64,000 nucleotides of DNA from an uncultured Candidatus Saccharibacteria bacterium. GTDB taxonomy: Bacteria; Patescibacteriota; Minisyncoccia; UBA9983. Of this stretch, positions 1 to 64,000 are shown one piece after another. The notes under the pieces are model-generated. The model was not told the origin of the DNA, made no database searches, and saw only the letters and a list, made by a program, of their open reading frames with translations. The number at the start of each line of letters is the position of its first letter. Positions within the stretch are counted from its first letter, which is position 1. Both the position numbers and the translations under genes were made by a program. The DNA lies in NCBI GenBank assembly GCA_964438405.1, contig CAYTKF010000002.1, forward strand, positions 12,404 through 76,403, read 5' to 3'.

Positions 1-86
1 AAATAAAACCAGAAGTGAACCCGATTGAGGGCGGAAATATAGAAAGTCCTAAAGCGTAATTGTATTTACTTTGTAAATTCATAATT

Positions 87-116
87 GAATGCCGCCAAAG
101 AAAAACTTGGAAATTG
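87..116. repeat. Direct repeat copy 1 (GAAT-GCCGCCAAAGAAAAACTTGGAAATTG) bracketing a ~1-kb GC-rich cassette
   Basis: Near-identical 27-30 nt copy at 1091-1121 with one indel. The intervening ~1 kb is markedly more GC-rich than the rest of the window. Confidence 0.6.
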
Positions 117-425
117 TCAGCGGTGCGGCTCCGCCGCCTTTCCGTCCGCCAGCTGGCGGATTCGCGGGGGGACTTCCTCGCCGCCTGCGGCGGCGAAAGC
201 GGTTCGGACTAATTCAAGTATTCTGCAAAAATACAGGTTATGATATAATAAAAACATCGGCTCGCCTGCCCGCCTCTGGAGAGAACCATATTTTAATTTT
301 GGGAAAAGAAAATTTTTTAAGCATTGAATTCATAAGATTTTTGACAAGAAACAGCAGAAGTGCTGTTTTTTTAATTATCATTGTTTTCATTGATTTTTTG
401 TAGTATTCTTCCCATAGGAGGGTTT

Positions 426-917
426 ATGAAAACCTTGTTCGTTATCGCAACGTTTTTCTCGCTCACCGGACAAGCGTTCGCTTGCAGTTGTTTGGCACCG
501 AAGGTGTCAGACACTCTGAAGTGGGCAGATGTGGTGTTTTCGGGTGAGGTTATCAAGGTCCAATACGTGGACGCCAAGACCGAGAACATTTTCAACGAGC
601 CGCGGATCATCGTGACATTTAATGTTTCGGATTCGTGGAAGGGTAAAGTTCAGAAAACGATGACGCTTCACACCCGCTATAATATGACTTCATGTAGTGG
701 GCTGATCGTCAAAGAAGGCGATCGGTTTCTCATCTACGCTAAGCGTGTGAAGGCGGGGAATTGGCTTGGACGAGGCGGTGCGCTCAATGGCATCACTTTG
801 CCGAAGCCAGAAGACGATATCCTTCAACCCGGCATTTGTAACAGAAGTGGCCTTCTGGCCGACGCCGACGAGGATCTGAAGGCGCTCGGCCGATCGAAAG
901 CTCCTACCGATAACTAG
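426..917 (+). CDS. Secreted hypothetical protein (signal peptide; lipobox-like AFACSC)
   Basis: ORF 381..917 with an internal ATG preceded by a GGAGGG RBS. Hydrophobic N-terminus MKTLFVIATFFSLTGQAFAC. GC-rich, and located inside the repeat-bracketed cassette. Confidence 0.5.
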   Translation: MKTLFVIATFFSLTGQAFACSCLAPKVSDTLKWADVVFSGEVIKVQYVDAKTENIFNEPRIIVTFNVSDSWKGKVQKTMTLHTRYNMTSCSGLIVKEGDRFLIYAKRVKAGNWLGRGGALNGITLPKPEDDILQPGICNRSGLLADADEDLKALGRSKAPTDN

Positions 918-1090
918 ACGCGGTGGTTGTAGCCGCGCATCAGATCGGGTCGCTCCGCGATAATCTCAACGAGCGGCCCTTTTTCTTTTCAAAGAACAAG
1001 CAATTTGCCTCTAAAGCTAAAATTCGTTAGAATTTTAGTAGTTCGTCCCCTGAACTGCATTTTTCTGAAGCCCAAATGGTTGAGCTCAAA

Positions 1091-1121
1091 GAATTTGCCG
1101 CCAAAGAAAAACTTGAAATTG
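1091..1121. repeat. Direct repeat copy 2, overlapping the -35 region of the rnpB promoter
   Basis: Matches 87-116. Immediately followed by TTGCAA-16/17-TATAAT and the RNase P RNA 5' end. Confidence 0.6.
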
Positions 1122-1146
1122 CAATTTTATTTATTTTTGCTATAAT
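1119..1146 (+). promoter_or_regulatory. Sigma70-like promoter of rnpB (TTGCAA ... TATAAT)
   Basis: -10 TATAAT at 1141-1146 and -35 TTGCAA about 16 nt upstream. The RNase P RNA P1 stem starts about 7 nt downstream. Confidence 0.5.
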
Positions 1147-1152
1147 ATAGCC

Positions 1153-1595
1153 AGTTTTACATCGGGTGGTTGCCCGCCGAAGAGGCGGGAGGAAAGTCCG
1201 AACATCCGCGCATTTGCTTTGCAAATGCTAATCTTAAAAATCAAAAATCAAATCTCAAATCTTTTTGAGATTTTAGATTTAAGATTTTATTTTAGCGCGA
1301 GCGAAGTGAGCGCGACAATGGCAGTGGCTAACAGCCACGATTCAAAAAAGAAATTTTTTGAGTACAGACAGCGCAACAGAAAATATACAGCTTCAATATT
1401 AAGTTGGAGCAATGGTGAAATCGTGCATTAAGAGTGCACGCGTTGATATGGCAACATATCATTGTGGCAAACACTTGCCTGATGCAAGGCCGAATCCGCC
1501 TCATCGGCGGAGGTGCCGCTTGAGCCGTCAAGTAATTGATGAGCCTAGATAAATAACCACACAAAAACAGAATTCGGCTTATAGATGTAAAACTA
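1153..1595 (+). ncRNA. rnpB: RNase P RNA (bacterial type A) with a large AU-rich internal expansion
   Basis: P1 pairing AGTTTTACATC(1153-1163)/GATGTAAAACT(1584-1594). P3 hairpin GCCCGCCGAAGAGGCGGG. P4 5' strand GGAGGAAAGTCCGAAC. GGTGAAATCGTGCATTAAGAGTGCACGCG matches the GGGUGAAA...GGUAAGAGCGCACC block. GCTTGAGCC...GCCTAGATAAAT and the ACAGAATTCGGCTTAT P4 3' strand are also present. Confidence 0.85.
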
Positions 1596-1603
1596 AATAT
1601 ATG

Positions 1604-1640
1604 AAAACCCCGTCGCTCGCGAGCGACGGGGTTTTATTTC
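1604..1640. terminator. Bidirectional rho-independent terminator
   Basis: AAAACCCCGTCGC-TCGCGA-GCGACGGGGTTTTATTT: GC stem flanked by an A-run and a T-run, between rnpB (+) and the HTH gene (-). Confidence 0.7.
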
Positions 1641-1855
1641 TAATCTTCTATCAATTTTATTTTTAATTTTCTTGGTTTGTTCTTTTCTATTCTTTCCAAA
1701 AATTTTTCCAAATCAGCCCGGCGATAAAGTCTATAATTATTAACAGGATGCCGGTGAGCCGCCAATTGTCCCTTTTTATCCCAATTTCTAAGGGTTAATT
1801 CGGAAATCCCCAAAAATTCCGCTGCCTCCTTGATTCTTAGGTAATTCTTCCACAT
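1640..1855 (-). CDS. Small MerR/excisionase-family helix-turn-helix DNA-binding protein
   Basis: 71 aa. LRIKEAAEFLGISELTLRNWDKKG is a typical MerR-type/excisionase (Xis-like) HTH. Confidence 0.55.
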   Translation of the reverse strand: MWKNYLRIKEAAEFLGISELTLRNWDKKGQLAAHRHPVNNYRLYRRADLEKFLERIEKNKPRKLKIKLIED

Positions 1856-1866
1856 AATTAGAGTAT

Positions 1867-4230
1867 ATGGAAAATATTATCAAAAGACAACTCAATTTAG
1901 AAAGAGTGTCGTTTTTAATTATCAGTATTGTAATTTTTCTATTACCAGTTTTCGTTTTACCTTGGCAAAATACGGCCTTTGGTTTAGGCAAATCTTATCT
2001 GTTTTATGGAGGCATTTTGATTTGTTTTTTCTTCTGGCTTTCCTCTTCTTTACAAAAAGGTGAAATCACAATAGCCAAAAGCATTCTCTTTTTGGCCGGG
2101 GTTGGTTTAATTTTGGCATGGCTGTTTTCTTCAATTTTTTCTCCCAACAAACTTTTTTCTCTTATTGGCCAAGGATACGAGACAGATACTTTCGCATTCT
2201 TTCTAATTTCTGTTGTCGCGCTTTTTCTCGTAGCACAGCTTTTTAATTCAGAAAAAAGGGGTTTGATTTTTTACCTTTTAATTCTGGGCTCTGGCATTTT
2301 GGTTTTTCTATTTCAGCTTTTCCATGTTGTTTTTAAATTTGACCTCTTGCCGTTTAAGATTTTTACAAACCCTGTTTCCAATCTCATAGGCGGCTGGAAC
2401 GACTTAGGCATATTTTTCGGATTTGTCTGTTTGGTGTCATTAATCCTTTTTGAACTTTATAAAACAAACAAACTGCAGAGAATTTTATTCCTGATTAGTA
2501 TATTTCTGTCTTTATTGGCCATGGCGGTTGTTAATTTTTTTACCGGTTGGATAATCTTCGGCGTTTTCGCATTTGCTCTTTTTATTTATATATTCTCTCG
2601 TTCCTTCCAGCCCAACAATGATTTGACTGGTGTCCAACCAAGAGGTAATAATATTTTGCGTCTTTCTTTCTTTGTTTTTTTGATAGTCTTATCTTTTATT
2701 CTCGCCTCTAATACAATTGGCCAATTAAGCAATGCCATAGGCATAAACTATATTGAAGTCGGGCCTTCCTGGCAGGCAACCATAAATGTTATTAAAGAAA
2801 CCCTTAAGACAGACCCCATTACAGGATCCGGTCCCAATACCTTTGTTTATGATTGGCTTAGATATAAACCCCTGGCGGTGAATTCAACAATTTTTTGGAA
2901 TTTAAGATTTTCTTCCGGCGTAGGCCAAATTCCATCAATGTTTGCAACGGGCGGCGTCATAACTATTTTGGCAATTTTATTCTTTTTAGGGACAGTTGTT
3001 TTTTATGGATTTAAAACTTTGTCTTCCTATTATCAGAACGAATTAACAGGTGCTGTTTTAATGTCCTCTTTTTTGGGAAGTCTTTATCTGTGGTCATTTG
3101 TAATTTTTTATTCTCCTGGTTTTGTAATTTTTTCAATGGCCTTTTTAAGCACCGGTCTCTTGCTGGCGATGTTGGTCAATAGCCAGAAAATCGGGGTTAT
3201 GAAAATTTCTTTCTTAAGCAGTCCGCGCGCAGGATTTATTTCTGTTTTAAGCGTTGCCGTCTTGGTACTTGGAACAGTTTCGGCATTTTATCTTTTAATT
3301 CAGAAAGTCCAGGCCTCTTATCTTTATGAAAAAGCAACAGCTCCCTTGAACACCATGGCTGATGTTGATAGTGCGCAAAATTATTTATCAAGGGCAGTAA
3401 ATTTAGACAGCCAGGATTATTACCTTCGTTCTCTGGCTGAGATTGATTTGATTAAAATGCAGCAGGCGATATCTGACACAAGCCTTAGTCAGGACCAGGC
3501 AAGGACTAATTTTCAAAATGCTTTGGCATCGGCAATTCAAAATGCGCAGTCAGCCGTCCAAAGCAATATTCAGGAACCTCTTAACTGGCTGGAGCTCGGC
3601 CGAGTGTACGAATCTATCATTCCGCTTAAAATAACAGGCGCGGACACAATGGCTCTTAATTCTTATTCTGAGGCGTCTAAATATTCTCCCTTTGATCCCT
3701 CTGTTCTTTTGGCATCCGCTCGAGTCAAAATACAGATGCAAAATAATGATGATGCCAAAAAGCTTTTGGAATCAGCCATAAATATTAAAAATGATTATGC
3801 GCCGGCAATATTTCTGTTGAGCCAAATAGAGGCGCAGGCCGGCAATATAAAGGGCGCCATCAGCCATACTGAGCAGACGGCAATGCTGGCACCCAATGAC
3901 ATAGGAGTTCTTTTCCAGCTTGGACTTTTATATTATCAGGATAATAATTTTGACGGAGCAAGAATTGTTCTTGAAAGGGCAGTCAGTATTAACAGCGAAT
4001 ATGCCAATGCCAGATATTTTCTGGGTTTGGCTTATGACAAGCTGGGGCAGAAAAATGATGCTCTTGAACAATTTACAGTCATCAGCAAAACAAATCCAGA
4101 TAATGAAGAAATAAAAAAGATAATAGCGAATTTAACCGCCGGTAAACCAGCCCTGGATAAAATTTCTCCTCCAGCTCCGGCCCCGGAAAAAAGAAGCAGT
4201 CCGCCAATTAGTGAAAGCGGAAACAAATAA
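1867..4230 (+). CDS. Polytopic membrane protein (O-antigen ligase/Wzy-like N-terminal region) with C-terminal TPR repeats
   Basis: 787 aa. The first ~450 aa are very hydrophobic and multi-TM. The C-terminus has repeated TPR-like A/Y/L patterns (ARYFLGLAYDKLGQKNDALEQF). Confidence 0.5.
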   Translation: MENIIKRQLNLERVSFLIISIVIFLLPVFVLPWQNTAFGLGKSYLFYGGILICFFFWLSSSLQKGEITIAKSILFLAGVGLILAWLFSSIFSPNKLFSLIGQGYETDTFAFFLISVVALFLVAQLFNSEKRGLIFYLLILGSGILVFLFQLFHVVFKFDLLPFKIFTNPVSNLIGGWNDLGIFFGFVCLVSLILFELYKTNKLQRILFLISIFLSLLAMAVVNFFTGWIIFGVFAFALFIYIFSRSFQPNNDLTGVQPRGNNILRLSFFVFLIVLSFILASNTIGQLSNAIGINYIEVGPSWQATINVIKETLKTDPITGSGPNTFVYDWLRYKPLAVNSTIFWNLRFSSGVGQIPSMFATGGVITILAILFFLGTVVFYGFKTLSSYYQNELTGAVLMSSFLGSLYLWSFVIFYSPGFVIFSMAFLSTGLLLAMLVNSQKIGVMKISFLSSPRAGFISVLSVAVLVLGTVSAFYLLIQKVQASYLYEKATAPLNTMADVDSAQNYLSRAVNLDSQDYYLRSLAEIDLIKMQQAISDTSLSQDQARTNFQNALASAIQNAQSAVQSNIQEPLNWLELGRVYESIIPLKITGADTMALNSYSEASKYSPFDPSVLLASARVKIQMQNNDDAKKLLESAINIKNDYAPAIFLLSQIEAQAGNIKGAISHTEQTAMLAPNDIGVLFQLGLLYYQDNNFDGARIVLERAVSINSEYANARYFLGLAYDKLGQKNDALEQFTVISKTNPDNEEIKKIIANLTAGKPALDKISPPAPAPEKRSSPPISESGNK

Positions 4231-4239
4231 AAAATAACC

Positions 4240-5919
4240 GTGATAAAAAGAATTTTTGATCTTTTTAATCAGGAACTTAGCGGCCTGCATAAGGCCGCTA
4301 TGGTTTTGGCTGTTTCGTCTTTTGCCTCAGGCCTTCTGGCTCTTTTTAGGGACAGGCTTTTGGCAGGCACATTCGGCGCAGGCAGGTTTCTTGATGTTTA
4401 TTACGCCTCTTTTAAAATTCCAGATTTTTTATACACGATTTCTTTGGTAATAATTTCCGTTAATGTTTTGATACCTTCTTTTCTGGAAAAACTTTCTCAG
4501 TCTTCGCATGAGGCAAAAAAATTTTTTGATAACATTTTTTCCATTTTTTTGTTTGCGATTATTGTTTTAACCGGGATTACGTTTTTTTTAACTCCACAAT
4601 TGACCAATATTATTGCCCCGGGTTTTTCTGTTGAAGAAAAAAGACAGCTTATATTAATGGCCAGAATTCTTCTTCTGTCGCCGTTTTTGTTGGGTATTTC
4701 CAATTTATTTTCCGGCATAGTGCAATCTTTTAACAGGTTTTATGTTTATGCCCTGAGCCCGATTTTATATAATTTCGGCATAATTCTCGGCATTTTGTTT
4801 TTTTATCCGTATTTCGGAATTACGGGTCTGGCATTAGGCGTTGGTCTGGGAGCTCTTCTTCACGCCGGAGTGCAGATTCCAAGCATAATCAGTTCCGGTT
4901 TTGTTCCCAAAATTAAATTTAAACTGGATTTTAAAGAGGCGTGGAAGACTATCAAACTTTCTATTCCACGCACGCTCGGCTTGGGCATCAATCAGCTGGT
5001 TTTAATTTTTATAACAGCCTCTGCCTCTCTTTTTGCCGCGGGAAGTATCGCTGTTTTTAATATTTCCTATAATCTGCAGAGCGTGCCCATGGCCATAATC
5101 GGCATAAGCTACAGCGTGGCGGCCTTTCCCACACTTGCAAAACTTTTTGTATCAAACAAAAAAAAAGAATTTATAGAACACGCTGTCACGGCCATGCGCC
5201 AGATAATCTTTTGGTCTATCCCCGTGACAATTATTTTAATAGTTTTGCGTGCCCAGATCGTCAGAGTAATTTTTGGGTATGGCAATTTTGATTGGCAGGA
5301 TACGCGTCTCACCGCTGCCGGCCTGGCAATTTTTACTGTTTCTCTTTTGGCCCAGTCGCTGGTGGTGCTTTTTGTGAGAGCCTTTTACGCCGCAGGAAAA
5401 ACGTTAAAGCCCCTGATTATAAATGTTATTTCGTCAGTATTTATAATCGGCGGTTCTCTTTTGGCAGCCAATGTTCCCGGTATTGTAAATTTTGTTAAAC
5501 CATATATTGAAAATATTTTAAGAGTGAAAGATGTACCTGGTACAGAAATGCTTCTTCTACCAATATTTTTTTCCTTGGGCACCATAATCAACGCCTGCAT
5601 ACTCATAAAAATGTTTGCCAAAGAAGTCGAGCCGGTCTGGCATTACGTCCGGAAAACTTTTTTTGAGATTGTTGTTGCCTCGCTGGTCATGGGAATGGTG
5701 ACCTATGCCTCGCTTAATTTTTTGGACAAACTTTTTAATATTCAGACATTTATAGGAATTTTTCTGCAGGGATTTGTGTCAGCGTTATTCGGCCTGGGAT
5801 TCTGGTTTGGCGTTCTGCGTTCTGCAAAAAATAAAGAACTGGAAGAAATTATTTCCTCTCTCAAACAAAAATTCTGGAAAACTCCGGCCATTGCACCAGA
5901 ACCGGAAGAACTGCCATAG
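4240..5919 (+). CDS. murJ: Lipid II flippase MurJ/MviN
   Basis: 559 aa. The N-terminus LAVSSFASGLLALFRDRLLAGTFGAGRFLDVYYASFKIPDFLYT matches the MurJ signature. About 14 TM segments. Confidence 0.8.
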   Translation: MIKRIFDLFNQELSGLHKAAMVLAVSSFASGLLALFRDRLLAGTFGAGRFLDVYYASFKIPDFLYTISLVIISVNVLIPSFLEKLSQSSHEAKKFFDNIFSIFLFAIIVLTGITFFLTPQLTNIIAPGFSVEEKRQLILMARILLLSPFLLGISNLFSGIVQSFNRFYVYALSPILYNFGIILGILFFYPYFGITGLALGVGLGALLHAGVQIPSIISSGFVPKIKFKLDFKEAWKTIKLSIPRTLGLGINQLVLIFITASASLFAAGSIAVFNISYNLQSVPMAIIGISYSVAAFPTLAKLFVSNKKKEFIEHAVTAMRQIIFWSIPVTIILIVLRAQIVRVIFGYGNFDWQDTRLTAAGLAIFTVSLLAQSLVVLFVRAFYAAGKTLKPLIINVISSVFIIGGSLLAANVPGIVNFVKPYIENILRVKDVPGTEMLLLPIFFSLGTIINACILIKMFAKEVEPVWHYVRKTFFEIVVASLVMGMVTYASLNFLDKLFNIQTFIGIFLQGFVSALFGLGFWFGVLRSAKNKELEEIISSLKQKFWKTPAIAPEPEELP

Positions 5920-5922
5920 GGT

Positions 5923-5951
5923 TGACAGAAAATTTGTTTTGATTTAATATA
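5923..5951 (+). promoter_or_regulatory. Sigma70-like promoter (TTGACA-17-TAATAT) for the alpha-CTD-like gene
   Basis: GGTTGACAgaaaatttgttttgattTAATATacc followed by an AACGGAGGTG RBS and ATG at 5962. Confidence 0.5.
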
Positions 5952-5961
5952 CCAAACGGAG

Positions 5962-6681
5962 GTGGACAATATGTCCTTTAAAACCAAGAGGTTTGTTGAG
6001 TTCAATTTTGTTGTCTCTACAGAAGAACTTGGGCGTTGTCTTATCGATGAGTTAGGACAGGTAGTAAAACACCTACAACTTCTTGATAACGAAGGTCTTA
6101 AGTCAATAACAAAACGCTCTTTGAGCGGAAGCTTGAGATTGGAAAAGAGTGGGGTAGGACTAACCCTTTCTTTCTGTGAGGAAAAACAAACAGAAACGTC
6201 CAAAATAATGGCTACTTTCTGTGAAGAGACAGAAACATCTAAATTGGCTAGCTCTTTGAGTTTTTTTGCATCTGAACTTAAGGCATTACAAGAGAAGTAT
6301 TTTAGTTTGGTTAGCGGGACCATCGAGGGTAAATTTGTTTTGGCTGGTCCGGAATCACCGGGACCAGTTGAACAAGCGATTGCTGAACTTCCGCGACTTC
6401 CCGAAGAACTTCAAGAAGAGCAAGAAATTGACATGTCACGGTTTCCCAACTGGAATGGTTCACAAAAAGACCTGAAAACACTTCTTGCAACTCCATGGGA
6501 GAACAAGATGGAAGTAACTGTTAGGACATACAATCGTTTCAAAGATAACAACATTAGAACGATCGGCGATGTTGTTAAAAAAACAGAGGGTCAACTTTTG
6601 AACATAAAACATTTCGGCCACAAATCACTTAATGAAGTGAAAGGATGTTTGGAGCAAGTTGGTCTTAATCTGAAATCTTAG
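5962..6681 (+). CDS. Protein with a C-terminal RNA polymerase alpha-subunit CTD-like domain and a novel N-terminal region
   Basis: The C-terminal ~55 aa VTVRTYNRFKDNNIRTIGDVVKKTEGQLLNIKHFGHKSLNEVKGCLEQVGL follow the RpoA alphaCTD pattern (SVRSxNCL...IGDLV...TExELL...GxKSLxEIK). The N-terminus has no RpoA NTD features and contains an internal FCEEKQTETSKI/FCEETETSKL repeat. Confidence 0.55.
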   Translation: MDNMSFKTKRFVEFNFVVSTEELGRCLIDELGQVVKHLQLLDNEGLKSITKRSLSGSLRLEKSGVGLTLSFCEEKQTETSKIMATFCEETETSKLASSLSFFASELKALQEKYFSLVSGTIEGKFVLAGPESPGPVEQAIAELPRLPEELQEEQEIDMSRFPNWNGSQKDLKTLLATPWENKMEVTVRTYNRFKDNNIRTIGDVVKKTEGQLLNIKHFGHKSLNEVKGCLEQVGLNLKS

Positions 6682-6830
6682 TTGTTGTTCGTTCGTCGCC
6701 CGAATCTGAAAAGAGGAGGGCTTTTTGTTTGGTAAATTTTTTAAAAAACCGACTCTTATTTGCTATAGCTGATAAGAGTATAAAATTTAAAATTTGCTGA
6801 AAGTGTTAAAATAAATTAGTATTTATAATA

Positions 6831-9050
6831 ATGGAAGTTAAGAATATTCGGAATTTTTCCATTATTGCACATATTGACCACGGTAAGTCCACGTTGGCGG
6901 ATAGGTTTTTGGAAATCACTAAAACTGTCGAAAAAAGAAAAATGAAAGAGCAGTTTTTGGACCAGATGGAGCTGGAAAGAGAACGTGGAATAACTATTAA
7001 GATGCAACCCGTCAGAATGCTTTATAGCACGCGGATAGACGCGGATAAAGACGCAGATAAACGCGGATTACTATATGAAGATTTGACCTATAAATTAAGG
7101 GGCATGTTTTTTAATGTCTATAATAAACTTGGCCCGGGACACAAAAAGAATATCTATAGTAATGCCCTGGAAAAAGAGTTAATTAACAAGAACTTAAAAT
7201 TTGACAAAGAAAAAACAATGGAAGTTTTATATGACAATGAACAGGTTGGAATTTACAGACCAGATTTTGTTATTGAAGATAAAATTATTATCGAATTAAA
7301 AGCGCTACCCTTTATTGGTAAGTTAGAAAAAAAACAGATTTGGCATTATCTAAAAGGTTCAAATTACAGATTGGCATTATTGGTAAATTTTGGCGGAAGA
7401 GAATTACAAATAGAACGTATAATTTATGATAATATCCGCGACAATCAGCGTAATAATCAGCAAGAATCTGTGTATATTCTAAATTTGATTGACACTCCTG
7501 GGCATATTGATTTTTCATATGAGGTTTCGCGGGCGTTAAAGGCGGTTGAAGGCGCTGTGCTTCTTGTTGACGCCACTCAGGGCGTGCAGGCCCAGACAAT
7601 CGCCAACGTGGAAACGGCAAAATCTTTGGGTCTGACTATTATTCCAGTAATTAATAAAATAGATTTGGCATCAGCAATGATAGAAGAAACAAAAGAAGAA
7701 ATAAAAAAATTACTGGGCGAAACAGATATTTTGGAAGTGTCAGCCAAAAGCGGTCAGGGAGTGGAAGATTTGCTTCAAAAAATAATAAAAAGAGTGCCAG
7801 CGCCAAAATTTGAAAACGAATCTAGCCCTCGTGCCCTTGTTTTTGATTTTGAATATTCCAGCCATCAGGGAATTATTGCTTATATCAGAATGATAGACGG
7901 AGAAATAAAAAAAGGAGATGAACTTCTGCTTTCGCAGACAAAAGAAAAATTTGTTGTTGCCGAAACCGGAATTTTTCTGCCCAACCGGAATCCGGTTTTG
8001 AAATTAAGTGCGGGTGAAATCGGCTATATTGTTACAAATATTAAAAAGCCAAATGTGGCTGTTGTCGGAGATACTGTCATATCACAAAAAAATACACTGG
8101 CGCCTCTTTCTGGTTATCTTCAACCCAAGCCTGTTGTCTGGGCAAGCATATATCCTGAATCTCAGGATGATTTTGATGCGTTTAAACAAGCTCTGGAGAG
8201 ATTACGGCTCTCTGATAGTTCATTAAGTTTTGAGGAGGAGAATAATGGCGCATTGGGTCGTGGATTTAAATGCGGTTTTTTAGGCATGCTGCATTTGGAA
8301 ATTATCACAGAACGTTTGCGCCGCGAATTTAATCTTAAATTAATAACAGCGTCACCGACAGTCACTTATATGCTTGAACTTAAAGATAGTTCCCCAAAAG
8401 AAATTTATTCGCCGATTTCTTTTCCCGAGGAACATCTCATAAAAAAAATTTCAGAGCAATGGGCAGAATTGCAGATCATGGTTCCGTCGGAAAAAATGGG
8501 ATTGATTTTCCCTGTGCTTTACGACCACGAGGCTGAAGTTGGGGACACGGAAAAATTCGGAGAAAATCACACTCTTATAAAAGCCAAGATGCCGTTAAGA
8601 GAATTAATGCGTAATTTTTTTGATGAGCTCAAAAGCGCCACTTCCGGATATGGTTCTCTGGGGTATAAAATTTTGGGTTTTCAAGAAACGCCCCCGGGCA
8701 AAATAGTCCGTTTGGATATTTGGGTGGCAGACGAAATCATGCCGGTTTTTTCCCGTATAATAAGTAGAGAAAGAGTGGAATATGAATCCAGAAGAATCGT
8801 TGAAAAACTGGCGGAAATTATTCCCCGTCAGCTTTTTACAATAAAAATTCAGGCCAAGGCTCTGGGCAGAATTATTGCCTCGCGCTCCATTTCCGCTCTT
8901 AAAAAAGATGTCACCGGCTATCTTTACGGCGGAGACAGAACGCGCAAGATGAAACTTTGGCAGAAGCAGAAGCGCGGAAAAAAGAGAATGAAAGAATTTG
9001 GAAAGGTTAATATTCCCTCAGATGTTTTTATAAAGATGATGCAGAATTAA
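6831..9050 (+). CDS. lepA: Translation elongation factor 4 (LepA) carrying a ~150-aa in-frame inserted domain
   Basis: NIRNFSIIAHIDHGKSTLADR (G1), DTPGHIDF (G3), NKIDL (G4) and the LepA-specific C-terminus ...KKRMKEFGKVNIPSDVF. 739 aa against ~600 typical. Confidence 0.9.
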   Translation: MEVKNIRNFSIIAHIDHGKSTLADRFLEITKTVEKRKMKEQFLDQMELERERGITIKMQPVRMLYSTRIDADKDADKRGLLYEDLTYKLRGMFFNVYNKLGPGHKKNIYSNALEKELINKNLKFDKEKTMEVLYDNEQVGIYRPDFVIEDKIIIELKALPFIGKLEKKQIWHYLKGSNYRLALLVNFGGRELQIERIIYDNIRDNQRNNQQESVYILNLIDTPGHIDFSYEVSRALKAVEGAVLLVDATQGVQAQTIANVETAKSLGLTIIPVINKIDLASAMIEETKEEIKKLLGETDILEVSAKSGQGVEDLLQKIIKRVPAPKFENESSPRALVFDFEYSSHQGIIAYIRMIDGEIKKGDELLLSQTKEKFVVAETGIFLPNRNPVLKLSAGEIGYIVTNIKKPNVAVVGDTVISQKNTLAPLSGYLQPKPVVWASIYPESQDDFDAFKQALERLRLSDSSLSFEEENNGALGRGFKCGFLGMLHLEIITERLRREFNLKLITASPTVTYMLELKDSSPKEIYSPISFPEEHLIKKISEQWAELQIMVPSEKMGLIFPVLYDHEAEVGDTEKFGENHTLIKAKMPLRELMRNFFDELKSATSGYGSLGYKILGFQETPPGKIVRLDIWVADEIMPVFSRIISRERVEYESRRIVEKLAEIIPRQLFTIKIQAKALGRIIASRSISALKKDVTGYLYGGDRTRKMKLWQKQKRGKKRMKEFGKVNIPSDVFIKMMQN
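7028..7070 (+). repeat. Imperfect tandem repeats of ~12 nt (ACGCGGATAAAG-like, ~4 copies) inside lepA
   Basis: cACGCGGATAGACGCGGATAAAGACGCAGATAAACGCGGATTAc encodes STRIDADKDADKRG at the N-terminal junction of the inserted domain. Confidence 0.7.
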
Positions 9051-9169
9051 TTAAAAAAGGGGTATGAGCAGAAAGGCCACCATGCTTAAAACAGCAAGTA
9101 CTGATATAATTGTCCAGATTATTTGAAATTTTCTTTTTTGTTTGTTCACTGATATACTATAATAAATTT

Positions 9170-9556
9170 ATGAGCGGGTTTCAAGAGAAGAAAAACAGGG
9201 GAAAATTTATTTATTCTAAAAAATTTTTTGTTTTCTTGTTTCTTGTTTTTGTTTTTGTCGTCTATTCCACAGCCGGGGTTTATTTAAAAAGCCGCAGTGC
9301 CTCGCTTAAAAGCGATGAAATCCAGAAAGAATTGCAGGCAGCGCAGGAAAGAAAAAATAATATAGAGAATGAACTGGGCCGGCTTAACAGCCCGGCCGGC
9401 GAAGAAGAAGAAATACGCGGCAATCTTAACGTGGTAAAACCCGGAGAGAGTCTTTTGATAATCGTGGAAAAAAACAGCCAAAATGCTAATATAAATAATA
9501 ATAACAGCAATGGATTTTTTAACAGCATTATTGACTGGATAAAAAGCAAATTTTAA
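9170..9556 (+). CDS. FtsB/DivIC-like septum formation initiator (single TM plus coiled coil)
   Basis: N-terminal TM FVFLFLVFVFVVY followed by the coiled coil EIQKELQAAQERKNNIENELGRLN. The ATG at 9170 is preceded by TATACTATAAT. Confidence 0.45.
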   Translation: MSGFQEKKNRGKFIYSKKFFVFLFLVFVFVVYSTAGVYLKSRSASLKSDEIQKELQAAQERKNNIENELGRLNSPAGEEEEIRGNLNVVKPGESLLIIVEKNSQNANINNNNSNGFFNSIIDWIKSKF

Positions 9557-9558
9557 CC

Positions 9559-9629
9559 GCGGATATGGTTTAGTGGCAGAACGCGACCTTCCCAAGGTTG
9601 AGATCGGGGTTCGATTCCCCGTATCCGCA
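9559..9629 (+). tRNA. tRNA-Gly(CCC)
   Basis: Cloverleaf folds by hand: acceptor GCGGATA/TATCCGC, anticodon stem CGACC/GGTTG with loop TTCCCAA, T-arm CGGGG-TTCGATT-CCCCG. Confidence 0.8.
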
Positions 9630-9666
9630 TGTGTTAATTATTAAAAAAGACAAAAAAGAGGAATTT

Positions 9667-10476
9667 TTGGAAAAAACTAAGGGCAAGTTTGAGGTTTTTT
9701 CCGCCCAAGGCGGACCCGCCTCTGGCGGAGATTCCTTTAAAAAATATCTCCTACCCCCAATAGAAGATATTGAATCCAAACCACCTAAAAAATTTGTCAT
9801 TATTGGCCTAAGTGATTGTGATTTAGAAGCAATAATTCAGCTGGATGAAATAATGACAAGGCCAGTGCGAGATTCTCTTTACTGGCAAAGAAGGGAACAG
9901 GCGATTATTGTTGGTTCAGACGACAAAAACGCAAAAAAGTTTGTTGAAGATTATAAAGAATTTTTGGAGGAAACAATGGAAGCGTTGCTTCCACTTGGAA
10001 GCGTCGCTTCCAAGTGGGCTGACTGGACGAAGTCCATGCGCCAGCTTCTGCTTGATTCCGAGCTTTTGGCAAATGCAGTTGAATGGTCTCACGACCATAA
10101 AATCTGGGACGATTTGGCAATACGATGTTTGGGCTGTGGCATTTGCACTTATGTCTGCCCACTTTGTTACTGCTTTTCAATGGAGGATAGTGTCGGGTTT
10201 GATGGTGTATGTAAAAGATGCAAAAAATGGGACGCTTGCACCTTGCCGAATTTTTCAAAAATCGCCGGAGGACATGATTTTAGGCCGAGCATCAAAGAAA
10301 GATATTATAACTGGTTTTACCACAAATTCGTGCGCGCCTATAAAGAATATGGTAAATCCCAATGCGTCGGCTGTGGAAGATGCAAAAGCCAGTGTCCGGC
10401 TGGCATAGATATTTATGAAGTGTTAAAAATTATTTTAGAAGATTATGGAAAATATTTATCAGCCGCAAAAAATTAA
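9667..10476 (+). CDS. hydB: [NiFe]-hydrogenase (group 3b/sulfhydrogenase-like) beta subunit, Fe-S protein
   Basis: CxxCxxCxxxCP ferredoxin motifs (CLGCGICTYVCP and CVGCGRCKSQCP). First gene of the hyd operon. The start is uncertain because the ORF track start lies inside the tRNA; TTG at 9667 with an AGAGGA RBS is proposed. Confidence 0.6.
   Translation: MEKTKGKFEVFSAQGGPASGGDSFKKYLLPPIEDIESKPPKKFVIIGLSDCDLEAIIQLDEIMTRPVRDSLYWQRREQAIIVGSDDKNAKKFVEDYKEFLEETMEALLPLGSVASKWADWTKSMRQLLLDSELLANAVEWSHDHKIWDDLAIRCLGCGICTYVCPLCYCFSMEDSVGFDGVCKRCKKWDACTLPNFSKIAGGHDFRPSIKERYYNWFYHKFVRAYKEYGKSQCVGCGRCKSQCPAGIDIYEVLKIILEDYGKYLSAAKN
9977..10023. repeat. In-frame ~45-nt double-palindrome element inside hydB
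   Basis: TGGAAGC-GTT-GCTTCCA c TTGGAAGCG-T-CGCTTCCAA GTGGGCT. The reverse complement recurs at 13235-13278 inside hydA with 2-3 mismatches. Confidence 0.8.
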
Positions 10477-11212
10477 AATAAAAAAAGTTGAGGAACTTTC
10501 GCCAACCGTGAAGTTATTTCGGTTGGCGGGTAATTTTGTTTTTAAGCCTGGGCAATTCTTTCTGCTTGGCAGAATCGGTTATGGCGAGGCGCCGTTCGGC
10601 GCGCTTTCATCGCCGTACGAAAAAGATTATTTGGAATTTGCGATACGAGCCGTTGGAACTGTCACTAATTTTTTGCATACCCTAAAAAACGGCGATGAAA
10701 TTGAAATCCGGGGTCCGTTTGGCAATGGATTTCCTTTGGATTTTATAGAAAATAAAGATATTGTCATGGTCAGCGGTGGTTCCGGTATTCCGCCAATCGC
10801 GTCGCTTACAGAATACATTATCAAAAACCGCGAAAAATTTAAAAATGTTTATCTGCTTTACGGTTCAAAAACAGAAGAAGAAATTTTACTAAAAGACAGA
10901 TTTGAAAAATGGGGCGAGGCGCGAGTAAAAGTTATGATGCTCGCCGGCGGATTTGTAACTGACTTAATAAAAGATATAAACGTTGACGAGCAAAATGCCG
11001 TTTGCCTAATGTGCGGACCCGGGCCAATGACAGATGCCATAGAAAAAGTTATAAGGCCGCTCGGCATTTCCGACAGGAGAATTTTTGTAAGCATTGAACG
11101 CAGGATGCAGTGCGGAATAGGCAAGTGCCAGCATTGCACAACAGGAAGCAAATACACCTGTCTCGACGGTCCAGTGTTTTATTATGACGAAATAGACAAA
11201 AACTGGGATTAA
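10445..11212 (+). CDS. hydG: Hydrogenase gamma subunit: FAD/NAD(P)-binding oxidoreductase with a C-terminal 2Fe-2S cluster (PyrK-like)
   Basis: Ferredoxin-NADP reductase-like fold motifs (GSGIPP, LLYGSKTEEE) and the C-terminal CGxGxCxxC cluster motif CGIGKCQHCTTG...C. Confidence 0.7.
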   Translation: MENIYQPQKIKIKKVEELSPTVKLFRLAGNFVFKPGQFFLLGRIGYGEAPFGALSSPYEKDYLEFAIRAVGTVTNFLHTLKNGDEIEIRGPFGNGFPLDFIENKDIVMVSGGSGIPPIASLTEYIIKNREKFKNVYLLYGSKTEEEILLKDRFEKWGEARVKVMMLAGGFVTDLIKDINVDEQNAVCLMCGPGPMTDAIEKVIRPLGISDRRIFVSIERRMQCGIGKCQHCTTGSKYTCLDGPVFYYDEIDKNWD

Positions 11213-11277
11213 ACCACTGGGCTTGCTTTTCCCCTAGTATTTATTATCTTGGAACTAGAGGATTTTGCTGAAAGGAG

Positions 11278-11667
11278 GTGAGGAATATGACTATCAGCGA
11301 TCTCCAACAATTTGCTCTTAAGGTAGCCGGGCTCACGGCTGAGTATTTCGGGAGCATGGACACGGACAAGGTTCGTTTTCTCAATGAAATCTCAAGGGTC
11401 GTCAGGAGGAAAAAAGATGTAGCCACTCTGACTTGTTTCAATAGCCACATTCTTGTCTTCTGGCAAGGACGACAGAACACCATTTTTTCTCTTCTAAAAG
11501 AAGGAAGAAATGAATTGCCTGACAGCGAGATGATTGACTGGCGAAATGAAGCCCATGAGCATTTCAAAAGATTCTCTCACTTGAGATTTCAGGTGAGGGT
11601 TGGACGGATAGAATCAATTGTTGAAGAAATTCAAAAAATTGTTGACACCATCCGTCATGCTCCCTAA
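11278..11667 (+). CDS. Hypothetical 129-aa protein inserted between hydG and hydD
   Basis: Strong RBS AAAGGAGGTGAGG 6 nt before the ATG. GC-rich relative to its flanks. No recognisable motif. Confidence 0.45.
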   Translation: MRNMTISDLQQFALKVAGLTAEYFGSMDTDKVRFLNEISRVVRRKKDVATLTCFNSHILVFWQGRQNTIFSLLKEGRNELPDSEMIDWRNEAHEHFKRFSHLRFQVRVGRIESIVEEIQKIVDTIRHAP

Positions 11668-11731
11668 GGGGTTCTTTGATAACAAAGACCCCTTTCTGTT
11701 TAATACGGCTACCAAATGTTATAATTATTTT

Positions 11732-12475
11732 ATGAAACCCAAAGTTGCAATTTATGATTTTACAGACTGCGAGGGATGCGAAGTGAAGCTTATTTCTCTG
11801 CGCGAGAAATTACTTTTGATTGAAGATAAATTAAATATTGTTAACTGGCGTTTTGGTCAGGAAAAATTTAATGCCGGGCCCTATGACATTACAATTATAG
11901 AGGGAACGCCTATTACAGAAAGCGAAGTTAAATTATTAAAAGAATTAAGGCAAAATTCAAAAGTTTTAATTGCTCTTGGCGCCTGCGCTGGACTGGGCGG
12001 CATTCCCGCAATCATTCCGCAAAAAGACAGAAAATTTTGGTACGATAAAATTTACACTTCGCAATACACGCCCCAGGGCATAGACGCCTTACCGCTCTCT
12101 GCTTACGTACCAATTGATTTTACTATTCACGGATGTCCGGTTGATGAAAATGAGGTGGTGCGTGTCGTGGAGGAACTTTTAAGCGGTAAAAAACCACATT
12201 ACAGGGGCTATTCCGTATGTTTTGAGTGCAAGCTGGCTGGCAACGAGTGCAGAATAATAAATAACAAGCCGTGTCTTGGTCCCATAACGCAAGGCGGATG
12301 CAATGCAGTTTGTATCACGGGCGGCTCGCCGTGTTACGGATGTTTTGGTTTGCGAAGCGAGGCAAATATTCCAGCGCTTATAAAAATTTTAGAAAAACTA
12401 ACTAATATTAAGGTTGTAGAAAATTATCTCAGTATGTTTCATAATAGAACAAAAGAAATAAAAAATGATCACTAA
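11732..12475 (+). CDS. hydD: [NiFe]-hydrogenase small (delta) subunit
   Basis: MKPKVAIYDFTDCEGCE N-terminal Cys motif plus further Cys clusters, typical of group-3 small subunits and NuoB-like proteins. Confidence 0.7.
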   Translation: MKPKVAIYDFTDCEGCEVKLISLREKLLLIEDKLNIVNWRFGQEKFNAGPYDITIIEGTPITESEVKLLKELRQNSKVLIALGACAGLGGIPAIIPQKDRKFWYDKIYTSQYTPQGIDALPLSAYVPIDFTIHGCPVDENEVVRVVEELLSGKKPHYRGYSVCFECKLAGNECRIINNKPCLGPITQGGCNAVCITGGSPCYGCFGLRSEANIPALIKILEKLTNIKVVENYLSMFHNRTKEIKNDH

Positions 12476-13667
12476 CGAATTTATCGCAAAAATTGAGGGA
12501 CACGGAAGTTTAAAAATTGATTGGAGCGCAGGCAAAGTTAAACTTCATATTGACGAAGGCGAACGGCTTTTTGAAGGAATTTTAGTTAATAGGCCGGCAG
12601 AAAATGCTTCATGGATAACTCCGCGCATCTGCGGAGTTTGCCCGATTGCGCACAATCTTGCTTCGCTTTCTGCAATAGAAGACGCGCTTGGCATTAAAAT
12701 AACAGAAACTTCACAATTTTTAAGAGATTTAATGCAAACAGTTCAAATGATGCAAAGTCATGTCCTGCATTTGTTTTTTCTTGCCTTGCCGGATTATATC
12801 AGGATTGACAGAGGCACAGAATTAGCAAAAAAAGAACCTAACGCATTTAAAAAGGCATTGTTTATAAAAGAAATAAGCGATGAGATTGCAAGTGTTGTTG
12901 CCGGCAGAAATGTTCATCCCACAACAACAACCATCGGCGGATTTCATAAAATCCCTTCAAAAAAACAGCTTGAAAATCTGCTTAAAAAACTGGAAAAAGG
13001 CGAAAAAGATGCGGAATGGGTGCCGAAATATTTTTCTAAATTAAAATATCCGAAGTTAAAAGTTGATTTGGAACTGGTGGCAATCAGCGGAGACGAAGTT
13101 GTTTCTAATAAAGGCGGTAAATTTTTGATAAAAGATTACAAACAAAATATTGAGGAAGAATTACGAGATTATTCCACGGCTAAGTTCGGCAAACTTCAGG
13201 GCAGAGAGATAATGGTAGGGGCGTTGGCGAGATTAGCTCACTTGGAAGCGTCGCTTCCAAGTGGAAGCATCGCTTCCAAATTGGACTTTTCCAATCCCTT
13301 TCACAACAATCTCGCTCAGGCAATTGAAATAGAAATGTTTTATAAAAAGGCCGAGAAAATTATAAAAAAATTATTAAGCATAGAAATGGATAATAAAATA
13401 ATTCCAGCGTCAATTAGCGACGGTGCAGGTATCGGCGCAGTTGAGGCGCCCAGGGGCGGGCTTTACCATGAAATTCATGTCAATCAAGAGGGGATTGTCA
13501 CTTACGCAAATATTGTTACTCCAACAGTGCAAAATTTAACTTCTATAGAAAAATCAGCACAAGAATTATTAAATCAGACGAAAAAATTGGATAATAAAGA
13601 GAGAGAAAGATTATTGAACATGCTCGTCCGCAGCTACGACCCGTGCATAACCTGCTCAGTGCATTAA
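12465..13667 (+). CDS. hydA: [NiFe]-hydrogenase large (alpha) subunit
   Basis: N-terminal RICGVCPIAH (CxxC Ni ligands) and C-terminal DPCITCSVH (DPCxxCxxH motif). Confidence 0.8.
   Translation: MITNEFIAKIEGHGSLKIDWSAGKVKLHIDEGERLFEGILVNRPAENASWITPRICGVCPIAHNLASLSAIEDALGIKITETSQFLRDLMQTVQMMQSHVLHLFFLALPDYIRIDRGTELAKKEPNAFKKALFIKEISDEIASVVAGRNVHPTTTTIGGFHKIPSKKQLENLLKKLEKGEKDAEWVPKYFSKLKYPKLKVDLELVAISGDEVVSNKGGKFLIKDYKQNIEEELRDYSTAKFGKLQGREIMVGALARLAHLEASLPSGSIASKLDFSNPFHNNLAQAIEIEMFYKKAEKIIKKLLSIEMDNKIIPASISDGAGIGAVEAPRGGLYHEIHVNQEGIVTYANIVTPTVQNLTSIEKSAQELLNQTKKLDNKERERLLNMLVRSYDPCITCSVH
13235..13278. repeat. In-frame ~45-nt double-palindrome element inside hydA, inverted orientation of the hydB copy
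   Basis: AGCTCAC TTGGAAGCG-T-CGCTTCCAA g TGGAAGC-ATC-GCTTCCA encodes LEASLPSGSIASKL. Its reverse complement aligns with 9977-10023. Confidence 0.8.
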
Positions 13668-13699
13668 TTTTAAAAACAAAAAACGCCAGTGCTATAAAG

Positions 13700-14365
13700 T
13701 TAAACTTTATTCCTGGCGCGAAGCTTGTTAAACTTATCAAGAGAACGATGCGTCAGAACCGTAACGGCCCTGGCGTCAACAATATCGAGTTTTTCTATTA
13801 TGTGAGAAAAATGAATTGTTACTGGATCGCCGGCCTTAAGTTTGGCGAAAAAAATATTTTTTACTTCTTTCTGGTTTGGTCTTTCAGCAAGAACTAATTT
13901 CTTGTCGCGAATTTCAACGGGAAAATATTTTACAACAACTCTGTCAGGAAATATTCCGTTGACAACCGCCTGGTGTACAAAGCAGTCATCCACAAGGTTA
14001 ACGTCAATATGTTCGGAGGGAAGATTACTGATCGGCATGAGCGTGGTAAAATTGTGCCACAGCTCGCCGTCCAATTTCGGCCTTCCCCGCCAGTAATAAG
14101 AGATAACTCGCTGGTCAAACGGGTCCTCGACACCGTTTATTTCAGCTATGGTTTTGTAAAACCTATAGCTGTCAAATCTCTCAAGGATATTTCTGGCCGA
14201 ATCTTCTTTTAAATTCCCCAAAGAAAATTCCCTTAATCTTTCAGCCATGCCAAAATGCTTGGCGTGCTGGCAGTTAAAAGAATACCGGCATGCCAACTGC
14301 AATCCCTCTCGGTTCATCTCCTCATGTTCCTCTCTTGAATTAAATGTGCTGGGTATGTTTTCCAT
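13700..14365 (-). CDS. Hypothetical protein downstream of hypC
   Basis: 221-aa ORF overlapping the hypC stop. No motif recognised. A Cys pair CRYSFNCQH is present. Confidence 0.4.
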   Translation of the reverse strand: MENIPSTFNSREEHEEMNREGLQLACRYSFNCQHAKHFGMAERLREFSLGNLKEDSARNILERFDSYRFYKTIAEINGVEDPFDQRVISYYWRGRPKLDGELWHNFTTLMPISNLPSEHIDVNLVDDCFVHQAVVNGIFPDRVVVKYFPVEIRDKKLVLAERPNQKEVKNIFFAKLKAGDPVTIHFSHIIEKLDIVDARAVTVLTHRSLDKFNKLRARNKV

Positions 14366-14561
14366 TTACCAATTTTAAGATTTTTTTTGCCTCTGTCAAT
14401 GGAATTTTGTTAATAGCCATATCGCCGTGCGCAAGAATGTAATCGCCGACTTTCGGATATTTTATCAAACTTAAATCAACTGTATGGCTGTGGTTATACG
14501 AACCAACCACAGCTGTTTTGCCTTTAATCTTTAATATTTTCATCGGCGTTGCTAAACACAT
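14340..14561 (-). CDS. hypC: Hydrogenase maturation factor HypC/HupF
   Basis: 73 aa starting with MCLATP, the canonical HypC MCLAIP N-terminus. Confidence 0.8.
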   Translation of the reverse strand: MCLATPMKILKIKGKTAVVGSYNHSHTVDLSLIKYPKVGDYILAHGDMAINKIPLTEAKKILKLVNGKHTQHI

Positions 14562-14587
14562 AAAAATATGATAGCATAATATCCGTT

Positions 14588-14821
14588 ATGAAAAAAGTTA
14601 AAATTTATTCTACGCCTACATGCGTTTACTGCAGAATGGCTAAAGATTGGTTCAGCCAAAACAAAATATCTTTTGAAGAATACGATGTTTATATGGATGC
14701 AGAAAAAAGGAAAGAGATGATGGAAAAAACCGGTCAGATGGGAGTGCCAGTGATAATGGTTGATGAAGAAATAATTGTTGGCTTTGACAAAAAAAGGCTG
14801 GGAGAATTGCTGGAGATATAA
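14588..14821 (+). CDS. Glutaredoxin-like protein (NrdH/Grx family)
   Basis: 77 aa with CVYC active site (TPTCVYCRMAK) and GVPVIMVDEEIIVGFD. Confidence 0.75.
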   Translation: MKKVKIYSTPTCVYCRMAKDWFSQNKISFEEYDVYMDAEKRKEMMEKTGQMGVPVIMVDEEIIVGFDKKRLGELLEI

Positions 14822-14829
14822 ATTGGTGA

Positions 14830-14901
14830 GCCCTTGTAGCTCAACGGATAGAGCAATCCCGTCCTAAGGGAGAGATACGGGTTCAATTCCTGTCGAGGGC
14901 A
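14830..14901 (+). tRNA. tRNA-Arg(CCT)
   Basis: Acceptor GCCCTTG/CGAGGGC, D-arm TAGCTCAACGGATAGAGCA, anticodon loop GTCCTAA, T-arm ACGGG-TTCAATT-CCTGT. Confidence 0.7.
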
Positions 14902-14903
14902 TA

Positions 14904-14974
14904 GGGCCTATAGTATAGTGGCAGAACATCTCCATGGCATGGAGAAGGTCGGGGTTCGATTCCCCGTAGGTCCA
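14904..14974 (+). tRNA. tRNA-Ala(GGC)
   Basis: Acceptor GGGCCTA/TAGGTCC carrying the G3:U70 Ala identity pair. Anticodon loop ATGGCAT. T-arm CGGGG-TTCGATT-CCCCG. Confidence 0.75.
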
Positions 14975-14995
14975 AAGATGTGCTAATATTTATTT

Positions 14996-15235
14996 ATGCC
15001 AAACGAAGAATTAAAACAATTACTTAAACAGAATCTTGAAGTTTCGGAAGAAAGTTTAAAGATTTTGAAAAAGTTAAATAAGAGCAGAAGAATGGGTAGT
15101 TTATTTTTTGTTTTTAAGTGGTTGATTATTATAGGTTTGGCAATCGGCGCGTTTTACTATCTTGAACCGTATATAAACCAGATCAAAACAATGTACAGCC
15201 AAGTGCAGGATTTGCAGAAAATAATGCCGAAGTAG
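14996..15235 (+). CDS. Small hypothetical membrane protein (doubtful)
   Basis: 79-aa ORF with one TM segment. Its 3' end overlaps tRNA-Phe by 10 nt. Confidence 0.3.
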   Translation: MPNEELKQLLKQNLEVSEESLKILKKLNKSRRMGSLFFVFKWLIIIGLAIGAFYYLEPYINQIKTMYSQVQDLQKIMPK

Positions 15236-15297
15236 CTCAGTGGTAGAGCATTTCTCTGAAAAAGAAAGGGCCGTGAGTTCGATTCTCACCTTCGGCA
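15226..15297 (+). tRNA. tRNA-Phe(GAA)
   Basis: Acceptor GCCGAAG/CTTCGGC, D-arm TAGCTCAGTGGTAGAGCA, anticodon loop CTGAAAA, T-arm GTGAG-TTCGATT-CTCAC. Confidence 0.85.
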
Positions 15298-15314
15298 AAT
15301 TAAAAAGAAAATAT

Positions 15315-15767
15315 TTAGTCTCCTTTGATTTTGAGTTTTTGAATTCTTTCTTTGTCTAATTTTGGAAGTTTTATGCTGAGCATGCCGTCTTTTATGGAGG
15401 CATCGGCTTCATCCGGATCAACTTCCTGAGGAAGCAGAATTGAGCGCGAAAACGTTCCCCAGTAAAGCTCCTGGTAAAAATAATTTTCCCTTTCCACCCG
15501 GCGCCTGTCTTCGCGCTTTCCCTTAATGGTTACCATGTCGTGGGTGATGGTGACATCCAAATCTTCCGGTTTGAGGCCGGCTACAAACGATTGGATTATA
15601 ATTTCCGTTGGCGTCTGATAAACATCCATTGTCAGCTCAGCTTCCTCGTTTTCCTCTTCAATTTCTTTCATAAGATTCTTATTATCTACCGGCTCAAGAG
15701 AAAAAACATCTTCCTCATCTTCTCTCTGGCTACCTGTTAATTTCTCAAAAAAGGATTTCTTGTTCAT
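15315..15767 (-). CDS. Small heat-shock protein (Hsp20/alpha-crystallin family)
   Basis: 150 aa. Alpha-crystallin domain signatures MDVYQT...VTIKGKRE...GTFSRSILLP...DGMLSIKLPK. Confidence 0.8.
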   Translation of the reverse strand: MNKKSFFEKLTGSQREDEEDVFSLEPVDNKNLMKEIEEENEEAELTMDVYQTPTEIIIQSFVAGLKPEDLDVTITHDMVTIKGKREDRRRVERENYFYQELYWGTFSRSILLPQEVDPDEADASIKDGMLSIKLPKLDKERIQKLKIKGD

Positions 15768-15781
15768 AAATTTTTATAATT

Positions 15782-16462
15782 TTATTTTTTAATTCTTTTA
15801 ATTTTTTCAAAAATAAAGAAGATAATAATAATAAAAAACCAAAGCGGGATGAAAATTTTTAAAACATTTTCTCCGCCGTTATTAATTATAAAGTAATTAA
15901 AAAGAAAGTGCAAAAAACTTGCCAGCAATAATCCGCCGGCCAGGTTAATTTTGCGGTTTTCGCGGTGAAAAAACGAAAAGGCTAAGCTTGCACCCACAAC
16001 CGCTGAAGAGGCAGTATGGAGCAGCGTGGCTCCAATAAAGCGCAGATTGCCCGTAATTAACCCGGAGAGCATACCTCCAGCAGAAAAATCTTTAAACATA
16101 AAAAGAATGTTTTCCAGACAGGCAAATCCGAGCGCTGCTGTTATCAAATAAACCAGGGCATCTACGGGCTCGTCATAAGACGGCCTTCTTAAGGCAGCCC
16201 TATTGGCTGCGTAATATTTTGTGAATTCTTCTATTATGGCCCAGAAGAAGTACATAATTGCACCGGCAAAATAAAGTTTGACTGCGTATTCCAAAACAAG
16301 AGCAAAAGCAACAGCCATCATGCCGTATAAAAAAGTCAGAAGAAGAATTTTTTTGGGTTCAGGGTGCGGGTCCTCCCTTAACCAGAACCAAAGCCACAAA
16401 ATAGCGGGAATAAGTCCTCCGGCAATTGCGAATAAAATATTGTTCATATTTACTCCGGCCAT
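15782..16462 (-). CDS. PrsW-family intramembrane protease-like membrane protein
   Basis: 226 aa, multi-TM. The EEFTKYY, FxxxE and LHTASSAVVG segments are consistent with PrsW (EExxK/FxxxE/HxxxN-like) motifs. Confidence 0.5.
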   Translation of the reverse strand: MAGVNMNNILFAIAGGLIPAILWLWFWLREDPHPEPKKILLLTFLYGMMAVAFALVLEYAVKLYFAGAIMYFFWAIIEEFTKYYAANRAALRRPSYDEPVDALVYLITAALGFACLENILFMFKDFSAGGMLSGLITGNLRFIGATLLHTASSAVVGASLAFSFFHRENRKINLAGGLLLASFLHFLFNYFIINNGGENVLKIFIPLWFFIIIIFFIFEKIKRIKK

Positions 16463-18555
16463 TTTTCTATAATTAATAAATTATTTTTGTTCATCATGCT
16501 CCAGATTTCTTCTGTAATAAAGGGCATAAAAGGATGGAGAAGTGCAATGCATTTTGAAAAAATTTCATACATTGCTGTTTGCGAAATTTCTTCCTTTTTA
16601 TTCTCTTCTATTATTTTATCGCAGAAAGTGTGCCAAAAATAGTGATAAATTTTTTCCGCCGCCATGTAAAATTTAAAATTATCCATATCTTTGGTGATTG
16701 CCACGCATATTTTTTTAAATTCAGCCAAATATTTTTTATCCGCCTTCGCGCTTCGCGCTTCGGCGGACAAGTCTTTTTTACTCAGTACAAATCTTGCTGC
16801 GTTCCAAATTTTATTGGCAAAATTTTTATAGCCTTTTATTCTGTCTTCACTCAAGGCCAGCGATGTGTCTGGTGTGTTGCCGACAACCAAGCCGATTCTT
16901 AGGGCGTCAGTACCGAATTTTTTAGTCATATCAAGTGGGGTAATGACGTTGCCTTTACTTTTACTCATTTTTTGACCCTTGGCATCCAAAATCAGGCCGT
17001 GCATATAAACCGTATTAAACGGTAATTTTCCTGTGACATAAAGTCCGAGCATGAGCATTCTTGCCACCCAATGAAAAATATCGCCGCCGGTTTCAAGCAC
17101 GCTTGTTGGATAAAATTCTTTAAAATCTTTTCCACCCGGATAGCCGAGAGTCGCGAATGGCCACTGACCCGAGGAAAACCAGGTATCAAAAGTATCGTTG
17201 TCTTTTCTTACTTCGCCACCGCACTTGTCACATTTTGTTATTTTGTCTTCAAGATCAACGAATCCTTTTTCACACTTGTCGCAAATTTTCGCGGGAATGG
17301 GAATACCCCAGACAATTTGGCGGGAAATATTCCAATCAATAATATTTAGAAACCAATGGGAGGTGATTTTTTTGTAATGTTCGGGAATATAAATAATTTT
17401 ATCGGTATTTACTTTCTGGAGAGCCCCTTCCGCAAGCGGTTTCATTTTGACAAACCATTGGTTTTGAATTTGCGGTTCTATCGTCGTGCCGCACTTGTAG
17501 CAGGTGTGAACAACGTGTTTGTAGTTTTCATTAATTTTGACAACCAGGCCCTTGCCTTTAAGTTTTTCAATAATAAATGGGCGGGCTTTTTTGATGTGCA
17601 TTCCGGCGAATTCACCGGCAATCGGCAAAAGCTTTCCGCTCTCGTCAATAATTTGCTCTTTATCGAGGTTGTGCCGCGCGGCGATTTCAAAGTCAACCGG
17701 GTCGTGCCAAGGGGTGATTGTCATAACGCCGGTGCCGAAATCCATGTCAATCGCTTCATCTTTGACGATAGTCGCGGTAATCGGCCCGTTAATCCACTCA
17801 AGCTCAATTTTTTGGCCGTCTTTGTATTGCGTATATCGTTTATCTTTCGGATGCATTACGACATATTTATCTCCGAATTTTGTCTCTGGGCGCGACGTTG
17901 AAATTATAAATGGACCATATTTTAAGTAGTAATACGGTTCTGTTTTTTCTTCGTCTTTTATTTCAATATCGGCAAAAGATGTTTGATGTTTTGGACACCA
18001 ACTTATTATTCTTTTACCACGGTAAAGTAAGTTGTCATCAGATAGTTTTTTGAACGTGTTATAGACGGTTTTTATTATATTTGGGTCAAGAGTGAATTTT
18101 TCGCGCGACCAATCACAAGACGCGCCCATGGTCCGAATTTGTGACTCTATTTTTTTTGAATTATTTAGAGTAAATTCAAGGATTTCCTGATAAAGCCTTT
18201 TTGGTTCAATTTCAAATCGCGAACGGCCTTCTTTTTCTAGTTGTTTTTCGTAGACAACCTGGGTTTCAAAACCTGCATGGTCAAGACCTGGAAGCCACAG
18301 AGTTTTAAAGCCCCGCATTCTTTTATAACGGGTCATAATATCTTCAATAGTTAAAACAAGCGCGTGTCCTGCGTGCAGAGAACCGTTGGCATTGGTCGGG
18401 GGCATAATAATACAAAAGTTTTTCTTAGAATTTGGATTGTCAGCCCTAGGCTGATGCGCCTCGGGCGCAAAAAACCCGGACTTCTCCCATTTCTCATAAA
18501 TTTTTTCTTCAGTTAATTTTGGATCGTATGGTTTTAAAAGTTTATCGGGAATCAT
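16450..18555 (-). CDS. valS: Valyl-tRNA synthetase (short form)
   Basis: PPTNANGSLHAGHA (HIGH-type motif of ValRS), PGLDHAGFETQ and KMSKSKGN. 701 aa. Confidence 0.8.
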   Translation of the reverse strand: MIPDKLLKPYDPKLTEEKIYEKWEKSGFFAPEAHQPRADNPNSKKNFCIIMPPTNANGSLHAGHALVLTIEDIMTRYKRMRGFKTLWLPGLDHAGFETQVVYEKQLEKEGRSRFEIEPKRLYQEILEFTLNNSKKIESQIRTMGASCDWSREKFTLDPNIIKTVYNTFKKLSDDNLLYRGKRIISWCPKHQTSFADIEIKDEEKTEPYYYLKYGPFIISTSRPETKFGDKYVVMHPKDKRYTQYKDGQKIELEWINGPITATIVKDEAIDMDFGTGVMTITPWHDPVDFEIAARHNLDKEQIIDESGKLLPIAGEFAGMHIKKARPFIIEKLKGKGLVVKINENYKHVVHTCYKCGTTIEPQIQNQWFVKMKPLAEGALQKVNTDKIIYIPEHYKKITSHWFLNIIDWNISRQIVWGIPIPAKICDKCEKGFVDLEDKITKCDKCGGEVRKDNDTFDTWFSSGQWPFATLGYPGGKDFKEFYPTSVLETGGDIFHWVARMLMLGLYVTGKLPFNTVYMHGLILDAKGQKMSKSKGNVITPLDMTKKFGTDALRIGLVVGNTPDTSLALSEDRIKGYKNFANKIWNAARFVLSKKDLSAEARSAKADKKYLAEFKKICVAITKDMDNFKFYMAAEKIYHYFWHTFCDKIIEENKKEEISQTAMYEIFSKCIALLHPFMPFITEEIWSMMNKNNLLIIEKWPE

Positions 18556-19679
18556 AATTCTAGATTACCATTTGCAGCCATATTTTTCCAATTTTTTTGT
18601 GTATTGCTTTTTTGAGAACGGATTGCCGCGGCCATTGCTATCATTGCGGCATTGTCGCCGGTAAATCTGGTAATTGGTAATAAGTAATTCGTAATTGGTA
18701 ATTCTTTTTTGATTTTTTCTGCTAATTGTTTTCTTAATTCCGTATTTGCCGCAACACCACCACCAAGAATTATTGTTTTTACTTTATATTCTTTCGCCGC
18801 CCTAATTGTTTTTTTAATTAGTACGTCAATTGTGGCTTGCTGGAATTCGTGGCAAATTTTAGCAATTAAAGGGCGGGAAAATTTATTCCCTTTATCACGG
18901 GCAGCAAGGGAAATGATACGGGAATCAAATTTTTCCGCCCTTATGTCCCTTAGTAGATACAAAAGTGCGGTTTTTAATCCAGAAAAACTGAAATCATAAT
19001 CTTTGCTGTTAATCATCGGTCTTGGGAGATGTATCTGACTACTGACTACTGACGACTGACTACTTTTTGCCAGTTTTGCAATTTCCGGGCCGCCAGGATA
19101 GGGAAGCCCCAGCATTTTTGCCGCCTTATCAAATGCCTCGCCAACAGCGTCATCGCGAGTTGCACCAATAATTTTATATTTAAGCCAATCTTTAATTAAA
19201 ACTAATTCCGTATGACCACCACTAACCAGCAATGTGATTGCTGGAAATTTTAAATTTTTAATTTTTAATTTTAAATTTTGTTTTAGAAACACAGAAAAGA
19301 TATGTCCTTCCATGTGATTTATGCCGATTAATGGTTTGTTCCATTTTTTCGCCAATTCTTGAGAAAAATTTATGCCGGTCCAAAGAGCTGGTTCCAGACC
19401 CGGGCCTTGTGTCACGGCAATCAAATCAATATTTTTGAGATTTGATATTTGAGATTTAAGATTTAAGAAACCTGCCTTCTTTAATGCTTTATTAAGAACA
19501 ATGGGCAGGTTTCGTTCGTGTTCTCGTTTGGCTAAATTCGGCACAACTCCACCCCATTTTGCATGGATTTTAACTTGCGAAGCAACAATATTAGATAAAA
19601 TAGAAAACTTGCCGTTCTTAACTTTAAGCACGGCGATGGCTGTTTCATCGCAAGAAGTTTCAATGGCTAAAATAATCAT
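18552..19679 (-). CDS. tsaD: tRNA N6-adenosine threonylcarbamoyltransferase TsaD (Kae1/Gcp family) with low-complexity insertions
   Basis: MIILAIETSCDETAIAVL N-terminus, HMEGHI and GGVAANTELR. Several simple tandem DNA repeats occur inside the ORF. Confidence 0.85.
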   Translation of the reverse strand: MIILAIETSCDETAIAVLKVKNGKFSILSNIVASQVKIHAKWGGVVPNLAKREHERNLPIVLNKALKKAGFLNLKSQISNLKNIDLIAVTQGPGLEPALWTGINFSQELAKKWNKPLIGINHMEGHIFSVFLKQNLKLKIKNLKFPAITLLVSGGHTELVLIKDWLKYKIIGATRDDAVGEAFDKAAKMLGLPYPGGPEIAKLAKSSQSSVVSSQIHLPRPMINSKDYDFSFSGLKTALLYLLRDIRAEKFDSRIISLAARDKGNKFSRPLIAKICHEFQQATIDVLIKKTIRAAKEYKVKTIILGGGVAANTELRKQLAEKIKKELPITNYLLPITRFTGDNAAMIAMAAAIRSQKSNTQKNWKNMAANGNLEL

Positions 19680-20209
19680 ATTCTTTTTATTTCTATTAAA
19701 ATAGACGGAGAATTTTTAATAGTACCACCATCGACATAAAAATCAATCTTATTGCCGAAATATTTTTTTGCTTCTTTGATATTTTTCGCCGGCTTTTTGC
19801 CGGAAATATTGGCGCTGGGTGCAACAAGCGGACCGGTTTTGCGAAGCAAATTTAACAAATCTTTTTTTGCTGGTATTCTAAATGCAATAGTTTTTGTTCC
19901 GCGATGCAGATAAGAAAATTTTTTAGACGGACAAGATATAATAACGCTTGTCGGAACTTTGGTGTTAAACCAAATATTACTTAAAAAATTTTTTAACCTT
20001 GGCGTTAATTTTATATCAAAAATTTTTAAATCATTCAGCAAACCAATTAAAACAATCATGGGTTTTTTTAAATCCCGTTGGCGCAGTTTATAAATTCTTT
20101 CAACAGTATTCGACAATAGGGCAGAGCCAAGAATTCCATAAATCGTGTCCGTTGCCATCACCCCAATTCCGCCGGATTTTAAAATTTTAATTATATTATT
20201 TTGGCTCAT
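19676..20209 (-). CDS. tsaC: L-threonylcarbamoyladenylate synthase TsaC/YrdC/Sua5
   Basis: GGIGVMATDTIYGI and GPLVAPSANISGK motifs. Start placed at the internal Met (MSQNNIIKIL). Confidence 0.8.
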   Translation of the reverse strand: MSQNNIIKILKSGGIGVMATDTIYGILGSALLSNTVERIYKLRQRDLKKPMIVLIGLLNDLKIFDIKLTPRLKNFLSNIWFNTKVPTSVIISCPSKKFSYLHRGTKTIAFRIPAKKDLLNLLRKTGPLVAPSANISGKKPAKNIKEAKKYFGNKIDFYVDGGTIKNSPSILIEIKRI

Positions 20210-20885
20210 ATTTAAAATAATTATCAAGCAAAAAATCAATATCTTGATTTTCTTGCCATAACTTTCTCATTTTTTCAAAATATTTTACTCCGGTATAAGG
20301 TTTCTTTTTTGCTCCGTCAAATTTTAAAATTTTATAATAAGGGCTCCAATTTTCTATAACAGAATTAAAAACTTCGGAAATTTGCCAGACGTATTCTGCC
20401 TTTTTACCATGTTTTTTTGTGCCTTTATAATTATATTTTTTTGCCAAATAATCAAAGAAAATAAAGTGAAGTAATTCATGGCCGGTTACCATTATAGGAA
20501 ATTTACTTTGGCGCAGAGCAGGAAAGAAAAATGTTTTTTCTTTTATATTGCGAGGATACATGTCAAAAACACTTGCATAACCGATATATTTTCCTTTGGA
20601 CCAGGGATGGTTTTTGAAAATTTTATTTACTAAATCAAAATATTTTTTCTCAATGTTCTGCCATTCTTTTTTGATCTTTTTTACGTTTTTATCAATTTCT
20701 TCTTTGCGTAAATTAAAATTGTCTTGCACATATTTTTTTATTGTTTCATCTTTCTTCCCGTGCAGTTTTTCTGGCAAAAACATATTTAGAAACTTTATTC
20801 CGCCGGTAGAATACTTTTTGAAAAGAATATAATTTTCAATATCTTTATCCGCGCTTATTACAAATTTAACCTTGGGATTTTTCAT
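20196..20885 (-). CDS. Hypothetical protein with an HExxH motif (possible minimal Zn-peptidase)
   Basis: 229 aa with VTGHELLHFIF. No other recognisable features. Confidence 0.35.
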   Translation of the reverse strand: MKNPKVKFVISADKDIENYILFKKYSTGGIKFLNMFLPEKLHGKKDETIKKYVQDNFNLRKEEIDKNVKKIKKEWQNIEKKYFDLVNKIFKNHPWSKGKYIGYASVFDMYPRNIKEKTFFFPALRQSKFPIMVTGHELLHFIFFDYLAKKYNYKGTKKHGKKAEYVWQISEVFNSVIENWSPYYKILKFDGAKKKPYTGVKYFEKMRKLWQENQDIDFLLDNYFKYEPK

Positions 20886-21009
20886 AATATTAAAACTAAT
20901 TATAAATTAATGGTCCAAAATAAAAAAGGGGAGCGTTTCAACGTCTTTCGACTCCACGCCCCCCGCTCTGCACTCAACGCCGTCCCAGAGGGCTGTGGAT
21001 AAATAAAAA

Positions 21010-21099
21010 CGGAAGCGGGTGGATTCGAACCACCGATCCGCCTCAGCGGCGGATACCGCTTTTCGAGAGCGGCCCATTCAACCACTCTGGCACGCTTCC
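21010..21099 (-). tRNA. tRNA-Ser(CGA)
   Basis: Reverse complement reads GGAAGCG-TGCCAGAGTGGTTGAATGGG-CCGCT CTCGAAA AGCGG, then a long variable arm, then GGTGG-TTCGAAT-CCACC CGCTTCC G. Confidence 0.85.
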
Positions 21100-21113
21100 A
21101 TACAAAAACTTTT

Positions 21114-21185
21114 TGACCCTACCGGGAATCGAACCCGGATTTACACATTGAAAGCGTGCCGTCCTGACCATTAGACGATAGGGCC
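21114..21185 (-). tRNA. tRNA-Glu(TTC)
   Basis: Reverse complement gives acceptor GGCCCTA/TAGGGTC, anticodon loop CTTTCAA, T-arm CCGGG-TTCGATT-CCCGG. Confidence 0.7.
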
Positions 21186-21320
21186 TATTTGCTTGAAATT
21201 TTACCCCAAAAACAATAAAATGTAAATCTGTGAAAAATTTTAAAGAAAAAGTTTTTGATGTTGTTAAAAAAATTCCCAGAGGGTTGAAATTTTAAGTAAT
21301 TTTATTACAATAAGTAAGTT

Positions 21321-21392
21321 GCGCCCATAGCTCAGTGGTAGAGCGTTTCGTTGACATCGAAAAGGCCCGAAGTTCGATCCTTCGTGGGCGCA
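21321..21392 (+). tRNA. tRNA-Val(GAC)
   Basis: Acceptor GCGCCCA/TGGGCGC, D-arm TAGCTCAGTGGTAGAGCG, anticodon loop TTGACAT, T-arm CGAAG-TTCGATC-CTTCG. Confidence 0.85.
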
Positions 21393-21401
21393 TGGAAAAT
21401 T

Positions 21402-21644
21402 ATGTCAAAAAAAACAAAAATTATTCAGAAACGCGAAGAGTGCATTGGTTGCGGTTCTTGTACCATTGTTTGCCAGAAGTTTTGGAAGATGAACGAAAAA
21501 GATATGAAAGCAGATTTAATTGGTGGAAAAATTAATGACTCTGGCGAATACGAATTGGAGATAAAGAATATTAGCGCAGAGGATTTAGATTGTAATAAAC
21601 AGGCCGCAGATGTATGTCCTGTTAAAATAATTAAAATAATATGA
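21402..21644 (+). CDS. Small 4Fe-4S ferredoxin
   Basis: CIGCGSCTIVC ... CP cluster-binding pattern. 80 aa. ATGA overlap with trxB. Confidence 0.65.
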   Translation: MSKKTKIIQKREECIGCGSCTIVCQKFWKMNEKDMKADLIGGKINDSGEYELEIKNISAEDLDCNKQAADVCPVKIIKII

Positions 21645-22558
21645 TTTATGATGTTGCAATAATTGGAGGTTCGTTTGCCGGTCTCACTGCCGGCATTTAT
21701 TCCGCCAGAAAAAAACTTTCTACTATCATTCTCACAAAAAATCTCGGAGGCCAGGCAATACTTACCGAAGAAATAGGAAATTTTCCGGGATTCGAAAAAA
21801 TTTCCGGCAGAGAGCTGACACAAAAAATAACAGACCAAAATAAGAAATACGGCGTGGAGATAAAGGAAGGTACAGAAATAATTTCTATAAAAAAAGATGA
21901 AGAGGAGTTTGAAGTCCGACTTCGAAATCTCGAAGTCGGACTTCGGGCAAAATCAGTTATTATAGCGACTGGCAAAGAATACCGGCATTTGAATGTCCCA
22001 GGCGGTAAAGAATATGAAAATAAGGGCATAAGTTTTTGTTCCACCTGTGACGCCCCGCTTTTTGAAAACAAAGACGTGGCGGTTGTGGGCGGAGGAAATT
22101 CCGGATTATGCTCTAGCCGCGACCTTCTGGCATACGCCAATAAAATTTATGTTATGGATGTCCTGTCCCAAATAACAGGAGACGAGATTATCCAAGAGCA
22201 GTTGAAAAAAAGCGGCAAAGTAGAATTTATAACTAATGCCAAAATAAAAGAAATCAAGGGCGGAAATTTTGTGGAAAAAATTATTTATTCAGACGGAGAT
22301 GACGAAAAAGAATTGAATGTTCAGGGAATTTTTGTAAACATCGGCTGGATGCCATCAAGCGGATTGGCAAAAGAGCTGGTTAAAATAAACAAAGCCGGAG
22401 AAATAATAATTGACCACAATACCAATGAAACTTCGGTTCCGGGAATTTTCGCAGCCGGCGATGTCACTGACATAAAATACAAACAATGCGTCATAGCTGC
22501 TGCAGAGGGCGCAAAAGCAGCTCTCTCAGCCTACGAGTATTTAAAAAATAAAAAGTAA
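21641..22558 (+). CDS. trxB: Thioredoxin reductase
   Basis: YDVAIIGGSFAGLTAG FAD site, CSTCDAP redox-active CxxC, and GGGNSG NADPH site. Confidence 0.8.
   Translation: MIYDVAIIGGSFAGLTAGIYSARKKLSTIILTKNLGGQAILTEEIGNFPGFEKISGRELTQKITDQNKKYGVEIKEGTEIISIKKDEEEFEVRLRNLEVGLRAKSVIIATGKEYRHLNVPGGKEYENKGISFCSTCDAPLFENKDVAVVGGGNSGLCSSRDLLAYANKIYVMDVLSQITGDEIIQEQLKKSGKVEFITNAKIKEIKGGNFVEKIIYSDGDDEKELNVQGIFVNIGWMPSSGLAKELVKINKAGEIIIDHNTNETSVPGIFAAGDVTDIKYKQCVIAAAEGAKAALSAYEYLKNKK
21909..21947. repeat. In-frame tandem palindrome inside trxB
   Basis: TT GAAGTCCGACTTC GAAATCTC GAAGTCGGACTTC GGG. The two 14-nt arms are perfect reverse complements. Encodes FEVRLRNLEVGLRA. Confidence 0.75.
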
Positions 22559-23284
22559 TTATTTGCCGGTAGTATAAGTGCCGTTTAGAATCTGGTCAAT
22601 AATAACCTTAAGCTGTGCGTAAGGAAGTGCTCCGCTCACAGGATATTTGTCTCCGTTTTTGGTTAATATTACAGAATATGGCGTGCCCCGAGCGCCCGAG
22701 GCAACGGCGTCTTCATAATCCGTCTGCACCTTGGCTGCGAATTTCCCGCTACTCAGGCAATCATTAAATTTGTTTACATCAAGTCCGACATACTCGGCTA
22801 TTTTTGGAAGCTGGGTTGGATCTAATGTATCGTTTGAAGTTGTCACTTCAAAAAGACGGTTGACATAAGTCCAGAATTTGTCATTACCCCCAAGATCAGC
22901 CGCGCATTCTGTTGCCTCAGCCTCTTTTCTTGATTTTTGATGCAAGGAATCAAGCGGGAAGTGGCGAAGGACAAAACGCATCTTGCCTGCCTTTCCGTAT
23001 TCGTCCATCATCTGGTTTGCAGTGGCATTGAATGTTTTACAAAACGGGCATTCCAGATCAGTAAAGAGGATAAATGTCAGGTCGGCATTGGGGTTGCCAA
23101 GAATGTGGTCACTGGAGGTAACTTCTTTAGGTCCATCTAATTTTTGTCCTGAAGTAACATCTCCGGTTGCAGCCAGATTATCAGATGGTTTTTTTGTGTT
23201 GGTATTGGTGTAATAAACGGTTCCGGCAATAATTAATCCGGCAACTATAATTGATGCGGGCAAAGCCCAATTTTTATTTTCCAT
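22559..23284 (-). CDS. Membrane-anchored DsbA-like thiol:disulfide oxidoreductase
   Basis: N-terminal TM, thioredoxin fold with a CPFC active site (FTDLECPFCKTFN). Confidence 0.75.
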   Translation of the reverse strand: MENKNWALPASIIVAGLIIAGTVYYTNTNTKKPSDNLAATGDVTSGQKLDGPKEVTSSDHILGNPNADLTFILFTDLECPFCKTFNATANQMMDEYGKAGKMRFVLRHFPLDSLHQKSRKEAEATECAADLGGNDKFWTYVNRLFEVTTSNDTLDPTQLPKIAEYVGLDVNKFNDCLSSGKFAAKVQTDYEDAVASGARGTPYSVILTKNGDKYPVSGALPYAQLKVIIDQILNGTYTTGK

Positions 23285-23303
23285 AATACATTAATTATAT
23301 ACG

Positions 23304-24419
23304 CTATTTTTTTCTGCGCAAGAAAGCGGGAATGACACTCGTTGTTTCTTCTTCGTCTATAAGGTCTTTTTCTTTAATTTTTTCTTTGGCGCCGGGAGCG
23401 TCGGAATTAGATTGCCCCTGTCCTACAGCGGCTTGAAACAGCGATTGCTTCCTGACATTTTTTGCCTCAGGAAAGCCAGAGGCAATAACTGTCACCTTTA
23501 TCTCTCCGCGCTTTAATCTTTCGTCATTGATTGCTCCGAATATGACCTTGGCGTCTGAATCTATTGATTCTGTTATAATGTTTGCCGCGTTCTGGATTTC
23601 CAGCATGGTCATGTCTTCTCCTCCGGAAATGGCAAACAAAACGCCCTGCGCTCCCTCTATGGAAAGATCCAAAAGTGGAGAATTAATGGCCATACGAGCA
23701 GCCTCCTCAGCTCTATTTTCGCCCTGGGCTGAACCAATGCCCATTAGAGCAGAACCGGCATTTTGCATCACTGTTTTGACATCGGCGAAATCAACATTGA
23801 TGATGCCGGGCATTGTGATGAGGTCGGAAATGCCTTCCACCGCCTGTCTTAAAACATCGTCGCACATCTGAAAGGCGGAAATAAAAGTTGTCTGTTTGTC
23901 TATCAGCCCCAGAAGACGGTCATTGGGAATGACTATTACAGCATCAACAGCGTCGCGCAGATTAACAAGATATTCATCTGCAATTCTGGAACGCTGAGCT
24001 CCTTCAAAAGTAAAGGGCCGGGTAATAACGGCAATGGTTAAGATTCCTTGTTCCCTTGCGATTCTTGCCACAACAGGCGAAGCCCCGCTTGCAGTGCCCC
24101 CGCCGAATCCGCAGGCGATAAAAACCATGTCAGCGCCCTTGAGGGTTTCCTGAATGGCCTCTTTGGTTTCTTCCGCAGCTTTCTTTCCGATTTCAGGATC
24201 CATACCTCCGCCAAGACCGCGGGTTAAATTTTTTCCAATGTGAATTTTTTTAGAAGCAAGAGAGTGATGGAGTTTTTGCGCGTCAGTGTCAACAGCAATG
24301 AATTCCACTCCCTTGACCTTGGAGCGGACCATATGGTTGACAGAGTTGGTGCCGGAATTGCCGATGCCAACTACTTTAATCCTTGCAAAAGCCTCTATTT
24401 CAGGCGTTATTCTAGTCAT
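23304..24419 (-). CDS. ftsZ: Cell division GTPase FtsZ
   Basis: [13 protein letters not shown] tubulin signature, NTDAQ, and the C-terminal variable linker. Confidence 0.95.
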
Positions 24420-24460
24420 ACCATAAGACTAGCACACCAGTCATTTAGCGGTCAACTAGA

Positions 24461-25666
24461 TTACGGCATCAGATTTTTAAACCACCTTCCCATGTTTGAA
24501 AAGATGCCGCGAGCGGAAATTGTAGAATTTGAAAGTTCTGTTGATGATTCTGTTGTTGACATTAAACATAATCCCAAAGCTGTTGACCATGCCGGGTCGT
24601 TGAAAATCATTTCTTTGGTTGAATTGGTGTTGGCAGTGATATTTCTTGAAGAATTATTTATTGTTGTTGCGTAGCTTCCGATTTTCGCCGGCAAATGCAG
24701 GCTGCTCTTGGCAATATCTTCCAAACTAAAAAGACTTGAACCTCCGCCGGTTAAAATTATTCCACCGGGAAGCATTTCCTGTCTTCCGATTTTTTTGAGG
24801 TGGTTTTCTATCAATTCAAAAATGTCATCCATGCGCGCCTCAATAATATCCTCTAGTTTTCTTTTTGGCGGCGGATTTTCTGTACCGTAATTTATCTTCA
24901 TTTTTTCTGCCTCTTCCAATGGGATTTGAAAGCCCAATGCAATATCGCTTGTTATGTAGTTGGAACCGATAAGAAATACCTCTAAAGAAATAGGCAGTCC
25001 TTCTTCAAAAACAATAACAGAAACAGTTGTGGAGCCGATATTTACCAGGACACAGCCGACCTCTTTCTGATTTTTTGTGAGAAGGGCGTTGGCCATTGCC
25101 AGAGGAGAGGCAATAATGTCATCAACAACCACGCCTGCTCCCTCAACGCATTTTATCAAATTAGAGATGTGTTGATTGAGGCAGGTTATAAAAAGAGTTT
25201 CTGTTTCCAGTTTTGAGCCGGTCATGCCAGCAGGCCTGCCCCAGACAAGATTGTTGTCTATCTTAAAATACAAGGGAATGGAATGAATGATTCTGCGATT
25301 GGAAATATTCGGCAGATTTGCCTCGCTTTGCTCTACAACTCTTTTAACGTCATTGTCCGTAACTTCGCCGTCGGCGCGCGATATCATGACCATACCTTTT
25401 GATTTTATGGAACCAAGGCCGATTCCATTTACGGCAACAACACTGTTTTTAATGGAAACGCCTGATGTTTTTTCTGCAGAATGCAGGGCAAGAGAGATGC
25501 TTTTGGTGGCGTTTTCTATGTCAGACACAAAACCCTTTTTTATGCCGTCAGACGGCTTTTGGCTGGCGCTTAAAATATTTAATCCGCCGTCTTTTTTTTC
25601 TTCAGCCACAATGACTCTTATGGTAGAGCTTCCCGCGTCTATGCCTGTTATAATATTTCTTGCCAC
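24461..25666 (-). CDS. ftsA: Cell division protein FtsA
   Basis: Actin-like ATPase N-terminus IITGIDAGSSTIRVIV, DIGSTTVSV-like segment, LTGGGS. Immediately upstream of ftsZ. Confidence 0.85.
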   Translation of the reverse strand: MARNIITGIDAGSSTIRVIVAEEKKDGGLNILSASQKPSDGIKKGFVSDIENATKSISLALHSAEKTSGVSIKNSVVAVNGIGLGSIKSKGMVMISRADGEVTDNDVKRVVEQSEANLPNISNRRIIHSIPLYFKIDNNLVWGRPAGMTGSKLETETLFITCLNQHISNLIKCVEGAGVVVDDIIASPLAMANALLTKNQKEVGCVLVNIGSTTVSVIVFEEGLPISLEVFLIGSNYITSDIALGFQIPLEEAEKMKINYGTENPPPKRKLEDIIEARMDDIFELIENHLKKIGRQEMLPGGIILTGGGSSLFSLEDIAKSSLHLPAKIGSYATTINNSSRNITANTNSTKEMIFNDPAWSTALGLCLMSTTESSTELSNSTISARGIFSNMGRWFKNLMP

Positions 25667-25700
25667 TTTAATTAAAATTCTAAATTCTAAATACTAAATT

Positions 25701-26015
25701 CTAAACTTTGGTGTTAATTTTAAATAGTTCGGCTAATTGTTTTTCTTTGGTGTTCATTTTTTTGCCGTGCTCTAAACCCCTTAAGTGGAGAAGAGAATGG
25801 AGAAATAAATAATCTGCGTTCTTTATGTTTTTTTTACTTATTAAAATCTCTCCGCTGTTTTTTGAATAAAGAAAAGAAAGAACATTTGCCGGCTTATTTT
25901 TTTTGCGGTACATCTTGTTGAATTTTTTCATCAAAAAACTTTCAACAAAGGCAACGCTCAAATCAAAATTCTTACCAAGCACTTTCTTCTTAATCTCCTC
26001 CCACTTTCTCCTCAT
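25701..26015 (-). CDS. ybeY: rRNA maturation endoribonuclease YbeY (short form)
   Basis: KNKPANVLSF and HSLLHLRGLEH match the YbeY KDKPTDVLSF / HGxLHLxGYDH motifs. Only 104 aa; the N-terminus may be mis-called. Confidence 0.65.
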   Translation of the reverse strand: MRRKWEEIKKKVLGKNFDLSVAFVESFLMKKFNKMYRKKNKPANVLSFLYSKNSGEILISKKNIKNADYLFLHSLLHLRGLEHGKKMNTKEKQLAELFKINTKV

Positions 26016-26131
26016 AATTTTAACACAAATAATTTATATTGCTATTTTACTAAAAAAATAGGGTGTAGTCAAAATATTGACTTTTTTGTGGTGATATTGC
26101 TAGTATAGAAAACGGAAGGAGGTTCATTTAG

Positions 26132-26512
26132 ATGAGCCAGCTGAATCAACAAGAAAAAGAAAGGTTCGTATTATTGCTCCTCAAAGGCCATAATTTGTGG
26201 AGCGACGAAGATATTACGGTCCTTTTGGCCCATTCTGAAGAAATTAAAGAAATAGTCTATATTCTTTGGAGATCTTTTCCTGAATTCATTGAACAGGTTC
26301 GAAGATACCGTGCTCGCAAAAAGGAACTTTCCAAGCTTCCAACCGAGGAATTGCTTGTAAAACAGAGGGCTATCAGTGATCACAGGGCGGCTGCGATGGC
26401 GAATGACCCGGACGACACAGAACTTCCTGACTCGTTTTTTGAGGCGCCACCCTTTTATTCTGACGAAAGTATTATCTACGAAATTCTTGAAGAAAGGAAA
26501 ATGGCCGCTTAA
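26132..26512 (+). CDS. Hypothetical acidic protein
   Basis: 126 aa, RBS GGAAGGAGG, own promoter-like TTGACT...TAGTAT, own terminator. No recognisable motif. Confidence 0.45.
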   Translation: MSQLNQQEKERFVLLLLKGHNLWSDEDITVLLAHSEEIKEIVYILWRSFPEFIEQVRRYRARKKELSKLPTEELLVKQRAISDHRAAAMANDPDDTELPDSFFEAPPFYSDESIIYEILEERKMAA

Positions 26513-26537
26513 GGGCAATAATCTTTTTTTTGAACAA

Positions 26538-26570
26538 AGCTGTTGGTTCGCCAACAGCCCTTTTTTTATT
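26538..26570 (+). terminator. Rho-independent terminator
   Basis: AGCTGTTGG-TTCG-CCAACAGC followed by CCTTTTTTTATT. Confidence 0.7.
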
Positions 26571-26787
26571 CTATTTTTCCTAATTTTCTTAAAAGCTCCC
26601 GTTCTTTGCGTTTTCCCGCGCGTTTGAGAGCGTCTTTTTTCTTTTTCAATTCTGATTTTGGGCGCGTCTTAAATCGGTTTTTGCGAACCAATGGCAAAAT
26701 CCCCGAGTCCTTGATTCTTTTGGTGAATCTTCTTATCAAATTAACGCTTGATTCTCCTTCGCCCCGCCTTACTTCTATCATAGGCAT
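26566..26787 (-). CDS. rpsU: Ribosomal protein S21
   Basis: MPMIEVRRGE...LRRFTKRIKDSGIL...RKNRFKTRPKSELKKKKDALKRAGKRKER, the typical basic S21. Confidence 0.85.
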   Translation of the reverse strand: MPMIEVRRGEGESSVNLIRRFTKRIKDSGILPLVRKNRFKTRPKSELKKKKDALKRAGKRKERELLRKLGKIE

Positions 26788-26794
26788 AATTAAT

Positions 26795-28096
26795 TTAGTG
26801 TTCAGCTAATTTCTTTTTAATAATTTCGACAACATCTTTTATTGGCACTGTTTCCTGACTGCCGGAATTCATATCCCGGACAATGATCGAATTTTCCATG
26901 CTTTCTTTTTGCCCCAAGATCAAAGCATAATTGACATTAAATTTTGATGCAAGATTGAGCTGGCCCCGCAGACTGTCTTTGCTGATGGACTGCGATAAAG
27001 GAAGTTTTGCCTTTCTGAACATTTCTATAACGTTTAAACTTTTATTTCTGGCTCCGGCGCCTAGCTGAATAAGAAAGACTTTTGGCTGGCGCTTTGGTCT
27101 CGGTGCAATATTTTTTTCTTTCATCAATTGCACAATTCTGTCCATACCAATGGACACTCCGGCAGCTGGCACATCTTTTTTCCCTAAAATTTTTGCGAGA
27201 TAATCATAACGGCCTCCGCCTGCCAGGGCATCTTCTAGTGGTTCTTTATTCTCGAAAAATTCAAAAACGGTTCGGTCGTAATAATCCAAACCGCGCACAA
27301 GATGGTTGTTTAAGAAATAGGGAATTTTGACAGAATCAAGCGATTCCAAAACTTCCATAAAGTGGCGCTTGCAGTTGTAGCATAAATGGTCTGTCATCTG
27401 AGGAGCGTCTTTTTTAAAGGCAATGCATTTTTCTTCTTTGCAGTCCAGAAGGCGCAGGGGATTTTCTTTTAATCTTCTTTTGCAGTCAGCACACAGATTA
27501 TTTATTCTTTTCTTATAATAATTGATAAGTTCTTTTTTAAATGCGGGCCGGCATTCTTTGTCGCCCAGAGAATTTATGTGTACAATTAAAGGTCCCAGCC
27601 CAAGTTCCTGAAAAATGAGATAAATAACCTGGATTATTATTGTTTCTGCAATTGGTTTTTCTTCACCCAAAATTTCCAGGCCGAACTGCTGGAATTCCCT
27701 GAAGCGGTTTTTCTGCGGATTTTCATGTCTGAATGCAGAGCCCTTGTACCAGAGCATAACCGGCTGAGGCAGAATGTGCATGCCGTGTTCGAGATAGGCG
27801 CGCATCACTCCGGCAGTAAATTCAGGACGCAGACTTAATTTGTCGCCGCCTCTTGTTTTGAGTGAATACATTTCTTTTTCCACAATATCTGTTGACGCTC
27901 CGACTCCTGCGGTAAAAATTTCCGTTCTTTCCAAATGGGGGATTTGTATGGGATGGAAGCCGTAATAAGAGGCAATTTCTTCCGCCCTGTCATAAATATT
28001 TTGAAAGTAAACATAATCATCGGCCAAAATGTCGCGCATGCCCTTGGGAGACTGAAGAAGTATTTTTTGTTTTTCTGTTTTATTTGGCATATGCAT
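26795..28096 (-). CDS. hisS: Histidyl-tRNA synthetase
   Basis: Class II motifs and the HisRS-specific AGGGRYDYL. A Cys4-like segment CADCKRRL...CKEEKC...CYNCKRHF lies in the insertion domain. Confidence 0.8.
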   Translation of the reverse strand: MHMPNKTEKQKILLQSPKGMRDILADDYVYFQNIYDRAEEIASYYGFHPIQIPHLERTEIFTAGVGASTDIVEKEMYSLKTRGGDKLSLRPEFTAGVMRAYLEHGMHILPQPVMLWYKGSAFRHENPQKNRFREFQQFGLEILGEEKPIAETIIIQVIYLIFQELGLGPLIVHINSLGDKECRPAFKKELINYYKKRINNLCADCKRRLKENPLRLLDCKEEKCIAFKKDAPQMTDHLCYNCKRHFMEVLESLDSVKIPYFLNNHLVRGLDYYDRTVFEFFENKEPLEDALAGGGRYDYLAKILGKKDVPAAGVSIGMDRIVQLMKEKNIAPRPKRQPKVFLIQLGAGARNKSLNVIEMFRKAKLPLSQSISKDSLRGQLNLASKFNVNYALILGQKESMENSIIVRDMNSGSQETVPIKDVVEIIKKKLAEH

Positions 28097-28580
28097 AACC
28101 TGGGAATAATCCTATTTTATTAAAAGGCCAGAGCCGGACAAGCGCTCTTCCGACCAAAAGGTTTTGGGATACTGTGCCCCAAACGCGGGAGTCAGAACTT
28201 TGAGTGGAATTATCTCCCAAAACATAATATTCTCCGTCCTGAAGAGTTACATCCTTGCCATTTATTTTAACCACGTCTTCAGGTACACCCTCAATTCTTT
28301 TTATAAAAAATTTTGACTGGTCAAGCGGATAGCGAAAAACAACCACATCTCCGATTTTCGGCGCTTCAAAACGATAAGTCAATTCATCTATAATTAAGTA
28401 ATCGCCGTTGTTAAAAGCAGGCTCCATAGACGGCCCGCTCACAATAAACGGCTGGGCGATCCAGAAGCGGATGGGCAAAACTATCAAGGTGGCAATAATG
28501 GCAAACTTAAAAATTTCCCAAAGAGAACTTTTTTGTTTTTCTTGCACCCCGTTAGAAATTTTTTTTTCTGTTTCATCCAT
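28080..28580 (-). CDS. lepB: Signal peptidase I
   Basis: GPSMEPAF (catalytic Ser box), GDNSTQSSDSRVWG and an N-terminal TM. Confidence 0.85.
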   Translation of the reverse strand: MDETEKKISNGVQEKQKSSLWEIFKFAIIATLIVLPIRFWIAQPFIVSGPSMEPAFNNGDYLIIDELTYRFEAPKIGDVVVFRYPLDQSKFFIKRIEGVPEDVVKINGKDVTLQDGEYYVLGDNSTQSSDSRVWGTVSQNLLVGRALVRLWPFNKIGLFPGYAYAK

Positions 28581-28690
28581 AATATTTATTTACCCCGTTA
28601 AAATTTCTAACGGGGCAAGTTTAAAATAATAATACAGTATTGCTTCGTTTTGCGCAAGAGCACAAAAGAAAACAGCTGTCTTTCGACAGC

Positions 28691-29002
28691 TTAATCATCC
28701 AACAAAGAACTTGGTGTTCTTACGGCTTCGTGCGTTGCACAAAACATATTTTTCAAATGAGCAATATTCGTGCGGTCGTAAATTCCGATTACGCCGAATC
28801 GACAGCCGTATTCGCAGATACGAGATTCAGTGCCGATTTTATATGTTCCTCTTTCAAGGGGGGATCTGAACATCCATACCCCATTTTCCAAATCAACCCT
28901 TTCGACGTGTGCTGGCAGATTATCTATATTTAATTCCTTTAATTTTGTGTAGCAAGTATTACCTGAATAGGATAAAACAACCAAATTTCTTGCGTCGTAC
29001 AT
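28691..29002 (-). CDS. Hypothetical protein
   Basis: 103-aa ORF with good coding appearance. No motif recognised. Confidence 0.35.
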   Translation of the reverse strand: MYDARNLVVLSYSGNTCYTKLKELNIDNLPAHVERVDLENGVWMFRSPLERGTYKIGTESRICEYGCRFGVIGIYDRTNIAHLKNMFCATHEAVRTPSSLLDD

Positions 29003-29106
29003 TGCGCACCTCCAACGATAAAACTACCAATCCGTCTTCGGTCTGTCAAGCTAAACTGCAAATATCAATTAGTAAAAATAAACGTATGTCTAAATTTACT
29101 AACAGA

Positions 29107-29706
29107 CTAGATTTTGAAAAAGGTTCTTATTTTGTTTTCGTGGAGTATTTTTTCAACGGTTAGGATTTCTACAAACGGTTCTATTTGAAAAACATTTGCT
29201 ACAAAAAGAATTTCATCTTCGCAGTCGTAAGGATAAACCCAGACGCTTTTCTGTAACTGGAAAAAATTTAAATCTTTTAATTTATTCCTTAAGGCATTTC
29301 GCGCCCTAGTAAACCTATTGGGAATATCAAAAATTACAGCTCGCCATTTTCTATCCCAATGTTTGGGTTGAGAAATAGAAAGGGAGTCAATAGAAAATTC
29401 TTTGATTCTCTTTTTACCCTTATTTGTCAGTTCAATTTTAATTTTGTCATTTTTTTCATAAATAACCTTTATAAAATTTCCTCTTTTGAGGGTATAGAAT
29501 GCCGTATTCAATTCTTTTTTAGAATATTTTTTTGATCTTCTAAAACTCTCGAATGCCTGAAAAACGTTGGGTGCCGTAGCGGCTACAAAAAATATTCCGG
29601 TAATAGCGATTATTACAAGCACTACTTTTGTGGCGGTTGCATATCCACTGTCAGAATTAAGAAAATCCTCAGTTTTCTTTTTTAATAAAGACAAATTATT
29701 TTCCAT
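29107..29706 (-). CDS. Membrane-anchored protein with a PaaX-like C-terminal domain
   Basis: N-terminal TM VVLVIIAITGIFFVAA. The C-terminus HWDRKWRAVIFDIPNRFTRARNALRNKLKDLNFFQLQKSVWVYPYD follows the PaaX_C pattern (WDGxWxxVxFxxPE...R..LR..L...GF..L..SVWV.P). Confidence 0.45.
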   Translation of the reverse strand: MENNLSLLKKKTEDFLNSDSGYATATKVVLVIIAITGIFFVAATAPNVFQAFESFRRSKKYSKKELNTAFYTLKRGNFIKVIYEKNDKIKIELTNKGKKRIKEFSIDSLSISQPKHWDRKWRAVIFDIPNRFTRARNALRNKLKDLNFFQLQKSVWVYPYDCEDEILFVANVFQIEPFVEILTVEKILHENKIRTFFKI

Positions 29707-29826
29707 AATCTTAATTTTACCTCTTCTATAATTATTTGTAAAATAAAACATATGTCTAAAATTACAAATGAGATAATTCAATTAAATTATTGGTTTTTGT
29801 AAAATTTTGTTTTATAATCTTTTCAT

Positions 29827-30342
29827 ATGCATTACGTTGTTGGTTTGGGAAATCCTGGAGAGGAATATGAATTGACTCGGCATAACACGGGCAGAATTAT
29901 TCTTGCTGATTTTGATGGTGGTAAAAATATTAAAGTTATTTTTCCCGATAATTTTATGAATAATTCCGGTAAGATTTTGAAGCCAATCATCACCTCAAAA
30001 AATAAGGCGCACAATCTTATAGTTGTTCATGATGACTTAGATTTGCCGTTAGGCAAGTTTAAAATTGTTTTTAACCGCGATTCAGCAGGACACAAAGGCG
30101 TGGAGTCAATAATAAAAAATATCAAAACAAAAGAATTTGTAAGAATCAGGGTGGGAATTTCTCCGGTAACGCCAAGCGGTAAAATAAAAAAGCCGGATGC
30201 CAAAAAAGTCATAAACCACATAATTGGCAAATTCAAACCAATAGAATTAAAAACTATAAAAAAACTTTCCAAAAAAATCACCTCGGCAATAGAGATGATA
30301 ATAGACGAAGGTGTTCAAAAGGCGATGAGTATATATAATTAA
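29827..30342 (+). CDS. pth: Peptidyl-tRNA hydrolase
   Basis: VVGLGNPGEEYELTRHNTG near the N-terminus and the HDDLDLPLGK motif. Confidence 0.9.
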   Translation: MHYVVGLGNPGEEYELTRHNTGRIILADFDGGKNIKVIFPDNFMNNSGKILKPIITSKNKAHNLIVVHDDLDLPLGKFKIVFNRDSAGHKGVESIIKNIKTKEFVRIRVGISPVTPSGKIKKPDAKKVINHIIGKFKPIELKTIKKLSKKITSAIEMIIDEGVQKAMSIYN

Positions 30343-30344
30343 AA

Positions 30345-30420
30345 CCCACCCAACCCTCCCTTATCAGGGAGGGAGTTTTATTTTTTCCTCCCCTTGATAA
30401 AGGGGAGGTCAGGTGGGGGT
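30345..30420. terminator. Nested double-hairpin terminator region between convergent pth and rpsA
   Basis: CCCACC..[CCCTCCC-TTATCA-GGGAGGG]-AGTTTTATTTTTT-[CCTCCCC-TTGATAA-AGGGGAGG]..GGTGGGGG. Confidence 0.6.
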
Positions 30421-31496
30421 TACTCTCCCACGTAATTTAGAATCAGTCTGTGGTCTTTGGGTTCAAAAATTAGAATTTGGAACGGGTAAGTTTTGCCCAG
30501 TTCCAGTTTTTCTTTCATATCTTGTTCTGATTTGAATTTAGAAATATGCACCAGGCCGGCAATGCCTTCCTCAATGCTCACCAGCGCTCCGTGCCTATTG
30601 AATTTTATGACAACGCCCTTAACGATATCCGAGACATGATATTTTTCTTTGACCTCGTTCCATGGATTGGGCTTCAGGCTTTTTATGGAAAGCGATATTT
30701 TGCCGTCGGCAATATTTATAACCTGGGCCGTGATTTTTTGCCCCACCTTAAACATATCTGACGGATTTTCAACCAATGACCAGTCCAATTCCGAAATATG
30801 CACCAGCCCCTCCAAACTCTCTGCAATTTTTACAAAAACCCCGAAATCAACAACGCCCGTGATATCTCCCTCAACAATATCTCCAATTTTGTATTTGGAA
30901 ACTATTTCTTTCATTTCCTCCATATCAGTGTCTTTTTCCGAAAAAATTAATTTTTTTTCTTTTTGATTGACCGCGATAATCACAACCTTAATTTTTTCCC
31001 CCATCATTTTTTTAAGTTCCTCTTCAACTTTTTCTTTGTCGCCGTCCTGCACTCGCGGATGATGTTCTGCCTTAAGCTGGGAGGCGGGGAGAAAACCCTG
31101 TATGGCCTTCCATTCCAAAATCAAACCACCCTTGTTCGCTCCCATAATGGGGAGGGTGAGATGAGTTTTTTCTTTTTGTAAATCTTCGGCCTCGCGCCAG
31201 ACAATTTCTTTTTTTGCCTCGCGCAAAGAAAGGGAGACGTAGCCGTCCTCATTTTCCAGTTCCAGAATCTTGGCAATTATTTTGTCACCCGGCTTCAGTG
31301 ATTTTATTATATCTTTGGCATTATTAAATTCCCGGCCGTAAATTATGCCGGTTCTGAAGGGTGATAAATCAACAAAAAGCATCGAACCTTCCTGTATTAT
31401 AACCTCGCCCTCTATCAAATCTTCAATCCTTGGCAGAGTGATAACCATTTCTTTATCCATGTTTTTTAAGTATATAGATAAAACAAATTTTTGCAA
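30420..31496 (-). CDS. rpsA: Ribosomal protein S1 (short, 4 S1 domains)
   Basis: Repeated S1/OB-fold motifs (GxV.G.V..I...G.FV.L). 358 aa. Confidence 0.75.
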   Translation of the reverse strand: MQKFVLSIYLKNMDKEMVITLPRIEDLIEGEVIIQEGSMLFVDLSPFRTGIIYGREFNNAKDIIKSLKPGDKIIAKILELENEDGYVSLSLREAKKEIVWREAEDLQKEKTHLTLPIMGANKGGLILEWKAIQGFLPASQLKAEHHPRVQDGDKEKVEEELKKMMGEKIKVVIIAVNQKEKKLIFSEKDTDMEEMKEIVSKYKIGDIVEGDITGVVDFGVFVKIAESLEGLVHISELDWSLVENPSDMFKVGQKITAQVINIADGKISLSIKSLKPNPWNEVKEKYHVSDIVKGVVIKFNRHGALVSIEEGIAGLVHISKFKSEQDMKEKLELGKTYPFQILIFEPKDHRLILNYVGE

Positions 31497-31516
31497 GAAT
31501 ATGTTAGAATATTATT

Positions 31517-32383
31517 ATGGCCATAGAAATTAAGGAAAACGAAATATTGGCCAACCATTCCACGTTTAAAATCGGCGGGCCAGCGAGGTATTTTACGACT
31601 GTTAAAAATAAAGAAGAAATTATAGAGGCCTTAAATTTTGCTAAAGATAAAAATTTGTCATATTTTGTGATTGGATGTGGAAGCAATATATTATTTAACG
31701 ATAAAGGATTTGATGGACTAATAATAAAAATTCAAATTTCAAGTTTTAAGATTCAGAATTCTATTATCACTGCCGGTTCCGGTTTTTTACTCAGCCAGCT
31801 ACTGAATTTCTGCATTCAAAATAATTTGTCAGGTCTGGAATGGGCTGTCGGCATTCCCGGAACAATCGGCGGAGCAATTGCGGACAACTGCGGAGCTTAC
31901 CTCAAAAGCATTTCCGAATCGGTTTTAAATGTTCTAGTTTTAGACAAAAATGGCAATACAAAAAATTATAATAGAGAAGAATGCAAATTTATTTACCGCG
32001 GAAGCAGGTTTAAAAGTTTAGATAATAAAGAAATTATTTTAGAAGCGGAATTTTCTTTTGAAAAAAGCGACAGAGACGTAAAAGAAAAAGTCAAAAATAT
32101 TTTGGAACAGAGAAAAGGAAAAATTCCTAGCCTTTCGTCTGTCGGATGCATATTTAAAAACGACAAAGAAAAGGCAGTAATTGCAGGCAAACTTATAGAA
32201 CAATGCGGATTGGCCGGCCATACCATTGGTCATGCCCAAATATCTGAATTACATACAAATATCATTGTAAATCTGGGCGGAGCAACGTCAAAAGACGTAC
32301 TGGAGCTTATCAGCCTTTGCAAGCAAAAAGTCAGGGAAAAGTTTAATGTGGAGCTTGAAGAAGAGGTGGTAATAATGCTATAA
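31517..32383 (+). CDS. murB: UDP-N-acetylenolpyruvoylglucosamine reductase
   Basis: FKIGGPARYF FAD-binding motif, GIPGTIGGAI, and C-terminal NLGGATSKDVLELI. Confidence 0.85.
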   Translation: MAIEIKENEILANHSTFKIGGPARYFTTVKNKEEIIEALNFAKDKNLSYFVIGCGSNILFNDKGFDGLIIKIQISSFKIQNSIITAGSGFLLSQLLNFCIQNNLSGLEWAVGIPGTIGGAIADNCGAYLKSISESVLNVLVLDKNGNTKNYNREECKFIYRGSRFKSLDNKEIILEAEFSFEKSDRDVKEKVKNILEQRKGKIPSLSSVGCIFKNDKEKAVIAGKLIEQCGLAGHTIGHAQISELHTNIIVNLGGATSKDVLELISLCKQKVREKFNVELEEEVVIML

Positions 32384-32390
32384 TTAATTC

Positions 32391-32996
32391 ATGGTTATCA
32401 CTTATTACGGAGCGGCGTGTTTTAGGGTGCAGTCTGGCGAGACTGTGCTTGTTTTTAACCCGCCGTCAAAAGATTCTGCTTTTAAATCCCCGCGTTTTCA
32501 GGCAAACATGGTTTTAATCAGTAAGAATGATAAGGATTTTAACGGCGCTGAAAGCATAGGCTCCAAAGACGAGGGCAAGCAAATTCTGGCCATAACCGGA
32601 CCGGGAGAATATGAATCCGGAGGCATACATATAAAAGGAATTTTAAATTCCGATAATTCCAACACGGTTTACACACTTGAGTTTGAGGATATAAAAATTT
32701 GCCACCTAGGCGCATTTGATGAAAAAGATTTGAAACCGGAGATGAAGGAAGAAGTCGGCGAAGTGGATATTTTATTCGCGCCGATTTCTGAAGATGACGG
32801 AGAAAGAGCGGGCAAGCTTATTGCCCAACTGGAGCCCAAAATTGCCATTCCCATGCATTTTAAAGAGGGAGCCCTTAAAAAATTTTTAAAAGAGGTTGGG
32901 GAATCGGGAATCCAACCAATGGATAAATTAACCATTAAGAAAAAAGAAATGAGCGACCAGAAAACGCGCGTGGTCGTTCTTTCACCAATGCTGTAA
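32391..32996 (+). CDS. MBL-fold metallo-hydrolase-like protein
   Basis: 201 aa, beta-lactamase-fold pattern. Weak. Confidence 0.4.
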   Translation: MVITYYGAACFRVQSGETVLVFNPPSKDSAFKSPRFQANMVLISKNDKDFNGAESIGSKDEGKQILAITGPGEYESGGIHIKGILNSDNSNTVYTLEFEDIKICHLGAFDEKDLKPEMKEEVGEVDILFAPISEDDGERAGKLIAQLEPKIAIPMHFKEGALKKFLKEVGESGIQPMDKLTIKKKEMSDQKTRVVVLSPML

Positions 32997-33000
32997 TTTT

Positions 33001-33270
33001 ATGTCCTTAATGAGAAGACTTGAAAATTTACAGAAAAAGCCCGAATCAATAAGGAGGCGGGTTTTATTTGTAAGCGTGGCAGTGATAATGTTTATTGTTA
33101 TTGTTATCTGGATTTCTACTTTTAAAATTTCTCTTAAGCCGGCAGAAGAGGCAGAAGCTGATTTCACTCCCTTTAAAATTTTTATAGACGTTGCAAAAGA
33201 CGGCTATAACGTTTCCATTGGAAGCGTTAAGACCGTGTTCGACCAAATAATGAAAATAAAAAATGAGTGA
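33001..33270 (+). CDS. Small membrane-anchored hypothetical protein
   Basis: 89 aa with one TM ([18 protein letters not shown]). Overlaps the gyrA start. Confidence 0.4.
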
Positions 33271-35701
33271 TAAAGACAAAAAAATAATTCCGGCTGAGAT
33301 AAGCAGGGAGATGCGCGCGTCTTATCTTGACTATGCCATGTCCGTGATTGTTTCGCGCGCTCTGCCTGATGTTCGGGACGGACTCAAACCTGTCCATCGC
33401 AGAATCCTTTATTCTATGCACGAACTAGGGCTTGACCATTCAGCGAAATTTCGGAAGTCAGCATTAATTGTCGGAGATACACTCGGAAAATATCATCCCC
33501 ATGGCGACGTTGCCGTTTACGACACCATGGCCAGAATGGCACAGGATTTTTTGATGAGGTATCCGCTTGTTGATGGTCAGGGCAATTGGGGTTCTGTTGA
33601 CGGCGACTCGCCAGCTGCCATGCGTTACACAGAGGCAAAAATGACTTCCATCGCCGGCGAAATGCTCAGGGATATAGAAAAAGAAACAGTTGATTTCCGT
33701 CCCAATTACGACAATCGCCTTAAAGAGCCAGTGGTTTTACCCAGTCGCATCCCCAATCTTCTTATAAATGGTTCTTTGGGTATTGCCGTTGGTATGGCCA
33801 CAAATATTCCTCCGCACAATCTGACTGAAGTTGTGGATGCCACTAGCTATCTCATAGATAATCCCAAGGCAGATACAGAAGATTTGATGCAGTTTATAAA
33901 GGGACCGGATTTTCCCACCGGTGGTTTAATTTTTAATAATAATGATATCCAACAGGCCTATGCAACAGGCAGAGGCGGAGTGGTCACGCGCGGCGAGGCG
34001 GAAATTGTGGAAAAGAAAACAGGCAACTTTCAGATTTTAATTTCGTCAATTCCTTATCAGGTTAATAAATCAGAATTAATTATGGGAATGGCAGAATTGG
34101 TGCACGAAAAAAAAATAGAAGGTATAAAAGATATCCGCGACGAATCAGACAGAGAGGGTTTGCAGATTGCCATTGATTTGAAACAAGGTATAAACCCGCA
34201 GAAAATTTTAAATAATTTATACAAACACACTGCTTTAGAGCGCACTTATCATTTTAATATGATTGCCTTGATTGACGGAGGCATCCAGCCCCAGGTTCTG
34301 CGCCTGGAGGATATTCTTAAGAATTTTATAGAACACAGGAGAATTGTTGTGGAGCGCAGGGCCAAGTTTGAGCTTAACCGCGCCCTGGAGCGCGCGCATA
34401 TTTTGGAAGGGCTCAAAAAAGCGCTTGACCACATTGACGCCATCATAAAAATAATTAAGGCATCAGCAGATAAGGAAGTCGCGCATAAGAACCTGATGAA
34501 AAAGTTTGATTTCTCTGACGCACAGGCAACAGCCATTTTAGAAATGAAATTGCAGACACTGGCTGGTCTTGAAAGACAAAAAATAGAAAATGAACTGGAA
34601 GAAAAAATAAAACTCATAAAAGAATTGCGTGTGCTTCTCGCAGACCCGAAGAAAATTTTAAAAGTCATCAAAGACGAGCTGCTTGAAATTAAAAATAAAT
34701 ACGGAGATGAAAGGAAGACAAAGATTATGGCCCGGGCTGCCAAGGTGATGTCAAATGATGATTTGGTGCCGGAAAAAGAACAGGTAATGACTTTAACCTC
34801 AGGCGGATATATCAAGCGCACAGATCCCGAGGCATATAAGGCGCAGAAGCGTGGCGGCATTGGAGTTATTGACATGGATACCAAAGAAGAGGATTTTGTA
34901 AATATTTTTGTCACCGCAAACACGCATGATGATTTATTGTTTTTTACAGACAAAGGAAAGGCCTATCAGATAAAAATGTATGATTTGCCGGAAGGCAAAC
35001 GTGCGACCAAAGGCAAATCAATTGTTAATTTTCTTTCCACAACCGGCGAGGAAAAAGTTACATCTGTTTTAGTATTTCCCAAGTCGGCAAAAGAAATGCC
35101 TGGTTCGCTTGCAATGGTTACAAAAAATGGTGTTGTTAAAAAGGTTGATGTTTCGAGTTTTAAGGAAGTGAGGCGCAATGGAATCATCGCCATAAAACTT
35201 TCCAAGGACGATGAACTCAAATTCAGTTTTTTGGTGAATAAGAGCGAGAATATAATTTTGGCCAGCAAACGTGGCCAGTCAATAATGTTTAAAGAATCTG
35301 ATGTGCGCGCAATGGGAAGATCTGCCGGCGGAGTCCGGGCAATAAGATTAAAAACAGATGAATTAGTGGGCGCAGGTGCGGCCAATCCCAAAGACAAAGA
35401 GCAGCATTTCTTGACTATGAGCAAAAAAGGATTTGGCAAAAAAACCAGCATCAAGGGTTACCGTTTGCAGAAACGCGGCGGTTCGGGAATTAAAACAGCA
35501 AAAATTACGGAAAAGACCGGCCCGCTAATGATTGCCAAAGTTGTTGACCCGGAGTCGCAAGAAATTATAGCCATCTCTCAAAAAGGACAGGTGATAAGAA
35601 CAACTATGAACAGCATTCCAATTTTGGGCAGACAGACCCAGGGCGTTAGAATAATGAAATTAAAAGCAGGGGATTCAATCGCCTCATTAACATGCTTGTA
35701 A
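33263..35701 (+). CDS. gyrA: DNA gyrase subunit A
   Basis: [26 protein letters not shown], active-site region DGxGNWGSxDGD, and a C-terminal beta-pinwheel region. Confidence 0.95.
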
Positions 35702-35726
35702 ATTTAAATTGTGGTAAAATAAAAGT

Positions 35727-36266
35727 GTGTTTGTCAGACCTGAGGAAGTTATAAAAAATTTTGGACTTGAACCGGGAATGATGGTGGCTGATTTTGGCTG
35801 CGGTCTCGGCCATTATTCTCTTGCCGCGGCAAAAAGAGTTGCTCCAAACGGCGTTGTCTATGCAATTGACGTGCAAAAAGAACTGCTTCAATCGGTAAAA
35901 TCTCAGGCTGAGCTGGACCAGATTAAAAATCTCCAGATAATCTGGGCTGACCTTGAAGTTCCCAATGGCTCCCGTCTCAATGTCGGCGCCCTTGATTTTA
36001 TTATCATCTCCAATATCTTATTTCAGGCTCAACACAGGGAACAGCTTGCAAAAGAGGCTTTCAGAATTTTAAAAGACGGCGGGAAAACTGGTATAATAGA
36101 ATGGGAACCGTATCAGAAAGATTTGGCTCTTAAGGCTGGTCCCCCTCCGGAAAAAAGAATTTCCCAAGAGGAAATAAAAAAAATATTTATGGCAAACGGT
36201 TTCAAAATTGATAAAGAATTTGTTCCCGGAGACGACCATTACGGATTAATATTTCGTAAAGCATGA
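35727..36266 (+). CDS. Class I SAM-dependent methyltransferase
   Basis: VADFGCGLGHYS (motif I GxGxG) and DFIIISNI (motif II). Confidence 0.65.
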   Translation: MFVRPEEVIKNFGLEPGMMVADFGCGLGHYSLAAAKRVAPNGVVYAIDVQKELLQSVKSQAELDQIKNLQIIWADLEVPNGSRLNVGALDFIIISNILFQAQHREQLAKEAFRILKDGGKTGIIEWEPYQKDLALKAGPPPEKRISQEEIKKIFMANGFKIDKEFVPGDDHYGLIFRKA

Positions 36267-37582
36267 GCAAACTTCAGATAATTTTAATCGCCGTATTTTC
36301 AATAGTCGCGCTTATAGCAGTTTTAATGTTTGCTGGTTTGATACCCGGTTTTAAGGGCGGGGGCGGACAGATAACAGGTGCGGCAGTAACAATGTGGGGG
36401 ATATTTCCACAGCAACAGATGACACAACTTGTTCAAACCCTAAACGAAAACAACAAAGCCCTTTTTCAGCTTTCTTACAAAGAGCAGAAACTAGTTGATT
36501 ATAGAGATACGCTTTTAAATGCCATGGCCTCAGGCAACGGTCCTGATATTTGGATGATGACGCAGGATATCATAATAAGCGATAAATCAAAAGTTTATCT
36601 TATACCATTTCAATCCATCAATGAAAGAGATTTTAAAGATACTTTTATAGATGAAGGGGAATTATTTTTTAATTATCAGAAAGATGTTTCCAATAATACG
36701 ACAAAAAGCATAATCGGACTGCCTTTGGCCATAGACCCGATTGTCCTTTTTTGGAACAAGGATATTTTTTCTTCCAACGGCGTCAGCCAGCCCCCGAAGA
36801 CATGGGATGAATTTATGACAGATGTTCAGACATTCACTCAAAAAGACGAGGCCGGAAATATAATTACGGCCGGTACTGCAATGGGCAAATTTTCCAACAT
36901 CAAGAACGCAAAATATATTCTTTCTATGCTTATACTTCAAGGCGGAAATGAAATAATAGAGCCGGATACAATGGATGTTGTTTTGGGAGAAAAGGGAAAT
37001 AATCTCATTGACCCAGCAGAAAGCGCCCTAAGGTTTTTTAACGAATTTTCCAATCCCAATAAAATTTCTTACACCTGGAACGAAGCCTTGCCTTCCTCTG
37101 AAACAATGTTTTCCAACGGCTCTTTGGCAATGTATTTCGGTTTTGCCAGCGAAATGGATACCATAAAACAAAAAAATCCCCATCTTAATTTTGACATCAC
37201 AGAAGTTCCGCAGATAAAAGATAGTAAAAACAAAACAACATTTGGAAAAATTTACGGCTTAGTTATTTCCAAGTCCTCTAAAAATTTACAGGCGTCGTTC
37301 TCCGCAATCGCGGCAATGGCCAATGCTGATTTTGAGCGGCAATTTTCAAATGCATTTAATCTTGGTCCAGCAAGAAGAGATATATTGGCGGAAAAAGCAA
37401 CCAGCCCGTTTTTATCCGTTGTCTACAAGTCATCAATAATGTCCAAGGCGTGGCTGGAACCGGACCCGGCGCAAGTTTCAGCCATTTTTAAAAATATGGT
37501 AGAATCAACAGCATCAGGCAGGACAAATTTTTCCGATGCCATCAGCAATGCAAAAAGACAGATAGAACAGTTGTTGAGGTAA
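36263..37582 (+). CDS. Extracellular solute-binding protein (ABC transporter SBP family 1-like) with N-terminal anchor
   Basis: N-terminal TM. GLPLAIDPIVLFWNKDIF resembles the SBP_bac_1 core. 439 aa. Confidence 0.5.
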   Translation: MSKLQIILIAVFSIVALIAVLMFAGLIPGFKGGGGQITGAAVTMWGIFPQQQMTQLVQTLNENNKALFQLSYKEQKLVDYRDTLLNAMASGNGPDIWMMTQDIIISDKSKVYLIPFQSINERDFKDTFIDEGELFFNYQKDVSNNTTKSIIGLPLAIDPIVLFWNKDIFSSNGVSQPPKTWDEFMTDVQTFTQKDEAGNIITAGTAMGKFSNIKNAKYILSMLILQGGNEIIEPDTMDVVLGEKGNNLIDPAESALRFFNEFSNPNKISYTWNEALPSSETMFSNGSLAMYFGFASEMDTIKQKNPHLNFDITEVPQIKDSKNKTTFGKIYGLVISKSSKNLQASFSAIAAMANADFERQFSNAFNLGPARRDILAEKATSPFLSVVYKSSIMSKAWLEPDPAQVSAIFKNMVESTASGRTNFSDAISNAKRQIEQLLR

Positions 37583-37596
37583 ATTAAAAACGTAAA

Positions 37597-38031
37597 ATGA
37601 AAAATGCAAAATTAAAATCTAAAATTCAAAATTGTTTTAAGTTTTTAGTTGTCGTTTTTAGTTTTTCATTTTTACTTTTAAATTTGAGCTTCGTTCACGC
37701 TGCTGCTCTTGTTCCCTGTGGAACAAAAGATAACCCTACTGCCTGCACCATCTGCGATCTCTTTAAGCTTGTCAAAAATATTGTTAATTTTCTTACCATT
37801 GATATTGCTACGCCATTGGCAATTATTATTTTGATTTACGGTGGAGTGAAATTGATAACTGCCGGCGGGTCAGAAGAAAAAGTAAAACAGGGCCAGACAG
37901 CAGTGAGAAGGGCGGCTTACGGCTTATTGTTTGTTTTCGGCGCCTGGCTCATAGTAAATACTCTTTTGACCTGGGTTGGAAACAGCGATTTATTAAAGTC
38001 TTATTGGCCAGGACTTAGTGGCTGTGTATAA
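37597..38031 (+). CDS. VirB2/TrbC-like pilin-type small membrane protein, paralog 1
   Basis: Signal peptide, then helix-polar loop-helix LAIIILIYGGVKLITAGGSEEKVKQGQ...YGLLFVFGAWLIV. One of four tandem paralogs. Confidence 0.45.
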   Translation: MKNAKLKSKIQNCFKFLVVVFSFSFLLLNLSFVHAAALVPCGTKDNPTACTICDLFKLVKNIVNFLTIDIATPLAIIILIYGGVKLITAGGSEEKVKQGQTAVRRAAYGLLFVFGAWLIVNTLLTWVGNSDLLKSYWPGLSGCV

Positions 38032-38072
38032 AATTTTTGATGAATAAAAATATTTTGGTATAATAAATAAAG

Positions 38073-38423
38073 ATGGGCAATAAAATTAAAAAAATATTTT
38101 TCTGGATAGGGGTGAATATGATTTTAATCAGGCCAGCAATGGCCAGCACTTGCGTCAGCGGAGGCGGGCTTACTAATCCGTTAAATTCCTGTTCTTTTGC
38201 AGAATTAGTTACAACCATTGCCAATTTGGCAATGAAAATCGGCATTCCCATTGCAGCCATATTTATAATTTACGCTGGCTTGCAATTTGTCACAGCCAGG
38301 GGAAACGAAGAAAAATTAAAATCAGCAAAGACAAATTTTTACTGGGCAATGATAGGCACAGCCATACTTTTGGGAGCAAATGTCATTGCCACAGCAATAT
38401 CAGAAACAATCAAAGGGTTTTAA
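38073..38423 (+). CDS. VirB2/TrbC-like pilin-type small membrane protein, paralog 2
   Basis: IAAIFIIYAGLQFVTARGNEEKLKSAKT...AMIGTAILLGANVIATA. Confidence 0.45.
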   Translation: MGNKIKKIFFWIGVNMILIRPAMASTCVSGGGLTNPLNSCSFAELVTTIANLAMKIGIPIAAIFIIYAGLQFVTARGNEEKLKSAKTNFYWAMIGTAILLGANVIATAISETIKGF

Positions 38424-38460
38424 AATTATTCACCTTGTCAAATAATTTTAAATTTCTGGA

Positions 38461-38727
38461 ATGCAATATTATTATACATATATACTAAAATCAGAGAAGG
38501 ATGGTAAATTATATACTGGATATACAAAAAATTTAAAATTAAGATTTGAGCAACATATTAAAGGATTAATAGAATCAACCAAAAACAGGAAGCCATTAAA
38601 ATTAATATATTATGAAGCATGTTTAAATCAGCAAGATGCCACGAAGAGAGAAAAGTACTTAAAGACATATTTAGGAAAAATGTTTTTAAGAAACAGGCTT
38701 GCTAGGTGGATTTCACAAAGTGATTAA
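38461..38727 (+). CDS. GIY-YIG nuclease domain protein (YhbQ/UPF0213-like)
   Basis: YYTYILKSEKDGKLYTGYTKNLKLRFEQH matches the GIY-x10-YIG...R..H core. 88 aa. Confidence 0.75.
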   Translation: MQYYYTYILKSEKDGKLYTGYTKNLKLRFEQHIKGLIESTKNRKPLKLIYYEACLNQQDATKREKYLKTYLGKMFLRNRLARWISQSD

Positions 38728-38787
38728 TCTACGATAGCTCAAATCTTATTTAACAGGGTAAAGGTCGAAAAATAAAACATAAAATTT

Positions 38788-39120
38788 ATGAAAAAATTTA
38801 TCGCAATCGGTTTAGCATTAGCGCCGTCACTGGCATTTGCGGCCGATATCAATTCTATATTAGGAGTGATAAGAAACATTCTTAATACGCTTGTTCCGCT
38901 TCTTATTGGTATTGCAGTTGTTGTTTTCCTTTGGGGAGTTATCAAATATATTACTGCCGGAGGAGATGAGGAAAAAAGAAAAGAGGCGCGCAATATGATG
39001 ATGTACGGCATTATCGGTTTGTTTGTGATGGTGGCTGTCTGGGGTTTGGTTGCTGTTTTGGGCAACACTTTGGGTGTTCAGCCCGGAGGTACAGCACCAG
39101 GCGTTCCCACACTCCCGTAA
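38788..39120 (+). CDS. VirB2/TrbC-like pilin-type small membrane protein, paralog 3
   Basis: Signal peptide MKKFIAIGLALAPSLAFA. LLIGIAVVVFLWGVIKYITAGGDEEKRKEARN...YGIIGLFVMVAVWGLV. Confidence 0.45.
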   Translation: MKKFIAIGLALAPSLAFAADINSILGVIRNILNTLVPLLIGIAVVVFLWGVIKYITAGGDEEKRKEARNMMMYGIIGLFVMVAVWGLVAVLGNTLGVQPGGTAPGVPTLP

Positions 39121-39124
39121 TCTT

Positions 39125-39382
39125 ATGAGTTCAGCCGCAGCCGACACTTTAATTTCCAAAATAAATACACAGATTCTCAATCCCATTATTGGGTTATTAA
39201 TTGCCATTGGTTTGGTTGTTTTTCTTTACGGTGTGGTGGAATTTCTTGCCGGAGCAGATAATCAGGAAAAAAGAGAGCAGGGCAAAAAACATATGATTTG
39301 GGGAATTATCGGCCTGTTCATAATGGTTGGCGTGTTTGGTTTGATGGAGGTAGTTGTGAATTTTATAAACAGTTTGAAGTAA
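39125..39382 (+). CDS. VirB2/TrbC-like pilin-type small membrane protein, paralog 4
   Basis: IGLLIAIGLVVFLYGVVEFLAGADNQEKREQGKK...WGIIGLFIMVGVFGLM. Start placed at the internal Met after the paralog 3 stop. Confidence 0.4.
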   Translation: MSSAAADTLISKINTQILNPIIGLLIAIGLVVFLYGVVEFLAGADNQEKREQGKKHMIWGIIGLFIMVGVFGLMEVVVNFINSLK

Positions 39383-39385
39383 AAA

Positions 39386-39424
39386 GAAAAAAGGGCATCC
39401 CGCTACAGCTGGATGCCTTTTGAT
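39386..39424. terminator. Bidirectional rho-independent terminator
   Basis: AAAAAGGGCATCC-CGCTACAGCT-GGATGCCCTTTTGATTT. Confidence 0.7.
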
Positions 39425-39443
39425 TTGTACAAAAAAGTGCTAA

Positions 39444-40121
39444 TTATTTTTTCTCTATCCAGAGATTTGCGGAAAAATTTTCTTTATCCTTAATCCAGCC
39501 AATGGCTGAATTTTCTTCGGAATCGGGAGAAAATTGAAGATTGAAATCGCCCCAACCTCCAATATCTCTCCATCTTCCGTTATAGGAAATTCCGTCTTCA
39601 GAATTTCCCACAAGAGTTCCGTTTCCGCGGACGCCGATAAATTTTACCAAGAGAGATTTCTCGTCGCGTTTGTCTATGATGCAGGGCATGCATCTTTGAG
39701 AAACGAGACTTACCAGATTTTGGCCTGGCTGTAACTTCCAGCATAACCAGTAGCTGGGCTTGGCAGCGATTTCGCGAGTGATTTCCGGTTTGGACGTCCT
39801 AGCCGGCCGCAACCGTGGCTGCGCGGTTGCCTTCCGGCTTGCCGTGACAGGTAGTTCCAGTGGTACAGGAGTTTTGGAACTTTGATACTTCTGCCAGCCC
39901 CAGTATCCTCCGCCGGCCACTACGGCGATAAAGACCAGCCATCCCAGCCAAGCAAAACTGAATCTTCTTGGTGGCGCCGGCGTAGCTGGCACAGGTTTTG
40001 TTGGAGCAGGAGTTGGGGTCGCGTTTTTGATCCCTTTTTTTCTACTGGCCGTAATGAGAAAAATCACCAATAATACAATAGTTCCCAGGAAACTCCACAA
40101 GAGTAATTTGATGAACATCAA
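39444..40121 (-). CDS. Hypothetical bitopic membrane protein with a Pro/Thr-rich linker
   Basis: 225 aa, two TM segments. The linker is encoded by a GC-rich segment containing an imperfect palindrome (39795-39835). Confidence 0.4.
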   Translation of the reverse strand: MMFIKLLLWSFLGTIVLLVIFLITASRKKGIKNATPTPAPTKPVPATPAPPRRFSFAWLGWLVFIAVVAGGGYWGWQKYQSSKTPVPLELPVTASRKATAQPRLRPARTSKPEITREIAAKPSYWLCWKLQPGQNLVSLVSQRCMPCIIDKRDEKSLLVKFIGVRGNGTLVGNSEDGISYNGRWRDIGGWGDFNLQFSPDSEENSAIGWIKDKENFSANLWIEKK

Positions 40122-41290
40122 CTGCCACCTTTCTTGCCGAGCAATCCTTCAATAAAACCTTGAATGGATCCGAAGGGAAGAAAGAGTTTAGTGGCTTGGC
40201 CTTTGCTGGCTTCACGGATTGTTTCGCCGGCAAAAACCATCTCACCCTGCAATCCTTCTTCTTTGACCGCCAGCGTGATTTTTTTGAAACGATCATATTC
40301 AGCGTCACGTAGAGTGGCGATTCTTAGTGCCTCTCTATCGGCCGCAGCCTGCGCCGTGGCCTGCTTAGTGAATCCCTCTGGAAGCTCTACTTCAAGAAAC
40401 TGAATCCTCTTCACTTGTGCGCCGTATCTGTCCAAAACGTACTCTGTAAGTTGCATGCCTCCGCCAGTGAGTGACTTCAAGAAAGCTTCATCTTTATCAT
40501 GTTCCAAAACCTCCTTTTTTTGAAGTACCGCATCGTACTTATTCCAGGCAACCCACGATCTCAGCGCTGATTCAATGGCAAAAAGTGTGACATCAAGCCA
40601 CTTGTCAACGCGGAAGAGCGCCTTGTATGGATTTAGTATTCTAAGGGTTACCACCGCGTAGATAGTAACCGGCATCCAGCTATCTTTAACGTCAGCATCC
40701 CGGAGGATGATCAGGTAATTAGCGTCTCGCAAATAAATGTAGTCGAGTTGTTTTGAGAATGAAACAGCCCATTGTCCATTCGGAAGTTCTTTTTGAGAAA
40801 CAAAACCCTCCTCTGGTTTCTCCTCATTCACTTTTATGTTTCTAGTTACGACCCACCGGAAGTTGTATCGGTGGATCTCATCAACAGTGGGAATGCCCAA
40901 CCAACGGATTCCTCCAAGTTTTTTTCTTTTCTTCTCTTTTTTTAGTTCTTCGACGATATTTCCTTTTTCATCCTCTGTATATCCTTTATATGCCATCAGG
41001 CCCTTACGGAAAGATCCGGCCCGCACGACCGCTTTCCACTCGCCTTCGTTGACGAGCGTAAGGAAAAAATCCCGATCCGCGATCCAGCGGAGAATTATAG
41101 GCAAAAGGATTGGGCTCATAACAACAAGTGCCAAACCTACGCCTAACAAAATCGGAACCCAACTCGGAGCATTTGTCAGGGATTCTACTAAATCCGGTCC
41201 CAACAAAATAATCCCAAAAACTAGAAGTGAAGCCGAAATAACAACAAGTAGAGACAAAACAGCAAGAAAAACAATCTTGATAATCCTCAT
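40118..41290 (-). CDS. SPFH/band-7 (stomatin/prohibitin/HflC-like) domain membrane protein
   Basis: N-terminal TMs, then a PVTIYAVVTLRILNPYKALFRV-type SPFH core and a C-terminal coiled coil (AQAAADREALRIATLRDAEYDRF). Confidence 0.55.
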   Translation of the reverse strand: MRIIKIVFLAVLSLLVVISASLLVFGIILLGPDLVESLTNAPSWVPILLGVGLALVVMSPILLPIILRWIADRDFFLTLVNEGEWKAVVRAGSFRKGLMAYKGYTEDEKGNIVEELKKEKKRKKLGGIRWLGIPTVDEIHRYNFRWVVTRNIKVNEEKPEEGFVSQKELPNGQWAVSFSKQLDYIYLRDANYLIILRDADVKDSWMPVTIYAVVTLRILNPYKALFRVDKWLDVTLFAIESALRSWVAWNKYDAVLQKKEVLEHDKDEAFLKSLTGGGMQLTEYVLDRYGAQVKRIQFLEVELPEGFTKQATAQAAADREALRIATLRDAEYDRFKKITLAVKEEGLQGEMVFAGETIREASKGQATKLFLPFGSIQGFIEGLLGKKGGS

Positions 41291-41420
41291 CTCTTTTTAC
41301 CTCCCTTTCTTTCCTTTCCTTATTCAGTTGTTAAAACTGCAAATTCCGTACTCATTCATACTATATAAATATAAAAAAGTCAACCCTAAACAGGATTGAC
41401 CTTTTTAATCGGAATTATTT

Positions 41421-41636
41421 TTATGCCATCGGGGCCACTGCTTTTCTGCCCATTTTTCCCACAGCAAAAATCAAGTAGAGAGCCGAGAGTCCAACCAAAA
41501 CATAAACCACGCGCGACAGAGCTGACATGTCTCCCAAAACAGCTGCAACCAAATCCCAGTTAAGAAGTCCAACAAGTCCCCAGTTTAGACCGCCAATGAT
41601 AACAAGTATTATTGCTATCCAATCAAGCGTTTTCAT
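41421..41636 (-). CDS. DUF378-like small membrane protein
   Basis: 71 aa. DWIAIILVIIGGLNWGLVGLLNWDLVAAVLG is typical of the DUF378/YuzA family. Confidence 0.6.
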   Translation of the reverse strand: MKTLDWIAIILVIIGGLNWGLVGLLNWDLVAAVLGDMSALSRVVYVLVGLSALYLIFAVGKMGRKAVAPMA

Positions 41637-41803
41637 AAATTATTTTAAAATTGCGTTTATAAAAATGACCTTTCTTATATTTTACCACTTATCTATAATC
41701 TTTTAATTAAAAAGTGGATAAAACCCCAAAAACAAAGGCCGCCCATGGCTAGGGCGACCTTATTAAATATCGCATATTCAGCGTTACATCTATTACAACA
41801 AGC

Positions 41804-42106
41804 TCAATGCGGTTTAGGTTTTCTTTTTTCTAGTTTTTCTTCTATTTTCTTTTCCGCGCGTTCCCGATTGAGTACTATTCTGGCCAATTCTAATTGATAA
41901 CTTGGCGGTTCGTCAGGATATAAACTTTTTATTATTCCTATTTGTTTTTTGAGTTCCGGATCAAGAGCTTTTTTTATCAGCTCGCCCTTTTCATTAAAAA
42001 TGTTTCCAAGCGCGTCTTGAAATTGGCCGTTGCCAATCGGCTTTAATGCCTCGCCCTCTTTGGGCTCTTCAAACATCGGCATTGTGAACGGGTCTCTTTC
42101 GCTCAT
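41804..42106 (-). CDS. Hypothetical small protein
   Basis: 100-aa charged ORF followed by a terminator hairpin at 41740-41768. Confidence 0.4.
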   Translation of the reverse strand: MSERDPFTMPMFEEPKEGEALKPIGNGQFQDALGNIFNEKGELIKKALDPELKKQIGIIKSLYPDEPPSYQLELARIVLNRERAEKKIEEKLEKRKPKPH

Positions 42107-42209
42107 AAATTAATTATAACTTATCTTAATGTTATTTCAATTATCTCTGAGCGTCCAGTGGTGCGCATTGCCGGACCCCATGTGCCCACACCACTTGAGG
42201 TATAAATAA

Positions 42210-42252
42210 TTATGTTCAACATTAATTATGTTCAACATCTTATGTTCAACAT
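42210..42252. repeat. Three tandem copies of TTATGTTCAACAT, the last extended to GTTCAACATCGGAAGTCGC
   Basis: Copies at 42210-42222, 42226-42238 and 42240-42252. The motif GTTC(A/G)ACATCGGAAGTC recurs at 47949-47964. Confidence 0.7.
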
Positions 42253-42406
42253 CGGAAGTCGCACACCTAAGGCGATGACCGAAGCCAGAAATAAATACCA
42301 AAAAATTCCCAATGCAATGCCGGCAAGAATATAAAACCATCGGCTGAAAAAATTATCAACCACATGCGACAAAAAAGCCGAGGCAATAAACTCGCAACAT
42401 ACAATT

Positions 42407-42481
42407 TGGCTCCGGCACCTGGATTCGAACCAGGAACCTTCTCCTTAACAGGGAGCCGCTCTACCGTTGAGCTATGCCGGA
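42407..42481 (-). tRNA. tRNA-Asn(GTT) with encoded CCA
   Basis: Reverse complement reads TCCGGCA-TAGCTCAACGGTAGAGCG-GCTCC CTGTTAA GGAGA-AGGT-TCCTGG-TTCGAAT-CCAGGT-GCCGGA-GCCA. Confidence 0.8.
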
Positions 42482-42706
42482 ATCTGTTATGATTTTAATG
42501 GAAAATTTTTATACATGCAAGTTAATTTTTAAAAAAGAAAAACTCGCCTTTTTAGGGGACGGGTTTGTTGAGTGTGGCCGGTAAGCTTTGTCCCATTGCG
42601 GGACTTCCAGAGGAGTCTGGAGGGGCTGCTGCCGACCACGCATTAGGGAGCAACATCCTAATTAAAGTTTATCCCTTATATATTTATCGTCAATACAATT
42701 TATCTT

Positions 42707-42735
42707 TGACAAAAATATTTCAATATGCTAATATT
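42707..42735 (+). promoter_or_regulatory. Sigma70-like promoter (TTGACA-17-TAATAT) of the cold-shock gene
   Basis: TCTTTGACAaaaatatttcaatatgcTAATATtaat about 60 nt upstream of the csp ATG. Confidence 0.5.
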
Positions 42736-42793
42736 AATAACGTCAGAGATGGGGTCGCATTTCTAGATAGTCTTTATAATTTAACAACGAAAC

Positions 42794-42994
42794 ATGACAG
42801 GAACTATCAAGACACTTGTTGCAGACAGAGGATTTGGATTTATTGCCCGCGAAGGCGAGACAAAAGATCTTTTCTTTCACTCAAAAGATTTGAGTGGTGT
42901 GACATATGATGAATTGAAGATAGGTGATTCCGTTACTTTTGAGGTTGAGGAGGGCGAAAAAGGCCCTGCAGCCAAAAACGTGGCGCGCGCCTAA
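42794..42994 (+). CDS. csp: Cold-shock protein (CspA family)
   Basis: GTIKTLVADRGFGFIAREG...DLFFHSKDL contains the RNP1/RNP2 motifs. 66 aa. Confidence 0.9.
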   Translation: MTGTIKTLVADRGFGFIAREGETKDLFFHSKDLSGVTYDELKIGDSVTFEVEEGEKGPAAKNVARA

Positions 42995-43010
42995 AACTTC
43001 AGTTTTAAAG

Positions 43011-43041
43011 AAAAACCATCCGCCCAGGGCGGATGGTTTTT
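43011..43041 (+). terminator. Rho-independent terminator
   Basis: AAAAACCATCCGCCC-AGG-GCGGATGGTTTTTCTTTTT. Confidence 0.8.
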
Positions 43042-43077
43042 CTTTTTGTTGCAACTTGTTAAGATAAAAATAGTCCA

Positions 43078-43093
43078 ACATTCTTGAGAATGT
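43078..43093. promoter_or_regulatory. Operator-like palindrome ACATTCT-TG-AGAATGT overlapping the putative arsR promoter
   Basis: 7-bp perfect inverted arms. TTGAGA lies inside it as a possible -35, and TAATAT sits 17 nt downstream. The ATG at 43119 follows within ~7 nt, so the mRNA may be leaderless. Confidence 0.55.
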
Positions 43094-43118
43094 AGGAATA
43101 TTATTGTAATATTAAAAT

Positions 43119-43406
43119 ATGGAAAAGAAAATAAAAACATCAAAACAAGTTGAGAGGCACCTTAAGGGTGTCGCAAACCATCGCCGTATTGATATTTTAA
43201 TTTTAGTCGGCGAGAGCAGGGGAATTACTCTTGAAAAAATTGCAGAGAATTTAGACGGCAACATTAAAACAATTTCAGAACATACGCGCCGTTTGGTACA
43301 TGCCGGTTTATTAAACAAAAAATATCAAGGCCGAAACGTAATTCATACCCTGTCGCCCTACGGAGAAATTATATCCAGATTTATAAAAACATTCTCACAT
43401 TCTTGA
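43119..43406 (+). CDS. ArsR/SmtB-family metalloregulatory transcriptional repressor
   Basis: Winged-helix pattern LKGVANHRRIDILILVGESRGITLEKIAENLDGNIKTISEHTRRLVHAGLL. Confidence 0.75.
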   Translation: MEKKIKTSKQVERHLKGVANHRRIDILILVGESRGITLEKIAENLDGNIKTISEHTRRLVHAGLLNKKYQGRNVIHTLSPYGEIISRFIKTFSHS

Positions 43407-43420
43407 GAATATGAGAATGT
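43389..43420. promoter_or_regulatory. Second operator-like palindrome spanning the arsR stop
   Basis: ACATTCTCA-CATTCTTGAGAATA-TGAGAATGT. 9-bp outer arms plus an inner copy that matches the upstream operator with one mismatch. Confidence 0.5.
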
Positions 43421-43467
43421 TTGTGTGTTGGTTTTCTTTTTCTGTAAGTTTGGTAAAATTTAAACAT

Positions 43468-43626
43468 ATGAACAAAGGCACATCAGGAGCAGTCTACGGG
43501 TTAGGCCTGATCGGCGCGGCAATTTATTACATCCAGCAGGCCGACACCTTCTGGCTCGGCGTCCTGGGCATACTAAAGGCAATTGTCTGGCCGGCATTTC
43601 TAATTTACAAACTACTGGGTTTGTAA
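43468..43626 (+). CDS. Small two-TM membrane protein
   Basis: MNKGTSGAVYGLGLIGAAIYYI...LGILKAIVWPAFLIYKLLGL. Confidence 0.45.
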   Translation: MNKGTSGAVYGLGLIGAAIYYIQQADTFWLGVLGILKAIVWPAFLIYKLLGL

Positions 43627-43633
43627 AGTAAAA

Positions 43634-43828
43634 ATGGAATGTCGAAAAGAGAAAAATTTAAAGACGTGTCCGTGCACCTATCCGGATTGCGCCCGAAAAG
43701 GAATTTGCTGTGAATGTATACGTCACCATCTGGCAAACGATGAACTGCCCGGCTGCTGTTTTTCCAAAGAAACAGAAAAAACTTTCGACCGCTCAATCGA
43801 GAGGTTTATTAAAGAAAGAGTTAGTTAA
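43634..43828 (+). CDS. Small Cys-rich protein (9 Cys in 64 aa), candidate metal-binding protein
   Basis: CRKEKNLKTCPCTYPDCARKGICCECIRHH...PGCC. Third gene after the ArsR/SmtB-like regulator. Confidence 0.45.
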   Translation: MECRKEKNLKTCPCTYPDCARKGICCECIRHHLANDELPGCCFSKETEKTFDRSIERFIKERVS

Positions 43829-44023
43829 ATAAGATTATGAAAAACTACGCCAAAGTTGGCAATAGGCAAGGTAAGCCGGCGTATCGGACGCCGTCGAGTT
43901 TTCGGTATCGGAAATTTATGAAAGTCAGCAAAAATAAAAAGAGGCTGACAGATATTGCATAATATGTTAATATCCTTGGAAGAAAGCGATTAAAGGTCAT
44001 TATAAGCTTTTATCAATTAATTT

Positions 44024-45283
44024 ATGCACAAAAAAACAATATTATCGTTATCCATCGTTGCTCTCCTGATGACAGGATCAATGATGTTGGCCGGCCATGC
44101 GGCAGCTGCCTCGCTTACCCAGAGCCAGATCCAGGCAGTTGTATCTCTGCTTCAGGCCTTTGGAGTCAGCACAACAACGATTTCATCCGTTCAGACCACG
44201 CTTTCCGGAGGCGAAGTTACAAGCACTTCGGCAACCAGCAGCACAACATTGATGACGGGAAATATGATAGGGTTCCTGCGTTTTGGTGCCAAAGGAAATG
44301 GCGTCAAGATACTGCAGATTGTTCTTGCGGCTGATCCATCTGTCTATCCTGAGGGTGTTATCAGTGGATACTTCGGTACACTGACGCAGAACGCACTTAA
44401 GCGCTATCAGAAAAAGTACGGGCTTGAGCAGGTCGGCTACATTGGACCCAAGACTTTAAAAAAACTTGAGGATGATATGGATGAGAATCCTGTTGCTACC
44501 GAATCGAACGACTCTAATAATGCGACCTCAACGGTCAGTGTCGGAAACAACAAACATCTGTGCGTTGCTGTTCCGCCCGGACACCTTATAGCTCCGGGGT
44601 GGCTGCGCAAACAAGGAGGCCAGCGACCGGAAATCCCTTCTTGCCAAGTTCTTCCGCCCGGCATTCAGAATAAATTATCAGGCGGCACTACCACGACACC
44701 GGACACAACAGCACCGGTGCTCTCGGCTATCACAGTGGGTTCCATTACCTCTTCAAGTGCAGTGATTTCCTGGACAACCAACGAGAATGCGACAAGCAAG
44801 GTGAATTACGGAACAACAACTGCCTACGGTTCTGAGGCAGCGCTCGGTAACACACTTTCCCTTACTCACAGCGTTTCGCTCTCTGGTCTCGCGAGCTCAA
44901 CACTTTACCACTTCCGCGTGACTTCCAAAGACTCCTCGCTAAATACTGCTACATCGAGCGATATGACATTTACAACGCTTGCTGCACCTGACACGACAGT
45001 GCCTGCCATTTCGGGGGTATCGGTAGGATTCATTGCTTCAACCTCGGCACAGATTTTATGGACAACCAACGAGAACGCGACAAGCAAGGTCTATTTCAGA
45101 ACAGTAACACCGCTTATCCTGAGCACCGCGGCAACAACTTCCTCAACCGTGCTCTCCACCTCGCACTCCCTGACACTTTCGCCGTTGACTGCTTCAACGA
45201 CCTACTACTACATTATTGAATCAGCGGACGCTTCAAATAATACTGCAACCACAAGCCAGGCCAGCTTTTTAACGACTAACTAA
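44024..45283 (+). CDS. Secreted protein with a peptidoglycan-binding domain and two fibronectin-III-like repeats
   Basis: Signal peptide. PG_binding_1-like GVKILQIVLAADPSVYPEGVISGYFGTLTQNALKRYQKKYGL. Two ~100-aa repeats each containing ISWTTNENATSKV ... LYHFRV / YYYII. Confidence 0.55.
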   Translation: MHKKTILSLSIVALLMTGSMMLAGHAAAASLTQSQIQAVVSLLQAFGVSTTTISSVQTTLSGGEVTSTSATSSTTLMTGNMIGFLRFGAKGNGVKILQIVLAADPSVYPEGVISGYFGTLTQNALKRYQKKYGLEQVGYIGPKTLKKLEDDMDENPVATESNDSNNATSTVSVGNNKHLCVAVPPGHLIAPGWLRKQGGQRPEIPSCQVLPPGIQNKLSGGTTTTPDTTAPVLSAITVGSITSSSAVISWTTNENATSKVNYGTTTAYGSEAALGNTLSLTHSVSLSGLASSTLYHFRVTSKDSSLNTATSSDMTFTTLAAPDTTVPAISGVSVGFIASTSAQILWTTNENATSKVYFRTVTPLILSTAATTSSTVLSTSHSLTLSPLTASTTYYYIIESADASNNTATTSQASFLTTN

Positions 45284-45295
45284 GGCTTTTTGGCA

Positions 45296-45327
45296 AAAAC
45301 AGCCCCGTCATTGCGGGGCTGTTTTTG
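45296..45327. terminator. Bidirectional rho-independent terminator
   Basis: AAAAACAGCCCCG-TCATT-GCGGGGCTGTTTTTGTT. Confidence 0.8.
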
Positions 45328-45332
45328 TTGAC

Positions 45333-45746
45333 ATGAAAAAAGAACGGCGATGGGTTATAATTATATTAATGGAAAGAAACATTAGTAAATCTTTATATTG
45401 GACGCCGAGGGTTTTGTCCATACTTTTTATTTTGTTTCTGGCGCTTTTTTCGCTGGATATTTTTGAAATGAAGCTCGGTTTTTGGGGAACAGCGGTTGGT
45501 TTGTTTATGCACAATATTCCGTCGTTGGTTTTATTGATTGTTTTATTGATATCATGGAAGCACGAAATTGTGGGAGGAGTTGCTTTTATTCTGGCCGGCA
45601 TATTATATATTGTTCTCTTAATGAGAAATCCCTTTGAGTGGTATATGTTAACCTGGGCATTGCAAATTTCCGGTGTGGCATTTCTTGTAGGAATTTTATT
45701 TATTGTCGGCTGGCGCAAAAAGAGAAAAAAGTCAGAAGTCCAATAA
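45333..45746 (+). CDS. Hypothetical multi-TM membrane protein
   Basis: 137 aa with four hydrophobic segments. An antisense ORF 45308-45775 is the alternative. Confidence 0.4.
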   Translation: MKKERRWVIIILMERNISKSLYWTPRVLSILFILFLALFSLDIFEMKLGFWGTAVGLFMHNIPSLVLLIVLLISWKHEIVGGVAFILAGILYIVLLMRNPFEWYMLTWALQISGVAFLVGILFIVGWRKKRKKSEVQ

Positions 45747-45820
45747 TTAACAAAAAGCCCCACGTCCGTTTGCAACGAATGTAGGGCCGTAGCGAATATC
45801 AGAAGAGATAAGAATTTGCG

Positions 45821-46234
45821 CTAGTCGTCCAATTTGATTTTGAATTTCTTTGCCCAGTTTTCATCTTCGGACGAAAAAGTGCCGAGCTCAATTTTTCCGT
45901 CTTCTCTGACTTTGGGCTGAACCGGTTTTGGTGATTGTTGGGAAATTGGCGCAATTTCTCCAATAAGTGCAAGATTTATTCCGAAGCCGGCTTCGCGAAG
46001 AGCTTGGAGCGCCCACAAAAAATCAGTGCTTTCTGAAAGTGCTTCTGTGACAGCCGAACTCATCCTCTCTGCCAATTCGGCTATTTTTTTCTTGTCTACA
46101 ATTACAGTCTGGCATTTTGCCCCGCAAGTGGGGCAGGTAACTTCAACGATCCTTCCATAATTTTTTTTTGAGATGGTCAATCTCAAAGTAATATTACAAT
46201 CTGGGCATGGCAGGTACTGATATTCTTTTTCCAA
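45821..46234 (-). CDS. Hypothetical protein with an N-terminal zinc-ribbon
   Basis: CPDC...CPTCGAKC, followed by a charged C-terminal region. Confidence 0.4.
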   Translation of the reverse strand: MEKEYQYLPCPDCNITLRLTISKKNYGRIVEVTCPTCGAKCQTVIVDKKKIAELAERMSSAVTEALSESTDFLWALQALREAGFGINLALIGEIAPISQQSPKPVQPKVREDGKIELGTFSSEDENWAKKFKIKLDD

Positions 46235-46325
46235 AGTACACCTCCTTGTTTCGTTTGAAACAATATAATATTATAATGATTTAGTCAAATAATTAAACAT
46301 AATGCGAAAAATTTGGTAAAATAAA

Positions 46326-46694
46326 TTGTATCTCTTGATAATTTTTGAAAATCTGGTAAAATTATATTTGGAAGGGAGGCAAAAGGAATTGATTAAAAAA
46401 TTGCCGAAACGCCAGAGGCCGAGCTTCTGGTGGGATGTTTTTATCAAAGGAGAGGAGGCGGACTATTTTCTCCGCCGGACAAAGGCAGTATCTGCTGAGA
46501 AGGCCGTGAACAATGTCTGGTTTACGGAAATCAAAGAACTTTATTCTTTAGACGGCAGGATGGAGGAGGCAAAAGAGATTAGATTTAAGATGTACGCCAA
46601 ATTGGCTTCTTTCCCGGCACCGAGACGATTGCGGCGTTATCGTCATCATCGCCGCATTCCTGGTCAACTTTTCCTTTTTCGTACAAAAAAATAG
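46326..46694 (+). CDS. Hypothetical protein (weak)
   Basis: 122-aa ORF with a basic C-terminus RRLRRYRHHRR. Start uncertain. Confidence 0.25.
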   Translation: MYLLIIFENLVKLYLEGRQKELIKKLPKRQRPSFWWDVFIKGEEADYFLRRTKAVSAEKAVNNVWFTEIKELYSLDGRMEEAKEIRFKMYAKLASFPAPRRLRRYRHHRRIPGQLFLFRTKK

Positions 46695-46764
46695 AAACAC
46701 CATACCTGGTTTATAATGCGGGCCTGGTGTTTTTTATTATATTGATACGGGGTATAATAATAGT

Positions 46765-47925
46765 ATGAGCCTGAACTTAAAGATTTTATTGTCCGCTGGC
46801 ATCTTGGTGCTGATTGGCATCGTGGCAGGCTATTATTTCATATTTTTTAAAGAATGCCCGGCTTCTTGCGATGATGGCAATTCTTGCACGATTGATTTTT
46901 GTTCTAAAAGCACAGACTATAAATGCGAAACAAGGCCTGTCCCAAATTGTTGCGGCAATAAATCCTGCGAATCTCCGGAAAATTACGAAAGTTGCGCGAT
47001 AGATTGTCCCAATTGTGACGACAACAATAATTGTACGAAAGAATCATACGATTATCACGAGAAAAAATGTGTTAACGCGCCGATTCTTACTGCTGTTTGC
47101 TGTGGGAATACGGTTTGCGAAGTAAATGAGAATTATACTACCTGCGCTAGAGATTGCCCTAATTGTAGTGATGATAATAAATGCACAAAAGATTCTTACG
47201 ATTACCACAAACAAAAATGTCTCAACGAAATTATTATTCCCTGTTGCGGCAACGGCATATGCGACAAAGGCGTTGAAACGCGATCAAATTGTTCTGTTGA
47301 TTGCCCGAGTTGCGATGATAATAATCGGTTAACCAGCGACAGCTTTAATTATACGACCCAAAAATGCGTTAATACCGTGACACATTATTTTATTGAAGAT
47401 TTTGAAAGCGGCATTCAAAACTGGAGCTTTGGCGGAGAAGGAGGAACCTGGTCTACGATTAAAGAAGGTTCCAATACTGTTTTAAGGGGAGTAGGCCACA
47501 ATTGGGCAGGTCTTCAAAATAAAGAATGGAAAGATTATATTTTTAAAACTAAATTCAAGATTATCAAAGGATTTGTCCATTTTAATTATCGTGTCAAACA
47601 AGAAGAAGGGAACACAACCAGATATTTTATCGGTTTAGGTAGCGGACATGTCAATATATCTAAACAAATCAGGGAAAACTTCTATTCTGACCTGGCTCGA
47701 GCCGATAATGTAAACTTAGGTAGCGGCTGGCATATTATGGAAATAAGGGGCTATGGAAATACTCTTAATGTTTTGGTCGATGGAGCGCTTTTGATAAAAT
47801 ACACAGATGAAACAAGTCCTGTACTTTCTGGCGGCATAACGCTTGAAACCCATGACGATTCAGAATACTGGATAGATGATATTGAGATTAAGGTGATCAA
47901 GCAAACTGATGTCGTTTTTCCTTAA
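46765..47925 (+). CDS. Membrane-anchored protein with four Cys-rich repeats and a C-terminal jelly-roll (DUF1080/LamG-like) domain
   Basis: N-terminal TM. Four repeats of C..CG...CE..ENY..CA.DCPNC.D.N.CT.DSYDY...KC. The C-terminus WSFGGEGGTWS...WKDYIFKTKF...GWHIMEIRGYGNTLNVLVDG resembles 3-keto-disaccharide hydrolase-like domains. Confidence 0.45.
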   Translation: MSLNLKILLSAGILVLIGIVAGYYFIFFKECPASCDDGNSCTIDFCSKSTDYKCETRPVPNCCGNKSCESPENYESCAIDCPNCDDNNNCTKESYDYHEKKCVNAPILTAVCCGNTVCEVNENYTTCARDCPNCSDDNKCTKDSYDYHKQKCLNEIIIPCCGNGICDKGVETRSNCSVDCPSCDDNNRLTSDSFNYTTQKCVNTVTHYFIEDFESGIQNWSFGGEGGTWSTIKEGSNTVLRGVGHNWAGLQNKEWKDYIFKTKFKIIKGFVHFNYRVKQEEGNTTRYFIGLGSGHVNISKQIRENFYSDLARADNVNLGSGWHIMEIRGYGNTLNVLVDGALLIKYTDETSPVLSGGITLETHDDSEYWIDDIEIKVIKQTDVVFP

Positions 47926-47973
47926 AAGGTCGAATAATTACCCATTTTGTTCGACATCGGAAGTCCAACAGTT

Positions 47974-49374
47974 TTAAAAATTCTCCAGCGAATTTAGTTT
48001 TGCCCTGGTTTTCGGACCCACTGTTCCGTAGCCAGCCTCGCCCTGTTTGGCAATGTTATATTTTTCTTGGAAACGCTTTATTGCGCGCTCTGTTGCCAAA
48101 CCAAAATATCCCGTTATCAGTCCCTCCGGATAAAGAGTTTGGTTTTGCGCCAGAAATTTTTGCAAGCCTGTTACATGGTTTCCTCTTGAACCTTTTTTAA
48201 GAGATTGTGTAAAGACAATAGTTTTTATTATTTTTTGCGGCGCCTCGCCCGTTTGTACTGACGGAGGCGTTGCAGCTGGTGGCGAGGCGCTATTCTGTCC
48301 GGCCGGAATAACAGTGATATCTAATTTTTTGCTTTTGGTCCCGTCGTATGTTCCGTCTGCATTTTGCGGCAAAAGATACAGAGAAAGATATTGATAAGAA
48401 TTAAAATTGTTTAAAAAATAAAGAGTGATGGTGGAAATTGTTGGAAGACTCCGGCTGAAAGCAGGAGTATTGCAGGGGAGTTTGCTGCTGGTTGTCGTAC
48501 CCACGCTGACTGAATTACTGCAGGTAATCTGAAAATTTACGCCTGAAGCCTTGGGAGCGCTCCATGAAAAAACAAGAGAATTACCCGACGATATCTGCGT
48601 ATTGGAAACATTAAAAGAATCAATCAGTATGCTCGGTTGAACAGGTTTTCCCGCAATATCAAGGGAAAGAGAAAGGGCGTGAGTGGCATCGTACAATCCC
48701 GTTGCAATCATGGGCAATATTGTTGCTCTTAATGAAGTTGCGAATAAAGATGAATTGGTAAAAGTAAAAGAAGATGAACCAGACATCCCCAGGCTGGAAC
48801 TAAAGACTGGTGTATTGCAAGGCAGGGATGTCTGTGTTGAATCTCCAGAAACAAAAACCTGTACCCCTGCAATGCAATCAAACTGAAGATTCGTGCCGCT
48901 GACATCATGTCCGACCCAGGAAAGGGTGACGGTAGTAGTTGCAACCACGGTTGTGGCTGAAGAATAAAAATCTGTTATGGGATGGGGAGTTGTATTGGCT
49001 GTAATATAAACACTTTTGGCACCCGCGTCATAATCTGCGCCATTTAAATCTTTAGGATAAACAGTGGCATTTATAACAACGGTTCCCCCGCTGACATTAA
49101 TAATATTGAAGCCAATAGAATCGGAAATGCCGGAACTGGCAGGAATTCTTTGGTTGCAGGGAAAAGTTGTTCCGTCTGTTTTAATAATTTTCACTCCCAG
49201 CGGACAATTAAAATACAAATTATTCCCGCTACTTCCCTCCATGGTCCAGGAAAGAATTGTCGTGTAGCCGGAATTTATCGCTGAAGGACTGGCAGTAAAA
49301 GAAGTAATTGTTGGACTAACATCGGCAAAAGAAGGTATGGGTAATAAAAATAATAAAAGAAATATAAGAGGCAT
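47974..49374 (-). CDS. Secreted protein with N-terminal Ig-like repeats and a C-terminal peptidoglycan-binding domain
   Basis: Signal peptide. Three ~100-aa repeats (ITSFTASPS...LSW). The C-terminus VTGLQKFLAQNQTLYPEGLITGYFGLATERAIKRFQEKY is PG_binding_1-like. Confidence 0.5.
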   Translation of the reverse strand: MPLIFLLLFLLPIPSFADVSPTITSFTASPSAINSGYTTILSWTMEGSSGNNLYFNCPLGVKIIKTDGTTFPCNQRIPASSGISDSIGFNIINVSGGTVVINATVYPKDLNGADYDAGAKSVYITANTTPHPITDFYSSATTVVATTTVTLSWVGHDVSGTNLQFDCIAGVQVFVSGDSTQTSLPCNTPVFSSSLGMSGSSSFTFTNSSLFATSLRATILPMIATGLYDATHALSLSLDIAGKPVQPSILIDSFNVSNTQISSGNSLVFSWSAPKASGVNFQITCSNSVSVGTTTSSKLPCNTPAFSRSLPTISTITLYFLNNFNSYQYLSLYLLPQNADGTYDGTKSKKLDITVIPAGQNSASPPAATPPSVQTGEAPQKIIKTIVFTQSLKKGSRGNHVTGLQKFLAQNQTLYPEGLITGYFGLATERAIKRFQEKYNIAKQGEAGYGTVGPKTRAKLNSLENF

Positions 49375-49428
49375 TATCTTTATTATATACTTTATCTCTC
49401 AACTGTGATAGAATAGTAGAATAGAAAT

Positions 49429-49824
49429 ATGGAAAAGGTAAAAAGCGACTTGGATGAAAAATTCCAAAGGGTTTTAAAAACGCCCGCGAGTTTTGATTTT
49501 TTTGTGGCAATCCACGATTTTGTTGAGCATATAGAACTGAATTCATCTCTTTCTGACACTCTTTCTCAGCGCACAAAACCCAATAGGGAGCTTGGCATTC
49601 CCAACAAATACAGCCACTTGAAAGAAATTTATCAGGGGCTGGAAGATGCAGGCGCCAAACCAGGCGTTGATCTGGGACATGTCAGATACATGGTCATCCA
49701 GGATTTAAATAAAATCCGGAACAAAAATTTTTCCGACAGCAATTCTTTCTGGAAAAAACGCGAATTATTCAGAAAATTAACAGGTGAGATATACGAAAGA
49801 CTAAATCCCGCTCCGGTGCTATAA
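49429..49824 (+). CDS. Hypothetical protein
   Basis: 131-aa ORF. No motif. Confidence 0.35.
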   Translation: MEKVKSDLDEKFQRVLKTPASFDFFVAIHDFVEHIELNSSLSDTLSQRTKPNRELGIPNKYSHLKEIYQGLEDAGAKPGVDLGHVRYMVIQDLNKIRNKNFSDSNSFWKKRELFRKLTGEIYERLNPAPVL

Positions 49825-49852
49825 TTTAAATAGACCTTGAAAGGAGGTTTCT

Positions 49853-50212
49853 ATGTTCTTTCGCAAGCGTAAAGAGCGCCTTGTCATGCTGGCTTTTGTG
49901 GAAAACGAACTTGGAGACTTACTCCAACCGTTTCCAAGGGTTCGCATAGAGGTGCGACACGAAAAAAAACAGAGTACATTCTTGATTCACCAAAAGCGCG
50001 GAGAGGGCGAGGAGGATTTGTATTCTTTTGCCTGGATGAAAATTATCTGGGCCAATCCCAAAAAAGAAGAAAGAGTTATTTTTTCAACGCGGAAGATACA
50101 TCCTGATGTCCGCTTCTGCTCCATTGCTGAAGTTTACGACACAATACGCGAAATTGTACATTTTTTAGAAAAATACAACACCTTGGGGGAGCGAATCATT
50201 TTGCTCCCCTAA
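49853..50212 (+). CDS. Hypothetical protein
   Basis: 119-aa ORF preceded by an AAAGGAGG RBS. Confidence 0.4.
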   Translation: MFFRKRKERLVMLAFVENELGDLLQPFPRVRIEVRHEKKQSTFLIHQKRGEGEEDLYSFAWMKIIWANPKKEERVIFSTRKIHPDVRFCSIAEVYDTIREIVHFLEKYNTLGERIILLP

Positions 50213-50223
50213 GTTTTTATTTT

Positions 50224-50613
50224 ATGTTGAATTTTAAACGGGAAGAATTTGAAAAATTTGTTGAGGAAGGAATAAAAGCCATTCCGGAAAAATTTTTGCA
50301 CAAGCTGAATAATGTGGCAGTTGTTGTTGAGGATGAGCCGACTAAAGAACAGAAAAATAAACTGGGTCTGGCTAGCGGCACAACGCTTCTCGGCCTGTAT
50401 GAAGGCGTGCCCCAGCTAAAACGGGGAACAAATTACAGCGCGGTTCTGCCTGACAAAATAACCATTTTTCAAAAACCCATTGAGGCAGTGGCCCGCGGTG
50501 AAAAAGATATTAAAGAAATTGTTAAAAATACCGTCTGGCACGAAATCGCCCATCATTTTGGAATGGATGAGGCGCGGGTGTGCAAAGCAGAAGCCAAAAG
50601 ACGCAAAAAATGA
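50224..50613 (+). CDS. Zincin-like metallopeptidase-fold protein (minimal HExxH protein)
   Basis: C-terminal WHEIAHHFGMDEA (HExxH). 129 aa. Confidence 0.6.
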   Translation: MLNFKREEFEKFVEEGIKAIPEKFLHKLNNVAVVVEDEPTKEQKNKLGLASGTTLLGLYEGVPQLKRGTNYSAVLPDKITIFQKPIEAVARGEKDIKEIVKNTVWHEIAHHFGMDEARVCKAEAKRRKK

Positions 50614-51623
50614 TAAAATACAGTCCGGTTATGCTCAAAAAAATTTTTATTTTAATAATTGTTTTTTTGCCCCTGCCGCTTTTTGCAGCCACCCGGGTTT
50701 TTTATTTTCGGGACAGCACTCTGGCGCGTGAATCGCTTTTTAATTACCCCAGTTATATTGACGTGCTTGCTCCGCAGGCCTATGCGGTTGACGAGAATGG
50801 AAGCATTTCCGGAAGCATTGACGCAAAAATTCTCGCGTTTACAAAAAAGAAAAAAATAAAAGTGATGCCCCTTCTTACAAACGGTAAATTCACCCAGAAA
50901 TCTTATCAGGCTATTTTGGATAACGGCTCTCTGCAGGATTCTGTCATTGCCACTCTCATTGCAAAAGCCAAACAAAATAATTTTTACGGCTGGCAGATTG
51001 ATTTTGAACAGATGGACGTATCATACAGAGATAAATTTTCCAATTTTATTGCCAAGATGCATACAGAATTCAAGAAAAATAATTTAATTTTGAGCGTTGC
51101 GGTTATTGCGCAAGTTTCAGAGAGGCCGGAAGACTACAAGGACAGTCTTTGGCAAGATTTAATCGGCGTTTATGATTACAAAGTTTTAGCTGAAAATACG
51201 AATTTCGTGAGCGTCATGTCTTACGACGACCCGGAATCAAGAGGTCCGGTTGTGGAAATGTCCTGGCTCAAGCGTGTTTTGGAACATAGCCTGAAATTTA
51301 TTCCGGCTGAAAAACTTTCAATGGGCATCGCACTTTATTACTGGAAATGGGATGATAAAACAGGCAAGCGGGTTGAGTCAGGCGGACGAAAGGGCATTAA
51401 CAATGTTTTGACAAAATATAAATACGTTTATCATTACAGTACAAAACATGACGTTCCCTATCTCACTTACAAAGTAAAAGGCAGGCCGTACACGCTATGG
51501 TATGAGAACGCGCGGAGCATTAAGAAAAAAATAGATTTAATCAAAAAATACAAATTGCACGGTTTTTCCGCCTGGGCTCTTGGTCTGGAACTGACAAATA
51601 TCTATCCGTCAATTAGACAATAA
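50610..51623 (+). CDS. Glycoside hydrolase family 18-like secreted protein (cell-wall hydrolase type)
   Basis: Signal peptide. FYGWQIDFEQM matches the GH18 DGxDxDWE catalytic motif. ATGA-coupled to the preceding gene. Confidence 0.6.
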   Translation: MIKYSPVMLKKIFILIIVFLPLPLFAATRVFYFRDSTLARESLFNYPSYIDVLAPQAYAVDENGSISGSIDAKILAFTKKKKIKVMPLLTNGKFTQKSYQAILDNGSLQDSVIATLIAKAKQNNFYGWQIDFEQMDVSYRDKFSNFIAKMHTEFKKNNLILSVAVIAQVSERPEDYKDSLWQDLIGVYDYKVLAENTNFVSVMSYDDPESRGPVVEMSWLKRVLEHSLKFIPAEKLSMGIALYYWKWDDKTGKRVESGGRKGINNVLTKYKYVYHYSTKHDVPYLTYKVKGRPYTLWYENARSIKKKIDLIKKYKLHGFSAWALGLELTNIYPSIRQ

Positions 51624-51663
51624 AACTTAAATATAGATATTATTAATTATTAAATAAAATTAT

Positions 51664-52062
51664 ATGAAGGGATATGTTGCGAACATAGAAAAAGATACGC
51701 TTGCGAATGAAAATTTTCGCAAGGTGCTTTATACAAGCAAGCATAGCCAGCTGGTGCTGATGAGCTTGAAGCCCAAAGAAGAAATTGGCATGGAAGTGCA
51801 TCCTGACAATGACCAGTTTTTCAGGATTGAAAAGGGGACGGGAAAGTGCATTATTGACGGCAATGAATACGAGATTAAAGACGGGACAGCCGTGGTTGTG
51901 CCGGCTGGCGCAGAGCATAATGTCATTAATATTTCAGAAACAGAAGATTTGAAACTTTATACAATTTATTCCCCGGCGCACCATAAAGACGGAATCGTGC
52001 GTATAACAAAAGCAGAGGCCGTTGCCAATGAAGCAGAGTTTGACGGCATGACAACGGAATAA
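51664..52062 (+). CDS. Cupin domain protein
   Basis: GMEVHPDNDQFFRIEKGTGKCIIDG...VVVPAGAEHNVIN: cupin_2 two-His motifs. Confidence 0.7.
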   Translation: MKGYVANIEKDTLANENFRKVLYTSKHSQLVLMSLKPKEEIGMEVHPDNDQFFRIEKGTGKCIIDGNEYEIKDGTAVVVPAGAEHNVINISETEDLKLYTIYSPAHHKDGIVRITKAEAVANEAEFDGMTTE

Positions 52063-52258
52063 AATGAGAAGTTCTAAAATTTTATTATGGGCAGGCCGAT
52101 TTATTTGTATTTCAACGGCCTTAAAAAAGAGGGGATAAATTTATTAATTTTGACGGCACTATTTCTCTTTTTGTTTACTCTGATTGTTTTTACCTCACTT
52201 TTGTTATAATAGATTTCTCCGTCTTTTTAAATTCAAAAAAATCAGCTATAATTTATTT

Positions 52259-52903
52259 ATGTTTAAATCCATCAATAAAGTAATAATGAATTTGATTTTG
52301 TCAGACGTGGCTTTGCTTACCGGTTTGGGTCTTGGCGCGCCGATTTTCGCGCTTTTTTTAACTGACCATATTCAGGGCGCCAATATTGAGACAGCCGGCT
52401 TTGCCGCCGCTGCTTATTGGATTATTCATTCTTTGGCAATGATTCCCATTGGCAAATATTTGGATAAAAATCATGGGGAAAAAGACGATTTATGGGCTAT
52501 TGTTTTGGGAAATATTTTAGCTGCTATTGCTGTTTGGGGTTATATATTTTCTGAATATCCGTGGCATATTTATATTTTGCAGGGACTTTATGGATTGGGT
52601 ATGGCAATGAACATGGCTGGTTATACTGCCATTTTTACCCGGCACATAGACAAAGGAGGAGAGGCATACGAATGGAGCGTGAGAGGCGCGTGGGTGGGGA
52701 TTGGCACAGCAGTCTCCGGCGGTTTGGGCGGATGGTTTGCGTACCACTTCGGCTTTACCGCGCTTTTTACAGTGGTGATACTTTTTGTTTTATTCTCCGC
52801 GCTTCTGCCGTTTTTTATATTTAAAGAAATGAGCCCGCGGGACAAAAAAGAGCCAATTTTCCCAGAAATAAAAATCATGCAACCCCCGTCGCCAAAAGAA
52901 TAA
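52259..52903 (+). CDS. Six-TM membrane protein (MFS-like half transporter?)
   Basis: Hydrophobic helices throughout. Start at the internal ATG after a TATAAT-like box. Confidence 0.35.
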   Translation: MFKSINKVIMNLILSDVALLTGLGLGAPIFALFLTDHIQGANIETAGFAAAAYWIIHSLAMIPIGKYLDKNHGEKDDLWAIVLGNILAAIAVWGYIFSEYPWHIYILQGLYGLGMAMNMAGYTAIFTRHIDKGGEAYEWSVRGAWVGIGTAVSGGLGGWFAYHFGFTALFTVVILFVLFSALLPFFIFKEMSPRDKKEPIFPEIKIMQPPSPKE

Positions 52904-52950
52904 AATGAGCAAATGAGCAAACGATAACGGTTGTCGTTTGAAAAATAGTT

Positions 52951-53586
52951 ATGAAAATTACAAAATTTGGACATTGCTGTTTGTTAATTGAAGAAAACAG
53001 AATCAGAATTTTAACCGACCCTGGCGTTTATTCAACACAACAAAATAATATAAAAAATATTGATGTTGTGCTTATAACCCACGAGCATTATGACCATCTG
53101 CATATTGATTCTTTAAAAATTGTTCTTGGAAATAACCCACAGGCCAAAATTATTACAAATAAAAGCGTGGGCGCACTTTTAGAAAAAGAGAATATTTCTT
53201 TTGAAATTATTGAAGACGGCCAAAACTATAACGCAAAAGGAATTTTAATTGAGGGTTTTGGCAAATATCATGCCTTAATGTATACATCTATTCTGTCGAT
53301 TCAAAATACAGGATACTTTATTGCCAATCGTCTTTTTTATCCCGGAGATGCTTTTACAAATCCCAATAAACAAGTTGAAATTTTGGCTTTGCCAATTGCC
53401 GGACCGTGGATGAAATTAGCAGAGGCAATTGATTATGCGCTTGAAATTAAACCCAAAATTTGTTTTCCAGTACATGAAAGTATATTGAAATCGCCCGGTT
53501 CAACGCACCGAATACCGTCGCAAGTTTTAGAACCCCATGGTATAAAATTTATGGTTTTGGAAATAGACAAAGAAACGGAAATATAA
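52951..53586 (+). CDS. MBL-fold metallo-hydrolase
   Basis: VLITHEHYDHL (HxHxDH motif). Confidence 0.7.
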   Translation: MKITKFGHCCLLIEENRIRILTDPGVYSTQQNNIKNIDVVLITHEHYDHLHIDSLKIVLGNNPQAKIITNKSVGALLEKENISFEIIEDGQNYNAKGILIEGFGKYHALMYTSILSIQNTGYFIANRLFYPGDAFTNPNKQVEILALPIAGPWMKLAEAIDYALEIKPKICFPVHESILKSPGSTHRIPSQVLEPHGIKFMVLEIDKETEI

Positions 53587-53587
53587 T

Positions 53588-54316
53588 ATGAATGTGGCGG
53601 CGGAAAAACATTATTTGCATTTTTTGCAGGAAATAAAAAGGAATGCGGGAAAGGAAACAAGGGAGCAAAAAGAGTGGCTAAAAAAATACATGGGCACAAA
53701 GAAGATTTATTATTCTGTAAAATCAGGAACAAAAAATCAGCTCATCAAAAATTGGATTAAAAATAATAAAGATATTTCTCCTGCAGAATACGAAGGTTTA
53801 TTAAATCTTCTTTATAAAGGAAAATCTCATGAAGAATTTAGTTTTGCGGGCAGATTGTTAGAATATTTGTCTAAACTTAGAGAACAAATTAATATCAATT
53901 GTTTGGACAAATGGCTTGATAATGCAGAGGGGTGGGGAGAAGTTGATTCAATATGCCAATCAAATTTTTCATCAAAGGAATTACTGACAAATTGGGAGAA
54001 TTGGAGAAAAATGATATTAAGGTTTTCTAAAGATAGCAATATCCATAAAAGAAGAGCGAGTTTGGTTTTGTTGACCAAACCAGTAAGAGAATCGGCAGAT
54101 AAAAGATTATCAGACCTTGCTTTTGCCGTTATAAACAAACTTAAAAAAGAAAAAGATATTTTAATTACAAAAGCGATTTCCTGGCTGTTAAGAGATTTGA
54201 TAAAAAATAATCGGATATTGGTTAAAAATTATTTAGAAAATAATAACGATCTTCCTCGGATAGCAATAAGGGAAACCAAAAACAAACTGTTAACGGGAAA
54301 AAAATCGATTGGTTGA
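53588..54316 (+). CDS. DNA alkylation repair enzyme-like HEAT-repeat protein (AlkC/AlkD family)
   Basis: 242-aa helical-repeat protein with WGEVDSICQSNF and ISWLLRDLIKNN-type segments typical of the DNA_alkylation family. Confidence 0.5.
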   Translation: MNVAAEKHYLHFLQEIKRNAGKETREQKEWLKKYMGTKKIYYSVKSGTKNQLIKNWIKNNKDISPAEYEGLLNLLYKGKSHEEFSFAGRLLEYLSKLREQININCLDKWLDNAEGWGEVDSICQSNFSSKELLTNWENWRKMILRFSKDSNIHKRRASLVLLTKPVRESADKRLSDLAFAVINKLKKEKDILITKAISWLLRDLIKNNRILVKNYLENNNDLPRIAIRETKNKLLTGKKSIG

Positions 54317-54341
54317 AAAAAGAAATAAGATTATAATTTTT

Positions 54342-54608
54342 TTATTTTTCCAATTCTGCAATTTGCTGTTTTTTGACCTCTATGAGTTCTTTGATTCTTT
54401 GAATTTGGGTATTATCGGCCGCTCTTGCTTCGCCCGAAGCGCCGCTTCGCATTCCCATGCCCATTTCTACACTAGAAAGCCATTGCTCAAGATCAGCTAA
54501 CCCCTTAAGCAGTTTAGCCTTTTCTTCCTCTTTTGTTTTTTCTTGGCTTTTATAGCCAAAAACTTCTAAAAAATTCATATATTTTATTATATCATAATTC
54601 TGATACAA
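54342..54608 (-). CDS. Hypothetical coiled-coil protein
   Basis: 88-aa charged ORF. Confidence 0.35.
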   Translation of the reverse strand: MYQNYDIIKYMNFLEVFGYKSQEKTKEEEKAKLLKGLADLEQWLSSVEMGMGMRSGASGEARAADNTQIQRIKELIEVKKQQIAELEK

Positions 54609-54615
54609 TTTAAAT

Positions 54616-56319
54616 ATGGAGAACCAAGAGCTCGCGAAGATTTTTTATGAGATGGCGGTTTATTTGGAGATGATGGATGAGGTGGTTTTTAAGTTTAAGG
54701 CGTATGAGAAAGCTGGCCAGAGCATAGAGGGTTTGGCAGAAAGCGTTGAAGAAATTTATAAAAGAGGCGGCATCAAGGCACTAATGGAAATTCCGGGCAT
54801 CGGCAAGAATATCGCTGAAAAAATCAGCGAATATTTGCGAACCGGAAAAATCCGCGAATATCTGCAATTAAAGAAGAAAATTCCAGTTGATTTAGGTGGG
54901 CTGATGAAAATTGAAGGTGTCGGACCGAAGAAAATAAAAGTTTTATATAAAAAATTAAAAATAAGGAACGCCAAAGAATTGGAGATAGCTGCTAAGAAGG
55001 GAAAAATAAGCAAATTAAAAAACTTCGGCGAGAAGAGCGAAAAAAATATTCTGGAAAGCATCGAATTTCTTAAAAGAAGCAAGGGAAGGTTTTTAATCAG
55101 TGAAATTCTGCCTGTTGTGCGCGAAATTGTTGCCAAATTAAAGTCCTTAAAAGAAGTTAAACAAATAAGCCTGGCCGGCTCTCTGCGCAGAATGAAAGAA
55201 ACAATAGGGGACGCGGATATTCTTGCTGTTGCCAATAAATCTGATAAAGTTATGGATTATTTTGTTTCTCTGCCAGGAGTTGTAAAAATATGGGGAAAGG
55301 GCGCGACAAAATCTTCTGTAAGAATGAAACACGGGTTTGATGTAGATTTGCGCGTTGTGCCGGAAAAAAGTTTTGGTTCTGCCTTGCAATATTTTACCGG
55401 TTCCAAAGAACACAATATTGCCACGCGCAAAATTGCCATAGAAAAAGGATTTAAGCTGAACGAATACGGAATCAAAACAGAAAAAGAAGTTTACGCTAGG
55501 CTTGGTCTGCCATATATAGAGCCGGAATTAAGAGAAAATACAGGAGAGATAAAAGTGGCCTTAAAAAATAAATTGCCCAAGCTGGTTGAATTAAAAGATA
55601 TCCATGGCGATTTACAAATACATTCAACTTGGTCTGATGGCGTAAATTCTATTAAAGAAATGGCGGAAACGGCACAAAAAATTGGTTATGAATATATTGC
55701 CATTACTGATCACGTTGGCAGATTAAAAATTGCCGGAGCAATGGCTGAGAGCCAAATCAAAAGACAATGGCAAGAAATTGATAAACTTAACAAGTCGTTT
55801 GGCAATCCGCCGGCTGGCGGATTTAAAATATTAAAGGGCGCTGAAGTTGACATTAATCCGGACGGCACAATAGCCTGCGATGATAAAATTTTATCACAGT
55901 TCGATGTTGTCCTTGGTTCTCTGCATTCAAGTTTTAAAATTCCAAAAGAAAAAATGACAAAGAGATTGGTCCGCGCCATGGAAAATCCGTATGTTGATAT
56001 TATCGCGCATCCCACAACCAGATTAATTGCTAGGCGCGACGAAGTGGTGCTTGATTGGGAAGAAATTTTTAAGATAGCAAAACGCACGGGCACGATTTTG
56101 GAAATTAATGCTTATCCGGCCCGTCTTGATTTAAAAGATGTTTATATAAAACAGGCAATAGAAGCGGGAGTAATACTTTCTTTGGGCACTGATTCGCATG
56201 AAAAATCGCAATTGCATTTTATGGAATACGGCGTTTCTCAGGCGCGCCGTGGTTGGGCAGAAAAGAAAAATATTGTAAATTGCTGGCCATTAGATAAACT
56301 TTTGAATTTTTTGAAATAA
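54616..56319 (+). CDS. polX: Family X DNA polymerase with C-terminal PHP domain (PolX)
   Basis: N-terminal HhH motifs (IPGIGKNIAEKI, IEGVGPKKIK), Pol-beta-like palm (GSLRR...GDADIL) and PHP domain (HSTWSDG...ITDH...HPT). Confidence 0.85.
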   Translation: MENQELAKIFYEMAVYLEMMDEVVFKFKAYEKAGQSIEGLAESVEEIYKRGGIKALMEIPGIGKNIAEKISEYLRTGKIREYLQLKKKIPVDLGGLMKIEGVGPKKIKVLYKKLKIRNAKELEIAAKKGKISKLKNFGEKSEKNILESIEFLKRSKGRFLISEILPVVREIVAKLKSLKEVKQISLAGSLRRMKETIGDADILAVANKSDKVMDYFVSLPGVVKIWGKGATKSSVRMKHGFDVDLRVVPEKSFGSALQYFTGSKEHNIATRKIAIEKGFKLNEYGIKTEKEVYARLGLPYIEPELRENTGEIKVALKNKLPKLVELKDIHGDLQIHSTWSDGVNSIKEMAETAQKIGYEYIAITDHVGRLKIAGAMAESQIKRQWQEIDKLNKSFGNPPAGGFKILKGAEVDINPDGTIACDDKILSQFDVVLGSLHSSFKIPKEKMTKRLVRAMENPYVDIIAHPTTRLIARRDEVVLDWEEIFKIAKRTGTILEINAYPARLDLKDVYIKQAIEAGVILSLGTDSHEKSQLHFMEYGVSQARRGWAEKKNIVNCWPLDKLLNFLK

Positions 56320-56326
56320 AAAATGC

Positions 56327-56372
56327 CCGGCAGATAGGCGATACCCACTCGATAGGATCGCCTTTTCTGCCG
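56327..56372 (-). terminator. Long GC-rich hairpin, functional as a terminator on the minus strand
   Basis: GCCCGGCAGA-TAGGCGAT...ATCGCC-TTT-TCTGCCGGGC, with an A-run on the plus side and a T-run on the minus strand. Confidence 0.5.
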
Positions 56373-56668
56373 GGCCGCGTCAGCAGCCGCTCGGACAGTG
56401 GGCTACTCGACGCAAAAAGAACCTTCGTCGCAACATTGCACCCCTTTATTGGTCTATTTAAATGATATACAATTAATTTTACAATGTCAAGCTCGCCATT
56501 TATTTATAGGTTTCTTTCAAAAAAAACTTCAATTCCTTTTTGATATTCGCCGCCAAACTGGCCATGAATGCACAATAAGAGTCGGAATGTGAAGCTTGCT
56601 GGCGCTTTCGGCAGGCGAAACCCTTTTCATACGGGGTTCATACCTGATTGTTCTAATAAATCCAAAGA

Positions 56669-57682
56669 TCATAGATACTTTGATAATATAAGGTACAAAA
56701 ATTTATAAAAATCGCCGGCAGTCGGCAAATAGAGACGGCGTATATTTTGCCAAGTCAAAGGTTTGTAGTCACCGTGTTCAAAGATGGTGGTGAGCGCGAA
56801 TTGCGTCGGCACGCGGCCACTGAGGGCGTCGCGGAGGCGCATTGATTCAGTATAGGGGATGTAGCGGTCGTCTGTGGAGTGAAGAATAAAGAATTCCGCG
56901 GCGCTGCGTTCAATGTACTGAGAGGGCGAAAGGACGCGGCGCAGCTCAGCGAATTCCGTGCTTTCTAGAAAGTTTTCCTCTGTCAGGCCGTGATAGGCCA
57001 GTGTGTTCTTAAGGATATCGCGCGCGTAGTCGGCCGGCTCCAGATTACCCTCGATAGTTCCATAGGAAAAATTCCCGGTCGCTAAAAACTGTGCGGCGTT
57101 TTGCAGGTCATAATAGCCGCCAAAGCTCACCACGAAGGAGACATCGTCCCTTATCCTTGGATCAGCGGCGGCGGCGATCGTGGGTCCGTTGCCGTAGCTT
57201 AAGCCCATGAGGCCAAGTTTTTCAATCTTCAACTCGGGATGATTTTTGAGAAAGAGCGCGGTGGAGACCACATCACCTATATCCTTGGGTGTGATAATTT
57301 GCTGGTCTTCAAACCGCCAAGGAATGACGGCGACAAAACCGCTCCGGACAAATGTGTCGGCCAGATTGATAAGCCGCGGATCCTGCGGGCCAGGACCGAT
57401 GAGCGGCGTGTAGATGATTAGGGCGCTGCGCGGTTTTTTGGCAGCCGGCCGGTACATATACAGGGTCAGGGTGCGGCCGTCCACGCTTTGAATCTCCTGT
57501 TTTTCCTGGAGCGGCGTTTCAGTGAGCCACTGTAGCGGCCGCCAATCACCCTGCGGAATGAGTACATTGACAGCCACCGCGATAGTTTTCAGACCAACCC
57601 TGATCAATGGAATCAGTAGTATCGCCAAGAGAATGATGAGGGCGATAGCCAGCGCTATTTTTAGGCTTCGAGAAAGTTTCAT
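56669..57682 (-). CDS. Membrane-anchored alpha/beta-hydrolase (dienelactone hydrolase/peptidase S9-like)
   Basis: N-terminal TM. GLMGLSYGNG (nucleophile elbow GxSxG) and a C-terminal HGDY-type segment. Distinctly GC-rich. Confidence 0.55.
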   Translation of the reverse strand: MKLSRSLKIALAIALIILLAILLIPLIRVGLKTIAVAVNVLIPQGDWRPLQWLTETPLQEKQEIQSVDGRTLTLYMYRPAAKKPRSALIIYTPLIGPGPQDPRLINLADTFVRSGFVAVIPWRFEDQQIITPKDIGDVVSTALFLKNHPELKIEKLGLMGLSYGNGPTIAAAADPRIRDDVSFVVSFGGYYDLQNAAQFLATGNFSYGTIEGNLEPADYARDILKNTLAYHGLTEENFLESTEFAELRRVLSPSQYIERSAAEFFILHSTDDRYIPYTESMRLRDALSGRVPTQFALTTIFEHGDYKPLTWQNIRRLYLPTAGDFYKFLYLILSKYL

Positions 57683-57776
57683 AGTTATAATTGCCTCTTT
57701 AGTATATACTAAAGAGTGAATGTTTGGTATAATTAAATAAGAAAAAAGAAGCTCTTTTTACCAAGGAGGCGATAAG

Positions 57777-58396
57777 ATGCAAAGCAAGAGTTTGGAAGAA
57801 AAATTATCTGCCTATTTTTGCGGCATAAGGGCAGATAGAGAGAATTCAGAAGTTGTCTTTGTTCTGCCCAAAGCAATTCGGCGATATCAGAATGTACCAA
57901 ATCACCCCCGGATTTTAGTCTTGGAAATCCGGATAAGAGAAGCAGATATCAATACCTTGTTCGCCTTTGCAATTGCGGAGAACGAATTTGTTCTGGATAA
58001 GGATAGTATAGCCGTAGCCAAAGATGAGAACAACAAGGTTTTGTGGCACGGCTATGGCCAACCTCTTTGTCTGCTTCACAGAGAGAGAGAGGAGGATTCT
58101 ATTTACGGCCAGAGAGCCATTTGTATATCTTCGGTCTCTTGCCGGATTACACCCGGTACGAAATTTATAAGGCCGAGGTGGAAATGGTTGGCGAAGGCGG
58201 CAGGCTTCTCTGGCAGAAAATTTGCGAAGGTCAATGTTTTTGCCAGGACAGGACAATGACGGCAGAGCAGAAAAGCTACGAGGAGTGGCCACCCCTAGCA
58301 AAGTTGTTTGAGAACCCGTCTTTTCAAGACAAATTCAGGCCGTACATTTTGGGAGGACAAATTCCTCCTTGCAGTTGTTATGAACGGAAAATCTAA
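57777..58396 (+). pseudogene. Hypothetical gene split across two frames at an (AG)6 tract (frameshifted or phase-variable)
   Basis: ORF 57777-58259 (frame 0) has a good RBS (AAGGAGG) and a plausible N-terminus. ORF 58043-58396 (frame +2) has the more plausible C-terminus. The frames meet at AGAGAGAGAGAG (58080-58091). Confidence 0.45.
58080..58091. repeat. (AG)6 dinucleotide repeat at the frame junction
   Basis: CACAGAGAGAGAGAGGAGG read directly from the sequence. Confidence 0.9.
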
Positions 58397-58461
58397 ATCA
58401 AAATTGGTTTTCCGTTTTTCTCTTTCTATTTTTGAGATATAATTGAATTTATAGTGTCAAA

Positions 58462-58532
58462 CGGAGTGTAGTATAGCGGCAGTATTTACCCTTGGGGTGG
58501 GTAAGGCCCGAGTTCGACTCTCGGCACTCCGA
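58462..58532 (+). tRNA. tRNA-Pro(GGG)
   Basis: Acceptor CGGAGTG/CACTCCG is perfect. Anticodon stem TACCC/GGGTA with loop TTGGGGT. T-arm CCGAG-TTCGACT-CTCGG. Confidence 0.75.
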
Positions 58533-58533
58533 T

Positions 58534-59145
58534 ATGAAAAAATTATTTTTAGACATAGAAACTATTCCAGCAGACGAATCCCAGCACGGCGTTCTGGAAG
58601 AAATTTACGAATACAAAAAATCAAAAGGCAAAAAAGTAACAGATGATTTTGAAAGTTATTTAATACAGACTAATTTTGACGGTGCATTTGGCAGAATATT
58701 GTGTATCGGTTTGGCTGTGAATGACGAGCCAATAAAAGCCCTAACCGGAGACGAAAAAGAAATTCTTAAAAATTTTTGGGAAGAGGCGAGAGACGCCAAT
58801 CTTTTTGTGGGCCACACTATTTTTGATTTTGATATGCGTTTTATTTATCAGCGCTCAATTGTTTTAGGTGTTAAGCCGACGCAGGATTTGAGTTTCGCGC
58901 GATACAGAAGCAATCCCATTTTTGACACAATGTACGAATGGTCAAAATGGGACACACACAGTAAAATTTCTCTTGACACCTTGACTCGCGCCATGGGCAT
59001 TGCCTCGCCCAAAGAAGGAGGCATCGATGGCTCAAAAGTTTTTGACTATTACAAAGCCGGCAAACTTGATGAAATTTATGAATACTGCAAGGCAGACGTA
59101 GAAGCCGTGCGGCAAGTCTACAAGAAAATGGTTTTTGAAAAATGA
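58534..59145 (+). CDS. DEDD-type 3'-5' exonuclease (PolB-exonuclease-like, RNase H fold)
   Basis: LFLDIETIP (Exo I DxE), HTIFDFDMRF (Exo II-like), YCKADVEAVRQVY (Exo III YxxxD). Confidence 0.65.
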   Translation: MKKLFLDIETIPADESQHGVLEEIYEYKKSKGKKVTDDFESYLIQTNFDGAFGRILCIGLAVNDEPIKALTGDEKEILKNFWEEARDANLFVGHTIFDFDMRFIYQRSIVLGVKPTQDLSFARYRSNPIFDTMYEWSKWDTHSKISLDTLTRAMGIASPKEGGIDGSKVFDYYKAGKLDEIYEYCKADVEAVRQVYKKMVFEK

Positions 59146-59951
59146 AAAAAACAATTTTAATTATCGGAGTGATTATTGTGGCGGCGGGATTGTTTTTTAT
59201 TTTTTTCACCCGTACTGAAGAGCCTATTGAAAATCAAAATATCAATATCAAAGTAAACTCGCCCGCGCCAAACGAAGTTGTAAAAAGTCAGTTGCAATTA
59301 ACGGGTGAAGTCAGAACATGGTATTTTGAGGGAAGTTTCCCCGTAAAAATTTTGGACGCAAACGGAAAAGTTTTGGGTAATTCTTATGTCATGGCGCAAG
59401 GGGACTGGATGACAACAAATTTTGTAGCATTTAAGGGCGAGATAGATTTTACGCCGAGTAAAACAGAAACAGGAAAAATTGTTTTTATGAAAGATAATCC
59501 GTCGGGCCTAGCGGAACACGACGAAAGTTTTGAATTGCCGATAAAATTTGACATGACGACGGGTACACAGATATTAAAGATTTATTTTAACAACAATAAT
59601 CTTGACCCACAAATCTCGTGCAATAAAGTTTTTCCAGTTGAGAGAGAAGTTTATAAAACAGACGCGCCGGCACGACGGGCGCTGGAATTACTGCTGAAGG
59701 GTCCGGCGCAGGATGAAATTAATTCAGGATATTTAACCAGCATTAATTCTGGAGTAAAAATTCAGAGTATCACAATTCAAAACAACGTTGCCAAAGTTGA
59801 TTTTGACGAACAACTAGAAAATGCAGTTGGCGGTTCGTGCCGTGTTTCCGCCATTAGAGCGCAAATAACAGAAACTTTAAAACAATTCTCAAGCGTCAAA
59901 AGTGTAATCATTTCTATCAACGGCAGAACAGAGGACATCTTGCAACCGTAA
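59142..59951 (+). CDS. Membrane-anchored Gmad2/GerMN-domain protein
   Basis: N-terminal TM. Ig-like Gmad2-type region (LQLTGEVRTWYFEGSFPVKILD) and a C-terminal GerMN-like domain (ARRALELLLKGPAQDE...). Confidence 0.5.
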   Translation: MKKTILIIGVIIVAAGLFFIFFTRTEEPIENQNINIKVNSPAPNEVVKSQLQLTGEVRTWYFEGSFPVKILDANGKVLGNSYVMAQGDWMTTNFVAFKGEIDFTPSKTETGKIVFMKDNPSGLAEHDESFELPIKFDMTTGTQILKIYFNNNNLDPQISCNKVFPVEREVYKTDAPARRALELLLKGPAQDEINSGYLTSINSGVKIQSITIQNNVAKVDFDEQLENAVGGSCRVSAIRAQITETLKQFSSVKSVIISINGRTEDILQP

Positions 59952-59955
59952 AAAT

Positions 59956-60642
59956 ATGGACAACATTCTTGAAGTGAAAAATTTGAGCGTGGAGTTTAGT
60001 GGGGAGAGAGTTATTGATGATTTGAGTTTTAATTTAGCTGAAAAAGAAAATCTGGTTGTCATTGGACCCAATGGCGCGGGCAAGAGTGTTTTACTTCGCG
60101 CGCTTTTGGGGGTTGTAGAATATAAGGGCGAAATAAAATGGAAGAGTGGCATAAAAATTGGTTATGTCCCGCAAAAATTTTTTATTGATAAAAATTTGCC
60201 GCTGAGTGTCAGCGAATTTTTTGGATTTAAAAAACTCGGAGAAGAAAAAACAAAAGAGGTGCTAAAAACAGTCGGTATAAATGATTTAAATATTTTAAAC
60301 AAGAAAATCGGAGTTATTTCTTTTGGCCAATTACAGCGCGTTTTAATCGCATGGGCATTAATAGACAAGCCCGATATTCTTCTTTTTGACGAGCCATTTT
60401 CCGGCATTGATGTCAAGGGCGAGGAAACAATTTATGAACTTTTGGAACAAATAGAAAAAGATTTAAATCTGACCATAATTTTAATCACTCACGATTTGAG
60501 CATTGTTCATAAATTTGCAGATACGGTTTTATGTTTGAACAAAGAAACAATTTGTTACGGTGCACCGCAGACAGCGTTGGATTATTCAGCCATTAAAAAT
60601 CTTTATGGAGGAGATGTAAAATTTTATCATCATGACCATTAA
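59956..60642 (+). CDS. znuC: ABC transporter ATP-binding protein (metal/Zn-Mn type)
   Basis: Walker A GPNGAGKS, signature FSGGQLQRV-like ISFGQLQRV, Walker B ILLFDEP. Confidence 0.8.
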   Translation: MDNILEVKNLSVEFSGERVIDDLSFNLAEKENLVVIGPNGAGKSVLLRALLGVVEYKGEIKWKSGIKIGYVPQKFFIDKNLPLSVSEFFGFKKLGEEKTKEVLKTVGINDLNILNKKIGVISFGQLQRVLIAWALIDKPDILLFDEPFSGIDVKGEETIYELLEQIEKDLNLTIILITHDLSIVHKFADTVLCLNKETICYGAPQTALDYSAIKNLYGGDVKFYHHDH

Positions 60643-61393
60643 TATTTACAGTTTGATAACGGCGATTTTTGTCGGCGGAGTAGCCGGTTATCTTGGCTCT
60701 CTAATGCTCACCAAAAAAATGGCATTGGTTGGGGACGCGCTTGGCCATGTGGCATTGCCGGGCATGGGTTTGGCTCTGCTCTTGGGTTTGAATATTTCTT
60801 TGGGTGCTTTTATCTTTTTATTTTTTGGCGTTTTGGCAATATGGTTTTTGGAATCAAAAACAGAATTGGCAACGGAAACCCTTGTGGGAATAATTTTTGT
60901 TTTAAGTCTGGCAATCGGTTTTCTTGTCACGCCTCAGCCGGATTTAATAGAGGCTCTGGTGGGCGATATATCAAGGGTTAATTTTTTTGATACGGCGCTG
61001 GCAATAATTTTAAGCATTTTAGTATTTTTTGTTGTAAAAAATATTTATAATAAAATTATTCTTTCGTCTCTTTCTGAAGATTTGGCCGCGGCCAATAAAA
61101 TCAATGCCAAAAAATTAAACTTAATTTATCTTTTTGCCATTGCAGTGATAGTGGCCATTGGCGTGAAAGTGGCGGGTTCGCTTCTCATCGGCGCATTGGT
61201 AATTATTCCGGCTGCCACGGCAAAAAATATCAGCAAAAACATGCGCCAGTATGTTTGCTGGTCTTTAATTTTCGGCGCATTGAGCTGTTTGTCAGGCGTT
61301 TTGCTTTCTGTTTTTGTTGGTTTTCCAGCCGGGCCGCTCACTATTTTAGCAGGCATTTTATTTTTTGGATTTTCTTTAATTTTTAAAATATAA
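60632..61393 (+). CDS. znuB: ABC-3 family metal transporter permease
   Basis: About 8 TM segments. LMLTKKMALVGDALGH resembles the ZnuB/MntB N-terminus. Confidence 0.75.
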   Translation: MTINIYSLITAIFVGGVAGYLGSLMLTKKMALVGDALGHVALPGMGLALLLGLNISLGAFIFLFFGVLAIWFLESKTELATETLVGIIFVLSLAIGFLVTPQPDLIEALVGDISRVNFFDTALAIILSILVFFVVKNIYNKIILSSLSEDLAAANKINAKKLNLIYLFAIAVIVAIGVKVAGSLLIGALVIIPAATAKNISKNMRQYVCWSLIFGALSCLSGVLLSVFVGFPAGPLTILAGILFFGFSLIFKI

Positions 61394-61404
61394 TTAATAT
61401 AAAT

Positions 61405-62130
61405 ATGATAACCCGAGATATTTTTAATCTACATAATGCGGTCACCGTGGTTTCAGAAACGTGCGACATAGAAACAATAAAAAATTTGGAAAGCCATAAA
61501 GTGCCCTATATTGGGCCGAGTCCGTTTTCTTTCATTCTCTTTACAGACAAAAATTTGACCCGGGAGGCGCTTTCAAGACAGGGCTTGAATTTACCCAAGG
61601 GTTTGGTTTTTAAAAAAGGGGATTATCATATTGATTGCGCAAGAAAAATTCTAAATTTTATAAATCCGCCGTGGTTTGTGAGGCCGTCGTTAAAAATTGC
61701 CAATGATTTTTTGGAATTGGCTTCGGAAATAAGCAAGGCGTTCGGCGATTATGAAAAAATAATTATTGAAGAGTATATTTGGGGACGAGGCGTGGAATGC
61801 GGAATTGTGGAAAATTTCCGCGGACAGGAACTTTACGCGCTTCCGGTTGTGGAAGAAAAAATTTTCTGCCCGGCAGGTTTTAATTTGCAGACAAAAAGGG
61901 GAATAGAAAATATGGCAAAGATTGCGCACAATGCGCTTCATTCCAGATATTATTCAAGCCACGATTTTATTGTTTCTGAAAGGCCTGGAAAAGATAAGGG
62001 AAAAATTTATATTTTAGATTCTAAATTTTATCCTTTGCCTCAAGCTCAAGCGACAAAAGCGCTTGAGGCAATCGGGGTTTCTTATCAGGATTTTTTGGAA
62101 CATCTTGTAAATTTGGCCCTTGAGAATTAA
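61405..62130 (+). CDS. ATP-grasp domain protein (D-Ala-D-Ala ligase C-terminal-like, truncated)
   Basis: WFVRPS, IIEEYIWGRGVECGIV and LPVVEEKIF match the ATP-grasp core of Ddl. The Ddl N-terminal domain is missing. Confidence 0.5.
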   Translation: MITRDIFNLHNAVTVVSETCDIETIKNLESHKVPYIGPSPFSFILFTDKNLTREALSRQGLNLPKGLVFKKGDYHIDCARKILNFINPPWFVRPSLKIANDFLELASEISKAFGDYEKIIIEEYIWGRGVECGIVENFRGQELYALPVVEEKIFCPAGFNLQTKRGIENMAKIAHNALHSRYYSSHDFIVSERPGKDKGKIYILDSKFYPLPQAQATKALEAIGVSYQDFLEHLVNLALEN

Positions 62131-62296
62131 AAAAGCGGCGCTTTGGCAGATTTTCGCAAAGAGTCAAGCGCCGCTCGCGGGAGACGGTTGAAGCCGCCGG
62201 CTCATAGGCGTCATCCCCGACTATTTTTATTATACCAAAAAAGAAAATAAAAGCAAAAGTCCCGCCAGAGCAGGACTTCTAATAAGAACAAAATGG

Positions 62297-62554
62297 TTAC
62301 TGACTTCTGTATTGACGGGCCCGCCACCAACGTTCAATCTCGCACTCGAGATATGCCCCGGTGGCAATAACCACGACGCCACCTAAAAAAAGAAATCCAA
62401 TATCAATGATAAGGCTGGACATTGTTTCAGCCTCACCAATCCATTTCGCAGCACTGGCCATAATGCCAATGCCGAAGAAAAACATAACGGCAAAAATGAT
62501 GTTTCCGCCGGCATCCATGATACCGACTATCTTTTGATTCTCGTTGATATTCAC
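62297..62554 (-). CDS. Small two-TM hypothetical membrane protein
   Basis: 85-aa ORF. Hydrophobic. Confidence 0.4.
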   Translation of the reverse strand: MNINENQKIVGIMDAGGNIIFAVMFFFGIGIMASAAKWIGEAETMSSLIIDIGFLFLGGVVVIATGAYLECEIERWWRARQYRSQ

Positions 62555-62596
62555 GTACCACCTCCATCTATTATAATATACGAGAAACTAAAAAAG

Positions 62597-63172
62597 TCAA
62601 ATTTTTTCTTTGAGTTTTTTGGAAAGAATAAAGCGCTGGAATAAAATTATCAATACAAAAAGACCCAGAAGAATAAATTCTGTATATTTTAAATATTTAT
62701 CAACAAGGGAGAAAACGGCTTTTAATCCAAAACCTAAGCCAATAAAAATTGCCATCCAGATAATTAAAACAGGAATAATTTCCTCAATGTATTTTTTTAT
62801 ACCAGTTCCAACCACCCCAGCTCTTACAATTGCCGGTCTATGCGTTCCATAAATAAATTTTGAAATAAGTAAAGTAGTTTTCGGTCGTTTTATAAAATGC
62901 TCGTCAAAATAGCTTGTTTTAGAAATAACCCATTGGCTAATTTTAGAGCTGTGGTTTTTTATCCGGTCTCCGATTTCGTACCAGATTAAATTTTCAGTCA
63001 GTGCGCCAAAAAAGGCGGGAATGATAAGGAGCAGATGCGAGGCTTCGTTTCCCTTTAACAAAAAACCAACCACAAGCAAGGCAATGTTCCCATCTATCAG
63101 CATTCCAATAAAAACAAACAAATAAAGCCAGTCGCCAAATCCATTAAGATAATTAAAAATAAAAGAATCCAT
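62597..63172 (-). CDS. DedA/VTT-domain (SNARE-associated) membrane protein
   Basis: GNIALLVVGFLL...IIPAFFGALTENLIWYEIG...FIYGTHRPAIVRAGV is the DedA pattern. Start trimmed to the internal Met to avoid the tRNA. Confidence 0.65.
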   Translation of the reverse strand: MDSFIFNYLNGFGDWLYLFVFIGMLIDGNIALLVVGFLLKGNEASHLLLIIPAFFGALTENLIWYEIGDRIKNHSSKISQWVISKTSYFDEHFIKRPKTTLLISKFIYGTHRPAIVRAGVVGTGIKKYIEEIIPVLIIWMAIFIGLGFGLKAVFSLVDKYLKYTEFILLGLFVLIILFQRFILSKKLKEKI

Positions 63173-63174
63173 TA

Positions 63175-63245
63175 TGGACCTACGGGGAGTCGGACCCCGG
63201 CCTCCCGGATGCAAACCGGGTGCTCTACCACTAAGCTATAGGCCC
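63175..63245 (-). tRNA. tRNA-Ala(TGC)
   Basis: Reverse complement gives acceptor GGGCCTA/TAGGTCC with the G3:U70 pair, anticodon loop TTTGCAT, T-arm GGGTC... CCGGG-GTCCGACT-CCCCG. Confidence 0.75.
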
Positions 63246-63288
63246 AGTATTTATTGTATTTTAGCAAATTTTTTGCTTTAATCAATCT

Positions 63289-64000
63289 ATGTCATTAAGT
63301 ATCGGTATTGTCGGCCTTCCCAATGTTGGCAAGTCAACGCTGTTTAAGGCCTTAACGAAAAAGCAGGTTGATATTGCCAATTATCCTTTTACCACTATTG
63401 AGCCGAATGTAGCTGTTGTTTCTGTTAAAGATGAAAATTTGGAAAAACTTTCTAAAATTCTATCCCGTGAAGCGGGACTGGAGAAAATTACGCCCGCCTT
63501 TGTTGAATTTATTGATATTGCTGGTTTGGTTAAAGAGGCTCATTTGGGCAAGGGTTTGGGAAATAAATTTTTGGCCAAAATCAGAGAGGCAAGCATTTTG
63601 GTGGAAGTAGTTAGGGTTTTCGAAGATAAAAACGTTGCCCACGTTGAAAATTCAGTTGACCCAGAAAGAGATATCAAAATTATTGAAGAAGAATTAAAAG
63701 AGGCGGGAATAGATAAGCCGATAATTCTCTTTTTCAACACTGATTTAAAAGACGAATTGGAAATAAGTGAATTGAGTGAAGAGGAAAAAAAAGATTTAGG
63801 AATAAAAAGTTCTAATCTACTGGACAATTTAATCAAGAATTGCTACCAAACCTTAGATTTGGTCACTTTTTACACCATCAAGGGCGGAAAAGAAGCAAGG
63901 GCGACAAAAATTAAAAGAGGAGGGAATATTTTGGAAGCGGCTGAAAAAATCCACAGCGATTTCAAAGAAAAATTCATTAAGGCGGAAGTAGTTAATGTCA
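63289..64000 (+). CDS. ychF: Ribosome-binding ATPase YchF (Obg family), 3'-partial
   Basis: SLSIGIVGLPNVGKSTLFKALT (G1), NYPFTTIEPN (G2), DIAGLVKEAH (G3). Runs off the window end. Confidence 0.85.
   Translation, partial: MSLSIGIVGLPNVGKSTLFKALTKKQVDIANYPFTTIEPNVAVVSVKDENLEKLSKILSREAGLEKITPAFVEFIDIAGLVKEAHLGKGLGNKFLAKIREASILVEVVRVFEDKNVAHVENSVDPERDIKIIEEELKEAGIDKPIILFFNTDLKDELEISELSEEEKKDLGIKSSNLLDNLIKNCYQTLDLVTFYTIKGGKEARATKIKRGGNILEAAEKIHSDFKEKFIKAEVVNV

Follow-up and report, generated by a model that had tools for sequence, protein, structure and literature searches.

A translated palindromic doublet in a Patescibacteriota thioredoxin reductase gene as a probable intragenic copy of a REP/REPIN-type repeat tied to RAYT-like transposases

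The thioredoxin reductase gene (trxB) in the DNA analyzed here (a stretch of 64 kb, below called the window) contains two short palindromes, inverted relative to one another and read in frame with the gene. A 100% protein match assigns the window to the MAG 'Parcubacteria group bacterium Athens0714_26'. We consider it probable that this doublet is an intragenic copy of a REP/REPIN-type repeat tied to RAYT-like Y1 (HUH) transposases. Its cores are classed as REP/REPIN-type repeats because they are common to several phyla and flank RAYT-like Y1 genes. What is new here is best filed as a very short, mostly intragenic element of the REP/REPIN kind; intragenic REP dimers themselves are already documented. 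The host gene and the parts of the element are as follows:

21641 to 22558, plus strand: gene for a thioredoxin-reductase/AhpF-C-like flavoprotein of 305 aa (Pyr_redox_2 family), which hosts the doublet in frame
21902 to 21949, plus strand: patch common to all TrxB carriers, GAGGAGTTT + doublet + GGGCA, residues E88-A103, from codon alignment
21911 to 21923, no strand assigned: REP unit 1, GAAGTC-C-GACTTC, codons E91 V R L and the first base of R95
21924 to 21931, no strand assigned: 8-nt spacer GAAATCTC between the cores, with AATC in the middle as loop of the long hairpin
21932 to 21944, no strand assigned: REP unit 2, GAAGTC-G-GACTTC, inverted relative to unit 1 and extending to 21931-21945

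Sequence reading and a repeat finder agree on two arms of 15 nt, at 21911-21925 (GAAGTCCGACTTCGA) and 21930-21944 (TCGAAGTCGGACTTC), that are 100% complementary and separated by 4 nt. The initial annotation of this DNA had recognized the perfect inverted arms and had given them as 14 nt, one base too short. It had also described each arm as a near-palindrome GAAGTC[C/G]GACTTC lying in frame in a thioredoxin-reductase-family gene, and this holds: a 6+1+6 palindrome is present in each arm, as GAAGTCCGACTTC at 21911-21923 in one and GAAGTCGGACTTC at 21932-21944 in the other, the latter being part of a longer one (CGAAGTCGGACTTCG at 21931-21945). The full element at 21911-21944 thus reads GAAGTCCGACTTC-GAAATCTC-GAAGTCGGACTTC. 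REP-type stems of this kind comprise 6-7 bp around a central C or G, with 1-6 additional covarying bp in many copies. Read directly from the sequence, the core is free of stop codons in all six frames. The element has a GC content of 0.50 against 0.40 for the trxB gene, in line with the earlier remark that it is more GC-rich than its surroundings, and it contains CGA, the rarest arginine codon in the window (6%), twice. A chance origin of the palindrome is excluded: the number of 15-bp stems expected in 64 kb, estimated from base composition, is about 6e-4, and the window holds 7 perfect stems of at least 10 bp, compared with 0-3 in 30 shuffles. As RNA, the element folds with -31.8 kcal/mol (z = -7.4); an Rfam 15 scan of positions 21000-23000 gave only chance-level matches to miRNA precursors, at 25 bits against a gathering score of 75.

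Within the protein, the doublet encodes the peptide F90-EVRLRNLEVGLR-A103, directly before the IIATG motif. In an AlphaFold2 model (mean pLDDT 86), it forms a strand (residues 89-94), a turn (95-100) and the start of a second strand (101-108), located at the position of the native hairpin. Among solved structures, the host protein is closest to the AhpF C-terminal module and to thioredoxin reductases, and those of TrxR/AhpF have a native hairpin at the doublet position, in a segment of similar length. According to the model, 36 nt are translated as a strand-turn-strand in place of the native beta-hairpin in the FAD domain, and the doublet is predicted to form a small hairpin on the enzyme's surface once translated. 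Tolerance of an intragenic copy of this kind would stem from the absence of stops in all six frames and from the strand-turn-strand that it encodes. The length of the host gene is normal, with close homologs all at about 305 aa, and non-carriers have at the doublet position a generic hairpin, F.I.L..G..I.AK, that is one residue shorter. In other words, 33 native nt have given way to 36 nt, a net gain of one codon, with identical junctions in non-sister lineages. The insertion of ~13 aa that had been proposed earlier is therefore better described as the replacement of a native hairpin, with one amino acid gained. We also looked for a target-site duplication, a criterion for MITEs, by comparing carrier with non-carrier trxB genes, and found none.

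The segment, [ED]EFEVRLR[NDG][LF]E[VID]GLR, is present at the equivalent position in 10 of the best 120 homologs. It had been suggested to be lineage-specific; however, carriers are found in at least nine other Parcubacteria TrxB clusters at 62-67% identity, whereas the two closest homologs (73-74%) are without it. A tree calculated after masking the segment has carriers and non-carriers intermingled, with the carriers forming a clade in 0 of 100 bootstraps. Among four carriers, nucleotide identity in the patch is 88-95%, compared with 56-72% in 30 flanking codons and about 70% gene-wide; at third codon positions, carriers are 75-92% identical in the patch versus 54-64% gene-wide. Judging from these alignments, the trxB copy is conserved at the DNA level, synonymous sites included, unlike the rest of the gene, which agrees with the initial view of it as an element of DNA rather than of protein. 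That annotation had also named homologs with an equivalent segment as a sign of ancestry. Such homologs do exist, yet they do not make the segment ancestral, because the carriers are non-monophyletic and synonymous sites are conserved unlike those in the rest of the gene. Conservation of synonymous sites across lineages that are ~70% identical could instead mean a host-level function.

The boundaries of the patch are most apparent in the comparison of carrier P0007 with non-carrier P0051, which are 90% identical over the gene and 44% identical in the patch, with flanks that are not unusually similar. Since the two genes agree gene-wide but not in the patch, and the flanks are unremarkable, we consider the patch to be confined to 21902-21949. 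An extended recombination tract around it was rejected, the flanks being no more similar than the rest of the gene. Among the doublets of carriers, the sole stem change seen is an A to G in L001, which keeps a G-U pair on the sense strand, and the remaining differences are in the loop or lengthen the stem. The spacer is altered in L002 and L124 (GAGATTTC) with the stems intact. A further homolog, P0084, has a different doublet on the TrxB hairpin, GGAAATCGGATTTCC-TGAA-GGAAATCCAATTTCC, which adds 7 aa.

To place the doublet in a wider setting, one genome per species was scanned for two units 5-12 nt apart, which gave at least 119 loci; the 13-mer of unit 1 recurs in at least 121 doublets of other genomes. 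The listed matches span CPR lineages, Chloroflexota/Caldilineaceae, Cyanobacteria, Ignavibacteria, Omnitrophota and Bacteroidota, and none of the listed loci is a trxB gene. Several loci per genome occur in Caldilineaceae ABC1.76, Chloroflexota JPNG_maxbin.037 and Giovannonibacteria RIFOXYD1_FULL_48_21, and one locus (L130) has five GAAGTC doublets in 11 kb. The window itself contains one GAAGTC doublet and two GGAAGC doublets. In the 121 listed doublets, the spacers measure 5-12 nt, and the central bases are C then G in 81, G then C in 31 and equal in only 9, so that 112 of 121 (93%) are inverted pairs. Of these doublets, 63% lie in stop-free frames of at least 200 aa, a share that is 76% for positions drawn at random from those loci. 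The peptides EVRL/EVGL, KSDF and SPTS/SRTS reflect the use of all three reading frames (23/22/31), and the core is also found between genes. Ten hosts were checked, and these include UvrA (twice), RecG, FtsK, topoisomerase I (TopA), LeuRS, another class I aaRS and a type I restriction R subunit. At the 242 unit ends, we found no conserved flank, target or guide motif (at most 0.12 bit per position), and the same flank profile contains no GTAG or CGTC tag. A search of 2.9 million viral contigs found no doublet, and nothing hints at a phage as vector. We also considered whether orientation with respect to the host's coding strand could tell function as RNA from function as DNA, which gave no information: the C..G doublet is strand-symmetric, and a sense-strand bias is therefore not demonstrable. 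A full-text literature search for the core sequences found no paper.

Two sister doublets of the trxB element are located in hydrogenase genes of the window:

9977 to 10017, no strand assigned: 'hyd1', TGGAAGC-GTT-GCTTCCA CT TGGAAGC-GTC-GCTTCCA(AGTGG), in frame in the Fer4_22 hydrogenase subunit ORF at 9598-10476
13239 to 13279, no strand assigned: 'hyd2', CACTTGGAAGC-GTC-GCTTCCAAGTG GAAGC-ATC-GCTTCCA, in frame in the NiFe hydrogenase large subunit ORF at 12465-13667

These two have 26 identical nt in common, read in different frames, and CGTC occurs in hyd units at the apex only. The trxB doublet had been likened to them in architecture from the outset, and intermediate forms bear this out. 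L030, L067 and L073 read TGGAAGTCGGACTTCCACTTGGAAGTCCGACTTCCAAGTGG, differing from the hyd form in the apical 5 nt only; some GAAGTC doublets have the exact hyd scaffold, TGGAAG-xxxxx-CTTCCACTTGGAAG-xxxxx-CTTCCAAGTGG; and the hyd2 loop of L211 holds a trxB-type doublet, CGAAGTCGGACTTCG-AATT-TCGAAGTCCGACTTCGA. As far as sequence comparison goes, trxB-type and hyd-type elements are linked by a common scaffold. The syntenic relative L125 has, in its hydrogenase large subunit, a doublet of equal length at the same codon position. The outer scaffold is unchanged, but in both hairpins 4 inner bp differ from those of the window with full compensation (AAGC/GCTT versus CGGT/ACCG); the cores of this genome are found again in its own HisRS and LeuRS genes. 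The ARLA...KLDF loop that receives these doublets is 8-10 aa long in most of 120 hydrogenase homologs and 12-32 aa in variants with REP-doublet-like peptides, and the scaffold AHLE..LPSG..SK recurs in non-sister hydrogenase lineages. Several REP families occupy equivalent protein loops, in TrxB and in the hydrogenase.

The link to transposases is based on the genes that these cores flank. Y1 genes lie within 8 kb of GAAGTC doublets at 3 of the 119 listed loci, which is not clearly above chance, and a directly adjacent Y1 gene is seen at only one of them, L025 (Ignavibacterium), where a Y1_Tnp gene has two GAAGTCCGACTTC units 80-110 nt upstream of it and partial copies downstream. Homologs of the L025 protein are annotated as RayT in Cyanobacteria, Chloroflexota and Bacteroidota, and five were fetched. 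The RayT genes of L210, L209 and L207 are flanked by GAAGTCCGAC.../...GTCGGACTTC repeats (GAAGTC[CG]GAC / GTC[CG]GACTTC), and those of L208 and L206 by permuted AGACTTC[CG]GAAGTCT doublets. A metagenome scan with the Y1 alignment yielded 80 CPR-type RAYT-like loci, most of them with one short perfect hairpin on either side of the gene. At L130, the CPR-type RAYT-like gene is flanked by the one-bp variant GAAATC[CG]GATTTC, and the five GAAGTC doublets of that locus are inside the two ORFs neighbouring it. The hyd core GGAAGCGTYGCTTCC flanks RAYT-like genes in L177, as GGGAAGCGTYGCTTCCC on both sides of the gene, and in L202, as CACTTGGAAGC-CTC-GCTTCCAAGTG, one loop base away from the hyd unit of the window; in L175, a RAYT-like gene is flanked by the core of L125. 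REP copies even lie in frame within the RAYT-like ORFs of L080, L194, L201 and L202. Six RAYT-like proteins were tested and matched only NCBIfam NF047646 (REP-associated tyrosine transposase) and Pfam Y1_Tnp, the former with 24-51 bits, which is below its curated cut-off of 80, and the latter above its own cut-off; HUH and Tyr motifs are present. A tblastn search of the 64-kb window with three RAYT-like queries found no RAYT-like gene. The initial annotation had postulated a general mechanism generating palindromes in the coding DNA of this genome. A general process that places palindromes in coding DNA is indeed what we see, but since the cores cross phyla and flank RAYT-like genes, it is neither peculiar to the source genome nor anonymous.

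REPs are known to form inverted doublets, called REPINs or BIMEs, that are linked to RAYTs (Bertels & Rainey 2011, PMC3116915; Nunvar 2010, PMC2817692; Bertels 2017, PMC5581495). The elements described here resemble these in having short hairpin units, inverted doublets with a short spacer and many copies dispersed over various genomes, in the matching sequence on both sides of a Y1/HUH gene, and in cores that differ between genomes. Unlike REPINs and BIMEs, the GAAGTC-type doublet is much shorter (31-38 nt), its copies are mostly intragenic and translated rather than extragenic, one core is common to several phyla, there is no GTAG/CGTC tag or conserved flank, the associated proteins score under the curated RayT cut-off, and the copies in trxB and the hydrogenase have taken the place of native codons instead of coming on top of them. 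Group 4 RAYTs have been reported as common in Cyanobacteria, Chlorobia and Caldilineae, and the taxa of the GAAGTC family (Caldilineae, Cyanobacteria, Ignavibacteria) come close to that range; Ignavibacteria are relatives of Chlorobia. Intragenic REPs, more than half of them dimers, have been documented in frame in UvrA especially, and in other repair, replication and aaRS genes of Opitutus, Rickettsia (RPE-4, RPE-6), Thauera and others (Di Nocera et al. 2013, PMC3733652). In that survey they form a minority among REPs that are otherwise extragenic, and loops are presumed to tolerate them. The hosts of GAAGTC doublets match these gene classes. In contrast to the REPs of that survey, about 60% of the copies here are intragenic, and they are found in CPR and other phyla outside it; unlike its GTAG/CGTC-tagged superfamilies, the GAAGTC family carries neither tag. 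A literature search for REP/RAYT in CPR found no paper.

Other palindromic elements are comparable in part. Rickettsia palindromic elements of the RPE-1 type are reportedly selfish, inserted in frame in essential genes, and translated at surface positions of the protein, and the doublets are like them in being palindromic DNA that is translated in frame at a surface. RPE-1-type elements are about 100-150 bp long, restricted to Rickettsiales and unrelated in sequence to GAAGTC doublets, and we know of none that occurs as a RAYT-flanking doublet. In PATEs, which derive from IS200/IS605, two hairpins in direct orientation surround a longer body. The double-hairpin elements of fungal mitochondria, for which we know of no transposase, belong to a different genetic system. 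In both, as for GAAGTC doublets, two neighbouring hairpins make up the whole element and recognition of a single-strand hairpin is presumed.

Repeat families of this type go with single-copy RAYT-like Y1 (HUH) tyrosine transposases, which work on hairpins of single-stranded DNA and are presumed to spread the doublets. Under the reading that we favor, of a REP/REPIN-type copy, the doublet as single-stranded DNA would fold into one long hairpin or two short ones, and a RAYT-like HUH enzyme, going by its family, would recognize and move such hairpins. Counting against this reading are the negative RAYT search of the 64-kb window, the small number of doublets in it, the scores of the RAYT-like proteins below the NCBIfam cut-off and the untagged flanks of the units. 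In compact CPR genomes, most landing sites would be coding, and the survivors would be those copies that keep the frame, are free of stops and lie in a tolerant surface element. We infer the movement of the trxB copy by a RAYT-like enzyme, the encoding of such an enzyme by the source genome, and the route by which the codons of the native hairpin were lost. A replacement of 33 by 36 nt at identical junctions in non-sister lineages is not what simple transposition would lead one to expect. Few possible target sites under selection, short-patch recombination between lineages, or targeted conversion could each fit this recurrent replacement, which is seen in trxB and in the hydrogenase, as well as the presence of several REP families in equivalent loops and the conserved synonymous sites of the trxB copy. 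A bolder version, which we regard as unlikely although worth stating, is that doublets are junction-precise cassettes that overwrite equivalent codons (the TrxB beta-hairpin and the ARLA...KLDF loop) in non-sister lineages, with several REP families involved. If true, this would imply a targeted, homing-like or gene-conversion replacement, or a patch spread by recombination in naturally competent CPR cells, and a rewriting of protein surfaces not previously described for REP/RAYT systems.

Four other explanations were weighed against the REP/REPIN-type copy, all of which we consider improbable. The doublet might be a cis-acting structure specific to trxB, either an mRNA hairpin or a pair of tandem palindromes spaced by 21 bp, under selection as a regulatory site. 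Such a site could pause translation, act as an RNase III or stability element, or bind a dimeric repressor as its operator. A cis-acting structure would fit the synonymous sites kept among carriers that are otherwise ~70% identical, the stable fold, and the G-U pair retained by the lone stem change in L001. We nevertheless think it quite improbable: the core is found in intergenic DNA and, using every frame, in more than 100 unrelated genes of several phyla, and flanks RAYT-like genes, whereas the closest TrxB relatives are entirely without the doublet; moreover, no Rfam family matches it, and the symmetry of its strands leaves a sense-strand bias beyond demonstration. Marginally less probable again is a mutational origin in situ, by intra-strand template switching or snap-back synthesis and with no mobile element. 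Local templating cannot give an identical 13-mer at hundreds of unrelated sites in several phyla, or identical 26-mers in two genes of the window in different frames, and it leaves the cores flanking RAYT-like genes unaccounted for. It does accord with the replacement of native sequence at almost unchanged length and without target-site duplication, with the second hairpin of P0084, which overlaps ancestral-looking bases (AAAGGAAA versus GAAGGAAAT), and with the fully compensated changes by which cores differ at one orthologous hydrogenase site.

That the peptide FEVRLRNLEVGLRA is a long-standing trait of one TrxB subfamily and was retained for its function in the protein could be supposed from its presence at an equal position in those 10 of the best 120 homologs. 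The carriers are, however, interleaved with non-carriers that bear the universal hairpin, the choice of codons is conserved and atypical, and this DNA yields KSDF and SPTS where other genes use it in different frames. An ancestral segment is contradicted by the non-monophyly of the carriers and by these other reading frames in other proteins, and we give it very little credence. Finally, palindromes can arise in MDA or assembly, for instance as chimeras, and nothing specific speaks for such an artefact here. The ORF is intact and the element is present in independent assemblies from NCBI, JGI and Logan, which makes an artefact scarcely credible.

If the doublet is indeed a REP/REPIN-type copy, the odd palindromes scattered in CPR coding sequences would constitute one class of repeats, tied to distant RAYT-like transposases, and in these very compact genomes this class would be mainly intragenic and translated. 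For annotation, apparent lineage-specific 'inserts' and odd peptides (EVRL/KSDF/SPTS, LEASLPSGS) may then be recognized as repeat-derived, which would also have a bearing on phylogenetics and on recombination tests of doublet-bearing genes. For protein engineering, doublet sites may mark tolerant loops. Recurrent replacement at the same junctions, if real, would point to a new targeting or conversion mechanism. For the biology of REPINs and RAYTs, the family would reach into new phyla, with a core common across phyla and copies even inside the RAYT genes themselves.

In the window, doublets (two short palindromic hairpin units, usually in inverted orientation) and other palindromes, together with two coding features, lie as follows (+, forward strand).

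1604-1635: long perfect palindrome with A/T-rich ends, AAAACCCCGTCGCTCGCGAGCGACGGGGTTTT
6831-9050 (+): LepA (EF4) ORF, 739 aa
9977-10017 and 13239-13279: GGAAGC-type doublets, both within hydrogenase genes
21402-21644: small 4Fe-4S ferredoxin gene (Fer4_15/Fer4_13), overlapping the start of trxB (21641-22558) by 4 nt
30354-30373 and 30387-30408: adjacent G+C-rich hairpins, intergenic, CCCTCCCT-TATC-AGGGAGGG and CCTCCCCTT-GATA-AAGGGGAGG
43007-43045: long perfect palindrome with A/T-rich ends, AAAGAAAAACCATCCGCCC-A-GGGCGGATGGTTTTTCTTT
45982-45995 and 54435-54449: lone palindromes, related in form (CGAAGCCGGCTTCG; CGAAGCGCCGCTTCG), within minus-strand ORFs 45824-46270 and 54345-54644

The two hydrogenase doublets share 26 identical nt and are read in different frames, and their GGAAGC-type core matches the hairpins bordering RAYT-like genes (REP-associated tyrosine transposase-like, of the Y1/HUH type) at loci L177 and L202 of other genomes. 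The hairpin bordering a RAYT-like gene also recurs, in frame, inside that gene's own coding sequence at L080 (2655-2685, for example KLGHSVSKS), L194 (442 and 733), L201 (4240) and L202 (1410). In two Chloroflexota, the RAYT-flanking doublets (L208, 3952-3984 and 4575-4609; L206, either side of 4001-4567) use the same half-sites in the opposite joining order, that is, AGACTTC-S-GAAGTCT versus AGAAGTC-S-GACTTCT, where S is C or G.

The genome of the relative at L125 holds additional doublets, read in frame and built on different cores (CTCGACAAC[CG]GTTGTCGAG; ACTTGG...CCAAGT) at 2741-2788, 7400-7422, 7708-7737 and 14884-14925, their host genes encoding the hydrogenase large subunit, LeuRS and HisRS. 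Directly 5' of the second hydrogenase doublet, window positions 13221-13238 have 9 nt more than L125 (LAR-LAH, TTGGCGAGA / TTAGCTCAC), a surplus that looks like a diverged tandem duplication.

As for the remaining palindromes, the single ones at 45982-45995 and 54435-54449 may be solo REP units. The hairpin pair at 30354-30408 could be either a further doublet family or two terminators. Those at 1604-1635 and 43007-43045 resemble intrinsic terminators that work in both directions, with no relation to the REP family.

LepA carries an in-frame insert within its GTPase domain: residues 84-196 form a complete PD-(D/E)XK nuclease-superfamily domain (PF13366, E = 1e-30) bordered by low-complexity peptides (RIDADKDADKRG ... 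RDNQRNNQQES).

The TrxB homolog P0084 (L123, 4310-4354) has an independent doublet, with the sister core GGAAATC[CG]GATTTCC and one mismatch in unit 2, on the beta-hairpin that bears the doublet in the window's TrxB. This independent doublet adds 7 aa to the protein. The pairing of the ferredoxin gene with trxB is kept in the relatives L001, L003 and L123-L125, and the top solved match of the trxB flavoprotein is the AhpF C-terminal module. Instead of a classical TrxR using NADPH, this flavoprotein may be a ferredoxin-linked enzyme.

What the first reader, a model, noticed from the sequence alone, without database searches (positions are those of the whole stretch)
37597..39382. Tandem array of four VirB2/TrbC-like pilin-type paralogs interrupted by a GIY-YIG nuclease gene
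Four consecutive small genes (144, 116, 110 and ~85 aa) share the architecture signal peptide, hydrophobic helix, short charged loop (GG.EEK / G.NEEK / GGDEEKRKE / GADNQEKRE), second hydrophobic helix. This is the topology of conjugative/T4SS VirB2/TrbC pilins, and such families are expanded in CPR episymbionts. A stand-alone 88-aa GIY-YIG domain gene (38461-38727) sits in the middle of the array, which suggests paralog diversification or cassette-like turnover. No VirB4, VirB6 or VirD4 gene is in the window. The array could supply variable surface-filament subunits for a secretion or attachment system encoded elsewhere.
Basis: partly seen in the sequence, partly recalled or inferred. Interest (0 to 1): 0.65.

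Follow-up and report, generated by a model that had tools for sequence, protein, structure and literature searches.

The report
VirB2-like pilin operon with selfish insertion
Four small membrane-hairpin genes of the known VirB2-like "T4SS pilin" family sit in a gene cluster that is conserved across a whole class of ultra-small (Patescibacteria) bacteria, and the nuclease gene splitting them is a small selfish element that landed in a spacer; such pilin arrays have already been described, so this is an ordinary new example.

Summary
Four + strand genes (37597-38031, 38073-38423, 38788-39120, 39125-39382) are divergent paralogs (18-42% identity). All four pass the Pfam gathering score for PF18895 (T4SS_pilin). 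An 88-aa GIY-YIG gene (38461-38727) lies between genes 2 and 3. One correction: gene 4 has no signal peptide.

The family call is right, but TrbC/VirB2 proper (PF04956) stays below its curated cut-off. No VirB4, VirB6 or VirD4 gene is in the window.

"Cassette-like turnover" is not supported. In about 80 Paceibacteria-type genomes the same locus recurs: gyrA, a methyltransferase, a membrane-anchored solute-binding protein, then pilin types A-B-C(1-5 copies)-D in fixed order. Each window gene is the positional ortholog of its type. The pilins diverge no faster than their neighbours.

The GIY-YIG gene is absent from that spacer in every relative examined. It belongs to a 332-bp unit bounded by inverted repeats that recurs in unrelated contexts, so it is a selfish insertion.

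VirB2-like pilin arrays in Patescibacteria are already published (PMC10633639, PMC12102498). This is a new member of a known kind. Pilus formation and the T4SS partners remain inferred.

The parts
35727..36266 (+). Class I SAM-dependent methyltransferase (179 aa). Conserved first gene of the MT-SBP-pilin module. Its stop overlaps the SBP start by 4 nt.
   Evidence: Pfam Methyltransf_31/25/11. Found directly upstream of the SBP in most of the 77 related loci that include the SBP gene.
36263..37582 (+). Membrane-anchored family-1 extracellular solute-binding protein (439 aa; N-terminal TM helix). Conserved gene immediately upstream of the pilin array.
   Evidence: PF13416/PF01547. Distant similarity to sugar/maltose SBPs in the PDB, best E 2e-10. 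Present upstream of the array in 77 of 86 loci, the remainder having no detectable SBP gene (several are short or cut contigs). The SBP stop to first pilin start is mostly -4 to +20 nt.
37597..38031 (+). Pilin type A (p1, 144 aa): signal peptide, Cys-containing N-terminal segment, two-helix hairpin, Cys-ending tail.
   Evidence: PF18895 34.9 bits (GA 26.6); PF04956 25.0 bits (GA 27.9). Positional ortholog of the first array gene in L003 (55%) and L004 (43%). C41 and C50 are invariant in 46/46 type-A sequences.
38073..38423 (+). Pilin type B (p2, 116 aa): signal peptide plus hairpin.
   Evidence: PF18895 36.6 bits. Ortholog of the second array gene in L003 (58%) and L004 (78%).
38428..38762 (+). 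Compact mobile unit carrying the GIY-YIG gene. Inverted-repeat arms at 38429-38445 (TTCACCTTGTCAAATAA) and 38746-38762 (TTATTTAACAGGGTAAA). Inserted in the B-C spacer.
   Evidence: Inverted repeat I2. DNA homology (77%) to copies in unrelated toxin-antitoxin contexts spans exactly 38428-38759. The B-C spacer is 33-57 nt in L003/L004 against 364 nt here.
38461..38727 (+). Stand-alone GIY-YIG nuclease-domain gene (88 aa).
   Evidence: PF01541 59.4 bits. 3946 homologs at E<=1e-10, at 71-84% identity among the near-full-length matches of the 120 best listed, mostly Patescibacteria but also Bacteroidota. Inside the array only in this lineage, out of about 86 loci.
38788..39120 (+). Pilin type C (p3, 110 aa): signal peptide plus hairpin plus Pro/Gly-rich tail. 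This is the type whose copy number varies (1-5) in relatives.
   Evidence: PF18895 54.7 bits. AlphaFold2 model pLDDT 83 with helices 21-56 and 61-94. Orthologs 57-65% in L003/L004. Copy-number survey.
39125..39382 (+). Pilin type D (p4, 85 aa): hairpin only, no signal peptide. Always the last, shortest gene of the canonical array.
   Evidence: PF18895 42.2 bits; NF045849 48.1 bits against a cut-off of 40. Orthologs 70% (L003) and 61% (L004), also without a signal peptide. Start codon assignment.
39444..40121 (-). Convergent 225-aa membrane-anchored protein of unknown family. A neighbour in some relatives only; the corresponding position in L004 holds an SLT lytic-transglycosylase protein.
   Evidence: No Pfam or NCBIfam hit. 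Homologs found in L013, L017 and L019. SLT protein at this position in L004.
40118..41290 (-). SPFH/Band-7 domain membrane protein (390 aa), convergent neighbour. Conserved next to the array in a subset of relatives.
   Evidence: PF01145 28.3 bits. Present in L003, L004, L013, L020 and L043.

Best explanation
The region is the distal part of a chromosomal operon that is conserved across Paceibacteria-type Patescibacteria. The order is (gyrA)-methyltransferase-membrane-anchored solute-binding protein-four VirB2-like pilin-family genes.

The four genes are not recent or shuffling copies. They are four ancient, differentiated types (A, B, C, D) kept in this order. The window has the minimal one-copy-each version.

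Inferred mechanism:
- p1-p3 are exported by Sec and cut by signal peptidase I. p4 inserts without cleavage.
- All four sit in the membrane as two-helix hairpins with the charged GG(D/S)EEK loop on the cytoplasmic side.
- By analogy with VirB2/TraA, they are extracted and assembled by a monoderm-type T4SS (VirB4/VirB6-like genes elsewhere in the genome) into a surface filament or conduit used in the epibiotic lifestyle.
- C would be the bulk or amplifiable subunit. A would be a disulfide-bonded accessory subunit that can carry extra domains. D would be a specialised subunit.

The GIY-YIG gene is not part of this system. It is a 332-bp selfish unit with inverted-repeat ends that inserted into the B-C spacer in this lineage without disrupting any gene.
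For: Shown here:
- Family membership of all four genes (PF18895 above the gathering score; p4 above the NF045849 cut-off).
- Helical-hairpin model, pLDDT 83, and hydropathy topology.
- Positional orthology: 43-78% identity to the same-position gene, against 17-42% between paralogs.
- Conserved locus in the related genomes surveyed. 77 of 86 loci have the SBP directly upstream. 48/77 fit A+B+C+D strictly and 75/77 fit a relaxed order. C copy number is 1-5.
- The SBP stop and first pilin start overlap or lie within about 20 nt in most loci, as expected of an operon.
- Relatives carry pilin hairpins fused to SLT lytic transglycosylase (L008, L073), to an Ig-like Big_5 domain (L012) or to fn3-like domains (L023). 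This fits an envelope-spanning or surface structure and a VirB1-like wall-lysis requirement.
- A VirD4-like coupling protein lies 5 kb from the array in L003.
- GIY-YIG as an insertion: absent from the array in all other loci; homology to copies in ParE/HicAB contexts ends at the inverted repeats.

From the literature:
- A pilin series inside the T4SS cluster is essential in Southlakia epibionticum (PMC10633639; PMC12857230).
Against: - No T4SS ATPase or channel gene is in the 64-kb window.
- None is a recurrent neighbour within +/-10 kb in relatives. The 75 largest neighbouring ORFs are dominated by IF-2 and Clp ATPases, and no VirB4 or coupling-protein family is among the 25 commonest. Physical linkage to a T4SS is therefore absent.
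- The source genome could not be examined beyond the window.
- PF04956 is below its curated threshold.
- Sequence profiles reach solved VirB2 and TraM pilins only at non-significant E-values of 0.19-7.9.
- Foldseek of the model finds only generic helical hairpins, best E 0.67.
- No filament has been seen for any member of this family.
- The invariable linkage to a sugar-type SBP is not a feature of known T4SSs.
Confidence: 0.72

Rival explanations
1. The hairpin proteins are not T4SS pilus subunits. Together with the co-operonic membrane-anchored solute-binding protein they form a T4SS-independent envelope complex, for example a capture or uptake device for host-derived sugars or glycans. Homology to VirB2 would then reflect only a shared small-hairpin fold.
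For: - The SBP-pilin junction is the most conserved feature of the locus (77/86 loci, mostly overlapping or under 20 nt apart).
- No ABC permease or ATPase accompanies the SBP. No T4SS gene is a recurrent neighbour.
- The SBP resembles sugar-binding proteins.
- Similarity to experimentally solved pilins is not significant.
Against: - PF18895 and NF045849 hits are above curated cut-offs, and these families come from conjugative-transfer contexts.
- Pilin-SLT fusions recall VirB1.
- A coupling protein lies near the array in L003.
- In Saccharimonadia the homologous arrays sit inside T4SS clusters.
Confidence: 0.15
2. The array is a fast-evolving, cassette-like set of variable surface subunits for antigenic or host-range variation, as with Bartonella Trw or Anaplasma VirB2 paralogs. 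The GIY-YIG nuclease would promote recombination among them.
For: - Paralogs are very divergent (18-42%).
- Type C copy number varies from 1 to 5 among genomes.
- The literature speculates on host adaptation.
Against: - Fixed A-B-C-D order with clear positional orthologs.
- Ortholog divergence is like or lower than that of neighbouring MT and SBP genes: median identity A 32.8, B 40.5, C 48.6, D 45.2 against MT 39.7 and SBP 36.9.
- Contigs from two other metagenome assemblies, covering 35783-44636, are 100% identical to the window.
- No pseudogene or silent cassettes in the window.
- The GIY-YIG gene is absent from all other arrays and is a self-contained mobile unit.
Confidence: 0.05
3. The small genes encode holin-, bacteriocin- or immunity-like membrane peptides unrelated to secretion.
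For: Small size, two TM helices and a charged loop are generic features shared with holins and some bacteriocin immunity proteins.
Against: - No holin or bacteriocin family appears even at E<=1.
- The context is a conserved housekeeping operon, not prophage or a bacteriocin locus.
- Signal peptides and domain fusions to SLT/Ig-like modules are present.
Confidence: 0.03

Closest known systems
VirB2-like pilin arrays of Patescibacteria (Quinonero-Coronel et al. 2025, PMC12102498; Wang et al. 2023, PMC10633639)
   Same: Same Pfam family (PF18895/PF04956 profiles). Tandem arrays of 2-11 genes, sometimes interrupted by a non-pilin gene. Low identity between members (reported mean 25%, max 54%; here 18-42%). 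Chromosomal, in monoderm ultra-small bacteria.
   Different: The characterised essential array (S. epibionticum) lies inside the T4SS cluster. This one is in a gyrA-methyltransferase-SBP operon with no T4SS gene within 64 kb. The fixed A-B-Cn-D paralog order and the SBP linkage are not mentioned in that paper: searches of its text for 'solute', 'substrate-binding' and 'gyrA' found nothing.
VirB2/TrbC/TraA conjugative pilins of diderm T4SSs (PF04956; T-pilus, F-pilus, pKM101 TraM)
   Same: Signal peptide followed by two hydrophobic helices joined by a short charged loop. Sub-threshold PF04956 matches cover the whole hairpin (p1 E 2.3e-5). VirB2 is among only four PDB sequences reached by the type-A profile at E<=10.
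   Different: Below the curated PF04956 threshold. The organism has no outer membrane. No cyclisation or acetylation signals were examined. There are four differentiated paralogs instead of one major pilin. No VirB5. Filament formation is unproven.
Mbov_0395/MMCAP2_0565 pilin-like conjugal transfer proteins of Mycoplasma ICEs (NCBIfam NF045849)
   Same: p4 passes the equivalog cut-off (48.1 vs 40 bits) and p3 nearly does (38.2). Small two-helix proteins of wall-less or monoderm T4SS (MPF-FATA-type) systems.
   Different: Not on an ICE. No relaxase, VirB4 or VirD4 nearby. p1 and p2 score far below the cut-off.
Multi-copy VirB2 paralogs of Bartonella Trw and Anaplasma T4SSs
   Same: Several sequence-divergent VirB2-family genes in tandem.
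   Different: Those are recent, lineage-specific amplifications thought to give antigenic or host variability. Here the paralogs are ancient, ordered and as conserved as their neighbours.
Free-standing GIY-YIG homing-type endonuclease genes / COG2827 (YhbQ-like, UPF0213) stand-alone GIY-YIG proteins
   Same: A single GIY-YIG domain of about 85-90 aa. Multi-copy, patchy distribution and very high identity across distant taxa, which suggests horizontal mobility.
   Different: No DNA-binding domain (I-TevI-type enzymes have one). The unit has conserved inverted-repeat ends and ORF-less derivatives. Nuclease activity and the mobility mechanism are untested.

Membership tests
Pfam PF18895 T4SS_pilin | Whole-protein HMM score at or above the gathering score (26.6 bits) | tested here: met
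   34.9, 36.6, 54.7 and 42.2 bits for p1-p4. Precomputed PF18895 hits are also recorded on the identical contigs.
Pfam PF18895 T4SS_pilin | Two long hydrophobic helices joined by a short charged loop (helical hairpin) | tested here: met
   AlphaFold2 model of p3: helices 21-56 and 61-94, pLDDT 83. Hydropathy for all four.
Pfam PF18895 T4SS_pilin | Encoded with, or dependent on, a type IV secretion system (VirB4 etc.) | tested here: not met
   No T4SS gene is among the window ORFs of 285 aa or more. None is a recurrent neighbour in relatives; only L003 has a VirD4-like gene 5 kb away. Presence elsewhere in the source genome could not be tested.
Pfam PF04956 TrbC/VirB2 pilin | HMM score at or above the gathering score (27.9 bits) | tested here: not met
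   p1 25.0 bits (E 2.3e-5), p2 22.0, p4 12.7, p3 none.
Pfam PF04956 TrbC/VirB2 pilin | Cleavable N-terminal signal peptide preceding the hairpin | tested here: inconclusive
   p1-p3 have a signal-like h-region and AXA sites by inspection and hydropathy; p4 has none. No dedicated signal-peptide predictor was available.
Pfam PF04956 TrbC/VirB2 pilin | Polymerises into an extracellular pilus | not testable with these tools
   Needs microscopy or biochemistry. Similarity to solved pilins is not significant.
NCBIfam NF045849 Mbov_0395 family pilin-like conjugal transfer protein | Score at or above the curated cut-off (40 bits) | tested here: inconclusive
   Met by p4 (48.1). Not met by p3 (38.2), p2 (20.4) or p1 (18.9).
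Patescibacterial 'VirB2 array' as defined in PMC12102498 | Two or more PF04956/PF18895 genes in tandem or separated by one non-pilin gene, with low identity between members | tested here: met
   Four genes, one intervening GIY-YIG gene, 18-42% identity. Definition taken.
Type IV pilus (T4P) pilins | Class III signal peptide / N-methylation motif (G|FTLIE) and a single N-terminal hydrophobic helix | tested here: not met
   No N_methyl or pilin family appears at E<=1. The sequences have type-I-like signal peptides and two TM helices.
Holins / small bacteriocin-type membrane peptides | Match to a holin or bacteriocin family, or a lysis-cassette or bacteriocin-locus context | tested here: not met
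   No such family appears at E<=1. The context is housekeeping.
GIY-YIG nuclease superfamily (PF01541) | HMM score at or above the gathering score (22.6 bits) | tested here: met
   59.4 bits, E 4.4e-16.
GIY-YIG homing endonucleases (I-TevI type, TIGR01453) | GIY-YIG domain joined to a DNA-binding domain; score at or above the cut-off (56 bits) | tested here: not met
   20.5 bits against 56.05. The protein is only 88 aa, a single domain.

The most novel reading that the evidence does not exclude
The gyrA-linked methyltransferase-SBP-pilin(A-B-Cn-D) operon may be a class-wide Paceibacteria apparatus that works independently of the dnaA-linked T4SS cluster. In this reading a membrane-anchored sugar-type binding protein is coupled to a VirB2-like filament or conduit built from four specialised subunits, used to capture or import host material.

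Separately, the interrupting GIY-YIG unit may represent an undescribed class of miniature structured mobile elements. The evidence is three mutually complementary strands forming a three-way junction, ORF-less derivatives, and insertion right at the 5' ends of genes.
Probability: 0.15. Interest if true: 0.7.

Novelty: new member of a known kind. Interest (0 to 1): 0.3.

Why it matters
Patescibacteria are monoderms, and their VirB2-like pilins are the only known case in which a Gram-positive-type T4SS might build a pilus. In the one genetically tractable species the pilin array is essential. This window adds no new kind of system.

The comparison does show three things for the Paceibacteria:
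- The pilin set is an ancient, ordered quartet of specialised paralogs.
- It is welded to a solute-binding protein gene.
- It is physically separate from T4SS ATPase genes.

That gives a concrete handle for asking what the subunits do: which is the major subunit, which is accessory, and whether the SBP is a partner. The GIY-YIG result removes a misleading cue, because the nuclease is a passenger and not a diversification device.

Tried and rejected
- **Foldseek of the p3 model against the PDB.** Only generic helical hairpins, best E 0.67 and no pilin. A two-helix hairpin is too simple for fold search to discriminate.
- **Profile-versus-PDB sequence searches.** The type-C profile reaches pKM101 TraM at E 0.19. 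The type-A profile reaches Agrobacterium VirB2 at E 1.7 and 7.9. I treat these as not significant.
- **Retrieving the remaining ~12.8 kb of the 76.8-kb source contig, and naming the organism.** Only short identical ENA contigs were returned, and the cluster carries no source name. T4SS genes elsewhere in the genome could not be checked.
- **Rfam on the GIY-YIG unit and on 13 loci with its ORF-less derivatives.** No family found.
- **RNAalifold on 16 ORF-less derivatives.** It recovered only the closing stem, with no covariation. That is uninformative because the 3' arm was fixed by my exact-match search pattern.
- **Holin/bacteriocin and type IV pilus readings.** Rejected on family scans.
- **The 110-aa TTG-start reading of p4 (39050).** Rejected in favour of ATG 39125.
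- **Promoter and terminator scans.** Consensus matches only; not used as evidence.
Full report
**1. The observation**

The ORF list confirms four consecutive + strand genes and an intervening gene:
- p1, 37597-38031, 144 aa
- p2, 38073-38423, 116 aa
- GIY-YIG gene, 38461-38727, 88 aa
- p3, 38788-39120, 110 aa
- a fourth ORF ending at 39382

The mechanical ORF for the fourth gene starts at TTG 39050 inside p3. The sensible start is ATG 39125, 4 nt after the p3 stop, which gives 85 aa. The same 85-aa gene is called on identical metagenome contigs.

Pairwise BLASTP among the four gives 18-42% identity with E from 6e-6 to 4e-21. An HMM built from them finds no further copy among the 733 six-frame ORFs of the window.

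Hydropathy shows an N-terminal signal-like segment plus two transmembrane helices in p1-p3, with AXA-type sites VHA|A, AMA|S and AFA|A. p4 has only the two helices. The description is therefore right except that p4 lacks a signal peptide. Its orthologs in L003 and L004 lack one too.

**2. Family assignment**

All four proteins pass the gathering score of Pfam PF18895, "Type IV secretion system pilin": 34.9, 36.6, 54.7 and 42.2 bits against 26.6.

p1 scores 25.0 bits (E 2.3e-5), p2 22.0 and p4 12.7, against 27.9.

In NCBIfam the only pilin-type family is NF045849, the Mbov_0395 pilin-like conjugal transfer protein of Mycoplasma ICEs. p4 passes it (48.1 against 40) and p3 nearly does (38.2).

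An AlphaFold2 model of p3, built on 49 homologs, is a signal helix followed by a two-helix hairpin (helices 21-56 and 61-94, mean pLDDT 83). Comparison with solved structures did not discriminate:
- Foldseek finds only generic hairpins (best E 0.67).
- Sequence profiles reach pKM101 TraM at E 0.19.
- They reach Agrobacterium VirB2 at E 1.7 and 7.9.

None of these is significant. No holin, bacteriocin or type IV pilus family appears even at E<=1.

The middle gene is a single GIY-YIG domain (PF01541, 59.4 bits).

**3. Surroundings in the window**

Every ORF of 285 aa or more in the 64-kb window was scanned. They are housekeeping or envelope genes: MurJ, LepA, a class I aminoacyl-tRNA synthetase and HisRS, TsaD, FtsA, FtsZ, MurB, GyrA, PolX, a NiFe-hydrogenase set, and peptidoglycan-binding and GH18 proteins. 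There is no VirB4, VirB6, VirD4 or relaxase.

Directly upstream of p1, on the same strand, lie three genes:
- GyrA, 33263-35701.
- A 179-aa SAM methyltransferase, 35727-36266.
- A 439-aa family-1 solute-binding protein with an N-terminal membrane anchor, 36263-37582. Its start overlaps the methyltransferase stop by 4 nt and it ends 14 nt before p1.

The SBP is a distant relative of sugar/maltose-binding proteins. Downstream and convergent are a 225-aa membrane protein of no known family and an SPFH/Band-7 protein.

**4. Related genomes**

Homologs of p3 are plentiful. There are 261 clusters at E<=1e-3, and where a source names them they come from Parcubacteria/Patescibacteria; NCBI calls some of them "pilin".

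Gene neighbourhoods of six homologs on long contigs all show methyltransferase, SBP and then 4-7 PF18895 genes. GyrA lies upstream in five of the six.

A scan of one genome per species returned 80 loci. Those with lineage names are Paceibacteria-type: Terry-, Lloyd-, Nomura-, Campbell-, Niyogi-, Taylor-, Giovannoni-, Vogel-, Kaiser-, Zambryski- and Wolfebacteria. These loci were selected by similarity to p3, so they sample the orthologous locus and not all pilin genes.

I built one HMM per window gene and its orthologs (types A-D) and typed every ORF:
- 77 of 86 loci contain the SBP directly upstream. The other nine have no detectable SBP gene; several of them are short or cut contigs.
- The SBP stop to first pilin start is mostly -4 to +20 nt.
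- The order A, B, C, D holds strictly in 48 of 77 and in relaxed form in 75 of 77.
- The commonest layouts are ABCCD (19), ABCCCD (16) and ABCD (7).
- Only type C varies much in copy number (1-5).

Each window gene matches the same-position gene of L003 and L004 far better (43-78% identity) than any paralog (17-42%). Type A carries two invariant cysteines ahead of helix 1 in 46 of 46 sequences.

Median identity of orthologs to the window genes:

| Gene | Median identity (%) |
|---|---|
| GyrA | 62.5 |
| Methyltransferase | 39.7 |
| SBP | 36.9 |
| Pilin A | 32.8 |
| Pilin B | 40.5 |
| Pilin C | 48.6 |
| Pilin D | 45.2 |

So the pilins are not hypervariable. Contigs from two other metagenome assemblies, which together cover 35783-44636, are 100% identical to the window. 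These results argue against cassette-like turnover and for four old, specialised subunits.

**5. Hints to function from relatives**

Some type-A/B genes are long fusions:
- a pilin hairpin followed by an SLT lytic-transglycosylase domain (L008, L073);
- an N-terminal Ig-like Big_5 domain (L012);
- an fn3-like domain ahead of a C-terminal hairpin (L023);
- three hairpins in one protein (L036).

In L004 the convergent downstream gene is an SLT protein. In L003 a VirD4-like coupling protein lies 5 kb downstream.

Against that, the 75 largest neighbouring ORFs across the loci are dominated by IF-2 (27) and Clp-type ATPases (13). No VirB4 or coupling-protein family is among the 25 commonest families. 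Single occurrences would not have been listed. The array is therefore not physically linked to T4SS machinery in this class.

**6. The GIY-YIG gene**

It lies inside the array only in the window's lineage. The B-C spacer is 33-57 nt in L003 and L004 but 364 nt here.

The protein has 3946 homologs at E<=1e-10. The near-full-length matches among the 120 best listed are 71-84% identical and include one from a Bacteroidota genome. Its closest full-length relative (84%) sits between ParE and HicAB toxin-antitoxin genes.

DNA homology to that copy (77%) spans exactly 38428-38759. It ends in inverted repeats at 38429-38445 and 38746-38762. The gene is therefore a self-contained mobile unit that landed in an intergenic spacer. 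It interrupts no gene.

Further details are listed under things noticed in passing:
- the right arm is the C-terminal coding sequence of canonical family members but is kept untranslated here;
- ORF-less derivatives exist;
- the elements sit at gene 5' ends.

**7. Comparison with what is known**

Wang et al. [quoted passage not shown]

Quinonero-Coronel et al. 2025 (PMC12102498) searched 3,035 Patescibacteria genomes with PF04956 and PF18895. They found VirB2-like pilins in 1,948 assemblies that also have VirB4, near virB4 in 1,135 of them. [quoted passage not shown]

A 2025 review highlights this as the one monoderm T4SS that may make a pilus (PMC12857230).

The finding is thus a new instance of a published kind. 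The 2025 paper's text does not mention 'solute', 'substrate-binding' or 'gyrA'. The fixed A-B-Cn-D order also appears to be additional detail. Both are refinements and not a new system.

**8. Mechanism and confidence**

Shown here:
- family membership;
- hairpin architecture;
- operon-like, class-wide conserved context;
- positional orthology;
- the mobile nature of the GIY-YIG unit.

Inferred:
- Sec export and signal-peptidase cleavage of A-C;
- N-out/C-out hairpins with a cytoplasmic charged loop;
- extraction and polymerisation by a T4SS encoded elsewhere;
- division of labour among A, B, C and D;
- any role of the SBP.

I put 0.72 on the statement as a whole (VirB2-like pilin-family operon plus a selfish insertion). 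I put roughly even odds on actual filament formation.

The main rival (0.15) is a T4SS-independent envelope complex working with the SBP. Antigenic-variation cassettes (0.05) and holin/bacteriocin peptides (0.03) are largely excluded.

**9. Verdict**

- The finding is a new member of a known kind.
- Interest is 0.3. A specialist would not be surprised by the array. The conserved SBP linkage, the ordered paralogs and the miniature GIY-YIG element are modest leads.

Noticed in passing
window 38428-38762; loci L092-L211: The GIY-YIG unit has three mutually complementary strands: a 5' arm with adjacent AATTTTAAATTT (38429-38455), an internal AAATTTAAAATTAAGATTTGAGC (about 38529-38551, coding KLRFE), and a 3' GCTCAAATCTTATTTAACAGGGT (38737-38759). 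In canonical family members the 3' strand encodes the C-terminus LKSYLTG*. In the window copy the ORF stops earlier, yet the 23-mer is kept untranslated and is 23/23 identical to L009. The exact 20-mer occurs in more than 120 metagenome contigs. Of 102 unique flanked copies, 98 have the inverse arm upstream and 72 carry a GIY-YIG ORF. About 29 are ORF-less elements, mostly 130-190 nt, which keep all three strands. In 17 of 18 the first hairpin is perfect or near-perfect, with different sequences. No Rfam family matches.
   Followed up: partly
loci L093, L094, L110, L114, L131, L167, L168, L171 and others: The ORF-less derivatives end ...TTATTTAACAGGGTAA and are followed at once by the ATG of unrelated host genes. 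Reading the N-terminal sequences only, I judged these to be S17, Ndk, SerRS, SSB, L22, ATP synthase b and a LexA-like protein. The element therefore sits exactly at gene starts and may supply the ribosome-binding region.
   Followed up: partly
L035 12963-13313, L041 11224-11538, L054 12165-12572 and 14901-15244, L066 5408-5753: Five of five more divergent stand-alone GIY-YIG genes near the pilin loci end 2-11 nt before, or overlap by 7-12 nt, a tRNA gene on the same strand (Leu, Gly, Ser, Ala, Leu). This suggests insertion at the 5' ends of tRNA genes.
   Followed up: partly
window 6831-9050 (+): The LepA/EF4 ORF (739 aa) contains an in-frame PD-(D/E)XK nuclease domain (PF13366, residues 84-196, E 1e-30) that splits its GTP-binding domain into two stretches. 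This could be a domain insertion or an intein-like or mobile insertion in an essential translation factor.
   Followed up: no
L008 7021-8145, L073 8068-9231, L012 5330-6322, L023 4758-6173, L036 8562-9587: In relatives the pilin hairpin is fused to other modules: a C-terminal SLT lytic transglycosylase, an N-terminal Ig-like Big_5 domain, fn3/Pur_ac_phosph_N-like domains, or three tandem hairpins in one protein.
   Followed up: partly
window 9598-13667 (+): A cluster of an Fe-S protein (Fer4_22), an Oxidored_q6 small subunit and a NiFeSe_Hases large subunit, which is a [NiFe]-hydrogenase-like set in an otherwise reduced Patescibacteria genome.
   Followed up: no
window 44024-45283, 47974-49374, 50580-51623: Several secreted or envelope proteins downstream of the array carry peptidoglycan-binding (PG_binding_1), fn3/Pur_ac_phosph_N-like and GH18 domains. 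These are possible host-cell-wall interaction factors.
   Followed up: no
locus titles (e.g. L013, L017, L024): Many species-representative MAGs carrying this Paceibacteria-type locus are titled 'uncultured Candidatus Saccharibacteria bacterium' (TPA assemblies). One short contig is titled Ignavibacteriaceae and one Gammaproteobacteria. These are probably mislabelled or mis-binned records.
   Followed up: no

Follow-up and report, generated by a model that had tools for sequence, protein, structure and literature searches.

A stretch of bacterial DNA 64,000 nucleotides long (hereafter the window) carries an AG dinucleotide tract at the point where two overlapping reading frames switch, and the question is whether this tract serves as an on/off device for the gene around it or marks the place where that gene has been broken. 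The original prediction offered a phase-variable gene, a fixed frameshift and a sequencing slip as possible answers. Its description of the locus is correct as written: the tract is (AG)6 (AGAGAGAGAGAG) at 58080–58091, in the context ...CTGCTTCAC AGAGAGAGAGAG GAGGATTC..., and the two frames meet inside it. It is the only dinucleotide run of at least 5 units in the entire window as well as the window's longest simple repeat that is not a homopolymer, and the exact tract pattern occurred in none of 100 dinucleotide-preserving shuffles. No other contingency-type or long simple-sequence repeats, and no G or C homopolymers of at least 7 nt, were found in the 64 kb.

Two open reading frames and a rare gene family

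The upstream ORF, in frame 0 (57777–58259, plus strand), encodes 160 aa. Its ATG lies 7 nt after a Shine-Dalgarno sequence, AAGGAGG (57763–57769, plus strand), which bears out the good ribosome-binding site predicted for this frame; an equivalent GGAGG is retained at the homologous loci L001 and L002. The second ORF, in frame +2 (58043–58396, 117 aa), overlaps the first. Removal of one AG unit, addition of two, or addition of a single nucleotide in silico yields one ORF of 205–207 aa, in agreement with the proposed fusion to ~205 aa. Loss of one unit gives 205 aa and gain of two units gives 207 aa, and either product is homologous throughout its length to the family described below. An ORF on the opposite strand (57915–58301, 128 aa) was dismissed as merely shadowing the real gene. 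Two further signals were read from the sequence. A putative extended −10 element, TGgTATAAT (57725–57733, plus strand), lies 43 nt upstream of the ATG; the promoter scan, which requires a −35 match, did not report it. At the other end, a terminator-like hairpin (58385–58419, plus strand), formed by CGGAAAATC ... GGTTTTCCG and followed by TTTTT, has arms that are invariant in L001 and L002; its 12-nt loop is above the limit of the terminator scan, which did not report it.

The homologue search with the fused frame and the comparison of orthologous loci, both suggested in the original prediction, produced four intact, full-length homologues. The search with the fused translation recovered P0001 (63% identical) and P0002 (58%), both intact proteins of 219 aa at 96% query coverage, together with P0003, which is the exact frame-0 product. 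The intact P0006 (213 aa) and P0007 (215 aa) came from an exhaustive HMM search covering 1.84 billion representatives, in which P0003 matched profile positions 1–109 only. When 5.8 billion clusters were searched with a profile, these five members were recovered and none further. A protein-guided scan added a partial, distant member, L009, from JGI metagenome contigs; the same kind of scan found no family member in the GTDB genome collection, which did not include the window's own genome.

The four intact homologues (213–219 aa) are single-ORF polypeptides, all in one frame, and they span both ORFs of the window. In a five-way alignment the frame-restored product aligns from Met1 to the C-terminal region, and invariant residues of the family occur before as well as after the break. 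The N-terminal half of the window gene, residues 1–103 in frame 0 (57777–58085, plus strand), is homologous to residues 1–~104 of the intact members. The 56 codons that follow in frame 0 (58092–58259, plus strand, ending with TGA at 58257–58259) have no homology, and P0003 matches the profile no farther than residue 104. The C-terminal half continues in frame +2 (58088–58396, plus strand), beginning with RGGFYLRPESHLYIFGLLP..., ending at TAA (58394–58396) and keeping the family-invariant residues. Homologues that stop with frame 0, named beforehand as the sign of a spurious downstream ORF, were not what the searches returned; the homologues run on in the +2 frame. These alignments indicate that the frame-0 and +2 ORFs are halves of one rare gene, split exactly at the AG tract, and that the downstream ORF, singled out at the outset as the more protein-like part, is genuine coding sequence.

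The family is extremely rare, with five clusters among 5.8 billion and no family or fold match. Scans of Pfam, NCBIfam, PHROGs and PADLOC gave no match for the fused protein or any family member, and neither did a sequence-profile search of the PDB. An AlphaFold model built from four sequences (pLDDT 69.7, pTM 0.68) shows one continuous β-rich domain over residues 10–155, followed by two C-terminal helices. A Foldseek search with it returned nothing significant (best E = 0.07 in the PDB and 0.009 in BFVD, TM ≤ 0.3). In the modelled β-rich domain the break (about residue 104) comes between strands, and for this reason the truncated product would be unlikely to fold. No conserved neighbours of the family gene were found, its context being different in each genome.

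Position and age of the break

Exactly one base is missing from the window, inside the tract, in the DNA alignment with L001 and L002. From a conserved His/Tyr codon to a Phe codon the window has 23 nt, compared with 24 nt in the two closest homologues: the window is aligned as CAC AGA GAG -AG AGA GGA GGA TTC and L001 as TAC AGA AAG AAG AGG GGA TGG TTC. Residues through His-Arg align with the intact homologues in frame 0 and those from Arg-Gly-Gly-Phe onward in frame +2; therefore, the break is placed at 58083–58087, within the tract. The restored junction would read ...LLHRERGGFYLR....

In all four intact homologues the tract site is free of repeats and is occupied instead by purine-rich Lys/Arg/Glu codons (AGAAAGAAGAGGGG in L001, CAAAAGGAAAAGGG in L002, AGCAAAGAAAGAGTT in L006 and AGTAAAAAAAGAGAT in L007). 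For this reason (AG)6 is regarded as specific to the window lineage. It may have originated along either of two paths. A 1-nt deletion in something like AGAGAGAAGAGAGG could itself have created (AG)6, or an in-frame (AG)5 that was already present could have gained one AG by replication slippage. The first path implies the length found in three homologues out of four, the two closest among them, whereas the second implies an ancestor one residue shorter, and P0006 is indeed one residue shorter at the site.

The half beyond the break carries signatures of apparent purifying selection. In the restored frame its omega is 0.29 against L001 and 0.20 against L002, the corresponding values for the pre-break half being 0.31 and 0.15, and the synonymous and non-synonymous counts of the window branch are similar to those of the L001 branch. 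The 100 codons downstream of the break contain no stop. The window departs from family-invariant residues at five positions of its own (two before the break, one at the reconstructed break codon and two after it); P0002 does so at eight. This lack of decay in the post-break half suggests that the break is young relative to the divergence from L001, or that it has been compensated.

The gene carries a second lesion near its 3′ end, where the window is 46 nt shorter than L001 and 43 nt shorter than L002, neither being a multiple of 3. DNA alignment puts the deletion junction between 58373 and 58374 (58370–58383, plus strand); the C-terminal tail is removed and the frame shifted. The conserved GTTGTTATGA, which carries the stop codon of the homologues, is still present in the window. 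It is out of frame, and with it the ancestral stop TGA (58381–58383) that it contains, and the ORF continues three codons to the TAA at 58394–58396. Pairwise dS (0.61 between the window and L001, 1.47 between the window and L002, and 1.43 between L001 and L002) makes L002 the outgroup, which places both indels on the window branch. The signs of decay are thus mixed, with an out-of-frame 3′ deletion on one side and, on the other, unchanged downstream omega and retention of conserved residues. It should be noted that the tail hit by the deletion is poorly conserved and modelled with low confidence, so that the deletion is weaker evidence of decay than it seems at first sight. At the same end of the gene L001 has a 36-nt insertion at the stop codon (L001 ~725–765), absent from the window and L002. 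This insertion comprises a perfect 14-bp hairpin (CCCGCACCTTTTAC-AG-GTAAAAGGTGCGGG) with duplicated ATGA flanks and resembles a miniature insertion or terminator element.

Other alleles and the surroundings of the gene

The exact 160-aa product is encoded in the assemblies ERZ27284374, ERZ27284377 and ERZ27284381. The DNA of their loci (L003–L005) is identical to the window through the gene, including both (AG)6 and the 3′ deletion, and shows 0–1 mismatch to it wherever aligned, up to 7.7 kb. L004 differs from the window by one SNP, at 61648, and L003 departs from it beyond 63177; therefore, the assemblies are not copies of one file. A further contig, L010 (Logan SRR8863436), is 100% identical to the window; its first base corresponds to 58142, and it misses the tract by 50 nt. 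Scans for the two flanks separated by 4–30 nt detected no other tract allele in the JGI metagenome and GTDB genome collections, and neither an in-frame allele nor a fused protein was found among the 5.8 billion clusters and 1.84 billion representatives. The tract is (AG)6 in four of four assemblies, although these nearly clonal alleles are little independent evidence on switching. In the population sampled here, (AG)6 is the consensus allele, if not a fixed one.

The departure of L003 from the window falls exactly at the 3′ end of a tRNA-Ala(TGC) gene (window 63174–63246), and L003 has no tRNA-Ala there. The replacement DNA (L003 6817–8437) opens with a short dispersed repeat that recurs at L003 ~7807–7989 and at window positions 90–119 and 1066–1121. 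The divergence is either a strain-level rearrangement at the tRNA or an assembly join through the repeat.

The GC-rich island invoked in the original prediction proved to be only partly where it had been placed. The neighbouring α/β-hydrolase gene (BD-FAE / Peptidase_S9-like; 56669–57682, minus strand), which is transcribed divergently from the frameshifted gene, has a GC content of 0.52 and contains the most GC-rich 1-kb bin (0.517), the mean for the window being 0.397 (sd 0.036, 1-kb bins). The frameshifted gene itself reaches only 0.45, and the family gene in the genomes of L001 and L002 stands at 0.43–0.44. Thus, the hydrolase gene is mostly the real source of the GC-rich signal. It is the strongest compositional outlier of the window, is preceded by a gene-free gap of 349 nt (56320–56668) and is a possible case of horizontal acquisition. 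No repeats flanking it were detected, and a search of 55800–59200 for mobile-island boundaries or repeats of tRNA-Pro fragments gave nothing convincing.

Several other features of the window deserve mention. In the 94 nt that separate the divergent hydrolase and frameshifted genes there is a 16+16-nt palindrome without a spacer (57690–57721; ATTGCCTCTTTAGTAT / ATACTAAAGAGTGAAT, 88% complementary), which looks like a putative operator for a dimeric regulator. A tRNA-Pro adjoins the family gene in two unrelated contexts, which may be a coincidence. In the window, tRNA-Pro(GGG) (58462–58532, plus strand) lies directly downstream of the gene, at a distance of 66 nt, and is not part of it, and in L006 a tRNA-Pro(TGG) (9815–9888) lies 112 nt upstream of the P0006 gene. 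Farther away, an MFS_1 transporter ORF of 239 aa (52184–52903) covers only N-terminal profile positions 5–184 of 347, with the next gene 48 nt on. The transporter is either half-size or truncated, and the ORF may be a second case of gene decay. At 1154–1597, the RNase P RNA (bacterial class A) measures 444 nt against a model of 367 positions, which implies sizeable insertions.

Frameshift or switch

In our opinion, the locus is probably a recent inactivating frameshift in a rare ~215-aa β-rich family gene, and not a selected switch. The frameshift would have arisen in a purine-rich stretch coding for Lys, Arg and Glu. On the present allele a ribosome would read 103 correct residues and then 56 out-of-frame codons before stopping at 58259, and the C-terminal half (58088–58396) would be left untranslated, or translated negligibly. 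The product is presumably non-functional, and the change is presumably not one that was selected as a switch. Of the options raised originally, the fixed frameshift fits best with homologues that have no repeat and alleles that are all (AG)6. Counting against inactivation is the undecayed state of the post-break half, which fits a very recent lesion and equally a reversible or compensated one.

The reversible alternative is a phase-variable contingency locus, in which slipped-strand mispairing would alternate ON alleles of (AG)5 or (AG)8 with the OFF allele (AG)6, the sampled population being OFF. We regard this as unlikely, although part of the original proposal stands. The frame breaks exactly in the tract, a change of −1 or +2 units toggles it in silico and restores a product of family length (to which the shorter site of P0006 may be added), and the apparent purifying selection on the downstream half is favorable to it. 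Moreover, the tract reaches the published threshold of at least 5 units for phase-variable dinucleotide repeats (PMC5909438), and coding-region AG tracts act in this manner in the mod genes of Mycoplasma. What the proposal lacks is length variation: the four alleles are uniform, the collections searched hold no ON allele, and the repeat is missing from every intact homologue, whereas the Mycoplasma tracts are conserved across orthologues and vary in length. The window's tract is, in addition, short and mid-gene, has no other contingency-type repeat for company in the 64 kb, and shares its gene with a second frameshifting deletion. Slippage could still revert the frameshift. It seems to us rather improbable that the (AG)n tract has newly evolved into a reversible on/off switch of an orphan β-rich protein in an apparently free-living, uncultivated bacterium, i.e., that it is a contingency locus at birth; were the tract heterogeneous in length among reads, the locus would exemplify the de novo origin of a repeat-based switch in an organism other than the usual host-adapted pathogens.

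We give each of the remaining accounts little credence. A sequencing or assembly error, that is, a purine run of low complexity miscalled by 1 or 2 nt in a gene that is really intact, would agree with the apparently intact downstream frame, and low-complexity tracts are classic sites of indel errors. The slip suggested in the original prediction is nevertheless very unlikely, for the same tract is present in four separately assembled records (the NCBI contig and three from ENA with MEGAHIT-style contig names), and the independent 3′ deletion is likewise identical in all four. A functional split gene, in which the N-terminal fragment and a C-terminal fragment separately initiated at GTG 58043 act together or apart, is hardly more than a slim chance. 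Both halves look conserved and the GTG is in the +2 frame with a weak AAGG 4 nt upstream, but this ribosome-binding site is weak, the start would bring in 12 residues that are out of frame, the 117-aa ORF is missing from the annotations of both gene callers, the homologues are all single polypeptides, and the model is one continuous β domain that would be cut mid-sheet.

Programmed recoding, by ribosome slippage (net −1, +2 or −4) or RNA polymerase slippage on the AG run, would yield the full-length protein and is the account to which we attach almost no weight. A 2-nt shift would allow perfect re-pairing of tRNA-Arg on AGA or of tRNA-Glu on GAG, an SD-like AGGAGG (58090–58095) abuts the tract, and the 201-nt region 58060–58260 folds better than its shuffles (z = −3.3, as opposed to −0.3 for L001 and −1.3 for L002). 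The frame-0 codons CAC AGA GAG AGA GAG GAG GAT, however, contain no X XXY YYZ heptamer, and a single-step −1 re-pairing is impossible on AGA/GAG. The predicted downstream hairpin begins 16 nt after the tract instead of the usual 5–9 nt, no Rfam frameshift element was found, and the single-frame homologues do not use a frameshift. To our knowledge, neither +2 shifts nor dinucleotide transcriptional slippage has an established bacterial precedent. In the folding of 58060–58260, which only 2 of 200 shuffles equal, the AG tract pairs with an upstream pyrimidine run, CCTCTTTGTCTGCTTC; we regard the stable fold of this region as a minor point.

As a feature, the (AG)6 frameshift is nothing out of the ordinary, and its main use lies in correcting the annotation. 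The recorded 160-aa "hypothetical protein" is a truncated product that represents the first part of a ~206-aa gene, and its entry should carry a frameshift flag; the overlapping 117-aa ORF is the tail of the same gene. The intact homologues found here are the only handle on the rare family.

Among known systems, the dinucleotide repeat is of a length similar to that of the outer-membrane protein gene switches of Helicobacter pylori. In oipA, sabA and hopZ, CT/AG dinucleotide switches of ~5–11 units set the in-frame or out-of-frame status; they lie in the 5′ signal-peptide region and vary among strains of a host-adapted pathogen that has many such loci. Neither the signal-peptide position nor strain variation nor a multitude of such loci is seen in the window. 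A closer parallel in layout is mmyCImod of M. mycoides subsp. capri, a Type III mod gene with an (AG)n tract in its coding region (PMC3498834). As in the Mycoplasma mod genes, the AG run of the window lies in the coding region, some 300 nt downstream of the start; the reference allele, being out of frame, is cut short just after the tract, and unit loss restores the full protein, which in the window gene is an in silico result. The Mycoplasma mod tracts have 10–12 or more units; orthologues from several species keep a tract at this position, its length differing among them, and a clone with the gene in frame has been isolated (PMC3498834). In contrast, the window gene has 6 units, no tract in its homologues and no length variant seen, and its protein is not a methyltransferase.

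Ordinary frameshift pseudogenes, or accessory genes that bacterial genomes have recently inactivated, likewise have intact homologues elsewhere, a single mid-gene indel, a second indel near the 3′ end and only the truncated 5′ ORF annotated. Unlike a typical pseudogene, the window gene shows no detectable downstream decay and its lesion lies in a slippage-prone repeat, which makes spontaneous reversion likelier than in a typical pseudogene.
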